A stretch of DNA of 64,000 bases from Nemertoderma westbladi (Eukaryota; Animalia; Xenacoelomorpha), in NCBI GenBank assembly GCA_032718475.1, contig JAUCBJ010004291.1, positions 12,129-76,128 of the forward strand, in the 5' to 3' direction. A program made the translations under genes and the position numbers. Positions 1-64,000 of the stretch are shown here, one piece after another (positions within the stretch are counted from its first letter, which is position 1; each line of letters begins with the position of its first letter). The notes under the pieces are model-generated. The model did no database searches. It was not told the DNA's origin and was given only the letters and a program-made list of their open reading frames with translations.

Positions 1-583
1 ACGGTTTCACCGTGATAAAAAATTAATTTACTAGTTTTATAAATATAATAGATAAAAAAAGAATAAATTAGTTGTAGATAAAATGGTTGTTGACAAAAAA
101 AACGTGTCAGAAATAACTTGTCACTAATTTAATTTAACCAAAATTCAGATGTTCTGCCCTCTTGTATTGAATTTTGCACTCGATGGCATTTTAGCTGCCA
201 ATTCCTGCAAAACCTAAAACTCTCGGACAGCATAATTGAATTTCAGTCAATAAAAATTAATGAAATTAGTGACAAAAAGTTCTCCTTCCAAGACTTGTTT
301 CTTATCGAAGAACATTACTTTCTCAGCAAGTCCAAATCTAGATCAGAAATATATCTTTGCACAAGCCCATAATTTTGCTTTGTAAGGATGTTAAAGCAAA
401 TCCTGTAAAGATAAGTACCCTGAGAAACCAACAGAAAATATATAACTTTAATCTGTTTTTGTAGTTTGATAGATGGGCTTTCCTTTCATGTGGTGTTATC
501 GGTTTTCACTATTTAATTATTTATTTACCTCAAAACTGCTCTTTTCAACAACAGTATTTATGGCTGATATTCATGTAGAGGGT

Positions 584-800
584 CGAACAAATAATGATTT
601 GGAATCATGGCACAACATGTTAAAACGTTCTATAGGGGCATCTGGTTGACTAGATATATTTAGAATGTTAAACTGGATTCAACGAGAAGAGAAAGTTACT
701 GTTAATACTATTGCACAACTGGAAACCAGACAACGTGTCAAACATACTAACATACATCGAAAGAGAATGAAAGAATTTCCCTACGAATCACTAAGAACTT
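584..800 (+). pseudogene. Decayed Mutator-like (MULE) transposase C-terminal fragment
   Basis: Manual translation from 584 gives RTNNDLESWHNMLKRSIG..*LDIFRMLNWIQREE. This matches the RTNNxxExWHNxLK...LQxEE motif of animal MULE transposases. It contains an in-frame stop. Confidence 0.65.
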
Positions 801-914
801 CCTGCCGATTCCTATTCGATTAATGCAGCAAATCCATCAACAAGAGCCAGTTGGAGATATTGAAAATATATCCTGGCAATTACTGGACACTACTCATTCT
901 GTAAACACCAATAC

Positions 915-1245
915 ACCAACCAGCTCTTCCAATCCACCAACCAGCTCTTCCAATCCACCAACCAGCTCTTCCGATTCACAAATCAGCTCTTCCAATCCAT
1001 CAACCAGTTCTTCTGATCCACCAACCACTTCTTGCAATCCACAAAACCAGCTGATCCGATCCACAAATTAGCTCTTCCAATCCACCAACCAGTTCTTCTG
1101 ATCCACCAACCAGTTTTTGCGATCCACAAAACCAGCTGATTCTGATCCACCAACCTGCTCTTCCAATCCACCCATCAGCTCTTCCAATCCACCAACCAGC
1201 TCTTCCGATCCACCAATCAGCTCTTCCTATCCACCAACCAGCTCG
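915..1245. repeat. 21-bp minisatellite (ccaccaaccagctcttccaat), about 15 degenerate copies
   Basis: Visible tandem units; explains the PPTSSSN ORFs 823-1071 and 1117-1314 and the antisense ORF 983-1171. Confidence 0.9.
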
Positions 1246-1453
1246 TCAGAGCCACTTCCGACGCACGAAGCTGCACACACCATGGAAGGAAATCGAACTT
1301 ATATGATTCTTTAAACCATATCGATATCATAAATCATACTGTAACATTTATTGTAACATACTTATAATATTTAAAAAATAATGGAAACATTGTCTGTCTC
1401 ATGTTTTCTTAAAACCAATAATTAACAACAAAAAATTTTAAAAATCTCAAAAT

Positions 1454-1592
1454 ATTGGGCAAGTGCCCTTTTCGAAAACTGGCCTATTGGGCAAGTGTCC
1501 TATTGGGAAAGTGACCATACCAGATCTAGTTATTGGGGAAGTGACTCTTAGGTAAATATTATTGGGAAAAAGTCTCATTGGAGAAGTGTTAA
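1454..1592. repeat. Short attggg(c/a/g)aagtg repeats, probably subterminal repeats of a DNA transposon end
   Basis: About 6 copies of attggg-x-aagtg downstream of the MULE relic; no partner end seen in the window. Confidence 0.45.
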
Positions 1593-3857
1593 CCTCAATA
1601 ATGTATGAAATTCAAAATGCGAATCAAAACCACAGCGCAGTCAATAGAAGGTTTATCTGTGAATCGGATATCAATAGTTGTATCTAAGAATTAAATGTCA
1701 AACATATCCTTGTTACTTAATATGTACATGTTTGTTTACCTGTGACAGAAAACTTTTATGAAATGTTGAATAAATTACTTCATGTGGCCAATTATTTCAT
1801 ACTTGGCAAATGGTCCTAGGGCAGGAGTACAGTTTTGACAGAACCACAAATTTGACAGCTGCCACTGCAATGCCTTTGCATCGTCGCCAAATTACATTGA
1901 TGACCTTTGGTTTAATGACTAGATTTGACTAAATTGAGAACTTACATATTATAATATTTGAGAAATTCATTATAACATATTGTACTTTTTTAAAATAATA
2001 TAACCTATTAAACAGCTAGGTATTCGGATATTTTTTATATTAAAATTAATAAATATTAAAATTAAAATATTTCTATTTTTAATTATAACTAGTACAAAAT
2101 TTGTGGCAAAGTTAGTCGCATCCTTATTGATTTATTTGCTCAAAACTGTCAATCCTGCCAGATTGATATAATAGTATTACATATATAATTAATAATTTAA
2201 GTTAAAAACATCAGTTAAAAGCTGGGCATATTAGGCTATTGAGATAATTGAGGCTATTGAGATTGTAATACAAATTATAATAACACGGGTTTCAGAAGTT
2301 TCTTTTTGGATTTAAAAATTAAGTAAATTAGATAAAATATTCCTCTCTTTAATATTTTTTACTGCAATTGTTGGTCTTCTAATAATTAACTATAACCGTG
2401 GAAGCCTTTGGAAGAAATATTGGGTTCATTCTTATTATTTTACAATTCGTTGGATTGTCCTGTGCATGTGGTTGTTAAATATAGAAATATGCTAAATAAT
2501 AGCCTACAGCATCCTCTCCTGCTACAATTCAAAATGATATATCGTTCAAACACTAAATCTGGTTGTTTATTAATAATAAGATTAATTCCGAGTTTTTAAT
2601 TAAAATGTTCGTTTTTCTATGGTGGTGGGATATTGGTGCTTCCCTTCTATTATTTACAAGATTTTATTTATTTGTGGGGAATTTGTAGAGTATGCTGGGA
2701 CAGATACACCTTGTGAAGGATATTATTTACAGTACTTCGATTTCTTACATGGGCAGAAGGAATTCAAGGCCTCAACAATGTGGTCAAAATACAGCAGGCT
2801 CAATTCGGTACACAAAAGAAAATAATAATTGTTACTTAAGGACAACTGCTGCAGTTTTTTCGATGAGAGAGATAGACCAATTCCTACAGATAGATACACC
2901 ATTTTGGTTGTATGTAAAGCAGTGGTTGTCTTAGCAATACGTGGAGGGTTGCGGTGCGGATAACCTCAATATAGAAGATCTTAAGATGAAAGAAAATGGG
3001 TGTTGGGTGACGTTTCAAAGAAAAAACATGACAAAAAAACCATGGCGAGCTACATAGATAGCTATCTAAGCAGCCTTGCGTCAAGTGTCCAGGAAAAGTC
3101 ACTGGACCGTTAATCAGATAAGAAGCTTGGCGTGGGAGACCCTGACAGGTACACGGGACCATTGCTTTCATAGGTCAATTGCTACCACTGCAGCGGATAA
3201 AAATATGGGATCTAAAGAGAGAAGACTGCCGAAAAGTACATTGAACAGAGCAGTGTATGTGATAAAAGAATGGCTTCGGTGTACATAAAGACACAAACCA
3301 TTACTAAAGAGTTCAAAGCTGATGGTGATGGTGAAGCAAGTGGTACAAGGAAGTGCTACATAACTGCTGGGGACAATGCTATTATAAACTTATAATATAT
3401 AAAATAAATATAGTCGTTATATTACATTTGACACGAATGAATGTTAATTAATAATATACATTAAAATAGCTAATAATATTATTAATCATATATAATTCCC
3501 CACAAATAAAATCGTGAACAACGATGTATATAGTTATTATTTAATCAGGGTTTGTAAATTTATAAGCTGAAAATAATTTTAACTAAAACATAATATTTAT
3601 TATTATTATTCATACCATTTAAACGTATTATCAAGTCTATAGTTAATATACCAATGGTTTTATTCAACATCAGTTTTTAAGCGATCAAATGACAATGTTT
3701 AGAAGTGCAAAATTATATTTATAAGGAGTTTTGTTGATTTTATTACAATTTGATTCTTGTTTAAAATAACCGTGAAGATGGGTGAGTTCCGAAATACATA
3801 ATACCATCAGTAATAACGAACCTTCTATGTAATTTCAGTATTTCTTATTCCCCCGAC

Positions 3858-3947
3858 GGTGACAAACATACCAGTTCCTACGTTGGATGAGTTCACCATG
3901 TCATCCGATAAATTGCATCCAACGTAGGAACTGGTATGTTTGTCACC
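3858..3947. repeat. Perfect 32-bp inverted repeat (26-nt loop)
   Basis: ggtgacaaacataccagttcctacgttggatg (3858-3889) is the exact reverse complement of 3916-3947. No TSD found. Confidence 0.9.
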
Positions 3948-4979
3948 ACTCGCCAGCGCTCACAACCTTTACCTCACATCACAGACTGTACAGCAAGCCT
4001 ATCCGGTTCGAAGATATTTAGCAAGATTGATCTAGTCAAGGCCTATAACCAAATCCCCGTAGCAGAGGAAGACATTCCTAAAACTGCGATAACTACACCA
4101 TTTGGTCTGTACGAGTTTGTCTGCATGCCTTTCGGGCTCCGGAATGCAGCTCAAACCTTACAGCGTTTCATCAACAATATTATTAATGATATGGATGGAG
4201 TTATAGGCCGCTCAGATGACTTACTGATCCACTCACCGGACTTAGAAGCTCACCTGTCAACATTAGACGAATTACTGAGACGTCTTGACGTACATGGACT
4301 CTGTATAAACCTCAGCAAGTGTGTCTTTGGCGTTTCTGAGATAGTTTTCCTTGGATATACTATTGATGCTCAAGGAATACAACCACCACTGGAGAAAATT
4401 GAAGCCCTTAGAGATTACCCGGCACCACAGTCAAAATCAGCACTTAGACGATTTCTTGGAATGTGTAATTATTATTCACGTTTCGTGTCGCGATACCAAG
4501 TTATTGCTTCCCCCCTCACTGATTTATTGCAGGATAAAAACTCTGATTTTACATGGTCAAGGGAAGCTGATGAAGCCTTTAACTCATTAAAGAATGCACT
4601 TATTAATGCTACTAAGCTGCGCCACCCTACATTTGATAAAGATGCATCTGTTAAAATATCATTAACCACACTAAATACGGATGCTTCCAATAAAGCAGTC
4701 GGCGCTGTTCTTCACCAATGTTCAGAAACTGGCGATATTGAACCACAACCACTGGCGTTTTTCTCCAAGAAATTGAAACCCAATGAACAACGTTATGGAG
4801 CATATGATCGTGAATTACTAGCGATAATGTTAGCGATTAAACATTTTAAGCATAAACTAGAGGGCACTGACTTTGTGGTATATACTGACCAAAAACCGGT
4901 GACCCAGACGACCGAGTACAATTCTGCTGTACTGCCCTGTTATAATAAATCTTTATATATAAATAAATTTGTAATTTGA
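3936..4979 (+). CDS. pol: Gypsy reverse transcriptase (C-terminal part) and partial RNase H; chimeric start and end
   Basis: FSKIDLVKAYNQIP, KTAITTPFGLYEF, MPFGLRNAAQT, FLGY, LRRFLGMCNYY, TDASNKAVGAVL, YDRELLAI, YTDQKP. The YxDD box reads GRSDD. The ATG comes from the upstream inverted repeat. Confidence 0.9.
   Translation: MFVTTRQRSQPLPHITDCTASLSGSKIFSKIDLVKAYNQIPVAEEDIPKTAITTPFGLYEFVCMPFGLRNAAQTLQRFINNIINDMDGVIGRSDDLLIHSPDLEAHLSTLDELLRRLDVHGLCINLSKCVFGVSEIVFLGYTIDAQGIQPPLEKIEALRDYPAPQSKSALRRFLGMCNYYSRFVSRYQVIASPLTDLLQDKNSDFTWSREADEAFNSLKNALINATKLRHPTFDKDASVKISLTTLNTDASNKAVGAVLHQCSETGDIEPQPLAFFSKKLKPNEQRYGAYDRELLAIMLAIKHFKHKLEGTDFVVYTDQKPVTQTTEYNSAVLPCYNKSLYINKFVI
4898..4910 (+). promoter_or_regulatory. 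Primer-binding-site remnant, tRNA-Trp-like
   Basis: ggtgacccagacg resembles (T)GGTGACCCCGACG, the complement of the tRNA-Trp 3' end, with 1 mismatch. It lies ~170 bp upstream of gag and is fused directly to RNase H codons. Confidence 0.7.
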
Positions 4980-5071
4980 TAAATTGATTATGATTTAATT
5001 TAATTTGATTTAATAAAAACTGTTATAATAAATCTGTAATTTGCATTGCTTTAAGTTAACAAAATATTATA

Positions 5072-6013
5072 ATGACGACCACTACACCACCAACTACAAC
5101 AATAAATAAAGCTACAACAGTGACGGCGGGCAGCAGTTCGGATCCAACAGTTCTCACCAACCCAATGGCATTAGCTCGTGTTGCGATTAAACTTCCTCCT
5201 TTCTGGCCGGCAGACCCAGAGCTTTGGTTTAGCCAGGCTGAGGCCCAATTCGCGACTAACGGAATTACTACGGAGAACACGAAGTTCTATCATGTTATTT
5301 CTTCCTTGAATCCCGAGTCAGCAGCCGAGGTTCGCGATTTAATTTTGCAACCGCATCCTACAGAACCATTTTCTCATCTACGGACTGCTATGGTTCATCG
5401 ATTAGCTGCTTCCGAGACAGCGCGCCTTAAGCAGTTATTGTCAACCGAGGAACTCGGAGATAGGAAGCCCTCTCAAGTGCTACGGCACATGCAACAATTA
5501 CTGGGGACAGCTACAGTCGAACCCCAACTAATGCGAAATCTGTTTATCCAGAAGTTGCCTTCCAGTGTCCAAACTATTCTGGCTGTCTGTCCATCCACCA
5601 CGGATTTAGTCGCCCTAGCTGATATGGCTGATAAAGTCATAGAAGTGACTCAACCTGAAGTCCACGTAAACCACCTAACGACTAGTACTGGTATTTCTGG
5701 TCTGCCTCCGGCTGCGGGTCAAACGGCTGTGGAAAACTCCTCTGTTCTACAGGATCTCATAAAAACTGTTAACGAATTGCACTTGGAAGTGAACGAAATC
5801 CGCCGTGGCCGTCCAACTTACCGAGACAATCCGCGTTCGGACGACTACTCAACATCCCGGCGCACGCGTAGCCGTTCCCGTTCTGTTGGTCGGTACAATC
5901 CTCAAGGATCGCTGTGCTATTACCACTGGAGATACCGTGCTAGAGCGCAGAAGTGTACTAAACCTTGTGAATGGCAAAATCAGGACAACAACCATGGACA
6001 GTCGGAAAACTAG
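5072..6013 (+). CDS. gag: Gypsy Gag (KLPPFW type)
   Basis: KLPPFWPADPELWFSQAEAQF, LGDRKPSQ, Arg/Ser-rich tract and CYYHWRY...KCTKPC terminal motif; intact ORF. Confidence 0.92.
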   Translation: MTTTTPPTTTINKATTVTAGSSSDPTVLTNPMALARVAIKLPPFWPADPELWFSQAEAQFATNGITTENTKFYHVISSLNPESAAEVRDLILQPHPTEPFSHLRTAMVHRLAASETARLKQLLSTEELGDRKPSQVLRHMQQLLGTATVEPQLMRNLFIQKLPSSVQTILAVCPSTTDLVALADMADKVIEVTQPEVHVNHLTTSTGISGLPPAAGQTAVENSSVLQDLIKTVNELHLEVNEIRRGRPTYRDNPRSDDYSTSRRTRSRSRSVGRYNPQGSLCYYHWRYRARAQKCTKPCEWQNQDNNHGQSEN

Positions 6014-6831
6014 CAAGCCCGCCGAACAACCCGGTGAGTTCGGCGGGGAATATATCCTCCGTATTCTGCATACCCGGAACTCAGAACGGAAAAACTAGTA
6101 GTTTTCTTATTGATAGTGGGGCCCAAATTAGTGCGATTCCCCCAAACTCAACTGAACGCAAATGTCCGGATGTCAACTCAGCATTACGGGCTGCAAATGG
6201 AACCACTATCAAGACATACGGCAGACGAACTGTAACTATTTCATTTGGTAAACTGCGCCGGCGGTACAAGTGGACTTTTATTGTTGCTGATATTCGCCAA
6301 CCAATTTTGGGGGCAGATTTCCTAGGCCACGCTCAACTCTTAGTTGACTGCACTCACCACTGTATTATTGACAATATCACCAAACTGAAGGCCTTTGGGA
6401 AACCCAATGACAACTTACTTCTACTTAAACCAATGTTCTTCGAAGTGTCAGTTGATTTACCCACACCTTACAAGGAAATCATAGAGAAATATCCCAATGT
6501 TATCAAGGAGTTTAATCCTTCAAAAACCACTCCCAAACATGATGTGAAACACCATATTAAGACATCGGGTCCACCCACATTTTGCCAGCCGCGACGATTA
6601 ACGCCGAGTAAACTACAAGTAGCGAAACGCGAATTTGACAACTTGTTAGACCTCGGTATAGTCCGCACATCATCCAGCCCATGGGCTTCCCCGTTACATA
6701 TGGTCCCGAAGCAAATTCCAGGACAATGGCGGCCCTGCGGTGACTACCGCAATTTAAATCTACAAACAGTCCCAGATCGATACCCAAAACTGGCGTTTTG
6801 GGGTTTCCACGACATTTATTTAATGAAATGA
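5971..6831 (+). CDS. pol: Gypsy aspartic protease and RT N-terminus, truncated at DRYP (6785)
   Basis: FLIDSGAQIS, ILGADFL, SSSPWASPLHMVPK, WRPCGDYRNLN, TVPDRYP. Confidence 0.92.
   Translation: MAKSGQQPWTVGKLASPPNNPVSSAGNISSVFCIPGTQNGKTSSFLIDSGAQISAIPPNSTERKCPDVNSALRAANGTTIKTYGRRTVTISFGKLRRRYKWTFIVADIRQPILGADFLGHAQLLVDCTHHCIIDNITKLKAFGKPNDNLLLLKPMFFEVSVDLPTPYKEIIEKYPNVIKEFNPSKTTPKHDVKHHIKTSGPPTFCQPRRLTPSKLQVAKREFDNLLDLGIVRTSSSPWASPLHMVPKQIPGQWRPCGDYRNLNLQTVPDRYPKLAFWGFHDIYLMK
6004..6047 (+). promoter_or_regulatory. Putative -1 ribosomal frameshift signal (gag-pol)
   Basis: Slippery-like G GAA AAC just before the gag stop, followed 7 nt later by a 10-bp stem cccgccgaac/gttcggcggg. The pol frame is -1 relative to gag. 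Confidence 0.75.
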
Positions 6832-8231
6832 GAAATTACTGAAAGCTCAGTAACTTATCGATATTTATCTATAGTTCCAAAGTACAGCTAATTACAGTAT
6901 TGTGTGGCAATCAATAGTGACTGCCTATTAGGGTGGAGTGAAAAAAAAAATTTCTTTATTTTTAAGGGAAGCACTATTTTTCTGATGCTAAATCGGTTTA
7001 AACTCACTTTGCAAAAAAAAATTTTTGATTTCGAAAAATTCTAAGCGGGCCTCATGACACTTGAAAATTTCAAATTTTTGGGAAGGCAATGCCAGTTTTG
7101 AAAATTCCAGATATTTTGTCGGCAAAGACATAGGCAGTGCCTATGTCTATGCCTATGCCGTGTATAATCCGGCTTTGTCGCTGAAACCCAAACGATCGCG
7201 TCATGATTGTCGTCCAACACGGAGGCACAGGGTGCAGGAGGACAGGAGGATGCCGAATCACACCCTACATAAAGCACGCGAGGCCACATGCAAGGACATC
7301 CTCTTACATGAATGAATAAATGAAAGACAACGCCAAAAACATTTTCGTTTTTATAAGTTTCACAGATTCTGTAGTTTATTATGTAGATATTCTGTAGTTT
7401 GTGAGAGATAAGCAATGCATGCTCTCGTATTTAAACTATCATGACTATTGTAGTGGTGGAATTTCCAAGGAATTAGTGCACTTTACTTTTCATTATAATA
7501 CATGTTCCACATTAACAGAGGTTGATTTGAGTCACCAGCTGCTAATTGGTTGTTTACTAATAGCTTTGTTGCTCAATTAGTTGATAACATTCTAAAAACT
7601 GTGGTCAAAGTCAATTAGTCGGGATTAATCTTGTTTATTACAAGTAGATTAATAATTTTTATATTTTATATAATGATAGGTTGAATACCTGGACCAAGTG
7701 ATTAATGAGACTGGTTGAAAAAAAATGTACGGGATTTTATGTAAAGGTTATGTTTTTCATTGCATACATATTATTAACTTTGTAGTAAATATTATGTAGT
7801 AAGTAATTTTCTATTTGCTATCTGTTTTAAATCAGTATGATTGTGAACCTAACCTATAGTGAGCAGAATAACAACAATTCCATCTGGACATATCAAATCC
7901 TTAAAATTCTGTCTATAAATATCCAACCCAAAATAGAGATAATAGGTTTACTTCAAGTTAATTATTTAGTGACTATTACTGTTGTAGGTGTTTGCATTCT
8001 TCGCCGAGAGATTAGATGGCTTACAGTGCTTTGTAGTGGAATGCGCAATCCGCATGGATAATGTTGCGCCATACTGCTGGGCTATGGTGATTTCCTCAGA
8101 TTTAGTGGAACCCTATGGTTCGTTATTTAATTACCCCTTTTCTTTGTTGCCGTATGTTGGATCACTTATATTACACTAATCAGGACTATTAAAAGTTTAA
8201 TACAATTTTGCTAAATATCTCAATTTAGCAA

Positions 8232-8361
8232 ACGGCCCAGTTCCTCTCCAATGGATCACACCACATGTTTTGTCTGAGCAGAAGCTGCTGGAGAGCTACG
8301 CCTACGTGCGTCTGCCTTTTGTGCAGTGGCCAGAAGCATCAGACAATGAACACGCCAAGGC
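8232..8361 (+). other. Candidate isolated coding exon, product unknown
   Basis: tttag acceptor-like site, an open frame NGPVPLQWITPHVLSEQKLLESYAYVRLPFVQWPEASDNEHAK, then a gtatgt donor-like site. GC-richer than its flanks. Confidence 0.3.
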
Positions 8362-8619
8362 GTATGTAATCTGAACCGATATTCCAAGCTCAGCATTAAC
8401 CGATTTTAATTAAATATTCTTTTTTTTAGCCACTAGTTTCTGCCGTTTTCATGTCCATGATATTCTTAGTTACTTGTAGTGTACATTTCTAGTACTTACG
8501 ATTTAGGTATGTGTAGGAACGGCCTACTGCTTAGTTAGTTATAACGAAGCAGAAAATAACTAACTAACTAGGAACATCCTACTGCTTACATACACCTAGT
8601 CTTAAACCAAGCAAAGAGT

Positions 8620-9000
8620 TACAGATTTGCTGGCAACATTGATTCTTCTGTTGAAGACATTGGAGGGAGCTCAGAAATTGATACACAGCTGAGAAGGCCC
8701 TCAATCATAGTCTTTTTGTTAATTCCAATGTGTTCTGCATAAGAATTCCCCATGGGCAAATGGAAACGATAATGCTGATCAGCTTGCATTAAGGTGCAGT
8801 GCAGGCGGACCCAACAACATAGTGCCCAAGATCTCATATTCAGCCATACACTCCCAGTTCATCCACATTTTCAAGTCCTGTGTCCTTGAGTAGACGTTTG
8901 GGGAAAGTCATTGGCTGTCATATACCCTATTCTAATCAGCAGGCTGCTACAGCACAAGGTTGATCCTGCCTGCCAACAGTACCCAGTAAGCTTCAGGGAA
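8620..9000 (-). mobile_element. Old RTE-like LINE 3' fragments
   Basis: 8853-8920 resembles the RTE copies at 10.8 and 52 kb (gtgtcctt...gaaagtcat.ggctgtc); heavily decayed. Confidence 0.4.
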
Positions 9001-9569
9001 AGCATTGACCTGCGTCAATCAAGTGTCCAGGATATGGAAACACCCCAATTGAGCACATACACATAAAGATGGGACTTTTCCATGTAGCAGTGGAGCCTGT
9101 CCGGCTCTATGGCAGTGATTGCTGAGCTCTTAGTGATGAGGACTCTTAGATAGATATGGTACATATACTTGTTAAAGCAGTGATGGTGATCCTTTCCATA
9201 CATAAGGTGCTCTACATTATGATCTCATTGCCTACTCCCAGCTCTACACTAATGCAATCACAGCGACCTTGTACTAATAAATTAACCTCGTGTTTTAAAC
9301 AGGCATGTTTTCCATCCATTAACTTTCCTTTTCCAGTAGAATATACCTGTATGTTATATCAGCTCACCATAAGTACAGGAAATTTGAATCTATTGGTAAT
9401 TTATGTTAACCTATGCATCATCACTAAAAGGTTCTGCATTTATATTTATATTTAATTTTAAATAATTGTAATGTTTGACCCTACGAAAAGAGGGTTTGTT
9501 CACCGAGCATGTGTCGTAGCAAAAGTCGTAGCTGTGCCTAAACCTGCATCTTGCTTGATTGTTATATCC

Positions 9570-10140
9570 AAGGCATAAAAGATGATGTACAACCAGTTAC
9601 ACAGTGACTGCCACACCACCCCGACCACTGCAAATTGGGCCTTCAAAATAAGGGATCTCCTTAACAACCTGGGACTTAGTCACGCGTGGTTAAATCAATC
9701 TGTTATAAACGAGACTGAGTTTCTTAATACAGTACATAAGGTAATTAGGGACCAATTTATACAAGATTGGTGGCTGTCCATTAGCGCATCCCCCAAGGGA
9801 GAACTGTATATTAAAACAGAATTTGGTACGGAAGAGTACCTTTTAATGAACTGCCAAATGAACCTCATCTGAAAATTGCTCTAGCCCACCTACGCTGTAC
9901 TTCGCACTGCCTGGAAATCTTAGCAGGTCAAGCCACGCGACGAACGTTTATGTACGATGTGCAATATGGGTCTGGTTGAAAGCGAATTTCATTTTATTTT
10001 AGTATGCCCAGCCTACAACCAAATCAGAGTACAATTTATAGATTATCATTTTCATAGATATCCTTCCTTATCGTTATACCATCAATTATTTTCAACAAAT
10101 ATGGTTCGGGTCAGGAAAAATCTCGCCATAACAATTCTCT
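9570..10140 (+). mobile_element. Non-LTR retrotransposon ORF2 C-terminal relic (RTE-X/CR1-group-like)
   Basis: NWAFKIRDLLNNLGLSHAWLNQ...DQFIQDW and CxxC...ESEFHFILVCPAY CCHC motif, frameshifted. Confidence 0.7.
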
Positions 10141-10489
10141 ATACCGTTTATTTTTATTTTTTTTTATTTCTTTGTTATATTTCAAAATTACATTTGTCTA
10201 TGTGTTAGTTGGGTGTTGGGTCTCCAGGTATTAATTTTTGGTTGTTTGTGTAAAGTTAGTGCGTATCATTAACTATAGTCTTAAGTGACGTGTTCGTGTT
10301 TTGAATGAAACACCCCCCAGAATTTCCACTTACCCCCCAGAATTTCTACTCCCCCCCCATTCCTGTTACCCCCCCCCCCCCGTCAAACTAGTGATTACTG
10401 TTACCCCCCCCCCCCCCCCCCATGCCATTATTTACAGGATATAAGTGCTAGTGATATAGATATTTTTACATACGATATAACAACAAAGG

Positions 10490-10768
10490 TTATTGTTTTG
10501 GTTAGAAAAAGCTGTCTCTATAACCTCCCTCAATTGGTAATAACATCGTTTATTGTTTTGGTTAGAAACACCCGTCTCTGTAACCTACTCCTTTCCCTCA
10601 ATTAGTAACAACATCGTTTATTGTTTTGGTTAAAAAAATAGTCTCTGTAACCAGCTCCTTTCCCTCAAATGGTAACATCGTTTATTGTTTTGGTTAGAAA
10701 AACCCGTCTCTGTAACCTACTCCTTTCCCTCAATTAGTAACAACATCGTTTATTGTTTTGGTTAGAAA
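10490..10768. repeat. ~63-65-bp tandem repeat, about 4.5 copies
   Basis: Unit acatcgtttattgttttggttagaaa...gtctctgtaacctactcctttccctcaattagtaa. Confidence 0.85.
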
Positions 10769-11202
10769 ACTACTACTATTAAGAACGGCATGCTGCATTG
10801 CAGCTGCATTTTTAAGAATGCTGTGCTGGCCTGTCGATAAAATTGTGCCACCACAACTCCCCTATCACCCATGACATTTGCTAGATCATCCGCATCTTCA
10901 AGGCCGGTGTCCTTTAAGATGCGTCTCAAGAAAGTCATGGGCTGTCCACCATACTTATTCACTCCATGAGGCTGCCAAAGTACAAGATTATGCACTGGCT
11001 GGTCCTCACGGCGAAAGCAATGTCCTGAAAAGCGGAGGCAACTTTGTTCTAGTGTCAAGCTTGGGGGAACCAATGAGATACCTCCAATGTTATATAGTGT
11101 TTGGTTGGAGATGTGTGCATTGTACTACCACAATGAACCCGGCGTAGCATTCTTGTGAATAGGCCATCCAGGGATTTGGTGTACTCAGCAGTTAGAGCCC
11201 AG
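10769..11202 (-). mobile_element. 5'-truncated RTE-like LINE copy 1
   Basis: LRFSGHCFRREDQPVHNLVLWQP...LKDTGL motif and (agt)n tail; highly similar to 51986-52480. Confidence 0.8.
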
Positions 11203-14037
11203 TATTTTTTAAATATTATTTAATAGATATTAACTAATTTCAAGAAATTAATATGGCACAATTCAAAATTCTAATCGATAACCTTTGATCAAACCCCGAA
11301 AAGAAATTAAACAAAAAAAAATTTCGAAAATTGGTTAAGAAATGGACGTGTAGTAGTATTATGAATGTGAAAAATACAATCCGAGATAAACGCATTTAAA
11401 GTTTAAGAACAATATATTTCAAATGTTCTCGCTATTTTCATGTACCATTTTTCATTTTTGGATTTTTTCATGTATCATTTTCATGTCCTTTTCTTTTCAC
11501 ATTGGTTATCCCCTATCTATTTTGTGATTTCTCAATGGATTTAATGAAATTTGGTTCAAATAAACCCCTACCAACTTTTAAAAACCTGTTAAAATAATTT
11601 TAGAGTGCTTGCCCAAAAACACTCCGCGCAGCACGTGAACAAATTTCATTTTGGAGTTTTGGTTTGATCGCATACTATTTCGTGATTTATTAATAAATAG
11701 TCATAGAATAATGAGACAACCTTTAAACTTTCTGAATGATATAAAAAATTTCCACATACTTTTATAATAAGTCTTCACACAGCACGTTAATTATTCGAGG
11801 AGTTCGGAAAGCCTTTTGATCAGAATGAGAAGCCTTTACGTGGAACATGAAATGTTCATGCAGCACATGAAGACTTCGCGCAGCACGTGAATTATTCTCA
11901 AAGCATGTGGAATTTAAAAAATAATAAGTTTATGGTTGATCCCCACAATTATTATTACCAGCTATTGCTATATGATGGTTCCCATTTGTTATTACTAGTA
12001 GACAAATAGTCCATTAGACAACTGTTCAATATGTAATACAAACTCACAAATATTTATTAAATATCTATTAATTATAAATTGACAGACAGACAGACAAACT
12101 GTGAGACAGATAGACTGACATACAGACATAGTGATTAGATAATTCAAAACATGAAAACAGATATCGGCATTAAGAAAAATTCCCACTGCTTTTTAATATT
12201 TCGATGGACAGACAGACAGACTTACAGACGGAAAACCAGCCATTACTCGAGAAGTAAAAGAGATAACGCTAAGCCGTTTAGAGATTTGAAATCCTCATTA
12301 AATTCTGCTCTATATGAAATAAAAAAACAAAAATATCGAAAATTTTGACCTGAGGGCGGGGGGGGGGGGGGGGTGTACCCCCCCTTAATGTGATATGTGT
12401 GATACTGTGATATGGCGCCACATTTAGCGCCAAGAAACCCTGACCAGACATGTTACTTGGCTATATAATTTTTGCTATCACTGTGTTACCTTATTTTTTT
12501 AGATTTCATTATTTTTACCGAGCTGTGCCATATTAAATATATGATTGCCACTCAACATCGATAAAAAATACTACTGATAATGGTACACCGGTAGTTACTA
12601 AGTTATAGTTACCAAGTTAATGTGCGATTGTCACGCATTGGCCTACTTATCAGTGTATAAGTGCTGCACAAAGAAAAAGATTCTCTATCCTAATCATCCC
12701 TTATAATTGGAATTGTCAAGGGCACCTGTCCCTGCTGGCAATTTTATCATGTAAGGACACATAACTTGTAAAAGCTGTAGCATTGCTGGAGAGAAACTTT
12801 CTTGCTGTGAATAAGACACTACTCTCTTTGCCTAGCAAACATTAACGATTCAACATGGATTCCCAATCAGCGTAGTACAATCACTCCAACTGATCATTAT
12901 TCTCTAAGTAACCTGAGTTGGTGTCCAGTTCATTCTCCAGATCCCCCCCCCCCCCCCCCGCACTGTATCTCATCTCACTGTATATAATAGACACATATAG
13001 TAGGTTGCTTTATTTCTCAGTAGAGCTAGGTTCATAAATACAAATCAATAAATATATCATCCATATCACATAAAAATCTAATTCACCCACTGCGCAGTTA
13101 ATGTAAGACATCCAACAACATTGCATGTAATAAAAATATATAATCTATGTTTCAGTGCTTGGAACTAGTTTCTTTACTTTGTAATAATATTAATGGATTG
13201 TACCTTGATAAGTTTTGTTAATCAATAAAATAACCTTAAACCTTCTCAAGGAATGTGATCAGTCTCCCCTGGTGATTTAATGTCTGCTGGTGTTTTCACA
13301 TATTTAATGTTAACATTTTCATCTGTTTGATAATAAAGCAGGAAATTACCATCACTACCACTTGTTATATATTGTGTAAATTCAGTGAAATGGAATTAAG
13401 ATTAATTAAGTTGAATGGAATGTTGTAGTTAACATATTTTTTAAAAATGCCAGCAGATAACGCTTAGTATCCTATTACCATCACATGTCATGGAAAAAGT
13501 AAGGTGAATTATTTAGTTAGAAAAAAGTAAAACGATTTGTGATTGTGTAATACTAATCAGTGGAGGCATTGAAAATAATCCTCTGGGTGGCATTTATCTC
13601 TCTTTCAAAAAAGTAACACATAATGCGACCTTTTGACCAAGAATTACATGCAAAGAACCTCACCCAAAACAAAGAAAAAAGTAGAATAAAGTGTTTGGTT
13701 CGTCAACAATGTTTTGTTTGGGTGGATTATTATTTCGAATCCCAAGGGAGGGAAACTAACAGGATAGAAAAACTGTCGGTGGTCCCAGAGGAAGGTGGTG
13801 CTAGACTATTTAAGATTACAAGAATACATGACAGAGATGCGCCGTGGCTAGTACTTTTAAAGCGTTAGTAAAGGAATCAATACCACAAACTCTAATCACC
13901 TGAGATGATAATTTTAGGATGAACGCACTGAGTATTGTACTCTTTCTCTTTCATTAGATATAAGTAAAAGGAAACACAATATGACAGATGGTCTATAGGT
14001 TATTATGGTTGATGTTAGGGTTTGTTAGTCAGACACG

Positions 14038-14126
14038 AACCCTAATTAAAGCAGTAATTGTAGCCTAACCTTGAGCTGAGCCTCACAACATAGGGTTAGG
14101 GTTCAATTACTGCTTTAATTAGGGTT
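14038..14126. repeat. Palindromic MITE-like hairpin
   Basis: aaccctaattaaagcagtaattg...caattactgctttaattagggtt, with further inner pairing. Confidence 0.75.
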
Positions 14127-14599
14127 TGGGCCGCCACTATTGTAACCTACAAGGCCCACGAGAACCGTGAAAAAGTGGCGCCTTTAGTGTGATTTGTGTA
14201 CTGCATTTTTCTATTGAATTTTAATCAAGAGGCAAAATCAAAATTGCAAAGGTGTGACTTTAAGATATCGGTATTTTGGGCACACACAACAAATAATTAA
14301 ATTATTCAATTATATTCAATTCAATTTTAATTTAAATTTACTAAATGCATTATTGACTCTGTCTATATATATGTACAACAATTATTGTTTTCCACTTTAA
14401 TATACATTCTGTAAATTTAGAAAAATTTTCTTAACTGATTTCCAGAACTAGTAACAAAAGTTATAACAATAAAAATAACTGAGTAACATAAGTACCCCCT
14501 TGGAAATACGCTGCATAGCTTTAGTGGTAATCCTATATATAATAATCTATTATACATGTAAACTTTGGCAAAAACAGTTAGTGAGCATAAATACTGAAG

Positions 14600-14913
14600 A
14601 AACGTATGCTAACATAATTCCATCATTGAAACCAATAACCCTTAATGTAGGACGAAACGAGGAATCATTTATTCTCGGACTTATCATCGGACAACAAGCG
14701 AACCTCGCACATATGCGATACATATACAATGATTTGGTACACGATCGTTGCAGTTGTGGAGACATTGAGGCAGAATACCACTATTTATTTGTTTGTTCGG
14801 ACAGACGTGATACAATTACGAACCTCATAGAGTCCTTAAGCTATAATAACTTACCAGTATCACTAACAACTATCCAGCTATCGAGATGCGAAAGAATTAT
14901 AGATTGCTTTTAG
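14600..14913 (+). mobile_element. CR1/L2-group LINE ORF2 C-terminal relic
   Basis: CSCGDIEAEYHYLFVC resembles the terminal CxCG..E...H...C motif. Confidence 0.5.
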
Positions 14914-16612
14914 TATATATATACTATATATATATATACTATAGTTTGCATTTAATCTCTAGATATTATTATATCATATGCTACAACACAACTCTAACTC
15001 TATTTTTAAGGTGAAGGTTTATTTTATATTTTTATGTGTTACAATAATATGATTTGTGTGTATGTTGTCTATGTTTCCATGACGCCTACACAATGAGGCT
15101 TATTATATTAGATTTATATATATATATATAGAGTACCTACCTATCTACTATATACATTGTTTATTTGGTGTATTTGTTATTGTTTTACATAATGTATAAA
15201 TAAATCAACATCTACAACTCATATATATGATTTATACTGTCGGTATATTATGGTAATTAACAGTTCTTTACAACTTACCCGCATCAAATGCCATACAGAT
15301 ACTCGTTACACTAAGTATAAGAAGCATGGACATTAATAATGTGTGGATCAACATGTTGTTTTAATTATATTCTTCAATGTTGATAATTTATTTGCTTAAA
15401 GAATATAGGTCAAATTATAGAATGAAATAATATAGTGTGATGTCTAAAAAATAATTTTATGTTAAATTTGTAGCGAAAAAAGAGTATTATTATGGAAAGT
15501 TATACTAAAGAAGATTCATACATTTCTGCCATTTATGATGATGAATATACAAAATAGAAATAATCATGGCACAATAGAAAGAATATTCTTTTTGTGAGCA
15601 GCGTATTGGATAAAACAGGTAGACAGAATGCATCCCATTGGTGTTTTGCGATTTGTGCTGACAGTAAGTGGGGTAAGATTGTGTGCCAACAGTGCGAGAG
15701 TTCAAGGTTCTAAATTAATCGAAAACTAAGATCACTTACAACCACTACTGCTCAATCGAATCCCTATTGAACAATTCCCTAAGGTTTTTAAACACGAAAT
15801 CTTACTAATTCACGAATATTTGAGAAGTAATGGCTGTTGTAGGTTCTCTGAATGCTCCTGAACAGTTGGAAATCTCTTCATATGGCAATATTAAAAGTAA
15901 GTTTCTGGAGTTTTTAATCTGTTTATATAAGATTTCAGTTTTCAATTAGAGATGTTATTCAGTAATTCACGAATATTCTCCCCTAAGAATTTTAGGACAT
16001 GATTTAATAATATTCAGTAGATTAAATGAAACACTCAAAATTAAGATTGGTCAAACTGACAGAAAATATTCAATTTGACCAGATATACAGATTGACAACA
16101 ACATATGGTCGGATGGGGTGGTTCTACAATTACTGATTGTGCTCATTACATAATAAATAATTATGCTGGTCGTATTAAATGTAGCATGTGTCTCTGGAAA
16201 AAATTTAATACATTAACTAAATAAATTAAAACCTAAGTGAAATGAAATTATTTTTTCTTAAATTGTTACGTTTTCGCTAGAAAATACCCCAAAATCGGGA
16301 GAAATTGGTACTTTTTTTTTAACTCGGGGAAATAAGTATTGCTTTAATTATATTTTTTCGTGGCGAAGAAAGTTATGTAAGAAAACGAAAAATTTTTTTT
16401 GGTGGAATTTCTTCAATTTAAAAATTTACAGAATGCCACAGAGGTTAAAGATGAGTTGAGATAACATTGAAAAAAATGTTTTTCCACGTGTAATACGTAA
16501 TTTTATTCTTAAATTAGTATATTTTGTTTTGTTGCTTGTATTTTTCAACATTGTTTCTACAGTTATAGTAGTGTAGTCAAATTAGGCCGAAAAATACAAT
16601 GGGCTCCATAGC

Positions 16613-17819
16613 TGTAAAAGCTTTTGCTGAATTGCCCGGTTATTTTTCCTTATTTTTCCCGTAAAATACTCTGTAGTTGGTTTAATAGGCGTAAGAGGCC
16701 GTATTATTGCTGTATCGGTGTTTTTAGAGGATCTAAGAGCTATTTCTTCCGTATGTGTACTGTGGAAGGCATAGTTGATGATTCTATGGCAATTCCATGA
16801 CGCAAAAGGGGATAGCTACTCTTGAACAGTAGTTACTATGACGACGGTTAACAGCTGATATTCATACATGTCGATTTTCTTTGTTCTACGGCATCTCTCA
16901 GTTCAGTCAACCAATCAGAGCGTTTTTACTGTTCTTGTACAGAAATTTCCTAGAAATCACGCAATGCTGTATGGGCTGTGTTATCATTCTGTCCTGAGCC
17001 AGGAAGAGCGGCTTTGGAATATTTTGTGCTTTTCTGCTTTAGCCTAACACTAGTAGGCTTAATTATAAGGACATATATCCGTTATCTCAACTCACACTTA
17101 ATATCACACTGGTTATCACTGGTTAACTGGCCCATACTGTGCAACTTAACTTAACATTACTGCTTTGCTGTCGGTTATTCATTATATTTGTTGATGAATT
17201 ATTATATTTGGAATAACGAGAAATAACCCCGAAACCCAATATTCTTGATATACCGAAGGTAAGAGAGAAAGGTTACATATAACGATTGTGACTTATGTTA
17301 AAGTGGTTTGAAGTGAATCTAATGTTATTTGATAGACCCTACATGATTCGGTCCGTGTTCCTTTTATATGTGACTAAAATCAGTGAAGATCGGCAGATCA
17401 GTGTGCAGTATTGTGCAGCATTGTGTATGAGTGAGACTGATAACGAAGCATTTCCTAAAGAATGCGCCATATATGTGAATTGTAACTAAGCCATATCGTT
17501 GCGTGTAGTTTAAGTCATAACTCTGTTTATAGATAGAGCGCCACGTCCTAAAGGAACTGTTAATATTCCCCGAAAGTGAATAATATTGTCAGAGATTATA
17601 TAATACTGTCAGTCGAATAATACATTAGGCTTACATAGCAATACGATTAAGCCGTCGAACCCAATCTCCCGGGTATATCCAGCGGGTGAATGATCGCGCA
17701 CCGATTGGTTTCGACTAGTGTAGTGAATCAAATACTTGTCAGAGGCTAAAAGTGATTTATTATCTAGAAGACATCCTAATTTGGCGGGTTAAACTGCCAA
17801 AGGTCTGAAAGCGCGAACA
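16613..17819 (+). repeat. 5' LTR
   Basis: tgtaaaagc...gcgcgaaca; I counted only 3 substitutions against the 3' LTR by eye. Confidence 0.97.
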
Positions 17820-17831
17820 ATAACGGATATA
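17820..17831 (+). promoter_or_regulatory. Putative non-tRNA (self-complementary) primer-binding site
   Basis: ataacggatata abuts the LTR, lacks TGG, and is the exact reverse complement of tatatccgttat at 17074-17085 and 28127-28138. Confidence 0.65.
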
Positions 17832-17886
17832 GCTTCTTTATTGCAGTAAGCAATAAAGTTGAAAGTACCGGTTGACCGGTAAACCT

Positions 17887-18050
17887 GAACCGGTACTTCT
17901 GTAGGTCAGTAGGCCCAACTGCCAGAACCGGTACTTCTGTAGGTCAGTAGGCCCAACTGCCAGAACCGGTACTGCTGTAGGTCCGTAGGTCCAACTGCCA
18001 GAACCGGTACTTCTGTAGGTCCGTAGGCCCAACTGTCCTAACCGGTACTT
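17887..18050. repeat. 38-bp tandem repeat in the Bel/Pao leader, ~4.3 copies
   Basis: gaaccggtacttctgtaggtcagtaggcccaactgcca starting at 17887, 17925, 17963 and 18001. Confidence 0.9.
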
Positions 18051-18229
18051 CCAGTATAAGTACATTAGTATTATTCGAATTTGATAGTTATATACCGGTA
18101 GGTCTTAGTACTTAATCAGGGAACGGCCGCCCTGGTTTTTTATTGAGATTTTACTTGTTTCTGTCGGTTTTATTTGTTTGTAGGCCAGTATTGAACAGAA
18201 GGCGTGTAAGCCTGATCATATTGTACAGA

Positions 18230-18800
18230 CAATTTGTAGGCTGGGCTGTTGTCTGATTGCTATTAAGTCTGAACGGATTGCAGTGTGTGTAGATCACCTG
18301 TCCGATAAAGAACGGTTAGGAAGTAGGGGCAGCCAAAGCTGTAAGGTAAACCCCCATCTAAAGAATAAGTCGTACTACTGGGTTAGAACGCATACTACCT
18401 AATCATTTCGGAGTCTGCATGTCCTGTAGTTTATTTAGGCTTGAGAGTAGTCTGCCATCGTTTAGTCTGTACTTTGTTTGTGTAGTCTGTACAGGTAGCG
18501 TATAATATTTATTTAGATAATTTGTAGGCTGGATAGTTGTCTGGCTGTTATTAGGTCTGAACGGATTGCAGTGTGTGTAGAGCCTCTGTCCGATAAAGAA
18601 CGGTTAGGAAGTAGGGGCAGCCAAAGCTGTAAGGTAAACCCCCAACTAAAGAATAAGTCGTGCTACTGGGTTAGAACGCATACTACCTAATCATTTCGGA
18701 GTCTGCATGTCCTGTAGTTTATTTAGGCTTGATAGTAGTCTGTCAGTATTTGGTCTGCATTTCGTTTGAGTGGTTTGTACGCGTAGCGTAATATTTATTA
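18230..18800. repeat. 288-bp tandem duplication in the Bel/Pao leader with a conserved, self-complementary core
   Basis: tccgataaagaacgg occurs at 18301 and 18589; the core is nearly identical and the flanks are more diverged. Confidence 0.88.
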
Positions 18801-20131
18801 TTCAGAGTTTATGCGATTATTCGCAACATTCATTCCCCAAGTTTGTTCCTACAATAATTGTGTTTGTTATACATACCGCTATAGTTAAATTAACCCCGGT
18901 ACTACACGGGCTGCTTGGCGTAGGTAAAGACTGGTGATTTTGTGCACCGGTGACTCCAGCAGATGCCGTGGTTCTTTTAGCTGTTCAAGTATATTTAACT
19001 ACTGATTATATGTTGTACAAGTACTCGTACCTAATTTAGGGTTTAGTGTACAGTGCTTTCCGAAAGTAATTAGTGTAGGCATTATATTTGTGTTGTAAAG
19101 TGGTTGATAGGCACGTTCGATTAGCTCTATTAACTTCTAGGTAGGGACACTCCGTGATACATAACGTAGTACCTATAGCGATACGGCTATAGGTCGTCAG
19201 GCGGTGGTATTTTCCTATCTGGACAACGCAGTGTATTTACTACTACGTATTATTTTCAAATACCGCAGTACCCTGTCCGTTGTAATAACCAGATTTCTAA
19301 CCCTTTGTTAGGCTGGTTTGTAGACTTCTTGTAAAATTACCCTAAAAATTCGTATTTTGTGTTTTTTGTAAATTTTTGTGTTTATTTAGAGATTGTAATC
19401 TCAACCCGAATCGTACGTAATTTGTAGTATTAAGTAACTTAGGTAAATTAGAATTATTTGTTTTAGTGTCCTATAAGTAACACTTCACTGAAAGCGCACC
19501 GCTTTGTGTAGTGATTACTCCCCAGAAATAATAACATTTATTTCAAACATTGACAAAACCCATTAAAACGGGTATATATATTATAAATCAACTCAAACGA
19601 TTTATAAATAGTAGGCCTGCCATACAACAATTAGGTCTCAATATCAGTTGGACTACTGCTTAAATAACGGTAATAAAGTAAGTTAAAGTAACCAAGTAAC
19701 CCTTAAAATTCAGAAATTCAATTATTCTAAAATAATTGACATACCGGTATTTACAATAGGCTTATTATATTTATTTCTATAAATCTTAGGTTGAAATCAT
19801 ACCGGTATTCTGTAATTAATTTTAGTTAATAATTATACTTATATATACTATAAGTGTAAACTGCATACCGGTATCCACGATAGGCCTATTATATATTTAT
19901 ATATATTTTTGTGCTAAAATTATATACCGGTATTTTGTGAAAAAACCTAGTCTGTAATAATACTTCTATATACCATAAGCATACCGGTATTCTAATATAT
20001 TATATATATATCACGCTACACTGAGTAGCAGTATCGGTAATTAATTACTAGGCTAGCAGTTAATGCTGAATTACTAGACTTGCTTAGACTGTAATATAGC
20101 AGTAGGCATTCAACTGTACAATCAAACAAAC

Positions 20132-23100
20132 ATGTCTGACACAAAACAAACATTGTCAGATAGCCTCTTAGAAAGTGCTAGAATGAGTGTTAGACAGGGT
20201 CTTAAAAAGATCTGGGACTCAGCTAAGAGTATAGAGCGTCTAAGACCAAAGTCCAAGTCCCCTCCTACTGTAAGCAAGGTCATCCCTACAGTAGTAATAA
20301 CAGAACCGAGGCTGGTCCAACATCGTAGGTCTATCATAGGCACTCGAGCTCAGGTCAAGCGAGACCAAGAAGCAGCGGAACAGCAACAACCCGCGAGCCA
20401 AGAACTTATTTCTCAGCGGTCCGACAGCTCCAGTAGTTCGGATACTGTTGAGCGGACGCCCGAACGCGGAGCGAAGATGGCGGATACGGTTTATGATGAA
20501 CGGCCAACCTATGAAGAATCAACCGACGCCACTTTTTCTCAAGAAGAAAGCGAAGCGACAGCAGAGAAACCGCATAAGAGGGATGCCATTGACATCTATC
20601 TGTCAGACTATCAACGTTTTTTAGGTGATGACGAGTTGAGGAGAAGGTTAGATGGACTTAGCCCTAATAGCGAAGGAACTCAGCGTGTGTTGGATGCCAT
20701 CGATGTGGAAATGAGGGCTGCGAATCAGGCTAAATTCGATGAACAACTCCGCATCACTAGAGAACAAGAAGAACAAGTAAGGAAAAAACGTATAGAAGAC
20801 AGGAAGATAGCAGCAGTGGCAGAGGCAGAAAGAAAAGCGACCTTGGCAGAAGCAGCGGCAGAGGCAAAAGCGGCAGCAGCAGAAGCAGAGGCAAAGGCAA
20901 AAGCGGCAGCAGCAGAAGCAGAGGCAAAGGCAAAAGCGGCAGCGGCAGAGGCAAAAGCGGCAGCGGCAGAGGCAAAAGCGGCAGCGGTGGCGGAAGCAGA
21001 ACGGAGAGCGGCTGAAGAGATCGCCCAACTGGAGTTGGAAAATCTTCAAGAGAAGCAAGACGACTTCAGTAAACAGTTAACAGCTAGTAATATGCAGATG
21101 ATGAATCGATCTACTCCCAAAAGACAGGGATATACATCATCTGAAGAAGGCGATACCACCGATACTGAAGGCAAAGGAAATAGATCTCGTCTAAGCAGAC
21201 GTAAAAGAACACTCCACCGTCAGAAATTGCCTGATTTGCCTCCAGCTGTTAGAAGGCAACTAAATAACACCAACTTAGGCAGTACAGAACCCACAGACCA
21301 AATAATTAAAATAGAAAGACTCCCTACTATAGTAGATGAGCCTGAAATAATTAGGCCTGTTTTTGAAATCACCCCTTCGGTGATAGACACACCTGTGCTC
21401 CCTGAAGCTACCTCTAAATTCCCTCTGCATAGCACTAAGCTTCCTGTGCCCAGTAGAACTGCCCAGGAGACAGTTCAGGTCCTGGACCCCGAGCGAAATA
21501 TTCCTAATTTGTCGCCCGTTGTCCCTCGTCCACCCGCTACAACGTTGGCGACTCCCGCTTCGGCGGTCGAATGGGTGGACGAGAGACGGCGGGGGATGGA
21601 TCTCCTGCTCGGGCAGATGCAGGAGACGGTTCAGCAATTCAAAGGCACAATAAGGGAAAGTAGACTAGAGTTGCAAGAAGTGCAGCAAAGTATCGCGCTA
21701 GAACGCGATAAATTAGTGAACACACAAAAGGGTATACCACCACCCCCTGTAACAATGTGTCAACCCGTTAGGTCTGAAGTATCTCATGCGCAAGGTGTGG
21801 AGCCTACACGCATCTATACTGCTAGCGAAGTAGAAACTCCTATAGTGAACCCTATTAAGGGTAATTATAGATCTGTAGATAATGATATTCCCTATAGACC
21901 AGATCATAATCCGAGAAATTTATATACCGATAACTCGATATTAAATAACACGATGGCCCAAGAAAGTTTTACGCGTCAAATGGCTAGAACCGAAGCCCGG
22001 CAAGCGGTGAAGATGGGAGAGATCGTCAAGTTCAATGGAGATGAGATGAAATGGTTACCTTTTAATGAATATTACAAAGATAACATACAGAACTCTGTAC
22101 TATCTAATGGAGAGAAACTTAGATTCCTCATCGAGTGCTTGGAAGGATCTCCCAAGTTAATGGCGTTAAGGTTTATTGGACATCCAGACGGATTAAGACA
22201 AGTTTGGGATACACTAAACATCAGGTATGGTAATAGGAATAACATAGCTGGGTATTTGTATGCAAAGTTGGTAGCGCCCCGAAAGTTTATTAGCAGCGGG
22301 ATTATAGAGTTTTCCGATGAAATTCAGGAGATCTGCAGACAATTAGATTGGCTAGGTAAGTCTCATGAGTATCAGAGTGCTATGGTTATTAGAGCAGTGG
22401 CTTCTACTTTACCGAAGGGTGGAGTAGGTACACGCTGGGATAAGAAAGTGTTATATATGATGGAACAACAACGACGAGACCCTACCATGGCTGATCTCAT
22501 GTCATTCTTAGATGGAGAAGTGAAATTACAGCTCCTAAGGCAGTCCAGAGAGAAGACACTGGAAAACAAGGTAAGTGAGAAACCCGTTTCTCGGAGAAGG
22601 GTAACACCAGTGTGTTATACAGACGACGGCGAAAGCCAGACTTCTCAAGGAGAGGATAGCGGGAAAGACACTGAAAGATCTTATGTCAATAAAACGCCTA
22701 AAGACCAGGTAAGTAAATTCAAGTCTCGAACCAATGACAGGAGAGAAAAGGTAAGAAAAACTCCTCCTACGTCTCCCAAGAGAATTCAGGTGAGAAAGCC
22801 CGAGGAAAGAACGAACGTGCACCACACAGCACATGTTAAAGTAAGTAACATCAAGCCCAAATGTGTGCTGTGCGACGGGCCCCACCGTTTAAATGCGTGT
22901 GATAAATTCTTAAAGAAATCATTAAAAGAGAGACGGGAAGTCATGTGGGATAAGCGGTTGTGTTATAATTGCCTCAGACGAGGACACCAACGGCGAACCT
23001 GTTACTCCGACGCAAGGTGTGCAAAGTGCGGTGCGAAACATCATATCTTGTTGCACACTGAATTCGAGCGAAATAGTCCGAGTCAGGTGAGTGATTCCGA

Positions 23101-24601
23101 ACTACATGTCCAATTCAGTGATGTGAACGACACTGATCAATCTGAGATGGAAGGATTCTATACGGACGAATTCTCCGACCAAAACGAATCCTGTTACTTA
23201 ATAAACACCACCGCAGTGTATCGAGCACTCATGTATGAGAAAGACACAGACAGCGACCTCACCCTAACTACTTCAGATCAACAACAATCTTGGAAAGCGC
23301 CAACTTCAAATGTAGGAATCCGAGAATTTCCTGTAGTCCAGTTACGGGTCCACAGACCTCAGAAGAGCTATATAGTGAACGCCCTCCTGGACTCCGGTAG
23401 CACAGGAACATTCATCGATAAAGAACTAGCCGAAGTCATCTTTGCTGGACAACCCAAGTTCCGAACCAAGCTAAACATGTCAGGGATCATGCAGGTTTGG
23501 AATTCTACTGTAGCTGCCGACTATTATATAGGTGAGTTGTCCACTCCACAGGATAAACTAGGAGAATACAGTATAAGGTCAGTAAAAATGGTGGCAATAA
23601 AGAACTTCGCTACCACCCAAGTTGAACCTTATAATTGGGACGAAGATGATCATGTCCAACAACTTAACATCCCTAGATTCGACACCGATTATCCTGGAGT
23701 ACAAATATTAATCAGTCAAAACGCGCATGAGGCGCTGGAGACATTAGAGAAACGACCTACTCAACCGCAACCACTTCAGACCTATGCGGTAAGAACTAGA
23801 GTAGGTTGGTACCTTACTGGACCTTCCCGTAGAACGCTCAGGGAAAGACTGCTTCAAGATCGCGTCTGCCAGGTGAGTGAATGGGAAGACGATACTAGTG
23901 AGGGAGACGACCCAACTGAGGGAACACCACACTCCTCAGATAATGACAATCTTAACTCCAATGTAGATCAATGGAGATATTGCCCCAAGACGATGAATAT
24001 AGCCGACATCGCTTCCAGAGGAGCAACTCCTCAAGAACTGACAGATACTCCAGACCGGCTAGGTGAACCCGACTTCCTGAGTAAGGAGGATGAATGGCCT
24101 CCCCATCTTACTCCGACTGAGATTAGACCAGCCAAGGGAGCGGAGAAAGTCAAACCTAAAACCCGGATGGGTGGATCGGAGTTATTTGAACCCGGGATAG
24201 ATGTGTCGGTATTACATATTGCCAGGGACGACGCCGTGGATCTGGACCTCCCCACCGCGAGTGGATCCTTCATGAAGATCAGAGAGAGCGATTGGAGCTC
24301 TCGAACATCAGACGTCTCGCAGGGACTCTCACCTCTCCTGCAGGGAGCGACGGACCGCTATAGCTCCTGGAATCGGCTTTGTAAGGCCGTCGTGTACCTA
24401 GAGCGATGTTTCTATCGTCACTATTCCAGGACGAAGAGGAAACCTGGAATTGTATTCGGGATGCAGCGACTCAATCACCCAGTCGGTCGTTTGTGTTTAC
24501 CGGAAGGGAATGGAGGACTCTCCGGAAACTGTGGAAGGCAAGATTCTCTTCCCACGACCACCTCCCTAATCCTTCAAACATCTAGGGACTCCATAACGTA
24601 A
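20132..24601 (+). CDS. gag: Bel/Pao Gag-protease polyprotein with in-frame relics of the RNase H end and integrase C-terminus; no RT or IN core
   Basis: KFNGDEMKW...EKLRFLIECLEG (DUF1759-like), three Cys/His knuckles (CVLCDGPH..C, CYNCLRRGH..C, CAKCGAKHH..LH), ALLDSGST protease, YAVRTRVGWYLTG, QWRYCP..NIADIASRG, RYSSWNRL, HPVGRLCL. The likely start is the ATG at 20152 (MSDTKQ). Confidence 0.9.
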   Translation: MSDTKQTLSDSLLESARMSVRQGLKKIWDSAKSIERLRPKSKSPPTVSKVIPTVVITEPRLVQHRRSIIGTRAQVKRDQEAAEQQQPASQELISQRSDSSSSSDTVERTPERGAKMADTVYDERPTYEESTDATFSQEESEATAEKPHKRDAIDIYLSDYQRFLGDDELRRRLDGLSPNSEGTQRVLDAIDVEMRAANQAKFDEQLRITREQEEQVRKKRIEDRKIAAVAEAERKATLAEAAAEAKAAAAEAEAKAKAAAAEAEAKAKAAAAEAKAAAAEAKAAAVAEAERRAAEEIAQLELENLQEKQDDFSKQLTASNMQMMNRSTPKRQGYTSSEEGDTTDTEGKGNRSRLSRRKRTLHRQKLPDLPPAVRRQLNNTNLGSTEPTDQIIKIERLPTIVDEPEIIRPVFEITPSVIDTPVLPEATSKFPLHSTKLPVPSRTAQETVQVLDPERNIPNLSPVVPRPPATTLATPASAVEWVDERRRGMDLLLGQMQETVQQFKGTIRESRLELQEVQQSIALERDKLVNTQKGIPPPPVTMCQPVRSEVSHAQGVEPTRIYTASEVETPIVNPIKGNYRSVDNDIPYRPDHNPRNLYTDNSILNNTMAQESFTRQMARTEARQAVKMGEIVKFNGDEMKWLPFNEYYKDNIQNSVLSNGEKLRFLIECLEGSPKLMALRFIGHPDGLRQVWDTLNIRYGNRNNIAGYLYAKLVAPRKFISSGIIEFSDEIQEICRQLDWLGKSHEYQSAMVIRAVASTLPKGGVGTRWDKKVLYMMEQQRRDPTMADLMSFLDGEVKLQLLRQSREKTLENKVSEKPVSRRRVTPVCYTDDGESQTSQGEDSGKDTERSYVNKTPKDQVSKFKSRTNDRREKVRKTPPTSPKRIQVRKPEERTNVHHTAHVKVSNIKPKCVLCDGPHRLNACDKFLKKSLKERREVMWDKRLCYNCLRRGHQRRTCYSDARCAKCGAKHHILLHTEFERNSPSQVSDSELHVQFSDVNDTDQSEMEGFYTDEFSDQNESCYLINTTAVYRALMYEKDTDSDLTLTTSDQQQSWKAPTSNVGIREFPVVQLRVHRPQKSYIVNALLDSGSTGTFIDKELAEVIFAGQPKFRTKLNMSGIMQVWNSTVAADYYIGELSTPQDKLGEYSIRSVKMVAIKNFATTQVEPYNWDEDDHVQQLNIPRFDTDYPGVQILISQNAHEALETLEKRPTQPQPLQTYAVRTRVGWYLTGPSRRTLRERLLQDRVCQVSEWEDDTSEGDDPTEGTPHSSDNDNLNSNVDQWRYCPKTMNIADIASRGATPQELTDTPDRLGEPDFLSKEDEWPPHLTPTEIRPAKGAEKVKPKTRMGGSELFEPGIDVSVLHIARDDAVDLDLPTASGSFMKIRESDWSSRTSDVSQGLSPLLQGATDRYSSWNRLCKAVVYLERCFYRHYSRTKRKPGIVFGMQRLNHPVGRLCLPEGNGGLSGNCGRQDSLPTTTSLILQTSRDSIT

Positions 24602-26249
24602 CAACATATGGAGTGGGTGTGTGACTCTATTATTTTGTATTTGTTTTATTTTTATGTTTATGTATGTATTATTATGTAATTTTATTTTAATCGTTTTATT
24701 TAATTTTATTTAGTAGTATGGTATTTTAGAGATTATTTAGTAGATTAGTGCAATATATATTCGCGTTTATTATTTAATTACGTATATTATATATTTAGTG
24801 CGATGGCGAGAAATAATTCTTTTTCTCTTTCCTTACTGTCCGTATTATATTATAAATACGTAACTACAGTAAGATGAAATGTCCGTACTTATTAAAGTAC
24901 AATAAAGCCACTACTATATTTAAGTATTATTGGTAGGCAGAGTATTAGGAATGCAAAGTTCAGATCCTCGTGTCTCGGCTAAACCAAGCTCTGGGTAGAC
25001 CTTGGAAACGACTTGCCTCTTCACACTGACATTGCTTCGTGCGATATTGCTCTCATACCGTATATTAAATAATACATATAGTAGCGTGATGTCCCTTTAA
25101 CAGTAGCGTATAACGCAAAATAAATCTGTTAAACCCTTTGACCATCTGTAATTCTAGTCGATTAAGATATCGCGGCACCCACCGATATACTTGAAAGACA
25201 AATTCTAGAATCAGTGGTTAACGTCCCCAGACAAGTTATGGAATAAATCGGTGCCCATCTCAAATATTAATTATTTAATATTTGCAAATCTAATAAATCA
25301 AAATCTGTAAAATTCAGATCCTTCAACAATTCTAGTCAATTAAGATATCGTAGCATTTACCGATATTCTTAAAAAGACAATTGTCATAGAATTAAGGATC
25401 TTGTGTCCCCAGACATGTTCTAGAATCAAAATATGTCAATTTAATTATCAAATAATAAAATTTCAGGGAATAAATTTAAATTCATGCCTTTTAATGAATT
25501 TAATAAATTGCCATTTTTACGCAATTTATAACATTCCCAAAATTCCATTAATTAATAGATCAAGGGAGCGGAGATTTATCTTATTATGCGTATGAGTGTG
25601 CGAAAGTCTCCCAAACATAGTCAATAGCCGATAAAATTCATAAAGTCATGTATAAAACAGGACATTGACCATTAAAGAATTACTATTAAATAACATCCCA
25701 GATCTGTATGCATTGGAATTACCCTAATTCTACCGCTAGCTTTGCATAATGTCACCATAGCAACAACCACGCTAGAATTAGAATTGAGTTAAAAGAACAA
25801 TAGAAAGCTTGTCCCATTGAATAGCATAGGGAATAAATAGCGCACTGCTAGTATCCAAGGATACATAATAATACAGTGACATTCTGGAAGGCATTGACTA
25901 ACGGACAAATGGCCCGAGTGTGTGTAATTTGTGACAAGTTGTGTGTGTGGTATTTGTGAGTTTATAGGCGAATGTTACTACTAAGGTGTGTTTACAGTAG
26001 CTAGTCGCAATTGTGAAAGTAACCCTAACTCTCCAGTAAGAACCTGAGGTGTATCTAAGCCTTTGGGACGGACAGTCGAGTGACTTGTGCCGGTTGTCGT
26101 TGTCGTTGTGCGGCTACGTCGTTGGCGAAAGTACAGCGGCGACGACACATCGGCGCTGAGGATCTCGCACTGTCCGGGGGCTGATTGGGGTAGGCAGCGA
26201 CGCTCGCTAGCCTAAATATAAACTCGTTATAATATTAATAAACTCATAT

Positions 26250-27600
26250 ATAGCAGATATGACGGAGTTGATAGAAGATGGTCTTGGTATCAGGGAGCGA
26301 TATACTCTACTTTCAAGCGTTTGTTGATAGCTTGATACGCGGTGATACTAGTCCAACTACTACGAAGGATGATGGTCGTTATATCGAACCTACGATTTCC
26401 TGGAAGTAACTTACGCGTGAATTGGACTATGGAAAATTCACCGCTCGCTACACGCATTGTAATGGTATGTATATGGACTTCTTAACCATTGGCCATTCTA
26501 TCGATTTACACGATACGGACTATGTCGAACATATCCTACCCAGAGGAGTCGAAACGATAAACCAAAATTCTAATGCGAAAATCCTATTCGAAATCGACTC
26601 GAAAGAAAAGACATTAAAGAAACAAATAAACGCGGAAACTCCAACATACATTTGGAATTCTTGATAGAAGCATTGTAACAACAAATAAATATCACCCGCG
26701 TTTCTCCTTCAAGATGTGCGTCTTTGGTATTATTACGATAAATGCCCTAGACCCAGCCAATAAACGGAAAGACATAAACATCCACGGAAACGTTGTGTTA
26801 AACACAGTTGTGTTCGTTATATTTACTGGAGTTTCGAGCGAAACTTGTTTGACGTATCACCTATGCTCACTCGGCTCGAACGATCCTGGAGTAAACCTAC
26901 GATCAGAGTCCCGGAATACTCAGTCAAACCTCCTCATTCCTTAGTTGGACCTCAGACCTGCGATCCTGGTAGTGTCACGGATCCTCGCGGACTGTATTCA
27001 CTGTTCAAAGATCTAGTGCTACCCTAACAATTAATCGGTAACACTCCGACAGTGATTTCTAGCTAGCCGCCCATCTTACCTAGCCGGATTGTGACGCGGA
27101 CACCTAATATCACTATCCAACCGTATGGTCGTCCCCGTTTAACGCGATACAACCCTTCATCAAGGTGAAGGAGAGCGTTGTACGAAACGAGTTAAACGTT
27201 ATTCTATAAAGATCAAAAAAGAAATCTGCGTTTGTTCAGATAAACGTAAGTTATAACAGTAAGTCCAATCGATAAACGAATTAGCCTTATCTCAGTTCGA
27301 TTGGGAAATCTCGAATCTCTAAGAAGATATCAAGCTTAGAAAACCCTATTCTCTGCGAGAGTTTTGGACGAACGTATCCCATGACAAGCGGAGGAAAATC
27401 AGCTCGAGGAGAAGCATATCGAACTGGATGAGACACCGACCGTAAACCCAAACCTTCTAATGCAATTGTATTGCACCCTTTACCCAGGAGTTGTAGCCTT
27501 CCTAGTAAAGTGGCTCGCCCCAAAGAGAAAAGGACTCTGGCTAGCCTCGGGAAACTGCGTAAACGCCGTCCGCGCAAAGAAAACTAACTGTTTAGAGTAT
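26250..27600 (+). pseudogene. Decayed extra ORF of unknown identity at the env position of the Bel/Pao element
   Basis: Chain of short plus-strand ORFs (26422-26664, 26714-27027, 27460-27717) with coding-like composition between the polyprotein and the PPT; no recognised motif. Confidence 0.35.
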
Positions 27601-27656
27601 CTTTATGTTTTAGAAACTGTGATTTTTATATTTTATAGACTGAAAATCCCATTTTC

Positions 27657-27665
27657 TGGGAGCGG
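27657..27665 (+). promoter_or_regulatory. Short polypurine tract
   Basis: gggagcgg directly before the TG of the 3' LTR. Confidence 0.6.
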
Positions 27666-28872
27666 TGTAAAAGCTTTTGCTGAATTGCCCGGTTATTTTT
27701 CCTTATTTTTCCCGTAAAATACTCTGTAGTTGGTTTAATAGGCGTAAGAGGCCGTATTATTGCTGTATCGGTGTTTTTAGAGGATCTAAGAGCTATTTCT
27801 TCCGTATGTGTACTGTGGAAGGCATAGTTGATGATTCTATGGCAATTCCGTGACGCAAAAGGGGATAGCTACTCTTGAACAGTAGTTACTATGACGACGG
27901 TTAACAGCTGATATTCATACGTGTCGATTTTCTTTGTTCTACGGCATCTCTCAGTTCAGTCAACCAATCAGAGCGTTTTTACTGTTCTTGTACAGAAATT
28001 TCCTAGAAATCACGCAATGCTGTATGGGCTGTGTTATCATTCTGTCCTGAGCCAGGAAGAGCGGCTTTGGAATATTTTGTGCTTTTCTGCTTTAGCCTAA
28101 CACTAGTAGGCTTAATTATAAGGACATATATCCGTTATCTCAACTCACACTTAATATCACACTGGTTATCACTGGTTAACTGGCCCATACTGTGCAACTT
28201 AACTTAACATTACTGCTTTGCTGTCGGTTATTCATTATATTTGTTGATGAATTATTATATTTGGAATAACGAGAAATAACCCCGAAACCCAATATTCTTG
28301 ATATACCGAAGGTAAGAGAGAAAGGTTACATATAACGATTGTGACTTATGTTAAAGTGGTTTGAAGTGAATCTAATGTTATTTGATAGACCCTACATGAT
28401 TCGGTCCGTGTTCCTTTTATATGTGACTAAAATCAGTGAAGATCGGCAGATCAGTGTGCAGTATTGTGCAGCATTGTGTATGAGTGAGACTGATAACGAA
28501 GCATTTCCTAAAGAATGCGCCATATATGTGAATTGTAACTAAGCCATATCGTTGCGTGTAGTTTAAGTCATAACTCTGTTTATAGATAGAGCGCCACGTC
28601 CTAAAGGAACTGTTAATATTCCCCGAAAGTGAATAATATTGTCAGAGATTATATAATACTGTCAGTCGAATAATACATTAGGCTTACATAGCAATACGAT
28701 TAAGCCGTCGAACCCAATCTCCCGGGTATATCCAGCGGGTGAATGATCGCGCATCGATTGGTTTCGACTAGTGTAGTGAATCAAATACTTGTCAGAGGCT
28801 AAAAGTGATTTATTATCTAGAAGACATCCTAATTTGGCGGGTTAAACTGCCAAAGGTCTGAAAGCGCGAACA
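27666..28872 (+). repeat. 3' LTR
   Basis: 1207-bp direct repeat of 16613-17819, followed by the TSD atagc. Confidence 0.97.
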
Positions 28873-29717
28873 ATAGCCAAACCCGGATGGAAACACAATA
28901 TGGCTAAATTTGGTATCAATCGATGTAGAATTTCTTGTAGAATAATATTATCATGTACCTCCAGTGCCTCACCTAGATTAATTTTTTAAATCACTATGAA
29001 CACAGGTTGGTCATCGCTCGATGATAAGTGGAATTGAGTTTTAAGCACTTTTTAAATGTAATTACGTCAGCTAGTTCACGGGGTTGTTTTAAAGGTACGA
29101 ACTAAAATACTGAACCAGCTGAAACCACCTGAAACCAGCAGTAAACCACCTTGAAACCAGCTGTGAAAACCAATCATATTCGTTTATAAGGGAACTTAAG
29201 CTCTCGGCTGGTAACCAGGGGTGTACCTTAGATCCTAGACACGAACTTAGATCCTGGGCTCTATCTAGTTGTGAGACTTGGGATCTTAGACACAGTCTTA
29301 GTTCCTTGGTGTGATATTACTGATCGACCTTAGATCCTAGATGCGAACTTAGATCCTGGGTGTGGCCTTAGATCCTAAATGCAAATTTAGATCCTAAATG
29401 CGAATTTAGATCCTGGGTGCGATCTACTGGTGCGACCTTGATTGTTGGGTAAAATTTTCGCATTTTTGGTTTTCTATTTCATCTGATGTAGAATTTAATT
29501 GGGAGTTCAAATCTTGGAACGGTTTGGTGAGATCTTTTTTAGTTCTCGAGTTATCGGTGTCTTTCCATAAAAGTATCAGTTTATAGTGTATCAGTTTGTC
29601 CATAAAAATTTAGAAGACAGACAGACAGACAGACATATTAGATACAACCAAACATTAAAGAACATACAGCTGTACAGACAGATACTATTCCTGTATTCCA
29701 GAGATGCTAGACAGTAC

Positions 29718-29773
29718 GGGTAAATCTTTTCGACCTAAGCATAGGCCTACGCGTAGGTCGAAAAGATTTACCC
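29718..29773. mobile_element. 56-bp minimal MITE
   Basis: TIRs gggtaaatcttttcgaccta / taggtcgaaaagatttaccc; perfect 8-bp TSD gacagtac (29710-29717, 29774-29781). Confidence 0.85.
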
Positions 29774-29977
29774 GACAGTACAGATGCTAAGACTGGTTAA
29801 TGTCACTACTGCTGTACTGTAGGCCTACCGTAATTGTTGTACTGTTGTAATGTAGCCAAACTGCTGCAATGCCAATAATTGCAGTATCAAGTCCGCAAGC
29901 TTCACGTACAGAGTAGGCCCCCTACGTTAATCCCCACTTTGCCTTAACCGGCTCTGGTCTGATACCCGGAAAAATTC

Positions 29978-31325
29978 GGTATACAGACGTTTCGGCCTAG
30001 GACGTTTCGGTCCAGGACGCTTCGGCCCGGACATTTCGGCCCGGACAATTCGGCCCGGACGTTTCGGCCCATGACTGTAACTGAATGAAAAGGCTAACTT
30101 TTTGATATGATAATAATTATTCATTAAAATTATAATTATTTCACAATAACATACAAACACTTAATAAAATATCTTTCATGAAATGGCTATTTAATTTACC
30201 TTTATTTCAAAATAAAATAAACATTAGGGAAGTGGTGCTCTGGTTCCATAGACAATTCGCCATCAATTATGTCATGCGGCCGAAAAAATGCAAGTCAGAA
30301 CAAATCTATTGGTCTCGAGTACCACATTACTAATCCTAATATACAGTACTACCAAAGTGAATCAATTTCACGAACGATGTAGGGCTTAAATCTCGTCTGA
30401 TCGATATATTTTGGAGATACTTAATTAACTTTAAACATTAGGCCTACTCAATTGATAATTCTTGTAGCTGGACAGTGTATTACTGGACAGAGTAGTATTA
30501 TTATTGAAACAATAACTCTCATCTTCGATGATAGATGATTTCGATTTATACCCATAGATAACGACGTATAATGCTTTTATTAATACGTATTTTATTTCAC
30601 TTCACATCCACTCTGGTCCTTTTAATGTGCATAAATTTCATCTAAATTTAAATTTAATACGCATATATTTCATCTAAATTTAAATTTAATACGCATATAT
30701 TTCATCTAAATTTAAATTTAATACGCATATATTTCATCTAAATTTAAATTTAATACGCATATATTTTATCTCATTCCATATGACATCCAGTCTGTCTCAT
30801 AATTATTAGCAATGCTCCTTTAATGGAATATTTCTAATCTATTATATTTTTAAGACCAACATTAAAATACAGTAATAATTTTAATTCGGTGTATTTTAAT
30901 GTACTTTATTTATTAACTCACATTTTAAAATACGTATGTTTTTTTATGGGGGAAACCCCATCATCATAATACTAAAGTTAATTTGTCAGCATATGTTATC
31001 TTTGTTTTAAGTTACAGTATGGTGTAAATTTATATTAATAAATAATAATAATAATACATTAGTTATTATTATAAATATAATGTAGAACTTCGATCTTGAC
31101 GACTTTCAAACAGGTGTCGGAGCAGTTCCTACTGACAACTCCTCTTGTAACGAACGTAACAACTACAAAACAAATATATTGAATAACATATTTATTATTA
31201 ATAGCTTATTTAAGGGAGTAAAGTGAATCTTTGGGCCAAAACGTCCGACAAGCAAATCTTGTATTTCATTCATTGGGCCGAAACGTCCTAGGCCAAAACG
31301 TCTTAGACCGAAACGTCTGTTACCC
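29978..31325. mobile_element. Non-coding MULE-type MITE nested in the larger element
   Basis: Terminal inverted arrays of ggacgtttcggcc; perfect 9-bp TSD gaaaaattc (29969-29977, 31326-31334). Confidence 0.88.
30635..30770. repeat. 32-bp tandem repeat, 4 copies
   Basis: atttcatctaaatttaaatttaatacgcatat. Confidence 0.9.
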
Positions 31326-31489
31326 GAAAAATTCGTGACCCAGTTAATCAATAGGCCTAACTGAGATAGTGAGTACCAGTAGTATATATCTGTATATACC
31401 AGTATACTGGTACTGCAGTACTAATATAAGGTTCTATTAGGCCTACCATTGCAGTTCATTTTTCAGCTGTAGTTCCCGATTAAAACTGT

Positions 31490-32830
31490 AAAAAATGGGC
31501 GATATGGCAGAGACAATTATTAACATGATATTGTGTAATCCGGAAGATATTGTTTTAAAAATCAAACCAACAGCAATGCGAGAGGATTTTAGTGGTCTAC
31601 TGGATGAGTGACGATGACAATGGTGCCTATATTCAGAAGGGAAGGGCGAAGAAACTTTATTATGTACGTACAGCAAGAAGAATCTTATGGCAATATTGAG
31701 AAATTAGTAACATGTCGTAAAGGCAATAATAATACGTTCTATTACTCAAAACGGGAATTTGGGAAATTGGGATCTTCTCCACAATATGATAAAATCTTTG
31801 TGGATATTTCCAATGTTTACAAACTGTCGAGAGAGTATCGCCGTTCAGTTTCAAATATACAGTTACAACATGTGATTTCGCAGTTGCGTTTGTTGTCAAA
31901 GACTGAGTGGCAACCATATTATGTTACTACATACACCTGGCTCATAGGGGATAATGAAGTTGAGAATGAAAATGCAGACGGTCCCGATGAAAACCAAGAG
32001 GAATCCGTGAGATTTAAGTTTGCTCGGCATGGAAATGCCACTCGTCCAACTGCCCTGATTTATTATCGCATTGATGATGACATTATTAATATAGAAAAAT
32101 CATTATTAGAATCTGGTAAATCGTGTGAAAGTGTTTATCAAGAGGTTAGTAATATAGATCATTCGAGTGTTTCTCATTGTTGGTGATAGTGTGTTGGTAA
32201 TAGTATGAGTTTAGAGCCTCGCAATCCAAAACAAATTCAGAATTTATCATACTCTGTCGAAAAAATCCAAAGATGGGCCTACCAGTACTGGTGAGTTGTC
32301 CGAAGTTGATGTTCTGGTTAACAGCATGAATTCATCTAAGTTTATTAGGCGCATTATTATTGAAGAAGGGCATTATATGACTATTAATTACACTGATCAT
32401 TCAATTAATGATTTAGTCCGATTCTGTGTTGATGGTGATTCAATTCTACAAGTGGATACTACATTTGATTTATGTGAGGGTATGTATCTCACAGACACGT
32501 GCTATACTAATTATTCTCTGATTAATTATCATGAAAAGCATCCCCAATTTCCTGGTCCTTCTATGTGGCATTTCAGGAAGCACAGAGAGGTTTATAGATT
32601 TTTGCTGCACAACTTGTTGCCATTGAACCACAATTGGTTAAAGTCCAACATGTAGGACATGATTTAGATTTAGCAGAAGTCCATGGAATGTGTGATGTGT
32701 TTATTAATTGCACTAACAATTGGTGCACTCGTCATATTTTCTAAGTGGCTTGATAAACACAGAAAGGCATTAATTAATGAATCTGGTGTTATAAGTGCTC
32801 GGAAGTCCCTTGATTGTATAATTTTCGATT
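31490..32830 (+). pseudogene. Disrupted MULE transposase
   Basis: ORF pieces 31608-32186 (..RHGNA..) and 32296-32655 (RFCVDGDSILQVDTTFDL..YLT..Y.N..L...HP.FPGP..WH) resemble metazoan MuDR transposases; frameshifts and truncation present. Confidence 0.7.
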
Positions 32831-33466
32831 TAGATTATACTGAATTTAAAAATTGTAGCTGTATATTATCTGTATATTTTTTAGTTTTAGTTTTATATTT
32901 AGTAGTTGAAATAAATAGTTATTGGTTATTAATAACTCTTATTCCTTAATTCATTTAATTCATCTAAGTTCACATCTAGGATCTAATTTTGTGTTTAGGA
33001 TCTAAGGTCGCACGCAGGATCTAAGTTCGTATCTATGGTCTCAGGATCTAAGTTCGCATGATCTAATTTTGCTTGTAGGATCTAAGGTAACACCCCTGGT
33101 TCCCAGCCGAGATCTAAGTTCCCCTAGAAACTAATATTATTGGTTTTCACAGCTGGTTTCAGGTGGTTTACTGCTGGTTTCAGCTGGTTTCAGCTGGTTC
33201 AATATTTTAGTTCGTACCTGTTTTAACATATATTTTTACATTAACAAATAAGTTGTGTATCAGTTGTGTTCATCATGTGTTCATCATATAAGCCTTTTGC
33301 CATACGGTACTACACTGCATTAAAGTTTTCTGACACAAATTAAACCATTACATTTTTGAAAATACCACCACATATTGTTTTGCATAATTGGACCAATTAA
33401 AATTCAAAATACTAACTTGTGCGTGTGCACACAACTTTGGTTGTAAACAACAAAAGGTTGTAAACA

Positions 33467-33567
33467 CAAGATACTAAGTTGTGCTCATAAGATACTAAGT
33501 TGCGCTTACAAGATACTAAGTTGTGCTCAGAAGATACTAAGTTGTGCTCAGAAGATACTAAGTTGCT
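33467..33567. repeat. 21-bp tandem repeat (aagatactaagttgtgctca-type), ~5 copies
   Basis: Visible units; source of the NLVSSEH ORF. Confidence 0.85.
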
Positions 33568-33638
33568 ATAATACTGTGTTACGTTTAGAGCAAAGCATAC
33601 TGTGTTATGTTTAATCATTTAATATAATTCATGAAAAC

Positions 33639-34964
33639 TATGGTGGCCCAGAAGGGACAACTTCAAAAATATTTCATTTCAAGAAAAAAAAAACGACAAA
33701 AACAAATTATCCATTAAATTCTTGTTTTTGTCGTTTTTTTATGACTTTCAATATTGTTTAGTTCGTATTTCAGTAGTTAGTGCACTAAATGTGTTATATA
33801 AATGTGCATTATATATATCTCTTTGAATGGTTTTAAATATTTCTTGATTGTTTCATGCTTTGTTAATAATTGTAATTGTGTTAACTTTTTTAATAAAAAA
33901 ATAAATCATTTCAAATATGGGGGGTTATTATGGGGGGGGGGGGGGGGGGGGGGTAACAAATACAATGATATATGATATATAATTACACCTTAATACATTA
34001 GTATTAAAACTTTAACAGTACAATAATTGGCCTTCTCAAATTTCGAATTCCTTTAACAAGAAACGCATTTGTGTGTAGAAATGGAAAGCATCCGTATTGT
34101 TACTTGGAGGCTTGGGAATGTCCCCATCGAAAATAATGGCCAACAATTCAATAAATTCGTTGGAACATCCTACATGGTTCCAGGATTTACTGAATGTATC
34201 CACAAGTCCCCTAATATCTTGCTTTGTGATAGGTAAAGGTAAGGCGCAGTCTTGCTTATCATACTCCCCCGGCGCATTATACAATATATCTGGGATGCCA
34301 CCGATAAAGTTTATCTTAGAATTCTTGGGCATCCTGTTTGTGTTCCAATCTTGAATAAAAGTATCTAATTGTGCTTGAATGAGTGTAAAGAAAGAGTATA
34401 GAGTAAAGAGTAGAGTTTGCCGTAAACGAGCATTAACACCAGCCGGATCAATGTGTTTAAGATGTATTCTAACAGTTTCTCGGCGATGGTTTATAAAGTG
34501 CCGACTCCATAAGCGTCGATGAATCGTCCGATACCCACAATTAATTGCAGAAAATTCAACAAGTTCCGATTCTAACGCACGTAATACACGAGGAAGTGAC
34601 TGCTCGTAACAACGGCTCCTAAGATTTAAATCAGCTCTACGTTGTCTAATTGTCCTATCGCTAATAGTTATTCCATGTTGCGATTTCAATAGCACCCTTG
34701 TATCTCTAACAGTAAAACGTAGGTAATAATACGCCGAAATTAAGAAATCCATTTCTGGATTTACCAAAACAAGCATGTAGGCCTAAAGTCTGTTTTAAAT
34801 CTCCCTCTCAAAACCTTCCTTACTTAAAACAAAATTTCGTTTTTGTCGTTTTTTTTATTTGTAGTAAAATAAAAAAAACAAGAAATTCATGAATAATTTG
34901 TTTTTGTCGTTTTTTTTTACTCGAAATGAAATATTTTTTAAGTTGTCCCTTCTGGGCCACCATA
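33639..34964 (-). mobile_element. IS3EU-like DNA transposon, internally deleted
   Basis: TATGG...CCATA termini, TIR tatggtggcccagaagggacaactt extending ~100 bp, direct repeat tgaaaac on both flanks (33632-33638, 34965-34971). Confidence 0.85.
34036..34776 (-). CDS. IS3EU-like transposase lacking the DDE core
   Basis: N-terminal HGITISDRTIR..., GYRTIHRRL...RETVR..L..IDPAGV..R is joined in frame to the C-terminal LDTFIQDWN...GGIPDILY; the WHxDG/DDE segment is absent. Confidence 0.75.
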   Translation of the reverse strand: MLVLVNPEMDFLISAYYYLRFTVRDTRVLLKSQHGITISDRTIRQRRADLNLRSRCYEQSLPRVLRALESELVEFSAINCGYRTIHRRLWSRHFINHRRETVRIHLKHIDPAGVNARLRQTLLFTLYSFFTLIQAQLDTFIQDWNTNRMPKNSKINFIGGIPDILYNAPGEYDKQDCALPLPITKQDIRGLVDTFSKSWNHVGCSNEFIELLAIIFDGDIPKPPSNNTDAFHFYTQMRFLLKEFEI

Positions 34965-35249
34965 TGAAAACTAATAAATCTCAATGGAATAAATCTAATT
35001 ATCGTTTGAAAATTTAAGTGATGCGTTTTGGTGTAGAAGTGAGCTATTTTGGTGGAAAGTGAGCCGTTTTGGTGGAAAGGTGATTTTTTTTAACTAATCG
35101 ATTTGGTGCAAAAAGGTCTCTAATTTGGTGGGCAAATAATTTGTTCCATAAAACTTCTATAAAACTTGTTCTATCAATTCCCATTTACAACCTTGATAGT
35201 TGAGGAGAGCTGGGTTGAAGGAATGTTTGTGGCATTGTTACTATGGTGG

Positions 35250-35610
35250 CACTAATGAATCATGACACAGAACAGTACTATAAGGCTTGGGTTGACACAT
35301 TTCCTCAATTCGAACAACCAAGTAAACTGCCATGTAAGTGGCATATTAAGAGATAATGGACTGAGAACATAGCCTTGGCTCAACTGGATAAATTTTCTTT
35401 TGCAGCTGCAAATGAGTTTACACGGTCTGTGGCAAGCGAAACAAACTAGTACACTGTTGCATACAATCCATTAGTGAACTGTAGCAAACAGATTTCACCA
35501 ATATGTAACATCTGTTGTCACTGAAACAAGTGTTCTTGTAAGGATGCGGTTTTCACGAAAAGGTGCATTTTTGTAAACATATCCATGCAGTCTGCATTCG
35601 GTATCATGCT
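35250..35610 (+). pseudogene. MULE transposase/SWIM zinc-finger relic
   Basis: MNHDTEQYYKAWVDTF...KLPCKWHIKR*W (MULE D...CxWH motif), then CSCKD...FCKHIHAV (SWIM); contains a stop, a frameshift and deletions. Confidence 0.75.
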
Positions 35611-35619
35611 GTTAGAACA

Positions 35620-38600
35620 ATGTCTGTTCCACAGGAAGATATCCCGTCTGTTCCGCAGGAAGTAATCATGTCTGTTCCACAGGAAGATATCCAGTCTGTT
35701 CCACTAGAAGATATCCCTTCTGTTCCACAGGAAGATATCACATCTGTTGCACAGGAAGATATCCCATCTGTTCCGCAGGAAGATATCCCATCTGTTCCAC
35801 AGGAAGATATCCCGTCTGTTCCGCAGGAAGTAATCATGTCTGTTCCACAGGAAGATATCCAGTCTGTTCCACTAGAAGATATTCCATCTGTTCCACAGGA
35901 AGATATCCCATCTGTTCCACAGGAAGATATCCCATCTGTTCCACAGGAAGATATCCATCTGTTCCACAGGAAGATATCCTGTCTGTTCCACAGGAATATA
36001 TCCCATCTGTTCTACAGGAAAATATCCCGTCTGTTCCACAGGAAGATATTCCATCTGTTTAACAGGAAGATATCCCGTCTGTTCCACAGGAAGATATCCC
36101 ATCTGTTCCACAGGAAGATATCCCATCTGTTCCACAGGAAGATATCCCATCTGTTCCACAGGAAGATATCCCATCTGTTCCACAGGAAGATATCCCGTCT
36201 GTTCCACAGGAAGATATTCCATCTGTTCCACAGGAAGATATCCCATCTGTTCCACAGGAAGATATCCCATCTGTTCCACAGGAAGATATCCCGTCTGTTC
36301 CGCAGGAATATATCCCATCTGTTCCACAGGAAGATATCCCATCTCTTCCACAGGAAGATATCCCGTCTGTTCCACATGAAGATATCCCATATGTTCCACA
36401 GGAAGATATCCCATCTGTTGCACAGGAAGATATCCAATCTGTTCTACAGGAAGATATCCTGTCTGTTCCACTAGAAGATATCCCTTCTGTTCCACAGGAA
36501 GATATCCTATCTGTTCCACAGGAAGATATCCAGTCTGTTCCGGAGGAAGATATCCCATCTGTTGCACAGGAAGATATCCAATCTGTTCCACAGGAAGATA
36601 TCCTATCTGTTCCACAGGAAGATATCCAGTCTGTTCCGGAGGAAGATATTCCATCTGTTCTACAGGAAGATATCCCATCTGTTCCACAGGAAGATATCCC
36701 ATCTGTTCCACAGGAAGATATCCCGTCTGTTCAACATGAAGATATCCCATATGTTCCTCAGAAAGATATCCCATCTGTTGCACAGGAAGATATCCAATCT
36801 GTTCTACAGGAAGATATCCTGTCTGTTCCACTAGAAGATATCCCTTCTGTTCCACAGGAAGATATCCTATCTGTTCCACAGGAAGATATCCAGTCTGTTC
36901 CGGAGGAAGATATTCCATCTGTTCTACAGGAAGATATCCCATCTGTTCCACAGGAAGATATCCCATCTGTTCCACATGAAGATATCCCATATGTTCCACA
37001 GGAAGATATCCCGTGTGTTCCACATGAAGATATCCCATATGTTCCACAGGAAGATATCCCATCTGTTGCACAGGAAGATATCCAATCTGTTCTACAGGAA
37101 GATATCTTGTCTGTTCCACTAGAAGATATCCCTTCTGTTCCACAGGAAGATATCCAGTCTGTTCCGGAGGAAGATATTCCATCTGTTCCACAGGAAGATA
37201 TCCCATCTGTTCCACAGGAAGATATCCCATCTGTTCCACAGGAAGATATCCCATCTGTTCCACAGGAAGATATCCCATCTGTTCCACAGGAAGATATCCC
37301 ATCTGTTCCACAGGAAGATATCCCGTCTGTTCCACAGGAAGATATTCCATCTGTTCCACAGGAAGATATCCCATCTGTTCCACAGGAAGATATCCCATCT
37401 GTTCCACAGGAAGATATCCAGTCTGTTCCAGAGGAAGATATTCCATCTGTTCCACAGGAAGATATCCCATCTGTTCCACAGGAAGATATCCCATCTGTTC
37501 CACAGGAAGATATCCAGTCTGTTCCAGAGGAAGATATTCCATCTGTTCCACAGGAAGATATCCCATCTGTTCCACAGGAAGATATCCCATCTGTTCCACA
37601 GGAAGATATCCTATCTGTTCCACAGGAAGATATCCAGTCTGTTCCAGAGGAAGATATTCCATCTGTTCCACAGGAAGATATCCCATCTGTTCCACAGGAA
37701 GATATCCCATCTGTTCCACAGGAAGATATCCCATCTGTTCCGCAGGAAGATATCCCATCTGTTCCACATGAAGATATCCCATCTGTTCCACAGGAAGATA
37801 TCCCGTCTGTTCCGCAGGAATATATCCCATCTGTTCCACAGGAAGATATCCCATCTGTTCCACAGGAAGATATCCCATCTGTTCCACAGGAAGATATCCC
37901 ATCTGTTCCACAGGAAGATATCCCGTCTGTTCCGCAGGAATATATCCCATCTGTTCCACATGAAGATATCCCTTCTGTTCCACAGGAAGATATCCCATCT
38001 GTTCCACAGGAAGATATCCCGTCTGTTCCACATGAAGATATCCCATATGTTCCACAGGAAGATATCCCATCTGTTGCACAGGAAGATATCCCGTCTGTTC
38101 CACAGGAAGATATCTTGTCTGTTGCACAGGAAGATATCCCATCTGTTCCGCAGGAAGATATCCCATCTGTTCCACATGAAGATATCCCGTCTGTTCCACA
38201 TAAAGATATCCCATATGTTCCACAGGAAGATATCCCATCTGTTGCACAGGAAGATATCCCGTCTGTTCCACAGGAAGATATCTTGTCTGTTGCACAGGAA
38301 GATATCCCATCTGTTCCACAGGAAGATATCCTGTCTGTTCCACTAGAAGATATCCCTTCTGTTCCACAGGAAGATATCCTATCTGTTCCACAGGAAGATA
38401 TCCAGTCTGTTCCGGAGGAAGATATCCCATCTGTTGCACAGGAAGATATCCAATCTGTTCCACAGGAAGATATCCTATCTGTTCCACAGGAAGATATCCA
38501 GTCTGTTCCGGAGGAAGATATTCCATCTGTTCTACAGGAAGATATCCCATCTGTTCCACAGGAAGATATCCCATCTGTTCCACAGGAAGATATCCCGTCT

Positions 38601-41600
38601 GTTCAACATGAAAATATCCCATATGTTCCACAGGAAGATATCCCATCTGTTGCACAGGAAGATATCCAATCTGTTCTACAGGAAGATATCCTGTCTGTTC
38701 CACTAGAAGATATCCCTTCTGTTCCACAGGAAGATATCCTATCTGTTCCACAGGAAGATATCCAGTCTGTTCCGGAGGAAGATATTCCATCTGTTCTACA
38801 GGAAGATATCCCATCTGTTCCACAGGAAGATATCCCATCTGTTCCACATGAAGATATCCCATATGTTCCACAGGAAGATATCCCGTCTGTTCCACATGAA
38901 GATATCCCATATGTTCCACAGGAAGATATCCCATCTGTTGCACAGGAAGATATCCAATCTGTTCTACAGGAAGATATCTTGTCTGTTCCACTAGAAGATA
39001 TCCCTTCTGTTCCACAGGAAGATATCCTATCTGTTCCACAGGAAGATATCCAGTCTGTTCCGGAGGAAGATATTCCATCTGTTCCACAGGAAGATATCCC
39101 ATCTGTTCCACAGGAAGATATCCCATCTGTTCCACAGGAAGATATCCCATCTGTTCCACAGGAAGATATCCCATCTGTTCCACAGGAAGATATCCCATCT
39201 GTTCCACAGGAAGATATCCCGTCTGTTCCACAGGAAGATATTCCATCTGTTCCACAGGAAGATATCCCATCTGTTCCACAGGAAGATATCCCATCTGTTC
39301 CACAGGAAGATATCCTATCTGTTCCACAGGAAGATATCCAGTCTGTTCCAGAGGAAGATATTCCATCTGTTCCACAGGAAGATATCCCATCTGTTCCACA
39401 GGAAGATATCCAGTCTGTTCCAGAGGAAGATATTCCATCTGTTCCACAGGAAGATATCCCATCTGTTCCACAGGAAGATATCCCATCTGTTCCACAGGAA
39501 GATATCCTATCTGTTCCACAGGAAGATATCCAGTCTGTTCCAGAGGAAGATATTCCATCTGTTCCACAGGAAGATATCCCATCTGTTCCACAGGAAGATA
39601 TCCCATCTGTTCCACAGGAAGATATCCCATCTGTTCCGCAGGAAGATATCCCATCTGTTCCACATGAAGATATCCCATCTGTTCCACAGGAAGATATCCC
39701 GTCTGTTCCGCAGGAATATATCCCATCTGTTCCACAGGAAGATATCCCATCTGTTCCACAGGAAGATATCCCATCTGTTCCACAGGAAGATATCCCATCT
39801 GTTCCACAGGAAGATATCCCGTCTGTTCCGCAGGAATATATCCCATCTGTTCCACAGGAAGATATCCCATCTGTTCCACAGGAAGATATCCCGTCTGTTC
39901 CACATGAAGATATCCCATATGTTCCACAGGAAGATATCCCATCTGTTGCACAGGAAGATATCCCGTCTGTTCCACAGGAAGATATCTTGTCTGTTGCACA
40001 GGAAGATATCCCATCTGTTCCGCAGGAAGATATCCCATCTGTTCCACATGAAGATATCCCGTCTGTTCCACATAAAGATATCCCATATGTTCCACAGGAA
40101 GATATCCCGTCTGTTCCACAGGAAGATATCTTGTCTGTTGCACAGGAAGATATCCCATCTGTTCCACAGGAAGATATCCCGTCTGTTCCACATGAAGATA
40201 TCCCATATGTTCCACAGGAAGATATCCCATCTGTTGCACAGGAAGATATCCCGTCTGTTCTACAGAAAGATATCTTGTCTGTTGCACAGGAAGATATCCC
40301 ATCTGTTCCGCAGGAAGATATCCCATCTGTTCCACATGAAGATATCCCATCTGTTCCGCAGGAAGATATCCTATCTGTTCCACAGGAAGATATCCAGTCT
40401 GTTCCAGAGGAAGATATTCCATCTGTTCTACAGGAAGATATCCCATCTGTTCTACAGGAAGATATCCTGTCTGTTCCACAAGAAGATATCCCATCTGTTG
40501 CACAGGAAGATATCCTGTCTGTTCCACTAGAAGATATCCCATCTGTTCCGCAGGAAGATATCCTATCTGTTCCACAGGAAGATATCCCATCTGTTCCGCA
40601 GGAAGATATCCCATCTGTTCCACATGAAGATATCCCATCTGTTCCACAGGAAGATATCCTATCTGTTCCACAGGAAGATATCCCGTCTGTTCCAGAGGAA
40701 GATATTCCATCTGTTCCACAGGAAGATATCCTGTCTGTTCCACTAGAAGATATCCCATCTGTTCCGCAGGAAGATATCCTATCTGTTCCACAGGAAGATA
40801 TCCAGTCTGTTCCAGAGGAAGATATTCCATCTGTTCTACAGGAAGATATCCCATCTGTTCTACAGGAAGATATCCTGTCTGTTCCACAAGAAGATATCCC
40901 ATCTGTTGCACAGGAAGATATCCTGTCTGTTCCACTAGAAGATATCCCATCTGTTCCGCAGGAAGATATCCTATCTGTTCCACAGGAAGATATCCCATCT
41001 GTTCCACAGGAAGATATCCTATCTGTTCCACAGGAAGATATCCCGTCTGTTCCAGAGGAAGATATTCCATCTGTTCTACAGGAAGATATCCCATCTGTTC
41101 TACAGGAAGATATCCTGTCTGTTCCACAAGAAGATATCCCATCTGTTGCACAGGAAGATATCCCATCTGTTCTACAGGAAGATATCCTGTCTGTTCCACT
41201 AGAAGATATCCCATCTTTTGCACAGGAAGATATCCTGTCTGTTCCACTAGAAGATATCCCATCTGTTCCGCAGGAAGATATCCTATCTGTTCCACAGGAA
41301 GATATCCAGTCTGTTCCAGAGGAAGATATTCCATCTGTTCTACAGGAAGATATCCTGTCTGTTCCACAGGAAGATATCCCATCTGTTCCACAGGAAGATA
41401 TCCCATCTGTTCTACAGGAAGATATCCCGTCTGTTCCGCAGGAAGATATCCCATCTGTTCTACAGGAAGATATCCTGTCTGTTCCAGAGGAAGATATCCA
41501 GTCTGTTCCAGAGGAAGATATTCCATCTGTTCTACAGGAAGATATCCCATCTGTTATACAGGAAGATATCCTGTCTGTTCCACAAGAAGATATCCCATCT

Positions 41601-43490
41601 GTTGCACAGGAAGATATCCTGTCTGTTCCACTAGAAGATATCCCATCTGTTCCGCAGGAAGATATCCTATCTGTTCCACAGGAAGATATCCCATCTGTTC
41701 CACAGGAAGATATCCTATCTGTTCCACAGGAAGATATCCCGTCTGTTCCAGAGGAAGATATTCCATCTGTTCTACAGGAAGATATCCCATCTGTTCTACA
41801 GGAAGATATCCTGTCTGTTCCACAAGAAGATATCCCATCTGTTGCACAGGAAGATATCCCATCTGTTCTACAGGAAGATATCCTGTCTGTTCCACTAGAA
41901 GATATCCCATCTGTTGCACAGGAAGATATCCTGTCTGTTCCACTAGAAGATATCCCATCTGTTCCGCAGGAAGATATCCTATCTGTTCCACAGGAAGATA
42001 TCCAGTCTGTTCCAGAGGAAGATATTCCATCTGTTCTACAGGAAGATATCCTGTCTGTTCCACAGGAAGATATCCCATCTGTTCCACAGGAAGATATCCC
42101 ATCTGTTCTACAGGAAGATATCCCGTCTGTTCCGCAGGAAGATATCCCATCTGTTCTACAGGAAGATATCCTGTCTGTTCCAGAGGAAGATATCCAGTCT
42201 GTTCCAGAGGAAGATATTCCATCTGTTATGCAGGAAAATATCCAGTCTGTTCCGCAGGAAGTAATCATGTCTGTTCCACATGAAGATATCCTGTCTGTTC
42301 CACTAGAAGATATCCCATCTGTTGCACAGGAAGATATCCTGTCTGTTCCACTAGAAGATATCCCATCTGTTCCGCAGGAAGATATCCTATCTGTTCCACA
42401 GGAAGATATCCAGTCTGTTCCAGAGGAAGATATTCCATCTGTTCTACAGGAAGATATCCTGTCTGTTCCACAGGAAGATATCCCATCTGTTCCACAGGAA
42501 GATATCCCATCTGTTCTACAGGAAGATATCCCGTCTGTTCCGCAGGAAGATATCCCATCTGTTCTACAGGAAGATATCCTGTCTGTTCCAGAGGAAGATA
42601 TCCAGTCTGTTCCAGAGGAAGATATTCCATCTGTTATGCAGGAAAATATCCAGTCTGTTCCGCAGGAAGTAATCATGTCTGTTCCACAGGAAGATATCCT
42701 ATCTGTTGCACAGGAAGATATCACATCTGTTCTACAGGAAGATATCCTGTCTGTTCCACTAGAAGATATCCCATCTGTTCCGCAGGAAGATATCCCATCT
42801 GTTCTACAGGAAGATATCCTGTCTGTTCCACAGGAAGATATCCAGTCTGTTCCAGAGGAAGATATTCCATCTGTTCTGCAGGAAAATATCCCATCTGTTC
42901 CACAGGAAGATATCCTGTCTGTTCCACAGGAATATATCCCATCTGTTCTACAGGAAGATATCCTGTCTGTTCCACAGGAAGATATCCAGTCTGTTCCAGA
43001 GGAAGATATTCCATCTGTTCTGCAGGAAAATATCCCATCTGTTCCACAGGAAGATATCCTGTCTGTTCTACAGGAAGATATCCTGTCTGTTCCACTAGAA
43101 GATATCCCTTCTGTTCCACAGGAAGATATCCCATCTGTTCCACAGGAAGATATCCTATCTGTTCCACAGGAAGATATCCAGTCTGTTCCAGAGGAAGATA
43201 TTCCATCTGTTCTGCAGGAAAATATCCCATCTGTTCCACAGGAATATATCCCATCTGTTCTACAGGAAGATATCCTGTCTGTTCCACTAGAAGATATCCC
43301 TTCTGTTCCACAGGAAGATATCCCATCTGTTCCACAGGAAGATATCCTATATGTTCCACAGGAAGATATCCAGTCTGTTCCAGAGGAAGATATTCCATCT
43401 GTTCTGCAGGAAAATATCCCATCTGTTCCACAGGAAGATATCCTGTCTGTTCCACAGGAATATATCCCATCTGTTCCACAGGAAAATACC
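35620..43490. repeat. 24-bp minisatellite (tctgttccacaggaagatatccca), ~330 copies with higher-order duplications
   Basis: Direct observation; explains all long ORFs between 35563 and 43758. One 1-nt deletion near 35956. Confidence 0.98.
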
Positions 43491-44789
43491 CTGGCTGTTC
43501 ATCATACTGTCCTTCAGGTGGTTCATGATGCTGATATTGAATAACTGTCCAAAAATGATTTATGTTAACCACAACTGGTTTCTGATTTTTGGGTTTCTGG
43601 AATTCCTAAAACGTTCTGGGAGGCTACCTCTGCCATGTCTAAGTCTAAGGACCTGGTACCCTACTCCCCTGCTTCATCTGAACAAACTGAATACTTTGTT
43701 GCATAAGCCGAAAATTACGCACAGCAATAAATTAATGAATGGCTCACAATGCCATTGACAACATTATAAAATCCTTAACATGTGATTGCCACTACTCCCA
43801 AAGTCACTTACTAATAAACAAATTATCATACACAGCCGCATTCCCTCAAACCAACAGCCCACATTCATCCACATTCCGTTGTACTGTAATAGGCCCTCTA
43901 TGCCATCTCCTTTGTGATTGACTGACATGAATTGATTGATTTTCCAGATATTAAATGACTTGATATTTTCCAGATGGCAGAGATGCCCGAAAAGAGATAA
44001 ATAAGTAAGGCCTCAATCAGCCACAGCCACCATAATAAATGCATATCATAAATGACATAAGCAAAAAAATATATAAATAAAAATATAACCACATTGGTAA
44101 CCATGGCTACAAATTCCAACCCGTAGCATTTGAGACGCTCGGTCGCCCTGGTCTTTTTCGACCATGCCTCCTTTCCTAAAGGATCTCGGGAGAATGAATA
44201 CTCCACTCGGCCATTCAGGGACCACGTTCGCATTGCTTCCTTCTTCAGCGCATTTTAGAGGCCATTTTAATAGGCAACACCGCTTCAATACTTGGAACTG
44301 TAGTCTCGCCATCTCTGAGGGCCTTTTGAGGGCATTTGATATCTGGGAAGACCCCCAACCACCACCCCTCCTAGGACCACCCGCACACTAAATTAATCCT
44401 GTCTTTCTTGCTCCAGCGCGCTTTCTTATTTAACTAATCAAGGTCTAGTTTATTTTAATATAAATTATATAATTATTTTAATTCCATTCTTTAAGGATTC
44501 TTTTAACCTTGCTTTTAAATTTAAATTATATATATCTAAGATGTGCATTGTGCCTGGCGTATCATATGTACTGTAGGTAGCTACGATTTTACTATAGTGT
44601 ATTAATTAATTATTGAATCGAGAGTACACGTTTATTACCAAAACATTTTGGTTTTTGGGGTAAAATTAATTAATTATTTATTTAGTAACAGCACAATTTT
44701 TTAAAATTAATAATATTCTAGTAATTTAATTTATAAAACATGTAGTTAAAAATCATGTAGGTTGATGGTCATAGTTCATTAAAAACAGG

Positions 44790-45497
44790 GCAGCCTTCAG
44801 CTTCGACAATCCACGAGGAAATGAGGTGCAATTATTGTAATGGGTGGCTTCTGTTGCTTGGCAACTGCATAAACAGCAAATGCATGAATCGATAGGTACC
44901 AGCAGTTCGGTGTGGAACATAGCTTATGGTGGCAACCGTTTGACACTAGCTGTGCCATTGATCGCCGCCGATAGCCTGTTAAACCCGCTAAGTTAGTGTC
45001 AGAGCTCGAAGCGTTGTCAATTGATTCTAGAATAGGGGTGGACCGGGCATATTTCGAGATTCCGCACCACATTTTCCAGTAAAAGGCACGTACTTTACGT
45101 ATATGTTCCAAAGAGTTAATATTATCTTTTGTGGTGAATATATCACAACCATATGTTACTGTCGGAAGGACAATAGCTATGTATAATTTCCTAGCGGTTT
45201 CCATGTTAGTCATTGGTAGGTTGACTTTGGTGGCGATTCGAGCACAACATGCTATACCTTTCTTATATAGGTGTGTGTAGTATTTGCTGGCGCCGTTCTT
45301 TGTGGATATTACCACTCCTAGATATTCGAAACTATCACAAAATTCTATACTTTGTCCCATATATGTCAATAGATCTGATCTTGCCGGGTGTCCACCTCTC
45401 CTGAATTTTACGGCTTTTGTTTTCGACAAATTGACTGTCAGATTGTTTACCCTGCAGTATTCAGCAAGTTTATCCAGTGATTCTTGTACATCAGTAT
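44790..45497 (-). mobile_element. 5'-truncated LINE: RT C-terminus and thumb region
   Basis: LDKLAEYCRVNNLTVNLSKTKAVKF...FEYLGV...LPTVTYGC. Confidence 0.8.
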
Positions 45498-45964
45498 CTT
45501 ATTAATTAATTATTAAGATGCCAATTAAAGAATAATGTTTCTTCTACTTTCATTGGTAAATGTTCATCAATAATATTAGTTGGTTATGGAGCCCCTAAAG
45601 GGACATGTACAAATTTGTTTTCCTATCTTGTGTACACAACTTAATATCTTGTTATCTTGTATCTTAATATCTTTTTGCGTTTTTCTGGGGAAGTCAAGTG
45701 TGGGAACTTCACATTCTCCTTCTTTTTACGTTTTCGGCCGTTTTTGGAGACTGATATATTGGGAACCACATGGTTTGATTCATTTTCAGGGCATGTTCCA
45801 CCCGAATATACACATCCCGATGATTCGTTAAGCTCCTCAAGCTCATTAATCTCAATAAACATCGCCTCAATATCTTGATTGTTTGATGTATCAACAAACT
45901 CGTTTCCCATATCTTGCACTACAGTCCCATTAACCACATAGTCTTCAACACCAGCCACCAGACA

Positions 45965-46530
45965 CACCACACCATCGTCAACTAGTTAGTCCCTTTCCAC
46001 CAAATTACCCACACCATCACCAACTAGTTCGTCCCTTTCCACCAAATTACCCACACCATCACCAATAAGTTCATCCCATTCCACCAAATTACCTACACCA
46101 TCACCAACAAGTTCGTCTCTTTCCACTAAATTACCCACACCATCACCAACAAGTTCATCCCATTCCACCAAATTACCCACATCATCGCCAACAAGTTCTT
46201 CCTGTTCCACAAAATTACCCACACTATCGCCAACAAGTTCATCCCGTTCCACTAAATTAACCACACCATCACCAACACGTTTGTCCTGTTCCACCAAATT
46301 ACCCACACTATCACCAACAAGTTCGTCATGTTCCACTAAATTACCCACACCATCGCCAACTAGTTCTTCCTTTTCCACCAAATAACCCTCACCATCACCA
46401 ACTAGTTCTTCCCATTCCACCAAATTACCCACACCATCACCAACTAGTTCTTCCCTTTCCACCAAATTACCCACGCCATCACCAACAAGTTCGTCCCATT
46501 CCACCAAATTACCCACAACATCACCAAACA
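45965..46530. repeat. 42-bp minisatellite, ~13 copies (GNLVERDELVGDGV on the minus strand)
   Basis: Unit acccacaccatcaccaactagttcgtccctttccaccaaatt. Confidence 0.9.
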
Positions 46531-49299
46531 GATTGTTTTTTATTTCCTTATCAGTAAATCCCAGAAAAGGGTTAGTTTAATTAGAACCTGCCATATCACG
46601 TACAAACAAGAATCAATGCTTAGTAAATAATGTTAGTTATAATTTCCTCAGCTGATGGCATATATTATATTAAATACCGGTATTTACCTTTCTGCAGAAT
46701 GTAATCAGACACCGACAGACACCTTTCCCTTTATACTTGATTGGTTTTGGCATAAGCAATGGAACTAGAAAACCAGCAAGTTGGCTATAAGAAGACCGTC
46801 TATAAGACAACAAAATCGAAAAACTAAATGATAATCTCAATCCCCAATAAAATATCAATCGCAATCAATATGTAAACCTCTCCCACCCTCCAAGCAGCCT
46901 TGGAGAAAGCAGAATTAATGTCATGACCAGTTCGGAGTTCTCAACAGACAACCCACCCCAACCATTGGATTGACTGAGACACACTCAACACTCCAGCCAG
47001 CTTGCTACCTGTCTTCCCAGGTAGCTAGAGTTAAATATTTATACAACGTTGCTATGATACAGAGAAAATCCTTCCCCATGCACTACCATAGGCAAAGTTG
47101 ACTCTGGGTGAGGGAATGTTACATATTTATACACTATTTAATTTTTATTCAATAAATAATCATACATCTTTATATTAAACACTCGAATAAAAAAAAATTG
47201 TTAGAATGGGACACAGCGAATCGACCTGTGTTATTTTTATACAGCATGAGCTTAATTTTAACCGCTTAAATAATTAATAACCGAAATAAGAACCCAAATA
47301 ATCGATACAGTTATTTGTATAGTTGGCCACGAAGTAGAGCACTTCTTACCCTTCCAAGCCAATATCATACATACATACATACAGACAGACAAACACACAC
47401 ACAAACAGACATTTTTTTGACAGCAGGAAGCCCTGATGGTCTTCTAAGTAATTATTTAAAAAACCCACCACACAAGAATGTATCAGAAAGCAGATGGTTT
47501 TTGGAGAAACAAAATGGCGCTTTCCTATTGGTCAGTCTATTGGTACATAAAGGGTTTTCCCATATCATAATTTTAACATAGCTCATATATAAATAACGAA
47601 AACTATCGAAATGTAGATAGAAGGTTTTGTGGATTATTGTAAATTATGTGAAAAGATTCTCATTATCCTAACCCCAAAACAAACTGTACATAGTTAGATT
47701 GTTTTGGCATGTAAAATTATACAAATAAGTTACACATTATATACGGGTGAACACTAAATACGGGTGAACAGTTTTGGCACACATTTGTGAAAGCAGATAT
47801 TGACTTTGAGGGTTTTGGCAAATAAATATTTTCTCAGGACTTCATTTTCTCGCCTCGCGACTTAGCTAGAAAGATGCGCTTCGTTATCCTAATTCTAAAT
47901 ATATCCATAACTCATATTGGGAAAAAAATTAGACTTTGACGGTTTTGGCATGTAAGGGCAGTACTGTAAGACAATGCAATAGATAAGTGTAGGCCTGCCG
48001 TACCGTGACCGTACGTGACGTAAAATTAGACTTAATTTGCTAAACCTGATATAATTTAATTATTTATATATTACACCTTTAAACTTACTGTGTGCACACT
48101 TATATTACATTTTTTTACATTTTAAGAGTATTTTGGACACCACTTGGGCCTTATATGTCCTTTTAACCAAGGCATATATTTAAGCGCTGATCTGCTAATC
48201 ATACATCTGACATCTGTTTGTTGTGCTAAAGCTACACTATTTAGGACAAACTAGGTATTTTGTTGTGTTATGACATTAGACTGGATGACATTCAGTCTGT
48301 ACAAGTACTCGTACTGTCTCAACAGTCTTTTTTCTTAGTTGCAACAGCAAGCAAAGTCGTTTGTTCATTTTCCATCCATGACGTTCCATCTGTGACGAAT
48401 TTAACAGTTTTGGCCCTGAAAGCCCTAAGACTCAAAAATCGAAAAATGTTGTCAATAAGTTTGGAGGACACTATCGTTATGAACACATGTGCCAAATTTC
48501 GAGTCATTTCATTAAGATATGAACGAGTAGTACCAGAAAGGCCCATTTGGCCAGAGTAATGTCCATTTTTTAAAAATATGTGGTTTTCATTTTTTATCAT
48601 TAAGTACATTCGTTTAGTACATTCGTTAATTACATTAGTAGTTCTTTCTGTACATTCTTACAGGCACAATTGAGCAATAAGTTTTGAGCCATTTAAATGT
48701 AATACGAAGTTACAAACACAAAAAAAAATTACGTTTAATTTTGAAATTTCAATTAATTCGATTCATAATAACTTTGATTTTTCTAACCGAAATATAACCG
48801 AAATAATAATTTTTAAATGACTATATCTTCTTTAGAAGGTTTAGAAGGTAATGTGTACATTGCTGGTTTGCACATATCTGGCAGTGATAAATATGATTTT
48901 ATGGTTTGATTGCTAAATGTGGAATTTTTTTCCGTCAGTGACGTTCAGTCCATGACGCTGGACAGCTGTTAATCAAACTAACCTAAAATTAGAACAAATC
49001 ATTATACGCTCTCCATTTTTGGCCCAAACTGATCCTGAGATATGTCGGATACTAAATGTATAACAAATCACATGGAAAGAGTCACAATTCGCAGGAATAT
49101 TGAGTGAAAGTTGAAGTACAGGTAAGAGATGAATTCTCTGTTCCGTCCGTGACTCTGTCTAATTTTGGTCACTGTACTTCAATAGAAAGCCAGGTCTCAA
49201 CTTTTTTATGTGATTCATATACAGGGTCACTAGTGCTTCACTGAGAGTGAGTATGAGAATTGTATATGGTACACATAGGATAGGAGGACAACAAATAAT

Positions 49300-51320
49300 G
49301 TGCTCCAAATTCCATCCACGACGCTTACAACACTTTCCAACCCTGCCCAACAGCAGATCGGAGGACCAGAGCAGGATAATGAGGGCTGTTGTGAAGACGG
49401 TGAACTAAATAATATAGCTGATGAAGAAGAAGACGAAACTGGTGTGGATGAAGGGACGATTCCCATTCAATCTCTTGTTGGTGAACAAAGGTGTGGTGCT
49501 TTCAAACGCCGAAAATGTTTGCCAGTGCACTTACTAGATACTGCTCTAGATCCTTCAAATTACTACACAGTAGAAAATAGTACCGATAGAGAAAGTCGAA
49601 TGCACTACACAGTTAAAGAAAAAAATAAAATAGTCATAGTCATAGTAACAACGTGGTCGGGGGTGGGGGGGGGGGGGGGGGGTTGTATATTTTTAAATTA
49701 TATAAGTTATACCATAATTTTACAGTCCCTTCACTGCTAAACTCCACCTTACTTTATTTAACTATGTTACATTAGGCACCTACGACCACCAGAGAAATCA
49801 AACTGCATTTATTTATCTGCTACTGTATACTTAATTTTATTTTAGAGGTGATTTTTTGACTGTTGACGAAACGTTGTATCCAAAGAGAGTAGAAACGTAA
49901 TTAAAAGACTATAACCCCAATAAACCAGCAAAGTTGTTGCGCTCAATCAATGAAGTTCGGGCTCAAATTACTTATGCTGCTCATTTCTACAGTGGTAAAC
50001 CAGCGGAGGACAATGAACACTATATAAAGGGGAACGATAATGTCGTGATACATCTATCTTGTTGATAGTCTACACAAGCATGTAGATATAAAGGGTCGCA
50101 ACATTAGTACCGACCGTTTATACACATCCATTCCACTAGCTGGAAAAGAACCCTGCTTGAAAAGAACATTAACATCATTGGTACGCTGATGTCTAATAGG
50201 AAAGGTATACCATCGGACATTAAAAAGGCTCAAACCAGGAATTATTTGACACCAAGGTTATTTATGAACTCGACAATAAAAAAATATATCTTTCATCGTA
50301 TGTGGTGAAAGTACAGAGCAAAGATAAGAAGCACAATGCTCTATTACTACTGACAATGCCCCCAATGTTAATGCACACGAAAGATGGAAAGAAGAAATAC
50401 GGGCATGATAAGGTTTACGATTATACCAAAGGTGGAACAGGTATAATGGACTAACGCCGAGGGCAAGGAAGCTTAACAAATAAAACAAACTCGAGAAAGT
50501 GGATGATGACTGCGAATGCCTACATGCTTGGCACAAGTTGCGTTAACGCACAGACTGTATGGGTGTTCAATAATAACAGAAACCCTAGATCGAAAAAGGT
50601 TTGTCTGAAATGTTTTATTTATATACATATACATGTGCATTACTACCATTGTCAGTGCTTCAATATATGGCGGTTCGTTTTTCATAAAATAAAGGTCAGT
50701 TTTTTAAAGTAAGTAAAAATACCTGATAATGCTGACTTTGATTAAATACGCGCAGCGGAAGTTTGACGAAATTTTGTCAATATTTACTTTTATGTACTGT
50801 ATGTATACATTTGTATGTAAATGAGAGGGTAGCGATCTCCGATCTATAAGAACTTGGTAACTTAGGAATTTAGTATGGTTACAAGTATATTCAAATACAC
50901 ATAAGTCGATTATACGCATAGTTATAAGGCCACATATTTGCCCTTGAGAAAAAAATAATTGAAATCATATACATTATTATATTTGTAACTTATAATTTTG
51001 TTCTCCAGGTAAAGTCATATCGATTTATTTGGGAGCTGGTTCCACACGAACAGGACTAGACCTCACGATAAGATCCCAGATGGCGATTATCTTGGGTGAA
51101 GCCGTTGGAACTACTGACTTGTCCAACTCATTACTACCATCAGCAACCGCCGCTTTCTCAATGCGCGTGGAGAAGCTTGAATGTCACTGCTGGGAAAATA
51201 CCAACAAACGAAAAGTCCAGCAAAACTTGAAGAAAGTCCGTAATCAGTGCACTAAAATGTTGTAACCCTTCATGCATGGACCACAGTGAACACTTATGTT
51301 CATTCAGCTATTCTGGTGCT
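49300..51320 (+). pseudogene. Decayed piggyBac transposase
   Basis: Acidic N-terminus, then LTVDETLYP...YNPNKPAK (~49860), GRNISTDRLYTSIPLA and IGTLMSNRKGIP (~50090-50215), YDYTKGGT (~50415), and a Cys-rich tail (~51180-51300). Many disruptions; TIRs not identified. Confidence 0.85.
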
Positions 51321-51985
51321 GCCAATTGATCACAGATTAAATCAGAATAGTAATCACAGATTTGAGATTTAGACATTTCAAACACTCGTTTTCCAAACGT
51401 TTTAATATTTGGTTATTTTTTAACACTTGTTCATAATTTTTGAGCAATTTCATAGTATCTATACTGAAACTTAACAATCCATACAATTTGTTGCATTATA
51501 GCCATGTTACAGGGGGGAGGGGGTGGGGTGGTGGACGCAAATCCCATCTCAGCGAATTAATATCTAATCTCAATTTATTGTACACAAAGCAATAAACTAT
51601 TGTCAATGTGCTTAATGTGATGTAGAGGGATGAATTTTAATTGCGTCCAATGTCACCCCCCCCCCCCATCTGATCGCTGTATATGATATTATTTTCTGAT
51701 ACACCTGTTTTTTTATTGTTGTCAGTTTTATTACTCTTTTGTCCGTACTTATCATTTTGAATTAGTAAATACTATTTCGAATTTGCACATATGTATTGGC
51801 TTTAGTTACTTTGCGCAGTTGGTTTATACGTAGTTATATGGTAATGTGTTATAATGCCTGAATTCCAGAACAACATGAGTAGGGGGGGGGGGGGGGGGGG
51901 TTGCAGGGGCGGGTTACGTAAGCAAATTCCATCTCGGCGAATTATCAATGTTAATTATATCATCAAGTAAGGGAAACGAGCGGGT

Positions 51986-52480
51986 TACTACTACTACTAG
52001 GATCGGCACGCTGCATTGCAGCTGCATTTTTAAGAATGCTGTGCCGGCTTATCGACAAAATTGCACCGCCACAACTTCCTATCACCCATGAAATTTGCTA
52101 GATCATCCGCATCTTCAAGGCCAGTGTCCTTTAAGATGCGTCTCAAGAAAGTCATGGGCTGTCCAGTCCAGTGTCCACCATGCTTATTCACTCCATGAGG
52201 CTGCCAAAGTACAAGATTATGCACTGGCTGGTCCTCACGGCGAAAGCAATGTCCTGCAAAGCGGAGGCGATTTTGTTCTAGTGTCAAGCTTGGGGGAACC
52301 AATGAGACACCTCCAATGTTATATAGTGTCTGGTTGGAGATGTGTGCATTGAACTTGACACAATGAACCCGGCGTAGCATTCTTGTGAATGTGCCATCCA
52401 GAGATTTGGTGTCCTCAGCAGTTAGAGCCCAGCATGGACTCCCATAGAGGAGTACTGCATAGTACGATACGGTAGCTATT
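51986..52480 (-). mobile_element. 5'-truncated RTE-like LINE copy 2
   Basis: VLLYGSPCWALT...LDGTFTRMLRRV...RLRFAGHCFR; (agt)n tail. Confidence 0.85.
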
Positions 52481-53619
52481 TGTTTAAGCATGGAGGGCTA
52501 AGGTACCAGTAGGCGCGGCGGGCGCTCCAGGGGAAGCGACGGAGGGAAGTGCAGAGGATCCAAAGTGGGGCAATGCTGGCGAGGGGCCACCGTTGCGGTC
52601 GGGCTAGTCAGTTAAGGACCGGGGACCTGCCGTCAGTACAGTATTAGGGGGCTGACGATCCAGATTTTCGTCTCTACCTTGTAGTGTTAGGGGGCAGAAT
52701 TTGGGTTTAGTTAGGAGTCGTCTGTATGGCTTTGGGTGGCCTGTGGTTCTTACACTGACTAATACTGGTATACTGATGTACTAACATACGGGTATTTAGT
52801 GTACTGGCTGATTGGTGATGTTAGCGCTATCTGCTGTACTACTAGCTTATTGCTACGCTATTTGTGTTGTGTCGCTAAAGAGTGCCTGATTCTTAATTGT
52901 GAATGCTTAGATAGGCGCCGTTTCCTTGATTGATTTCCATTTCTTAGTTTATGCTTATAAATTGCTGATGAGGTCGAAATAATACAGTATTTAGGCTGTT
53001 GCTAGTATAACCCAGTACGTAATAACTAATAAATAATAATTAGAAGTACGTATTCTGGAACATCTAGTAATTAGTACGCAATTTTGTATTTGTGACTGTA
53101 ATTAATTTAGTGATATTAAAATAAAATAAGAATTTGTACGCAGCATAGTGGAGAGTAGTTTAAGTGATTGTTTAGAATACTGTAGACTATTCACGCTAGG
53201 CGGTTATTTGAAAATAGCGGGGCAACAAGCTGACAGCAGTATCCAGTATACAGTAGTAAGTTTGCTGGTCTAAAACCAGCCAAAGGCCAAGTTTCGACAC
53301 CAATAAAGTAACAGATCTGTCCCGGTAAATAATTAAAATACTCTCACATTCGTCGTGTTCTGCCCAGTGAATTCCAGTATTTTGCGATAAGTGAACTGAG
53401 AGTGTTAGGCCACCCGCACTCGTTTTAAGTAGCTTAGGGAGCCGATTTCGGGTTTATTGTTTTGGTTATTCCTGCGTGGCTCATAGATTCGAACAGTTAG
53501 CTCTGAGCTCTCTGTTGAGCGATCAACAGAGAAAGGAGCAAGCGATTTAGCGGAGCTGTATAGTAAATAATAGTAAAACATATTAGCGGATGGCCCGGTC
53601 AGCGCCACCAAGCGGCAAG

Positions 53620-54200
53620 AAGCAACTTTGTGTTTTTGCTGCTTGCGAACGCTGTATTGTTCAATAGTAAGGACCAGCTCCAGATCGAGCTTGTTTAACA
53701 TGAAGCTTTCCACCTTTCTTAAGAGCAACAGCTCGTCGTAATATCGCAGCGCGAGTCTTTTTTAGGTGGTCTGTAAAGTAGTTGTTGGTGGGAAGTTTCC
53801 TCTGATTTTTAAAACAGGTGTATCATGTCGAATAGCTGTAGAAACGGATGATAAATGGACGTGGTTTATTGCTTGAACTGCCAGTGACTGATTTCTTGGT
53901 GACACCAAGGTAGTGTATTACTTCAAAACTGGTGGTGGCGTCAAAACTGATGGTGGCTGGAACTCCCAACTCGTTTAGTAAGGTGAAAACAATCCTTAAT
54001 GGTTCGGTCTTCTCCAACACCATGTAGGATAATGTTTTGTCGTTGCGCATACAGATCCTATGACTCGTTATCAGGTCTCAGGTTAATATTGTACGGACTG
54101 TAATTGGTCTTTAAGAGAAGCTACTTCACCTGTCAACATATCAATTGTTGATTGCAGTTTACCAAATTTCTGTTTTCTGTAGAATTTTGTCCAGTTTGGT
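53620..54200 (-). mobile_element. LINE ORF1 relic (CR1/L2-type)
   Basis: KPRPFIIRF followed by a YFTDHL-like motif and preceded by a coiled-coil-like segment; frameshifted. Confidence 0.5.
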
Positions 54201-55904
54201 ATAGCTACTGGGAGGACTATCTGTATACCATATCTATATACAATAAACCAGACTCAACAATCAATAATCAACAATCTGAAAATTTATGAACAGAGGATAG
54301 TACGATCAAATTTGCTCAGTCTTGTTGTGGTCTGTTACCCTCAAATAAATCTACCTGTAAAGGAGATGATTGAGGTTACAATGAACTAACTGTACAGGTC
54401 ATCAAATAAACCAAATAGAAAATCAAATAAACTAAAAAAATCTCTACCAAACTAATGAAAAGTCTCAAAAAAAAAAGAAAGAAAGTATCCAGCTAAATTT
54501 AATTAATACCCTACTGTAGCTAAATTATAAATTAGCTAAGTAAATTAGTACACTAGCTAATAAACGATTTAAGTAGATAATAAACATAATAGCTATTAAG
54601 AAAAAACTAAAATCAAAAGGTGAGACCAAAAAATATACTATAAATGTCATTAAAATTTTCAATCTTTGCTTATACATACCATACTAGTGCCAGAGAAGAG
54701 TAGTTGAGTGTCAGACGGTCGAGGTGCAAGATGACCTCCTACGAATATGTAAATTAGAGAGAAGCTTTGAGGAGATGAACTGGCAAGAAATGTTGAATTT
54801 CGCTTAGGTGCTGTTTCCGCATTTGTGGTGATGTCATTACAAGTGTCGCAAAGTATCACAATGATTGCTATAAAGCCTTCACTGGTAAAAGGAACTCAAT
54901 GGCATGGACTTGAGAAAAACTATAGATATAGAAGAAAACGAAGATGTTAGGGTGGAGAAACCGAGCGAGAAGACTTTCATAAAAATGGTCAAGGGACTTG
55001 AAAAAGACCAAAATAAAAAAATTTCCGATTTGATGATTATATTCATTTTTATTAATTTTATAACCTGCAGTTTCAATAATTGAATGTTACTGTTGTCATT
55101 TATGTATTTATTATTATATAATTATATAAAATAAAGATAAAAAACATAATCAAACAGAACAAAACAAAATGACAAAAAAGCATTTACAACAGGTCTAAAA
55201 TATGTTCACAAATGTGGCTCTGTTGATGTATTATATTCATATTTCTATATAAACCGCTAATATAACCACACACCAGATATTCAATATTCAAATGCATGGT
55301 TTGTTCATAATTGAAAAGTATATGCCATATTTACTGCAAACCAGTTATCATGACCCGTTGCTATGGTGACAAGGATTTTGTAATGCTGACCATATGAAAG
55401 TCCATACTCGATATAGTTAGTTATCCTCTTGTACTTGGAGTAGAGGAGGTCCAATCATTCTTGCATTACTGTCCTCAAGCCCATTGCTATGGTAACAAGG
55501 ATTGTAATTTTCAACCGTAAACTATGTTGGACACAGGAGGATTCTGGCAGTGCAAACACATAAACCGACCACTATGACCATGTACGTAATACTATCACTG
55601 AAATAGAGTTTAAAATGCAATGTTAACTCTCAAATAGAAAGTTGCATAAAAAAATTGCTCAAGGTCTCCGACGTTTTATGGCCTGTTTTGCGTTACTCCA
55701 CATAGGCCTATTCTATAACTTAACCAAAATAATTGTGTCAATGCCCTACTTTATGGTTCGACCCCATTTCTCCTGGACTAGCCACCTATATTTTGTATAA
55801 AAAAAACTAGCTAGTAAATAATTACTAGTTACTTTGACAATCAAATAAAATTACTGGCTACCATGACTCATAAATTATTCCAGACAAATATAATTTGTTG
55901 ATTA

Positions 55905-56035
55905 AACGCACAAAAATTAATTGTTCTCACAACAATGAATTGTTATGCGCAAAAATTAATTATTTCGCATAAAAATTAATTATTTCGCGTAAAAATCAAT
56001 TGTTATGCGCAAAAATGAATTGTTACGCACAAAAT
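55905..56035. repeat. ~20-bp degenerate tandem repeat (aaaattaattgttatgcgca-like)
   Basis: About 6 visible units. Confidence 0.7.
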
Positions 56036-56178
56036 TTTTTGGTTTGCGTAATTAACTGATTCCCACAAAAATTATTTTTTGCCTGTAATTAATTACCTGC
56101 ACTTTTGTAAGCGGATTCAATTCCATGCATTACCCACCGAAAATGAGAATAGTGGCATTTTACCAATATAGTTGCAGA

Positions 56179-58789
56179 TGTGAGATTACCAATAATAATC
56201 TCACCTCATAACCAACTGGGGAGGGGGGGATATACGCCGTAAGCCACAGAGAGAGGTGAGAGGTCAAACCACCTCAGAGGGAGAAACAAGCTAGTGAGGC
56301 TAGCACCACGGGGTAACACCAACAAGGAGTGGCGAGGTGACAATTAATAAGGTTAAGCCAATTGAGGGCAGGAAAGCACATTAGGGGGGACAGGAGTGCA
56401 TCTATTGGATATTAGGGCTATCCTGTAGTGTAGGAGTAATCTAATATGTGTCAATGGTATAACCGTTGTGATTTCTGATTATTAGTTTAGTTGATTAGCT
56501 TACGGTTGTGAGACCGGAATTAGTTTTGACCATCATCGTTACTGTTTGTATTGCATATTATTATATTCAGACTGTGCTATTATCAACTGCTGTGATTATT
56601 AACACTGACGATTTAACTCTATGTTTTCCAATGGCCTTCGGCCTAATATATCCAGCACTTAGCCAGCAGCCTACAACGCGACGATGCGTACAATCTACCC
56701 CAGTCGGAATCCACCACTGTCAACTCCAGTGGATTCCATCACAGTCAAAACTAACCATTAGGACAACCAAATACTGTGACCACACAACAAAGACAACATG
56801 AGCGAATAACATCAAATGCCCCAAGGTTCGGAAGGAGGAAGAACTCCACCGTGATAGAGAGGACCCCAAGTGATAGAGACCAGACGATTCGGGAGGCCGC
56901 GACGAGGCGGTACTGGCCCGCCACACCGGACTCGCCAGCGAGGGACGATCCGGACATCCAAGAGGACGGCGGCCGAGTACGAGGAGGGAAAGACGACGAG
57001 TCGACGTGAGGGGACCAAAGCGGCAGTCGAAGTACCGAAGTCGCCAGCCAACCACTGGCTGAGGGCGGTAAACGGCCCACCGGAACGGCGACGGTGGGGC
57101 CGACGGTACGGCGCCGGACAAGGAGGGAAGGTAAAGTCAACGAGGAAGACGTTGGGATGAGTTATCGCCTGCGACGGGGATACAATGCCGCGAAGAGGTT
57201 GTTGAAGGATGCTAGGGAGTGGAGAAAGGTAGACCAGCCCAAATTATACCAAAGGCTAGGTGAGTGCAACAAACACTTTTGCTATCTAGTCCGATTTGGG
57301 CAGGGGGGACTAGCAAGTGAGAGGGCGAGGGGGGTCGCCACAGAACTGTTTGAATTGTGGTGATCTGAGGTGGTAATGGAGATAGGAAAGTTAGAGGAGA
57401 CGTGTTGCACATGAAGTTGGCAGAGTGCGAGGGGGCATTAAATGGTAAGCCATTATGCATACCGAAGGATGACCGGGGGTCATCGGGGGCTTTAACGCCG
57501 GCGCACATATGGAGGGGGAGGCCAGCAGAGGTGGCATGTACCAGTGAGGATGATATGAAGGGTGGCATCCTACTGCCAAGTGACAACAAGATGGAGGGTG
57601 GCATTTTGCTGCCAGGGGACCACGAGGAGATCAGTGAGATGACGGAAACACCCGATTTAAGGGCGGAAGAGAAGGGAAGGTCAATTCCAAGAGAGTTGGA
57701 ATTGACAAGGAGAGTGGGGCGAAGAGTAAGAGGACCTACAGGGGGGGCAGTGGGAGAATTGCCTGCTGCAAGAATCGCCCTTAGGTTGATGAGTCGTCCA
57801 ATATGTTGGACTGAGGGTGGTGGGAATGAGGGCGATACACCCTTCCCACATAAAATAAAGTAGATAGATAGATAGATAGTATAAAGTAGATAGTACCAAG
57901 GTATGCGGTAGATAGACGTGGTAGATAGACCTACGTAGGTAGATAGTAGATATTATGTACGTCTGATGGGTACAGATGTACCAATGTACATAATATACAG
58001 TGTAGATAGTTACAATTATGTATGTCAGATGGGTACAATAATGTACCAAAGTACCTAATTTACATACGCACTACTTGTGGGCACTGATGGTGCCATGTGA
58101 GGAATTGGGGGTATGTACGCATACCATAGTAGAAGGGTACACAGTACCGTAAAACTTGTGGGCACTGAGGGCGCCACGTGAGGAACTGAGGAGGTTATGT
58201 ACGCATACCATAGTTGAGGGGTACACAGTACTGTAAACTTGTGGGCACTGAGGGCGCCACGTGAGGAATTTGGGGGTATGTACGCATACCGTAGTAGAGG
58301 GGTATACAGTACCGTAGACTTGTGGGCACTGAGGGCGCCACGTGAGGAATTGAGGGGGGTATCAGATGGCAGATAGGATAATAGCACAGGTAGGGGGGAA
58401 TATAGACAGAATAAATTTATGGTAAATTGACACATAAGGGGAATATTTGTACAAAATAGGAAGAACAAGATAAGAAGAAGGGCCATCACTGATTTAAACT
58501 AGTTAAGACCATACTTAGTTACCACTTGCCATACTGGGCCTTTCTAGGGTCCCACCAGTTGGATGAGAGCGTGTAGATTCATGATGGCAGAGAAATTAGT
58601 AAAGAAGAGGGAAGAGCGGAGAAGACTGGGAAGGAGTTGCTAGTGGACTTCACACAGAGGCATCCGGAGGAGAAGACGAAGGTATACTACAAACTACTCC
58701 CAAAGGGTCACAGGGCGCATGCGCTACAGGACCAGTTTAGGGAGATGCACGGGCGACGACTGGTCGGGACCTACGGGACGCCGCTGTCA
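56179..58789 (+). mobile_element. GC-rich TG...CA-bounded retroelement-derived insert with a Bel/Pao integrase-like relic
   Basis: Sharp composition change; flanks caga/taga. LAECEGALNGKPL...ALTPAHI (~57415-57510) resembles the Pao LxEVEAILNSRPL...LTPAHF motif. No paired LTRs seen. Confidence 0.4.
58070..58355. repeat. ~80-bp tandem repeat, ~3.5 copies
   Basis: cttgtgggcactgagggcgccacgtgaggaatt...gtatgtacgcatacc. Confidence 0.85.
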
Positions 58790-59741
58790 TAGAAGCGTAT
58801 AAACAAAACTGCGCATAATAAAACAGGAGAAAGTTGAACAGTAAATGAAACAAAACGACTTATAGTATGGACTTATCACAATTCAGCAATTAGGCCTATC
58901 ATATTTACAACTGTACATATCACAATATCAGTGAGTCAGTACCTAATGCTGTAATGTAGTATAATACAGTCAGACAGTATAATTATTTCTAAGGCATATG
59001 CTTTATACCTACATACAATGCAATACTGCAAAATAGTGCTCTATATATACTAATACCGGTACTTATAGCCTAAGAGAACAGCAGTAGAGAAACCGGTAGC
59101 AAGGAACCTAATGGTAGATTTCTGGAGGACATAAAAAGTAAAAAAAAAGGACAAAAAAAGGATTTAAACAGACAAGAAAAATTATTGCGATTTAACATGT
59201 TCATTTATTCATATTTATCTTCGTATTTACTTAAGTTCCTTAAATATTTACTTTTGTTATAATTTGTACATACTATCATTTATATTTACAATATTAAAGT
59301 TTAGTACATATTATTTAAAAAACCAAAAGATTTGTTTGATTGAAGCTTTTCTTATTTACCACATTTGCCAATCTAGTAAGTGCTATACAATTTATTTAGT
59401 TATACTCTATTCAAAAATTTACATATCCAACTTTATATTACATTATTTATCTAATGCACTTAAGCAACAATACAGCAATAGGCCTACTCCGATACTGCAA
59501 TGCAATACGTGGCTGTAGTTGATGAGTGCTTGCATATGAGGGAGTCAGGCAATCTACCAAGTTTGCAATAGAAACTCCATAGAAACCAATATAAGAAATT
59601 ATTGGGAGCACTGGATCAATATCAAATATGTAGTACGTATGTTTAGTACATAGTATGTTTTGTATTATGTTTTGGGAACATAATTATTCCGGCACTGTTG
59701 TTCCTTTCCTTTCATTTGGTAATATACCAGATTAATTTAAT

Positions 59742-59918
59742 TGGGGGAGGGGGGTGACTGGGAGCGGAGTTCCCGGGGAGGAAGTGACAGGGGGCGGAGT
59801 GCCCGGGGAGGAAGTGACAGGGGGGGGGGGGGGGGAGTGTCCGGGGAGGAAGTAACCGGGGGAAGTGTCCTACTTCCTACTTGGATGGGGGGGTGGAGGG
59901 GGGAAGTGTCCTAGTTCC
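59742..59918. repeat. G-rich ggggaggaagtg repeats, probably a DNA-transposon terminal array
   Basis: Repeated ggggaggaagtg(a/t)c ending in ggaagtgtcctagttcc; partner end not found. Confidence 0.5.
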
Positions 59919-61781
59919 GAAAGAGGAGCATGTGGATCCAGTGATATTTATTACTCATTTTTTTCAAAAAAATCACTTAGCGCCTTTTTAACGCCACCCG
60001 ACGATATGTTATAAATATAATGGATAAACGAGATAAACGATCTATCGAGAGAATTATAGTAAAAAATTACATTGTATTTATTACGTTGTAATATATTACA
60101 ACTTTAATTACAAATAGACGTTTGTATATTTGGCGGCATCATACCTTCATTTATTGTGCTAGTGTTATACTGTAATTTGATACTGTGACGTTAATTTAGT
60201 ACTTATGTTTTGCAAAATGTACTTATAAAATTTAATAAGTTAATTTATAAAACTTATAACAATATTAAAATGCTTTGGCATTACTTTTATATTTTTCTAG
60301 AGTATTCCAGAATGTAAATTATTTCTTGCTTTTTAATTAATCTCAATTGATTGACTATCAGTACTTCAGTAGAGTAGACTTCAGTAGAAATTAATAAACA
60401 TGACCTCAAACAAATTAAGTTTACCACTAAATTAAGCCTGCCCCCCCCCCCCCCCCCCCCCCGCCCCTTTCCCCAATATTAAAATTTTTAGTGATTTTTT
60501 ATAATCAATAAGAAAAGCAATCACCTGCAACTAGAAGAGTGACCCTAATAAAATTGCTAACGCCTCATATGTTATAATCCAGTCAATTAAAAAAAATAGG
60601 TTGGAGCATTTCGAAAGTTCAATTCACTAAATCCCTTACCACTTACATCAATTACATGGAGGCGGTGATGTAGTGAGTGTCATAAAAATACCAGATATCC
60701 ACCACCCCAATCACTTTACCTACTGCTTGGTAACAACACAGTAGACATGATTACTGCATGCGCGTGGGAAAAATTAAATGAGGCAATGCAGAGGTAGCTC
60801 ATCCGAGCTGAGCAATTGTGCGGGTCAGCATGACAATGTATTCGAACTGCAGCAGCTTCTATTCCCATAAGGCCTCATGTAATCTCCAAGACTGAAAAAT
60901 TTGTGGAAAGGTTTTATCATTCGGGGAGGTTTGATGGCATGTAACTCAATTTCCAAGGATCCTGCAGCCCTACACAGTACACATGTACATATATTACCAG
61001 CAAGGAAATAGAGGTATCACATAATTTGTAGTGTGATACTTTCTGCATTTCTTTCTATAAGTATTCATTTCAAGCATAGTAATTTATTTATTTATTCACA
61101 ACGTGTTGTACTTTGATAAGTTGTTTGAGCCATTAATATATATAGTTATAATTTATTTACATTTTAGTATTAGTATGTGCATAATTTATAGAAATATTTC
61201 ACCATTAGCAATTATTAATTATATTTTTCCCCATAATGTAAGAAAAATTATATGTACATAATCAGCAAAGAGTACCCACTGGTTTATACGTACACGATGA
61301 GAATCTATAAATCAAGTAATGTCTCATTTATGGGAATTGGGGCCCAATTGCTTTCAGCTCCTGTATATTTTTGACATTTTATTAGAGCTCTCCTACCCAC
61401 AAAATATATCTTATTAGATTTATACTTACTTACTTATTATTTACTTATTAGAAAAAAATCTTATTACTATTATCTCTTATTATTATTTATTTTATTGATA
61501 AAACTAATGAATTTTAAGCAAACAAGGCAGTAAGTATATGTTCATTGTTAACACAAATAAACTCATAATTAAGTTGATAAGCACAGGTGTGCAGCTTAAA
61601 CTACAAAGTAACTAACTACTCTACAAACAAACAATATAAATTCATGCATTTTTTCTATGCCTTTATTTTCTCGGGTTTTGCCGGGTTTTGCATCTTAAAC
61701 TTTAGATGTCTGAGTCAGCAATTCCAAAATAAAGATTTCTACAAAGATAGTTACGGGCCCAGATCACCGGGGTAAACATAA

Positions 61782-62619
61782 TCGAGTTAGGGTTGGGAGG
61801 GGGGAAAAACGAGAGGTCGGATCTTTAGGGTGATCGAAAAGGTGTTCGTTAATGTAAGTGCCAATATTTCGGCCACAACATGTAATAATAATTGAATTAT
61901 TATACAAATAAACAGGCCTTCAACAGGGCAAATGCAATCGGGATGTGTCGGGCTATCGGAGAGCACTTTTTAGACAAACATCACGGACATAGCAGCAAAC
62001 CGCACCCTTTTACCATTAAAATTAAACGCATTTGCAAGGATTGGACCGACAGAAAACTGAGCGAAAAACACTTAATAACACACGAACACTTAACACGCAA
62101 TACAACATAGATTATAACCGGGGATGGTAAGCTTTATACTGTACTGTATTATATCGCGTTATAAATATAATAATATTTTTCTACACTGGTATTTTATATT
62201 AATATTAATTCTGTTCGGTGCGAATTATGTTATATCACTACCTATTTAATTATTTTGCTTTCAATACCTGATGCTAATGTAACTAATTTCATTGCCACCA
62301 GTTACAGGGATATGCGTAGCCCCTTTATTTAAATTATATAATTTGTTTGTTACCTACACTGGCTTACCGTACTGCAGTAGTAAGTAACATAGTTTGAGTA
62401 GTGCCTTGTAGGAAGTAGTGCAGTAGTGTTTAGTCAGTTTTTATGTAGCCCGACACATCCCGATTGCATTTGCCCTGTTGAAGGCCTGTTTATTTGTATA
62501 ATAATTCAATTATTATTACATGTTGTGGCCGAAATATTGGCACTTACATTAACGAACACGTTTTCGTTCACCCTAAAGATCCGACTTCCCGTTTTTCCCC
62601 CCTCCCAACCCTAACTCGA
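61782..62619. mobile_element. MITE with ~175-bp TIRs
   Basis: 61782-61955 is a near-perfect reverse complement of 62445-62619; flanks acataa/aaataa. Confidence 0.85.
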
Positions 62620-63599
62620 AAATAAAGATTTGAGAGGAGGTATAAGAATGGGAAGAGAGTGGGTTACTAACAATTTTAATTATTTTGAAATATTTCAGGC
62701 AAGAAAGAAACTAAGTAAAGCAGAATAAATTCAGCAAAAACAACATCTATAGTGGATTAATATGTGAGATATATAATAAGCGAATGAACTGTTCAATAAC
62801 GATGTTCTCCAATAATAGTCATAAACCATGCCAGCCTTTGAATCCAAAGATTCACCATCCTGGCTACATGATTCATGCACACTGATTTCAGGCTTTGGAT
62901 TACATGCAGAGGGGCAACTGAAAGCAAATACCTCATCAATGGCGGGTAATGTCAGGGAAGCAATCTACCTACAGCCCATCTTGTCATCATATCTGCAGCT
63001 CGTTATGTTAACTGGCCTGACCAGAGAAAATATATATTCTACCTTAATTGGAATATATTTTCGTGCTTTTCTGAGATTTGACACAGAGATTTCATATCAG
63101 CTCGAGTTTGGGGCTGGTCTTTACATTAATATATTAATTATAATAAATTGTAAATAAAATTAAAATAAAGTATATTTGACTTGTGTTCTATGACTATTTA
63201 TTTATTAAATGCATATAATTATAAATCAAATTATGCAATTATACTATACTATAAAGAAAGAAGTAAAATACATGAAATATAGAAATTCAATGTTATGTTC
63301 AATATACAGAGTGTATCCCCATACATTTTTTACTTTAGATAGCTATAATATTGGTCTGTAAAATACTTTGTCTACAGGTCAGTAAATGACAGAGGAGTGG
63401 TGAGGTATTGTGTGTGACTTCTCCACCAGCATAAGCTGGCCCATCTACTTACCTTAATGGGTGGAAGGTTCACTTAAAGAAACTGATAGTGAGCATCTAC
63501 TACCTCCTGACTAAACTCCAAGACATCGCAGGAAGATTACACCATAAAAAATGCGAACTTACAAACTAGTTTCATGCCCAATAAAAAACAAACCTGCAG

Positions 63600-64000
63600 C
63601 CTTTATGGATCTTCGCTGTTGCAAAGAGCATTAAGACCAATCGTGCCAGTGGAGTAGATGGTGTTCCCCCTGAGGTCTTTAAAATACCTGAGTGTTTAAA
63701 GCTCATCTATCCCATCATAGTAGACATGTACCGTACAACAAGAGTCCCACAAGAAATGAAAACAAATAAGTTGGTGCCAGTTCCCAAGAAGGGCAACCTA
63801 ACACTCTATGGTTCTTTTCGGGGAATCTCATTGATCTCGATTGCTGCAAAGCTATACAATAGGATTCTATTAAATCGCATCAGGGATCCCATTGAGAGAC
63901 TGCTCCGTGGAAATCAGAATGGGTTCCGTAAAGGTCGTGGGACCATGGAGCCCATTTTGGCACTTAGAAGGATAATTGAAGAATTATCAAAAAAGAAAGA
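63600..64000 (+). mobile_element. RTE-like LINE reverse transcriptase N-terminal part, running off the window
   Basis: KTNRASGVDGVPPEVFK...VPVPKKGNL...FRGISLISIAAKLYNRILLNRI...NQNGFRKGRGT. Confidence 0.88.

What the first reader, a model, noticed from the sequence alone, without database searches (positions are those of the whole stretch)
17074..17831. Bel/Pao retrotransposon with an apparent tRNA-independent, self-priming PBS
Seen: the 5' LTR ends ...gcgcgaaca at 17819 and is followed with no spacer by ATAACGGATATA, without the TGG expected opposite a tRNA CCA end. This 12-mer is the exact reverse complement of TATATCCGTTAT inside the LTR (17074-17085; 28127-28138), 3 nt downstream of a TATAAGG motif (17064-17070). 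If annealed, the 3' end of the LTR 12-mer sits flush with the LTR edge, the geometry needed to start minus-strand synthesis. A hairpin (ttggcgg-gttaaa-ctgccaa, ~17780-17800) lies just upstream in U5. Established: fission-yeast Tf1 and the Tf1/sushi Gypsy group self-prime with the first 11 nt of their mRNA, whereas Bel/Pao elements are described as tRNA-primed. Inference: this lineage may have evolved self-priming independently. If TATAAGG is the real TATA box, the 12-mer would lie in U3, and the pairing would instead join the 3' end of the RNA to the PBS. Near-identical LTRs and an intact TSD suggest the element moved recently with this arrangement. I do not know of a Bel/Pao precedent but have not checked the literature.
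Basis: partly seen in the sequence, partly recalled or inferred. Interest (0 to 1): 0.88.

Follow-up and report, generated by a model that had tools for sequence, protein, structure and literature searches.

The report
Self-priming Bel/Pao element with splice-linked primer
A young, cut-down Bel/Pao jumping gene has no tRNA landing site but a 12-base stretch that pairs with its own terminal repeat, and many distant relatives show the same pairing, mostly across a splice junction, so this group likely starts DNA copying with a piece of its own RNA instead of a host tRNA.

Summary
Observation confirmed: behind the 5' LTR (16613-17819) lies a 12-mer exactly complementary to LTR 17074-17085, flush with the edge, with no TGG (shuffle p about 0.00025). 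The element is a non-autonomous Bel/Pao copy (Gag and protease; no RT or integrase found). Among 14 fetched Bel/Pao loci with independently fixed LTR ends, 4 have a TGG-type site. The other 10 all pair (11-15 nt) with their own LTR: 7 across a GT-AG splice junction, 3 contiguously (1 of 210 cross pairs do). A related sequencing run holds a two-letter PBS variant that fits junction 17080|17509 of this LTR (2 of 594 possible variants do). This copy's PBS fits the unspliced exon-intron boundary at the same, very weak, GT. Self-priming is therefore likely and widespread, not peculiar to this lineage. The primer is probably internal to R, not the first 11 nt as in Tf1. Start site, splicing, cleavage and priming were not observed, and this element's place in the tree is unresolved. 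Nine paper searches found no Bel/Pao precedent; ICTV describes tRNA priming. The scan noted the same trait earlier in other genomes (unchecked AI notes).

The parts
16608..16612 (+). target site duplication, left (ATAGC)
16613..17819 (+). 5' LTR, 1207 nt, TG...CA, 3 mismatches to the 3' LTR
16898..16908 (+). two initiator-like motifs (TCAGTT, TCAGTC); candidate start site upstream of the primer (inferred, unmapped)
17038..17087 (+). 50-nt block kept at 48 of 50 letters in a contig of run X1 whose flanks do not align; begins at an acceptor-like TTTAG (17038-42) and ends 7 nt after the GT at 17081
   Evidence: acceptor reading (inferred)
17064..17070 (+). TATA-like motif; an initiator-like CTCACA lies at 17091-96, 30 nt below
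17074..17085 (+). candidate self-primer, 12 of 12 complementary to the PBS; the GT at 17081-82 inside it is a very weak donor-like site (rank 73 of 83 by a rough matrix)
17259..17335 (+). predicted short intron: best-scoring donor of the LTR, branch-like CTAAT, TAG acceptor; splicing not observed
   Evidence: a contig of X1 spans it ungapped
17507..17513 (+). acceptor-like AG (17507-08) and the five letters behind it, which complete the complement of the X1 PBS variant when joined to 17074-80
17781..17800 (+). U5 hairpin (7 bp, one G-U); not unusual and not shared by relatives
17820..17831 (+). primer binding site position, no TGG, flush with the LTR end
17836..17858 (+). leader hairpin (9 bp) just behind the PBS
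17868..17880 (+). leader stretch able to pair with 17118-17130 (13 bp with G-U); weak hint of a second duplex
   Evidence: shuffle fraction 0.006, one of two tests; both stretches are near-palindromic
20132..24601 (+). single ORF, 1489 aa: Gag (DUF1759 aa 634-761, three zinc knuckles aa 911-975), aspartic protease (DSG at aa 1087), then a short scrap of the region behind RNase H (aa 1281-1297); no RT or integrase match
27658..27665 (+). short purine-rich tract before the 3' LTR (PPT position)
27666..28872 (+). 3' LTR; second copy of the 12-mer at 28127-28138
28873..28877 (+). target site duplication, right (ATAGC)

Best explanation
This is a non-autonomous Bel/Pao element whose primer binding site is complementary to its own LTR, and it likely primes reverse transcription with a cut piece of its own RNA, using enzymes presumably borrowed from an autonomous partner. 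Shown: the 12-bp complement flush with the LTR edge; the same family-specific complement in non-tRNA Bel/Pao relatives, mostly across a canonical LTR intron; and a natural PBS variant that fits junction 17080|17509 of this LTR. Inferred: transcription starts upstream of 17074, so the site lies inside R. The 5' part of the RNA folds onto the PBS and is cut at the end of the duplex (after 17085), by analogy with the RNase H cut of Tf1, and the 3'-OH primes copying of 17819 back to 17086. In most of the group splicing of the 5' LTR intron would build the primer. This copy's PBS instead fits the unspliced exon-intron boundary at a weak donor, which would make it splicing-independent. Because the plus-strand PBS is copied from whatever primer was used (established for retroviruses; my own knowledge), a one-step switch of PBS between the two forms is possible; each primer pairs 10 of 12 with the other form's PBS.
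For: Shuffle p 5/20000. It meets the published self-primer criterion of 10 bp or more within 0-5 bp of the LTR end (PMC6317226, passages). Of 14 loci with LTR ends fixed by two LTR copies, all 10 without TGG have 11-15 nt self-complements (7 junction, 3 contiguous) and the 4 with TGG have 4-6 nt; 11 nt or more occurs in 1 of 210 cross pairs and 3 of 600 shuffled leaders. Sister families L082/L085 change exon end and PBS together. L047 carries the joined form in one LTR and the intron end in the other. In X1 one contig has 17820 A>T and 17824 C>A; 2 of 594 possible two-letter variants fit any GT-YAG junction of this LTR at 12 of 12, and this is one (4 of 594 with any AG). Its 7+5 split fits relatives (exon 2 part 5-8 nt). 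About 5.7 of 22.3 depth in X1 shows the window's letters, so this PBS form is not confined to this copy. RNAs starting at 17040 or 17073-75 form the helix with pair probabilities 0.84-1.0.
Against: No RNA evidence: start site, splicing, cut and primer were not observed. X1 may be DNA, shows no GT-AG joint and spans the best predicted intron ungapped. The donor at 17081 ranks 73 of 83, and the acceptor lies 311 nt from the LTR end against 52-248 nt in 13 relatives. The X1 variant could instead have matching letters in its own, unseen LTR, or be neutral decay; positions 17830-31 of that contig may not be listable. TATAAGG with an initiator-like motif 30 nt below points to a start near 17094, which would put the 12-mer in U3. 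With a start at 16900 the helix probability is only 0.08, and 0.27 from 17055. The Gag-protease tree places the element, on a long branch, outside the self-complementary group, though the AU test does not reject membership (p 0.19). One junction-type locus (L071) also falls outside that group.
Confidence: 0.65

Rival explanations
1. Strict Tf1-type priming: the RNA starts at 17073-17075 and its first 11-13 nt are cut off and used as primer.
For: Folding from 17073-75 gives the helix at 0.84-1.0; an 11-mer from 17075 would equal the Tf1 length (PMC7175516, passage); the upstream extension of the duplex is not significant (fractions 0.05-0.14), so pairing stops at 17074.
Against: No TATA 25-32 nt upstream; the only TATAA lies 10 nt upstream of 17074. 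The X1 block keeps 36 nt upstream of the 12-mer from an acceptor-like AG. In L047 the paired stretch is about 90 nt below TATA and initiator motifs. No U5 duplex of the Tf1 pretzel (fraction 0.26).
Confidence: 0.12
2. TATAAGG is the true promoter and the RNA starts near 17094. The 12-mer is then in U3, and the primer comes from the 3' LTR copy of the same or a co-packaged RNA.
For: TATAA at 17064, CTCACA at 17091-96 and GGTTA 28 nt further fit TATA, initiator and DPE spacing (and sequence; consensus motifs recalled).
Against: A cut after the 3' copy would remove the 3' R needed for strand transfer unless a second RNA supplies it (inference). The diverged X1 record departs from the window right after 17087, so the CTCACA is not kept. 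Only 2 of 18 relatives have a TATA-like motif within 50 nt above the site.
Confidence: 0.08
3. The pairing is real but structural (it masks a splice site, or sets dimerisation, packaging or translation), and priming uses another RNA or site.
For: No priming was observed; the duplex covers a donor-like GT; fungal GalEa copia elements carry a conserved hairpin at the PBS position whose role is unknown (PMC5445492, passages).
Against: The pairing starts 0-4 nt from the LTR edge in 9 of 10 non-TGG relatives (8 in a degenerate copy) and is absent from the 4 loci that have a TGG site, as expected of a primer site.
Confidence: 0.08
4. In this copy the match is chance, or reflects an unknown host primer such as a tRNA fragment.
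For: A scan reads many LTR elements; host tRNAs could not be scanned; half-tRNA primers without TGG exist in copia lineages (PMC6317226); the element's place in the tree is unresolved.
Against: p about 0.00025-0.0007, plus the independent fit of the X1 variant (2-4 of 594) and the group-wide pattern. No Rfam family matches 16500-20200 beyond one hit at E 0.94.
Confidence: 0.07

Closest known systems
Tf1/Tf2 of Schizosaccharomyces pombe, Tj1, Tosmo and the Tf1/sushi group (Ty3/gypsy chromoviruses)
   Same: PBS directly behind the 5' LTR, complementary to 11-12 nt of the element's own LTR, no tRNA site (PMC7175516, PMC4600332, bioRxiv 10.1101/2022.12.06.519325; passages).
   Different: Different superfamily. 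In Tf1 the primer is the first 11 nt of the RNA within a three-duplex pretzel. Here the start is unmapped, the U5 duplex is not found, and in relatives the primer sequence is mostly formed across an intron.
TAR (Houba, Osr-1) Ty1/copia and Tcn1 lineages of plants, predicted self-primers
   Same: Self-priming inferred from sequence by the same criterion; shows that an origin outside Tf1/sushi has been proposed before (PMC6317226, passages).
   Different: Copia or chromovirus, plant hosts; the passages read mention no splice-built primer.
Belpaoviridae (Bel/Pao, Semotivirus) as described by ICTV
   Same: LTR length up to 1.2 kb, Gag with DUF1759 and three zinc knuckles, protease, PPT; all close hits that carry Pfam or a recognisable polyprotein are Bel/Pao.
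   Different: ICTV gives an 18-nt PBS for tRNA-Arg or tRNA-Gly and tRNA-primed replication (PMC8742986, whole text); this element has no such site and lacks RT and integrase.
Fungal GalEa copia elements with a Conserved Hairpin Site
   Same: PBS replaced by a non-tRNA pairing element (PMC5445492, passages).
   Different: There the pairing is a local hairpin and the authors found no LTR complement; here the partner lies 735 nt upstream inside the LTR.

Membership tests
Bel/Pao (Belpaoviridae) | LTRs TG...CA with TSD and PPT | tested here: met
Bel/Pao (Belpaoviridae) | Gag of Bel/Pao type (DUF1759, triple zinc knuckle) and protease homologous to Bel/Pao polyproteins | tested here: met
   PF03564 E 2e-10; 4 of 4 hits carry PF03564 and PF05380
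Bel/Pao (Belpaoviridae) | RT, RNase H and integrase in PR-RT-RH-IN order, RT phylogeny | tested here: not met
   No RT or IN match; the ORF jumps from protease to a scrap behind RNase H. Filed as a deleted, non-autonomous derivative, not as a complete member.
Bel/Pao (Belpaoviridae) | 18-nt PBS complementary to a host tRNA 3' end | tested here: not met
   First TGG at 18133
Tf1/sushi self-priming group | Ty3/gypsy chromovirus RT and integrase | tested here: not met
   Proteins are Bel/Pao type; not a member, at most works like it
Tf1/sushi self-priming group | 10 bp or more of LTR complement starting 0-5 bp behind the 5' LTR | tested here: met
   12 bp at offset 0; criterion from PMC6317226
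Tf1/sushi self-priming group | primer is the very 5' end of the RNA | not testable with these tools
   No raw RNA reads; only contigs of one run of uncertain kind
Tf1/sushi self-priming group | pretzel: two further duplexes beside the PBS | tested here: inconclusive
   U5 duplex not above chance (0.26); a leader duplex 36 nt from the PBS at 0.006
Tf1/sushi self-priming group | RNase H cut that releases the primer | not testable with these tools
   needs biochemistry; the element lacks its own RT and RNase H
Self-complementary Bel/Pao group found | one clade with the 30-row RT group | tested here: inconclusive
   No RT; Gag-PR quick tree places it outside on a 2.34 branch; AU p 0.19 for inclusion
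Self-complementary Bel/Pao group found | PBS complementary to a junction with a canonical donor | tested here: not met
   This copy's match is contiguous; the junction fit holds only for the X1 variant and uses a weak donor

The most novel reading that the evidence does not exclude
A large, widespread branch of Bel/Pao retrotransposons has abandoned tRNA and builds its reverse-transcription primer by splicing an intron inside its own LTR, which ties replication to the host spliceosome. Families leave this dependence repeatedly, by intron loss or, as in this copy, by re-templating the PBS onto the unspliced exon-intron boundary, so this family would hold both states side by side.
Probability: 0.5. 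Interest if true: 0.9.

Novelty: new variant of a known kind. Interest (0 to 1): 0.78.

Why it matters
ICTV describes Bel/Pao replication as tRNA-primed and poorly understood. Self-priming would then exist in all three LTR retrotransposon superfamilies. A primer made by splicing would be a new way to start reverse transcription, make replication depend on RNA processing, and place these elements out of reach of host tRNA-fragment silencing aimed at the PBS (inference). It also gives a simple rule for the many Bel/Pao elements in which annotation finds no PBS, and makes a sharp prediction: the RNA on strong-stop DNA is LTR-derived and ends 4-8 nt into exon 2.

Tried and rejected
No host genome held, so no copy survey and no tRNA scan. 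Sequencing runs: no RNA holder listed; one run, share 0.15, kind uncertain. The second lay did not show where the 2 differing letters of the 50-nt block lie, so direct compensation in the LTR could not be read. A 26-nt pattern from the block found 0 matches in metagenome contigs. Viral contigs gave 0 and 1 loci, the latter without a 5' end. No close protein relative: best hits 25-38% identity. An extended duplex up to 17044 was rejected (fractions 0.05-0.14; the leader part prefers its own hairpin). No splice junction improves on the contiguous 12 nt for the window's own PBS (best 11). The U5 hairpin is not a shared feature. Four 8-nt terms were absent from the 7 supplements of PMC13524379, a table of tRNA 3'-end PBS types (weak test). 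A likeness of the 12-mer to a minor-spliceosome donor is a recalled motif and was not tested. Score-based end finding gave a false boundary inside the LTR of L083 and wrong top hits for L060, L072, L087 and others before relaxed or hand-set boundaries, so the headline count uses only the 14 loci with ends fixed by two LTR copies. ORF scraps at 26410-26661 gave nothing interpretable. The careful RT tree did not finish; the quick tree is quoted.

Full report
1. The observation. The element runs from 16613 to 28872. Its LTRs are 1207 nt, end in TG and CA, differ at 3 positions and are flanked by the 5-bp duplication ATAGC. The 12 bases behind the 5' LTR (17820-17831) are the exact reverse complement of 17074-17085; TATAAGG lies at 17064-17070. 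The first TGG behind the LTR is at 18133. A flush complement of 12 nt or more arose in 5 of 20000 dinucleotide shuffles of the LTR (14 of 20000 allowing offsets 0-5), and none of 9828 internal positions has one. The U5 hairpin exists but is unremarkable (z -1.5; 1 of 20 non-tRNA relatives below -3).

2. What the element is. One ORF (20132-24601, 1489 aa) holds DUF1759, three zinc knuckles and a protease motif, then about 50 residues from the region behind RNase H; nothing matches RT or integrase. All 4 hits are Bel/Pao polyproteins; the best of 150 listed representatives reach only 25-38% identity. It is a young non-autonomous Bel/Pao derivative, so any priming would use a partner's enzymes (inference). 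The host is not known; no genome is held.

3. Relatives. An alignment of 12 full-length hits fetched 79 loci from metagenomes and 24 from prokaryote assemblies, plus 1 from viral contigs earlier. Of these 104, 37 had a recoverable LTR and leader; 67 were dropped for lack of one. For 14 of the 37 the LTR end is fixed by aligning two LTR copies, not by score. Under one rule, 4 have TGG within 7 nt of the LTR and only 4-6 nt of self-complement. The other 10 have no TGG, and all have 11-15 nt complementary to their own LTR: 7 across a junction with donor GTAAGT, GTGAGT or GTAAGA and a YAG acceptor, 3 contiguous. Cross pairs reach 11 nt in 1 of 210 and shuffled leaders in 3 of 600. In the 23 loci with inferred ends, 15 were junction-type (two are the same family), 5 contiguous and 3 unresolved. 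These ends were chosen by score or by eye, several under relaxed rules, and one false boundary appeared (L083), so they carry less weight. A 25-row cross matrix gave 10 nt or more for 21 of 21 non-TGG rows, the window included, and for 4 of 600 off-diagonal cells, two of them sister families with the same PBS. L082 and L085 change the exon end and the PBS together. L047 has the joined form in one LTR and the intron end in the other, which shows at DNA level that the junction can be made and fixed, although that contig may be chimeric.

4. Trees. In a quick RT-RNase H tree of 39 rows, a 30-row group (SH-aLRT 97) holds 27 self-complementary and 3 unresolved loci. The 4 TGG loci and 4 insect-type references lie outside, and so does one junction locus, L071. 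Contiguous loci are scattered among junction loci, as repeated intron loss would give (inference). The window's Gag-protease is a long branch that the quick tree puts outside that group, among other long branches; holding it inside is not rejected (AU p 0.19). Its membership is open. I did not assign named clades, as no named references were in hand.

5. The family of this element. One public run, X1, holds related LTR pieces about 92-95% alike; it is of uncertain kind and only contigs exist. One contig (depth 16.6 of 22.3) differs at 17820 and 17824, both inside the PBS; the remaining depth shows the window's letters. That variant has only a 5-nt contiguous complement in this LTR but 12 of 12, flush, with the junction that joins 17080 to 17509, using the GT inside the 12-mer and the AG at 17507-08. 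Of all 594 two-letter variants of the PBS only 2 fit any GT-YAG junction so well (4 with any AG; 1 of 90 among changes in the first five letters). Each primer form pairs 10 of 12 with the other PBS. A second X1 contig matches only 17038-17087 (48 of 50), from an acceptor-like AG to 7 nt past that GT, with flanks that do not align; the places of its two differences were not shown. Against this reading: the donor ranks 73 of 83 by a rough matrix, a far better donor lies at 17259, the acceptor is 311 nt from the LTR end against 52-248 in 13 relatives, X1 shows no GT-AG joint, and the variant's own LTR was not seen. The lead to test splice junctions came from earlier AI notes on other genomes; the tests and counts above are my own.

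6. Where the RNA starts. Unmapped. TATAAGG plus CTCACA at +30 points to 17094, which would put the 12-mer in U3. Initiator-like motifs at 16898-16908 and the acceptor-like start of the conserved block point upstream (consensus motifs recalled). Only 2 of 18 relatives have a TATA-like motif within 50 nt above the site, and in L047 the site is about 90 nt below TATA and initiator motifs. Self-priming needs only a start at or above 17074 and a poly(A) site below the cut (inference). Folding favours the helix for starts at 17040 and 17073-75 (0.84-1.0) but not at 16900 (0.08) or 17055 (0.27), so it does not settle the point.

7. Mechanism. Most likely the 5' part of the RNA pairs with the PBS, is cut where the duplex ends and primes minus-strand synthesis at the LTR edge. 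In junction families the primer exists only after the 5' LTR intron is removed, while the intron survives through the 3' LTR copy; occasional splicing of that copy gives intron-less LTRs. This copy keeps the long intervening stretch (739 nt from the site to the LTR end, against 106-229 in four contiguous relatives) and pairs with the unspliced boundary, a third arrangement. The complementarity and its family specificity are shown; splicing is predicted; cut, priming and the order of events are inferred.

8. What is known. Tf1 primes with its first 11 nt after an RNase H cut (PMC7175516, passages) inside a three-duplex pretzel (bioRxiv 10.1101/2022.12.06.519325, passages; PMC4600332, passages). 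Self-priming is also predicted for plant TAR copia and Tcn1 elements, by a criterion that this element meets (PMC6317226, passages). ICTV describes Bel/Pao as primed by tRNA-Arg or tRNA-Gly (PMC8742986, whole text). Term searches in three Bel/Pao papers found no tRNA or priming-site text (PMC554778, PMC3118150, PMC6238403; 'primer' in the first refers to PCR), and an LTR survey did not model Bel/Pao (PMC3601003, passages). Passages of PMC5445492, PMC2864245, PMC3286476, PMC5443660 and PMC13524379 (supplements of the last term-searched) gave no Bel/Pao case. Nine searches of the open-access library (listings seen) returned none. Subscription papers, Repbase reports and the original Tf1, sushi and BEL papers were not read; I recall, unchecked, a C. 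elegans Bel/Pao family said to carry its own tRNA-like primer.

9. Verdict. The feature is real and belongs to a wider, apparently undescribed priming signature of Bel/Pao elements. It works like Tf1 but is not a Tf1/sushi element, and probably differs in where the primer comes from. New variant of a known kind; interest 0.78. The mechanism as stated has about 0.65 probability, and some form of self-priming about 0.85.

Noticed in passing
L047:1-345 and L047:6694-7103: One LTR copy ends an intron at an AG before the shared part; the other carries the joined form without intron. The copies are only 88% alike, so this may be a recombinant or an assembly chimera, but both forms exist in one family.
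   Followed up: partly
L081-L104: Up to 24 loci with Bel/Pao-like coding sequence lie in prokaryote genome records (MAGs, a Wolbachia chromosome), most likely host animal DNA in the assemblies.
   Followed up: no
window 17884-18051, 18227-18799, 19740-20011: The 2.3-kb leader holds 38-42-nt tandem repeats, a 287-nt duplication (90%) and looser repeats.
   Followed up: no
window 24602-27657: 3 kb between the ORF and the PPT without a recognised gene; short ORF scraps at 26410-27024 and 27385-27663 match nothing in Pfam. A decayed extra gene is possible.
   Followed up: partly
window 20790-21020: Alanine/glutamate/lysine repeat (EAKAAAA-like) inside the long N-terminal part of Gag.
   Followed up: no
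window 3912-6831: Gypsy-like pieces in permuted order: RT-RNase H (3912-4979) before Gag DUF7041 and protease (5060-6831).
   Followed up: no
window 35479-43700: Array of about 330 copies of a 24-nt unit, open in several frames for over 2000 codons.
   Followed up: no
window 29093-33219, 33639-34964, 61782-62619: Long inverted repeats (59-174 nt arms), like foldback or MITE-type DNA transposons; the middle pair encloses an ORF with weak Tc1-type HTH hits.
   Followed up: no
window 10762-11205 and 51987-52497; 44797-45498: Scraps of non-LTR retrotransposon-like ORFs, two of them 91% alike.
   Followed up: no
L099:7166-7870: A junction-type element whose LTR ends are not TG...CA (TATT...TAAA).
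   Followed up: no
L071, L022: A junction-type and a TGG-type locus are sisters in both trees, outside the main self-complementary group, which hints at more than one gain or a loss.
   Followed up: no
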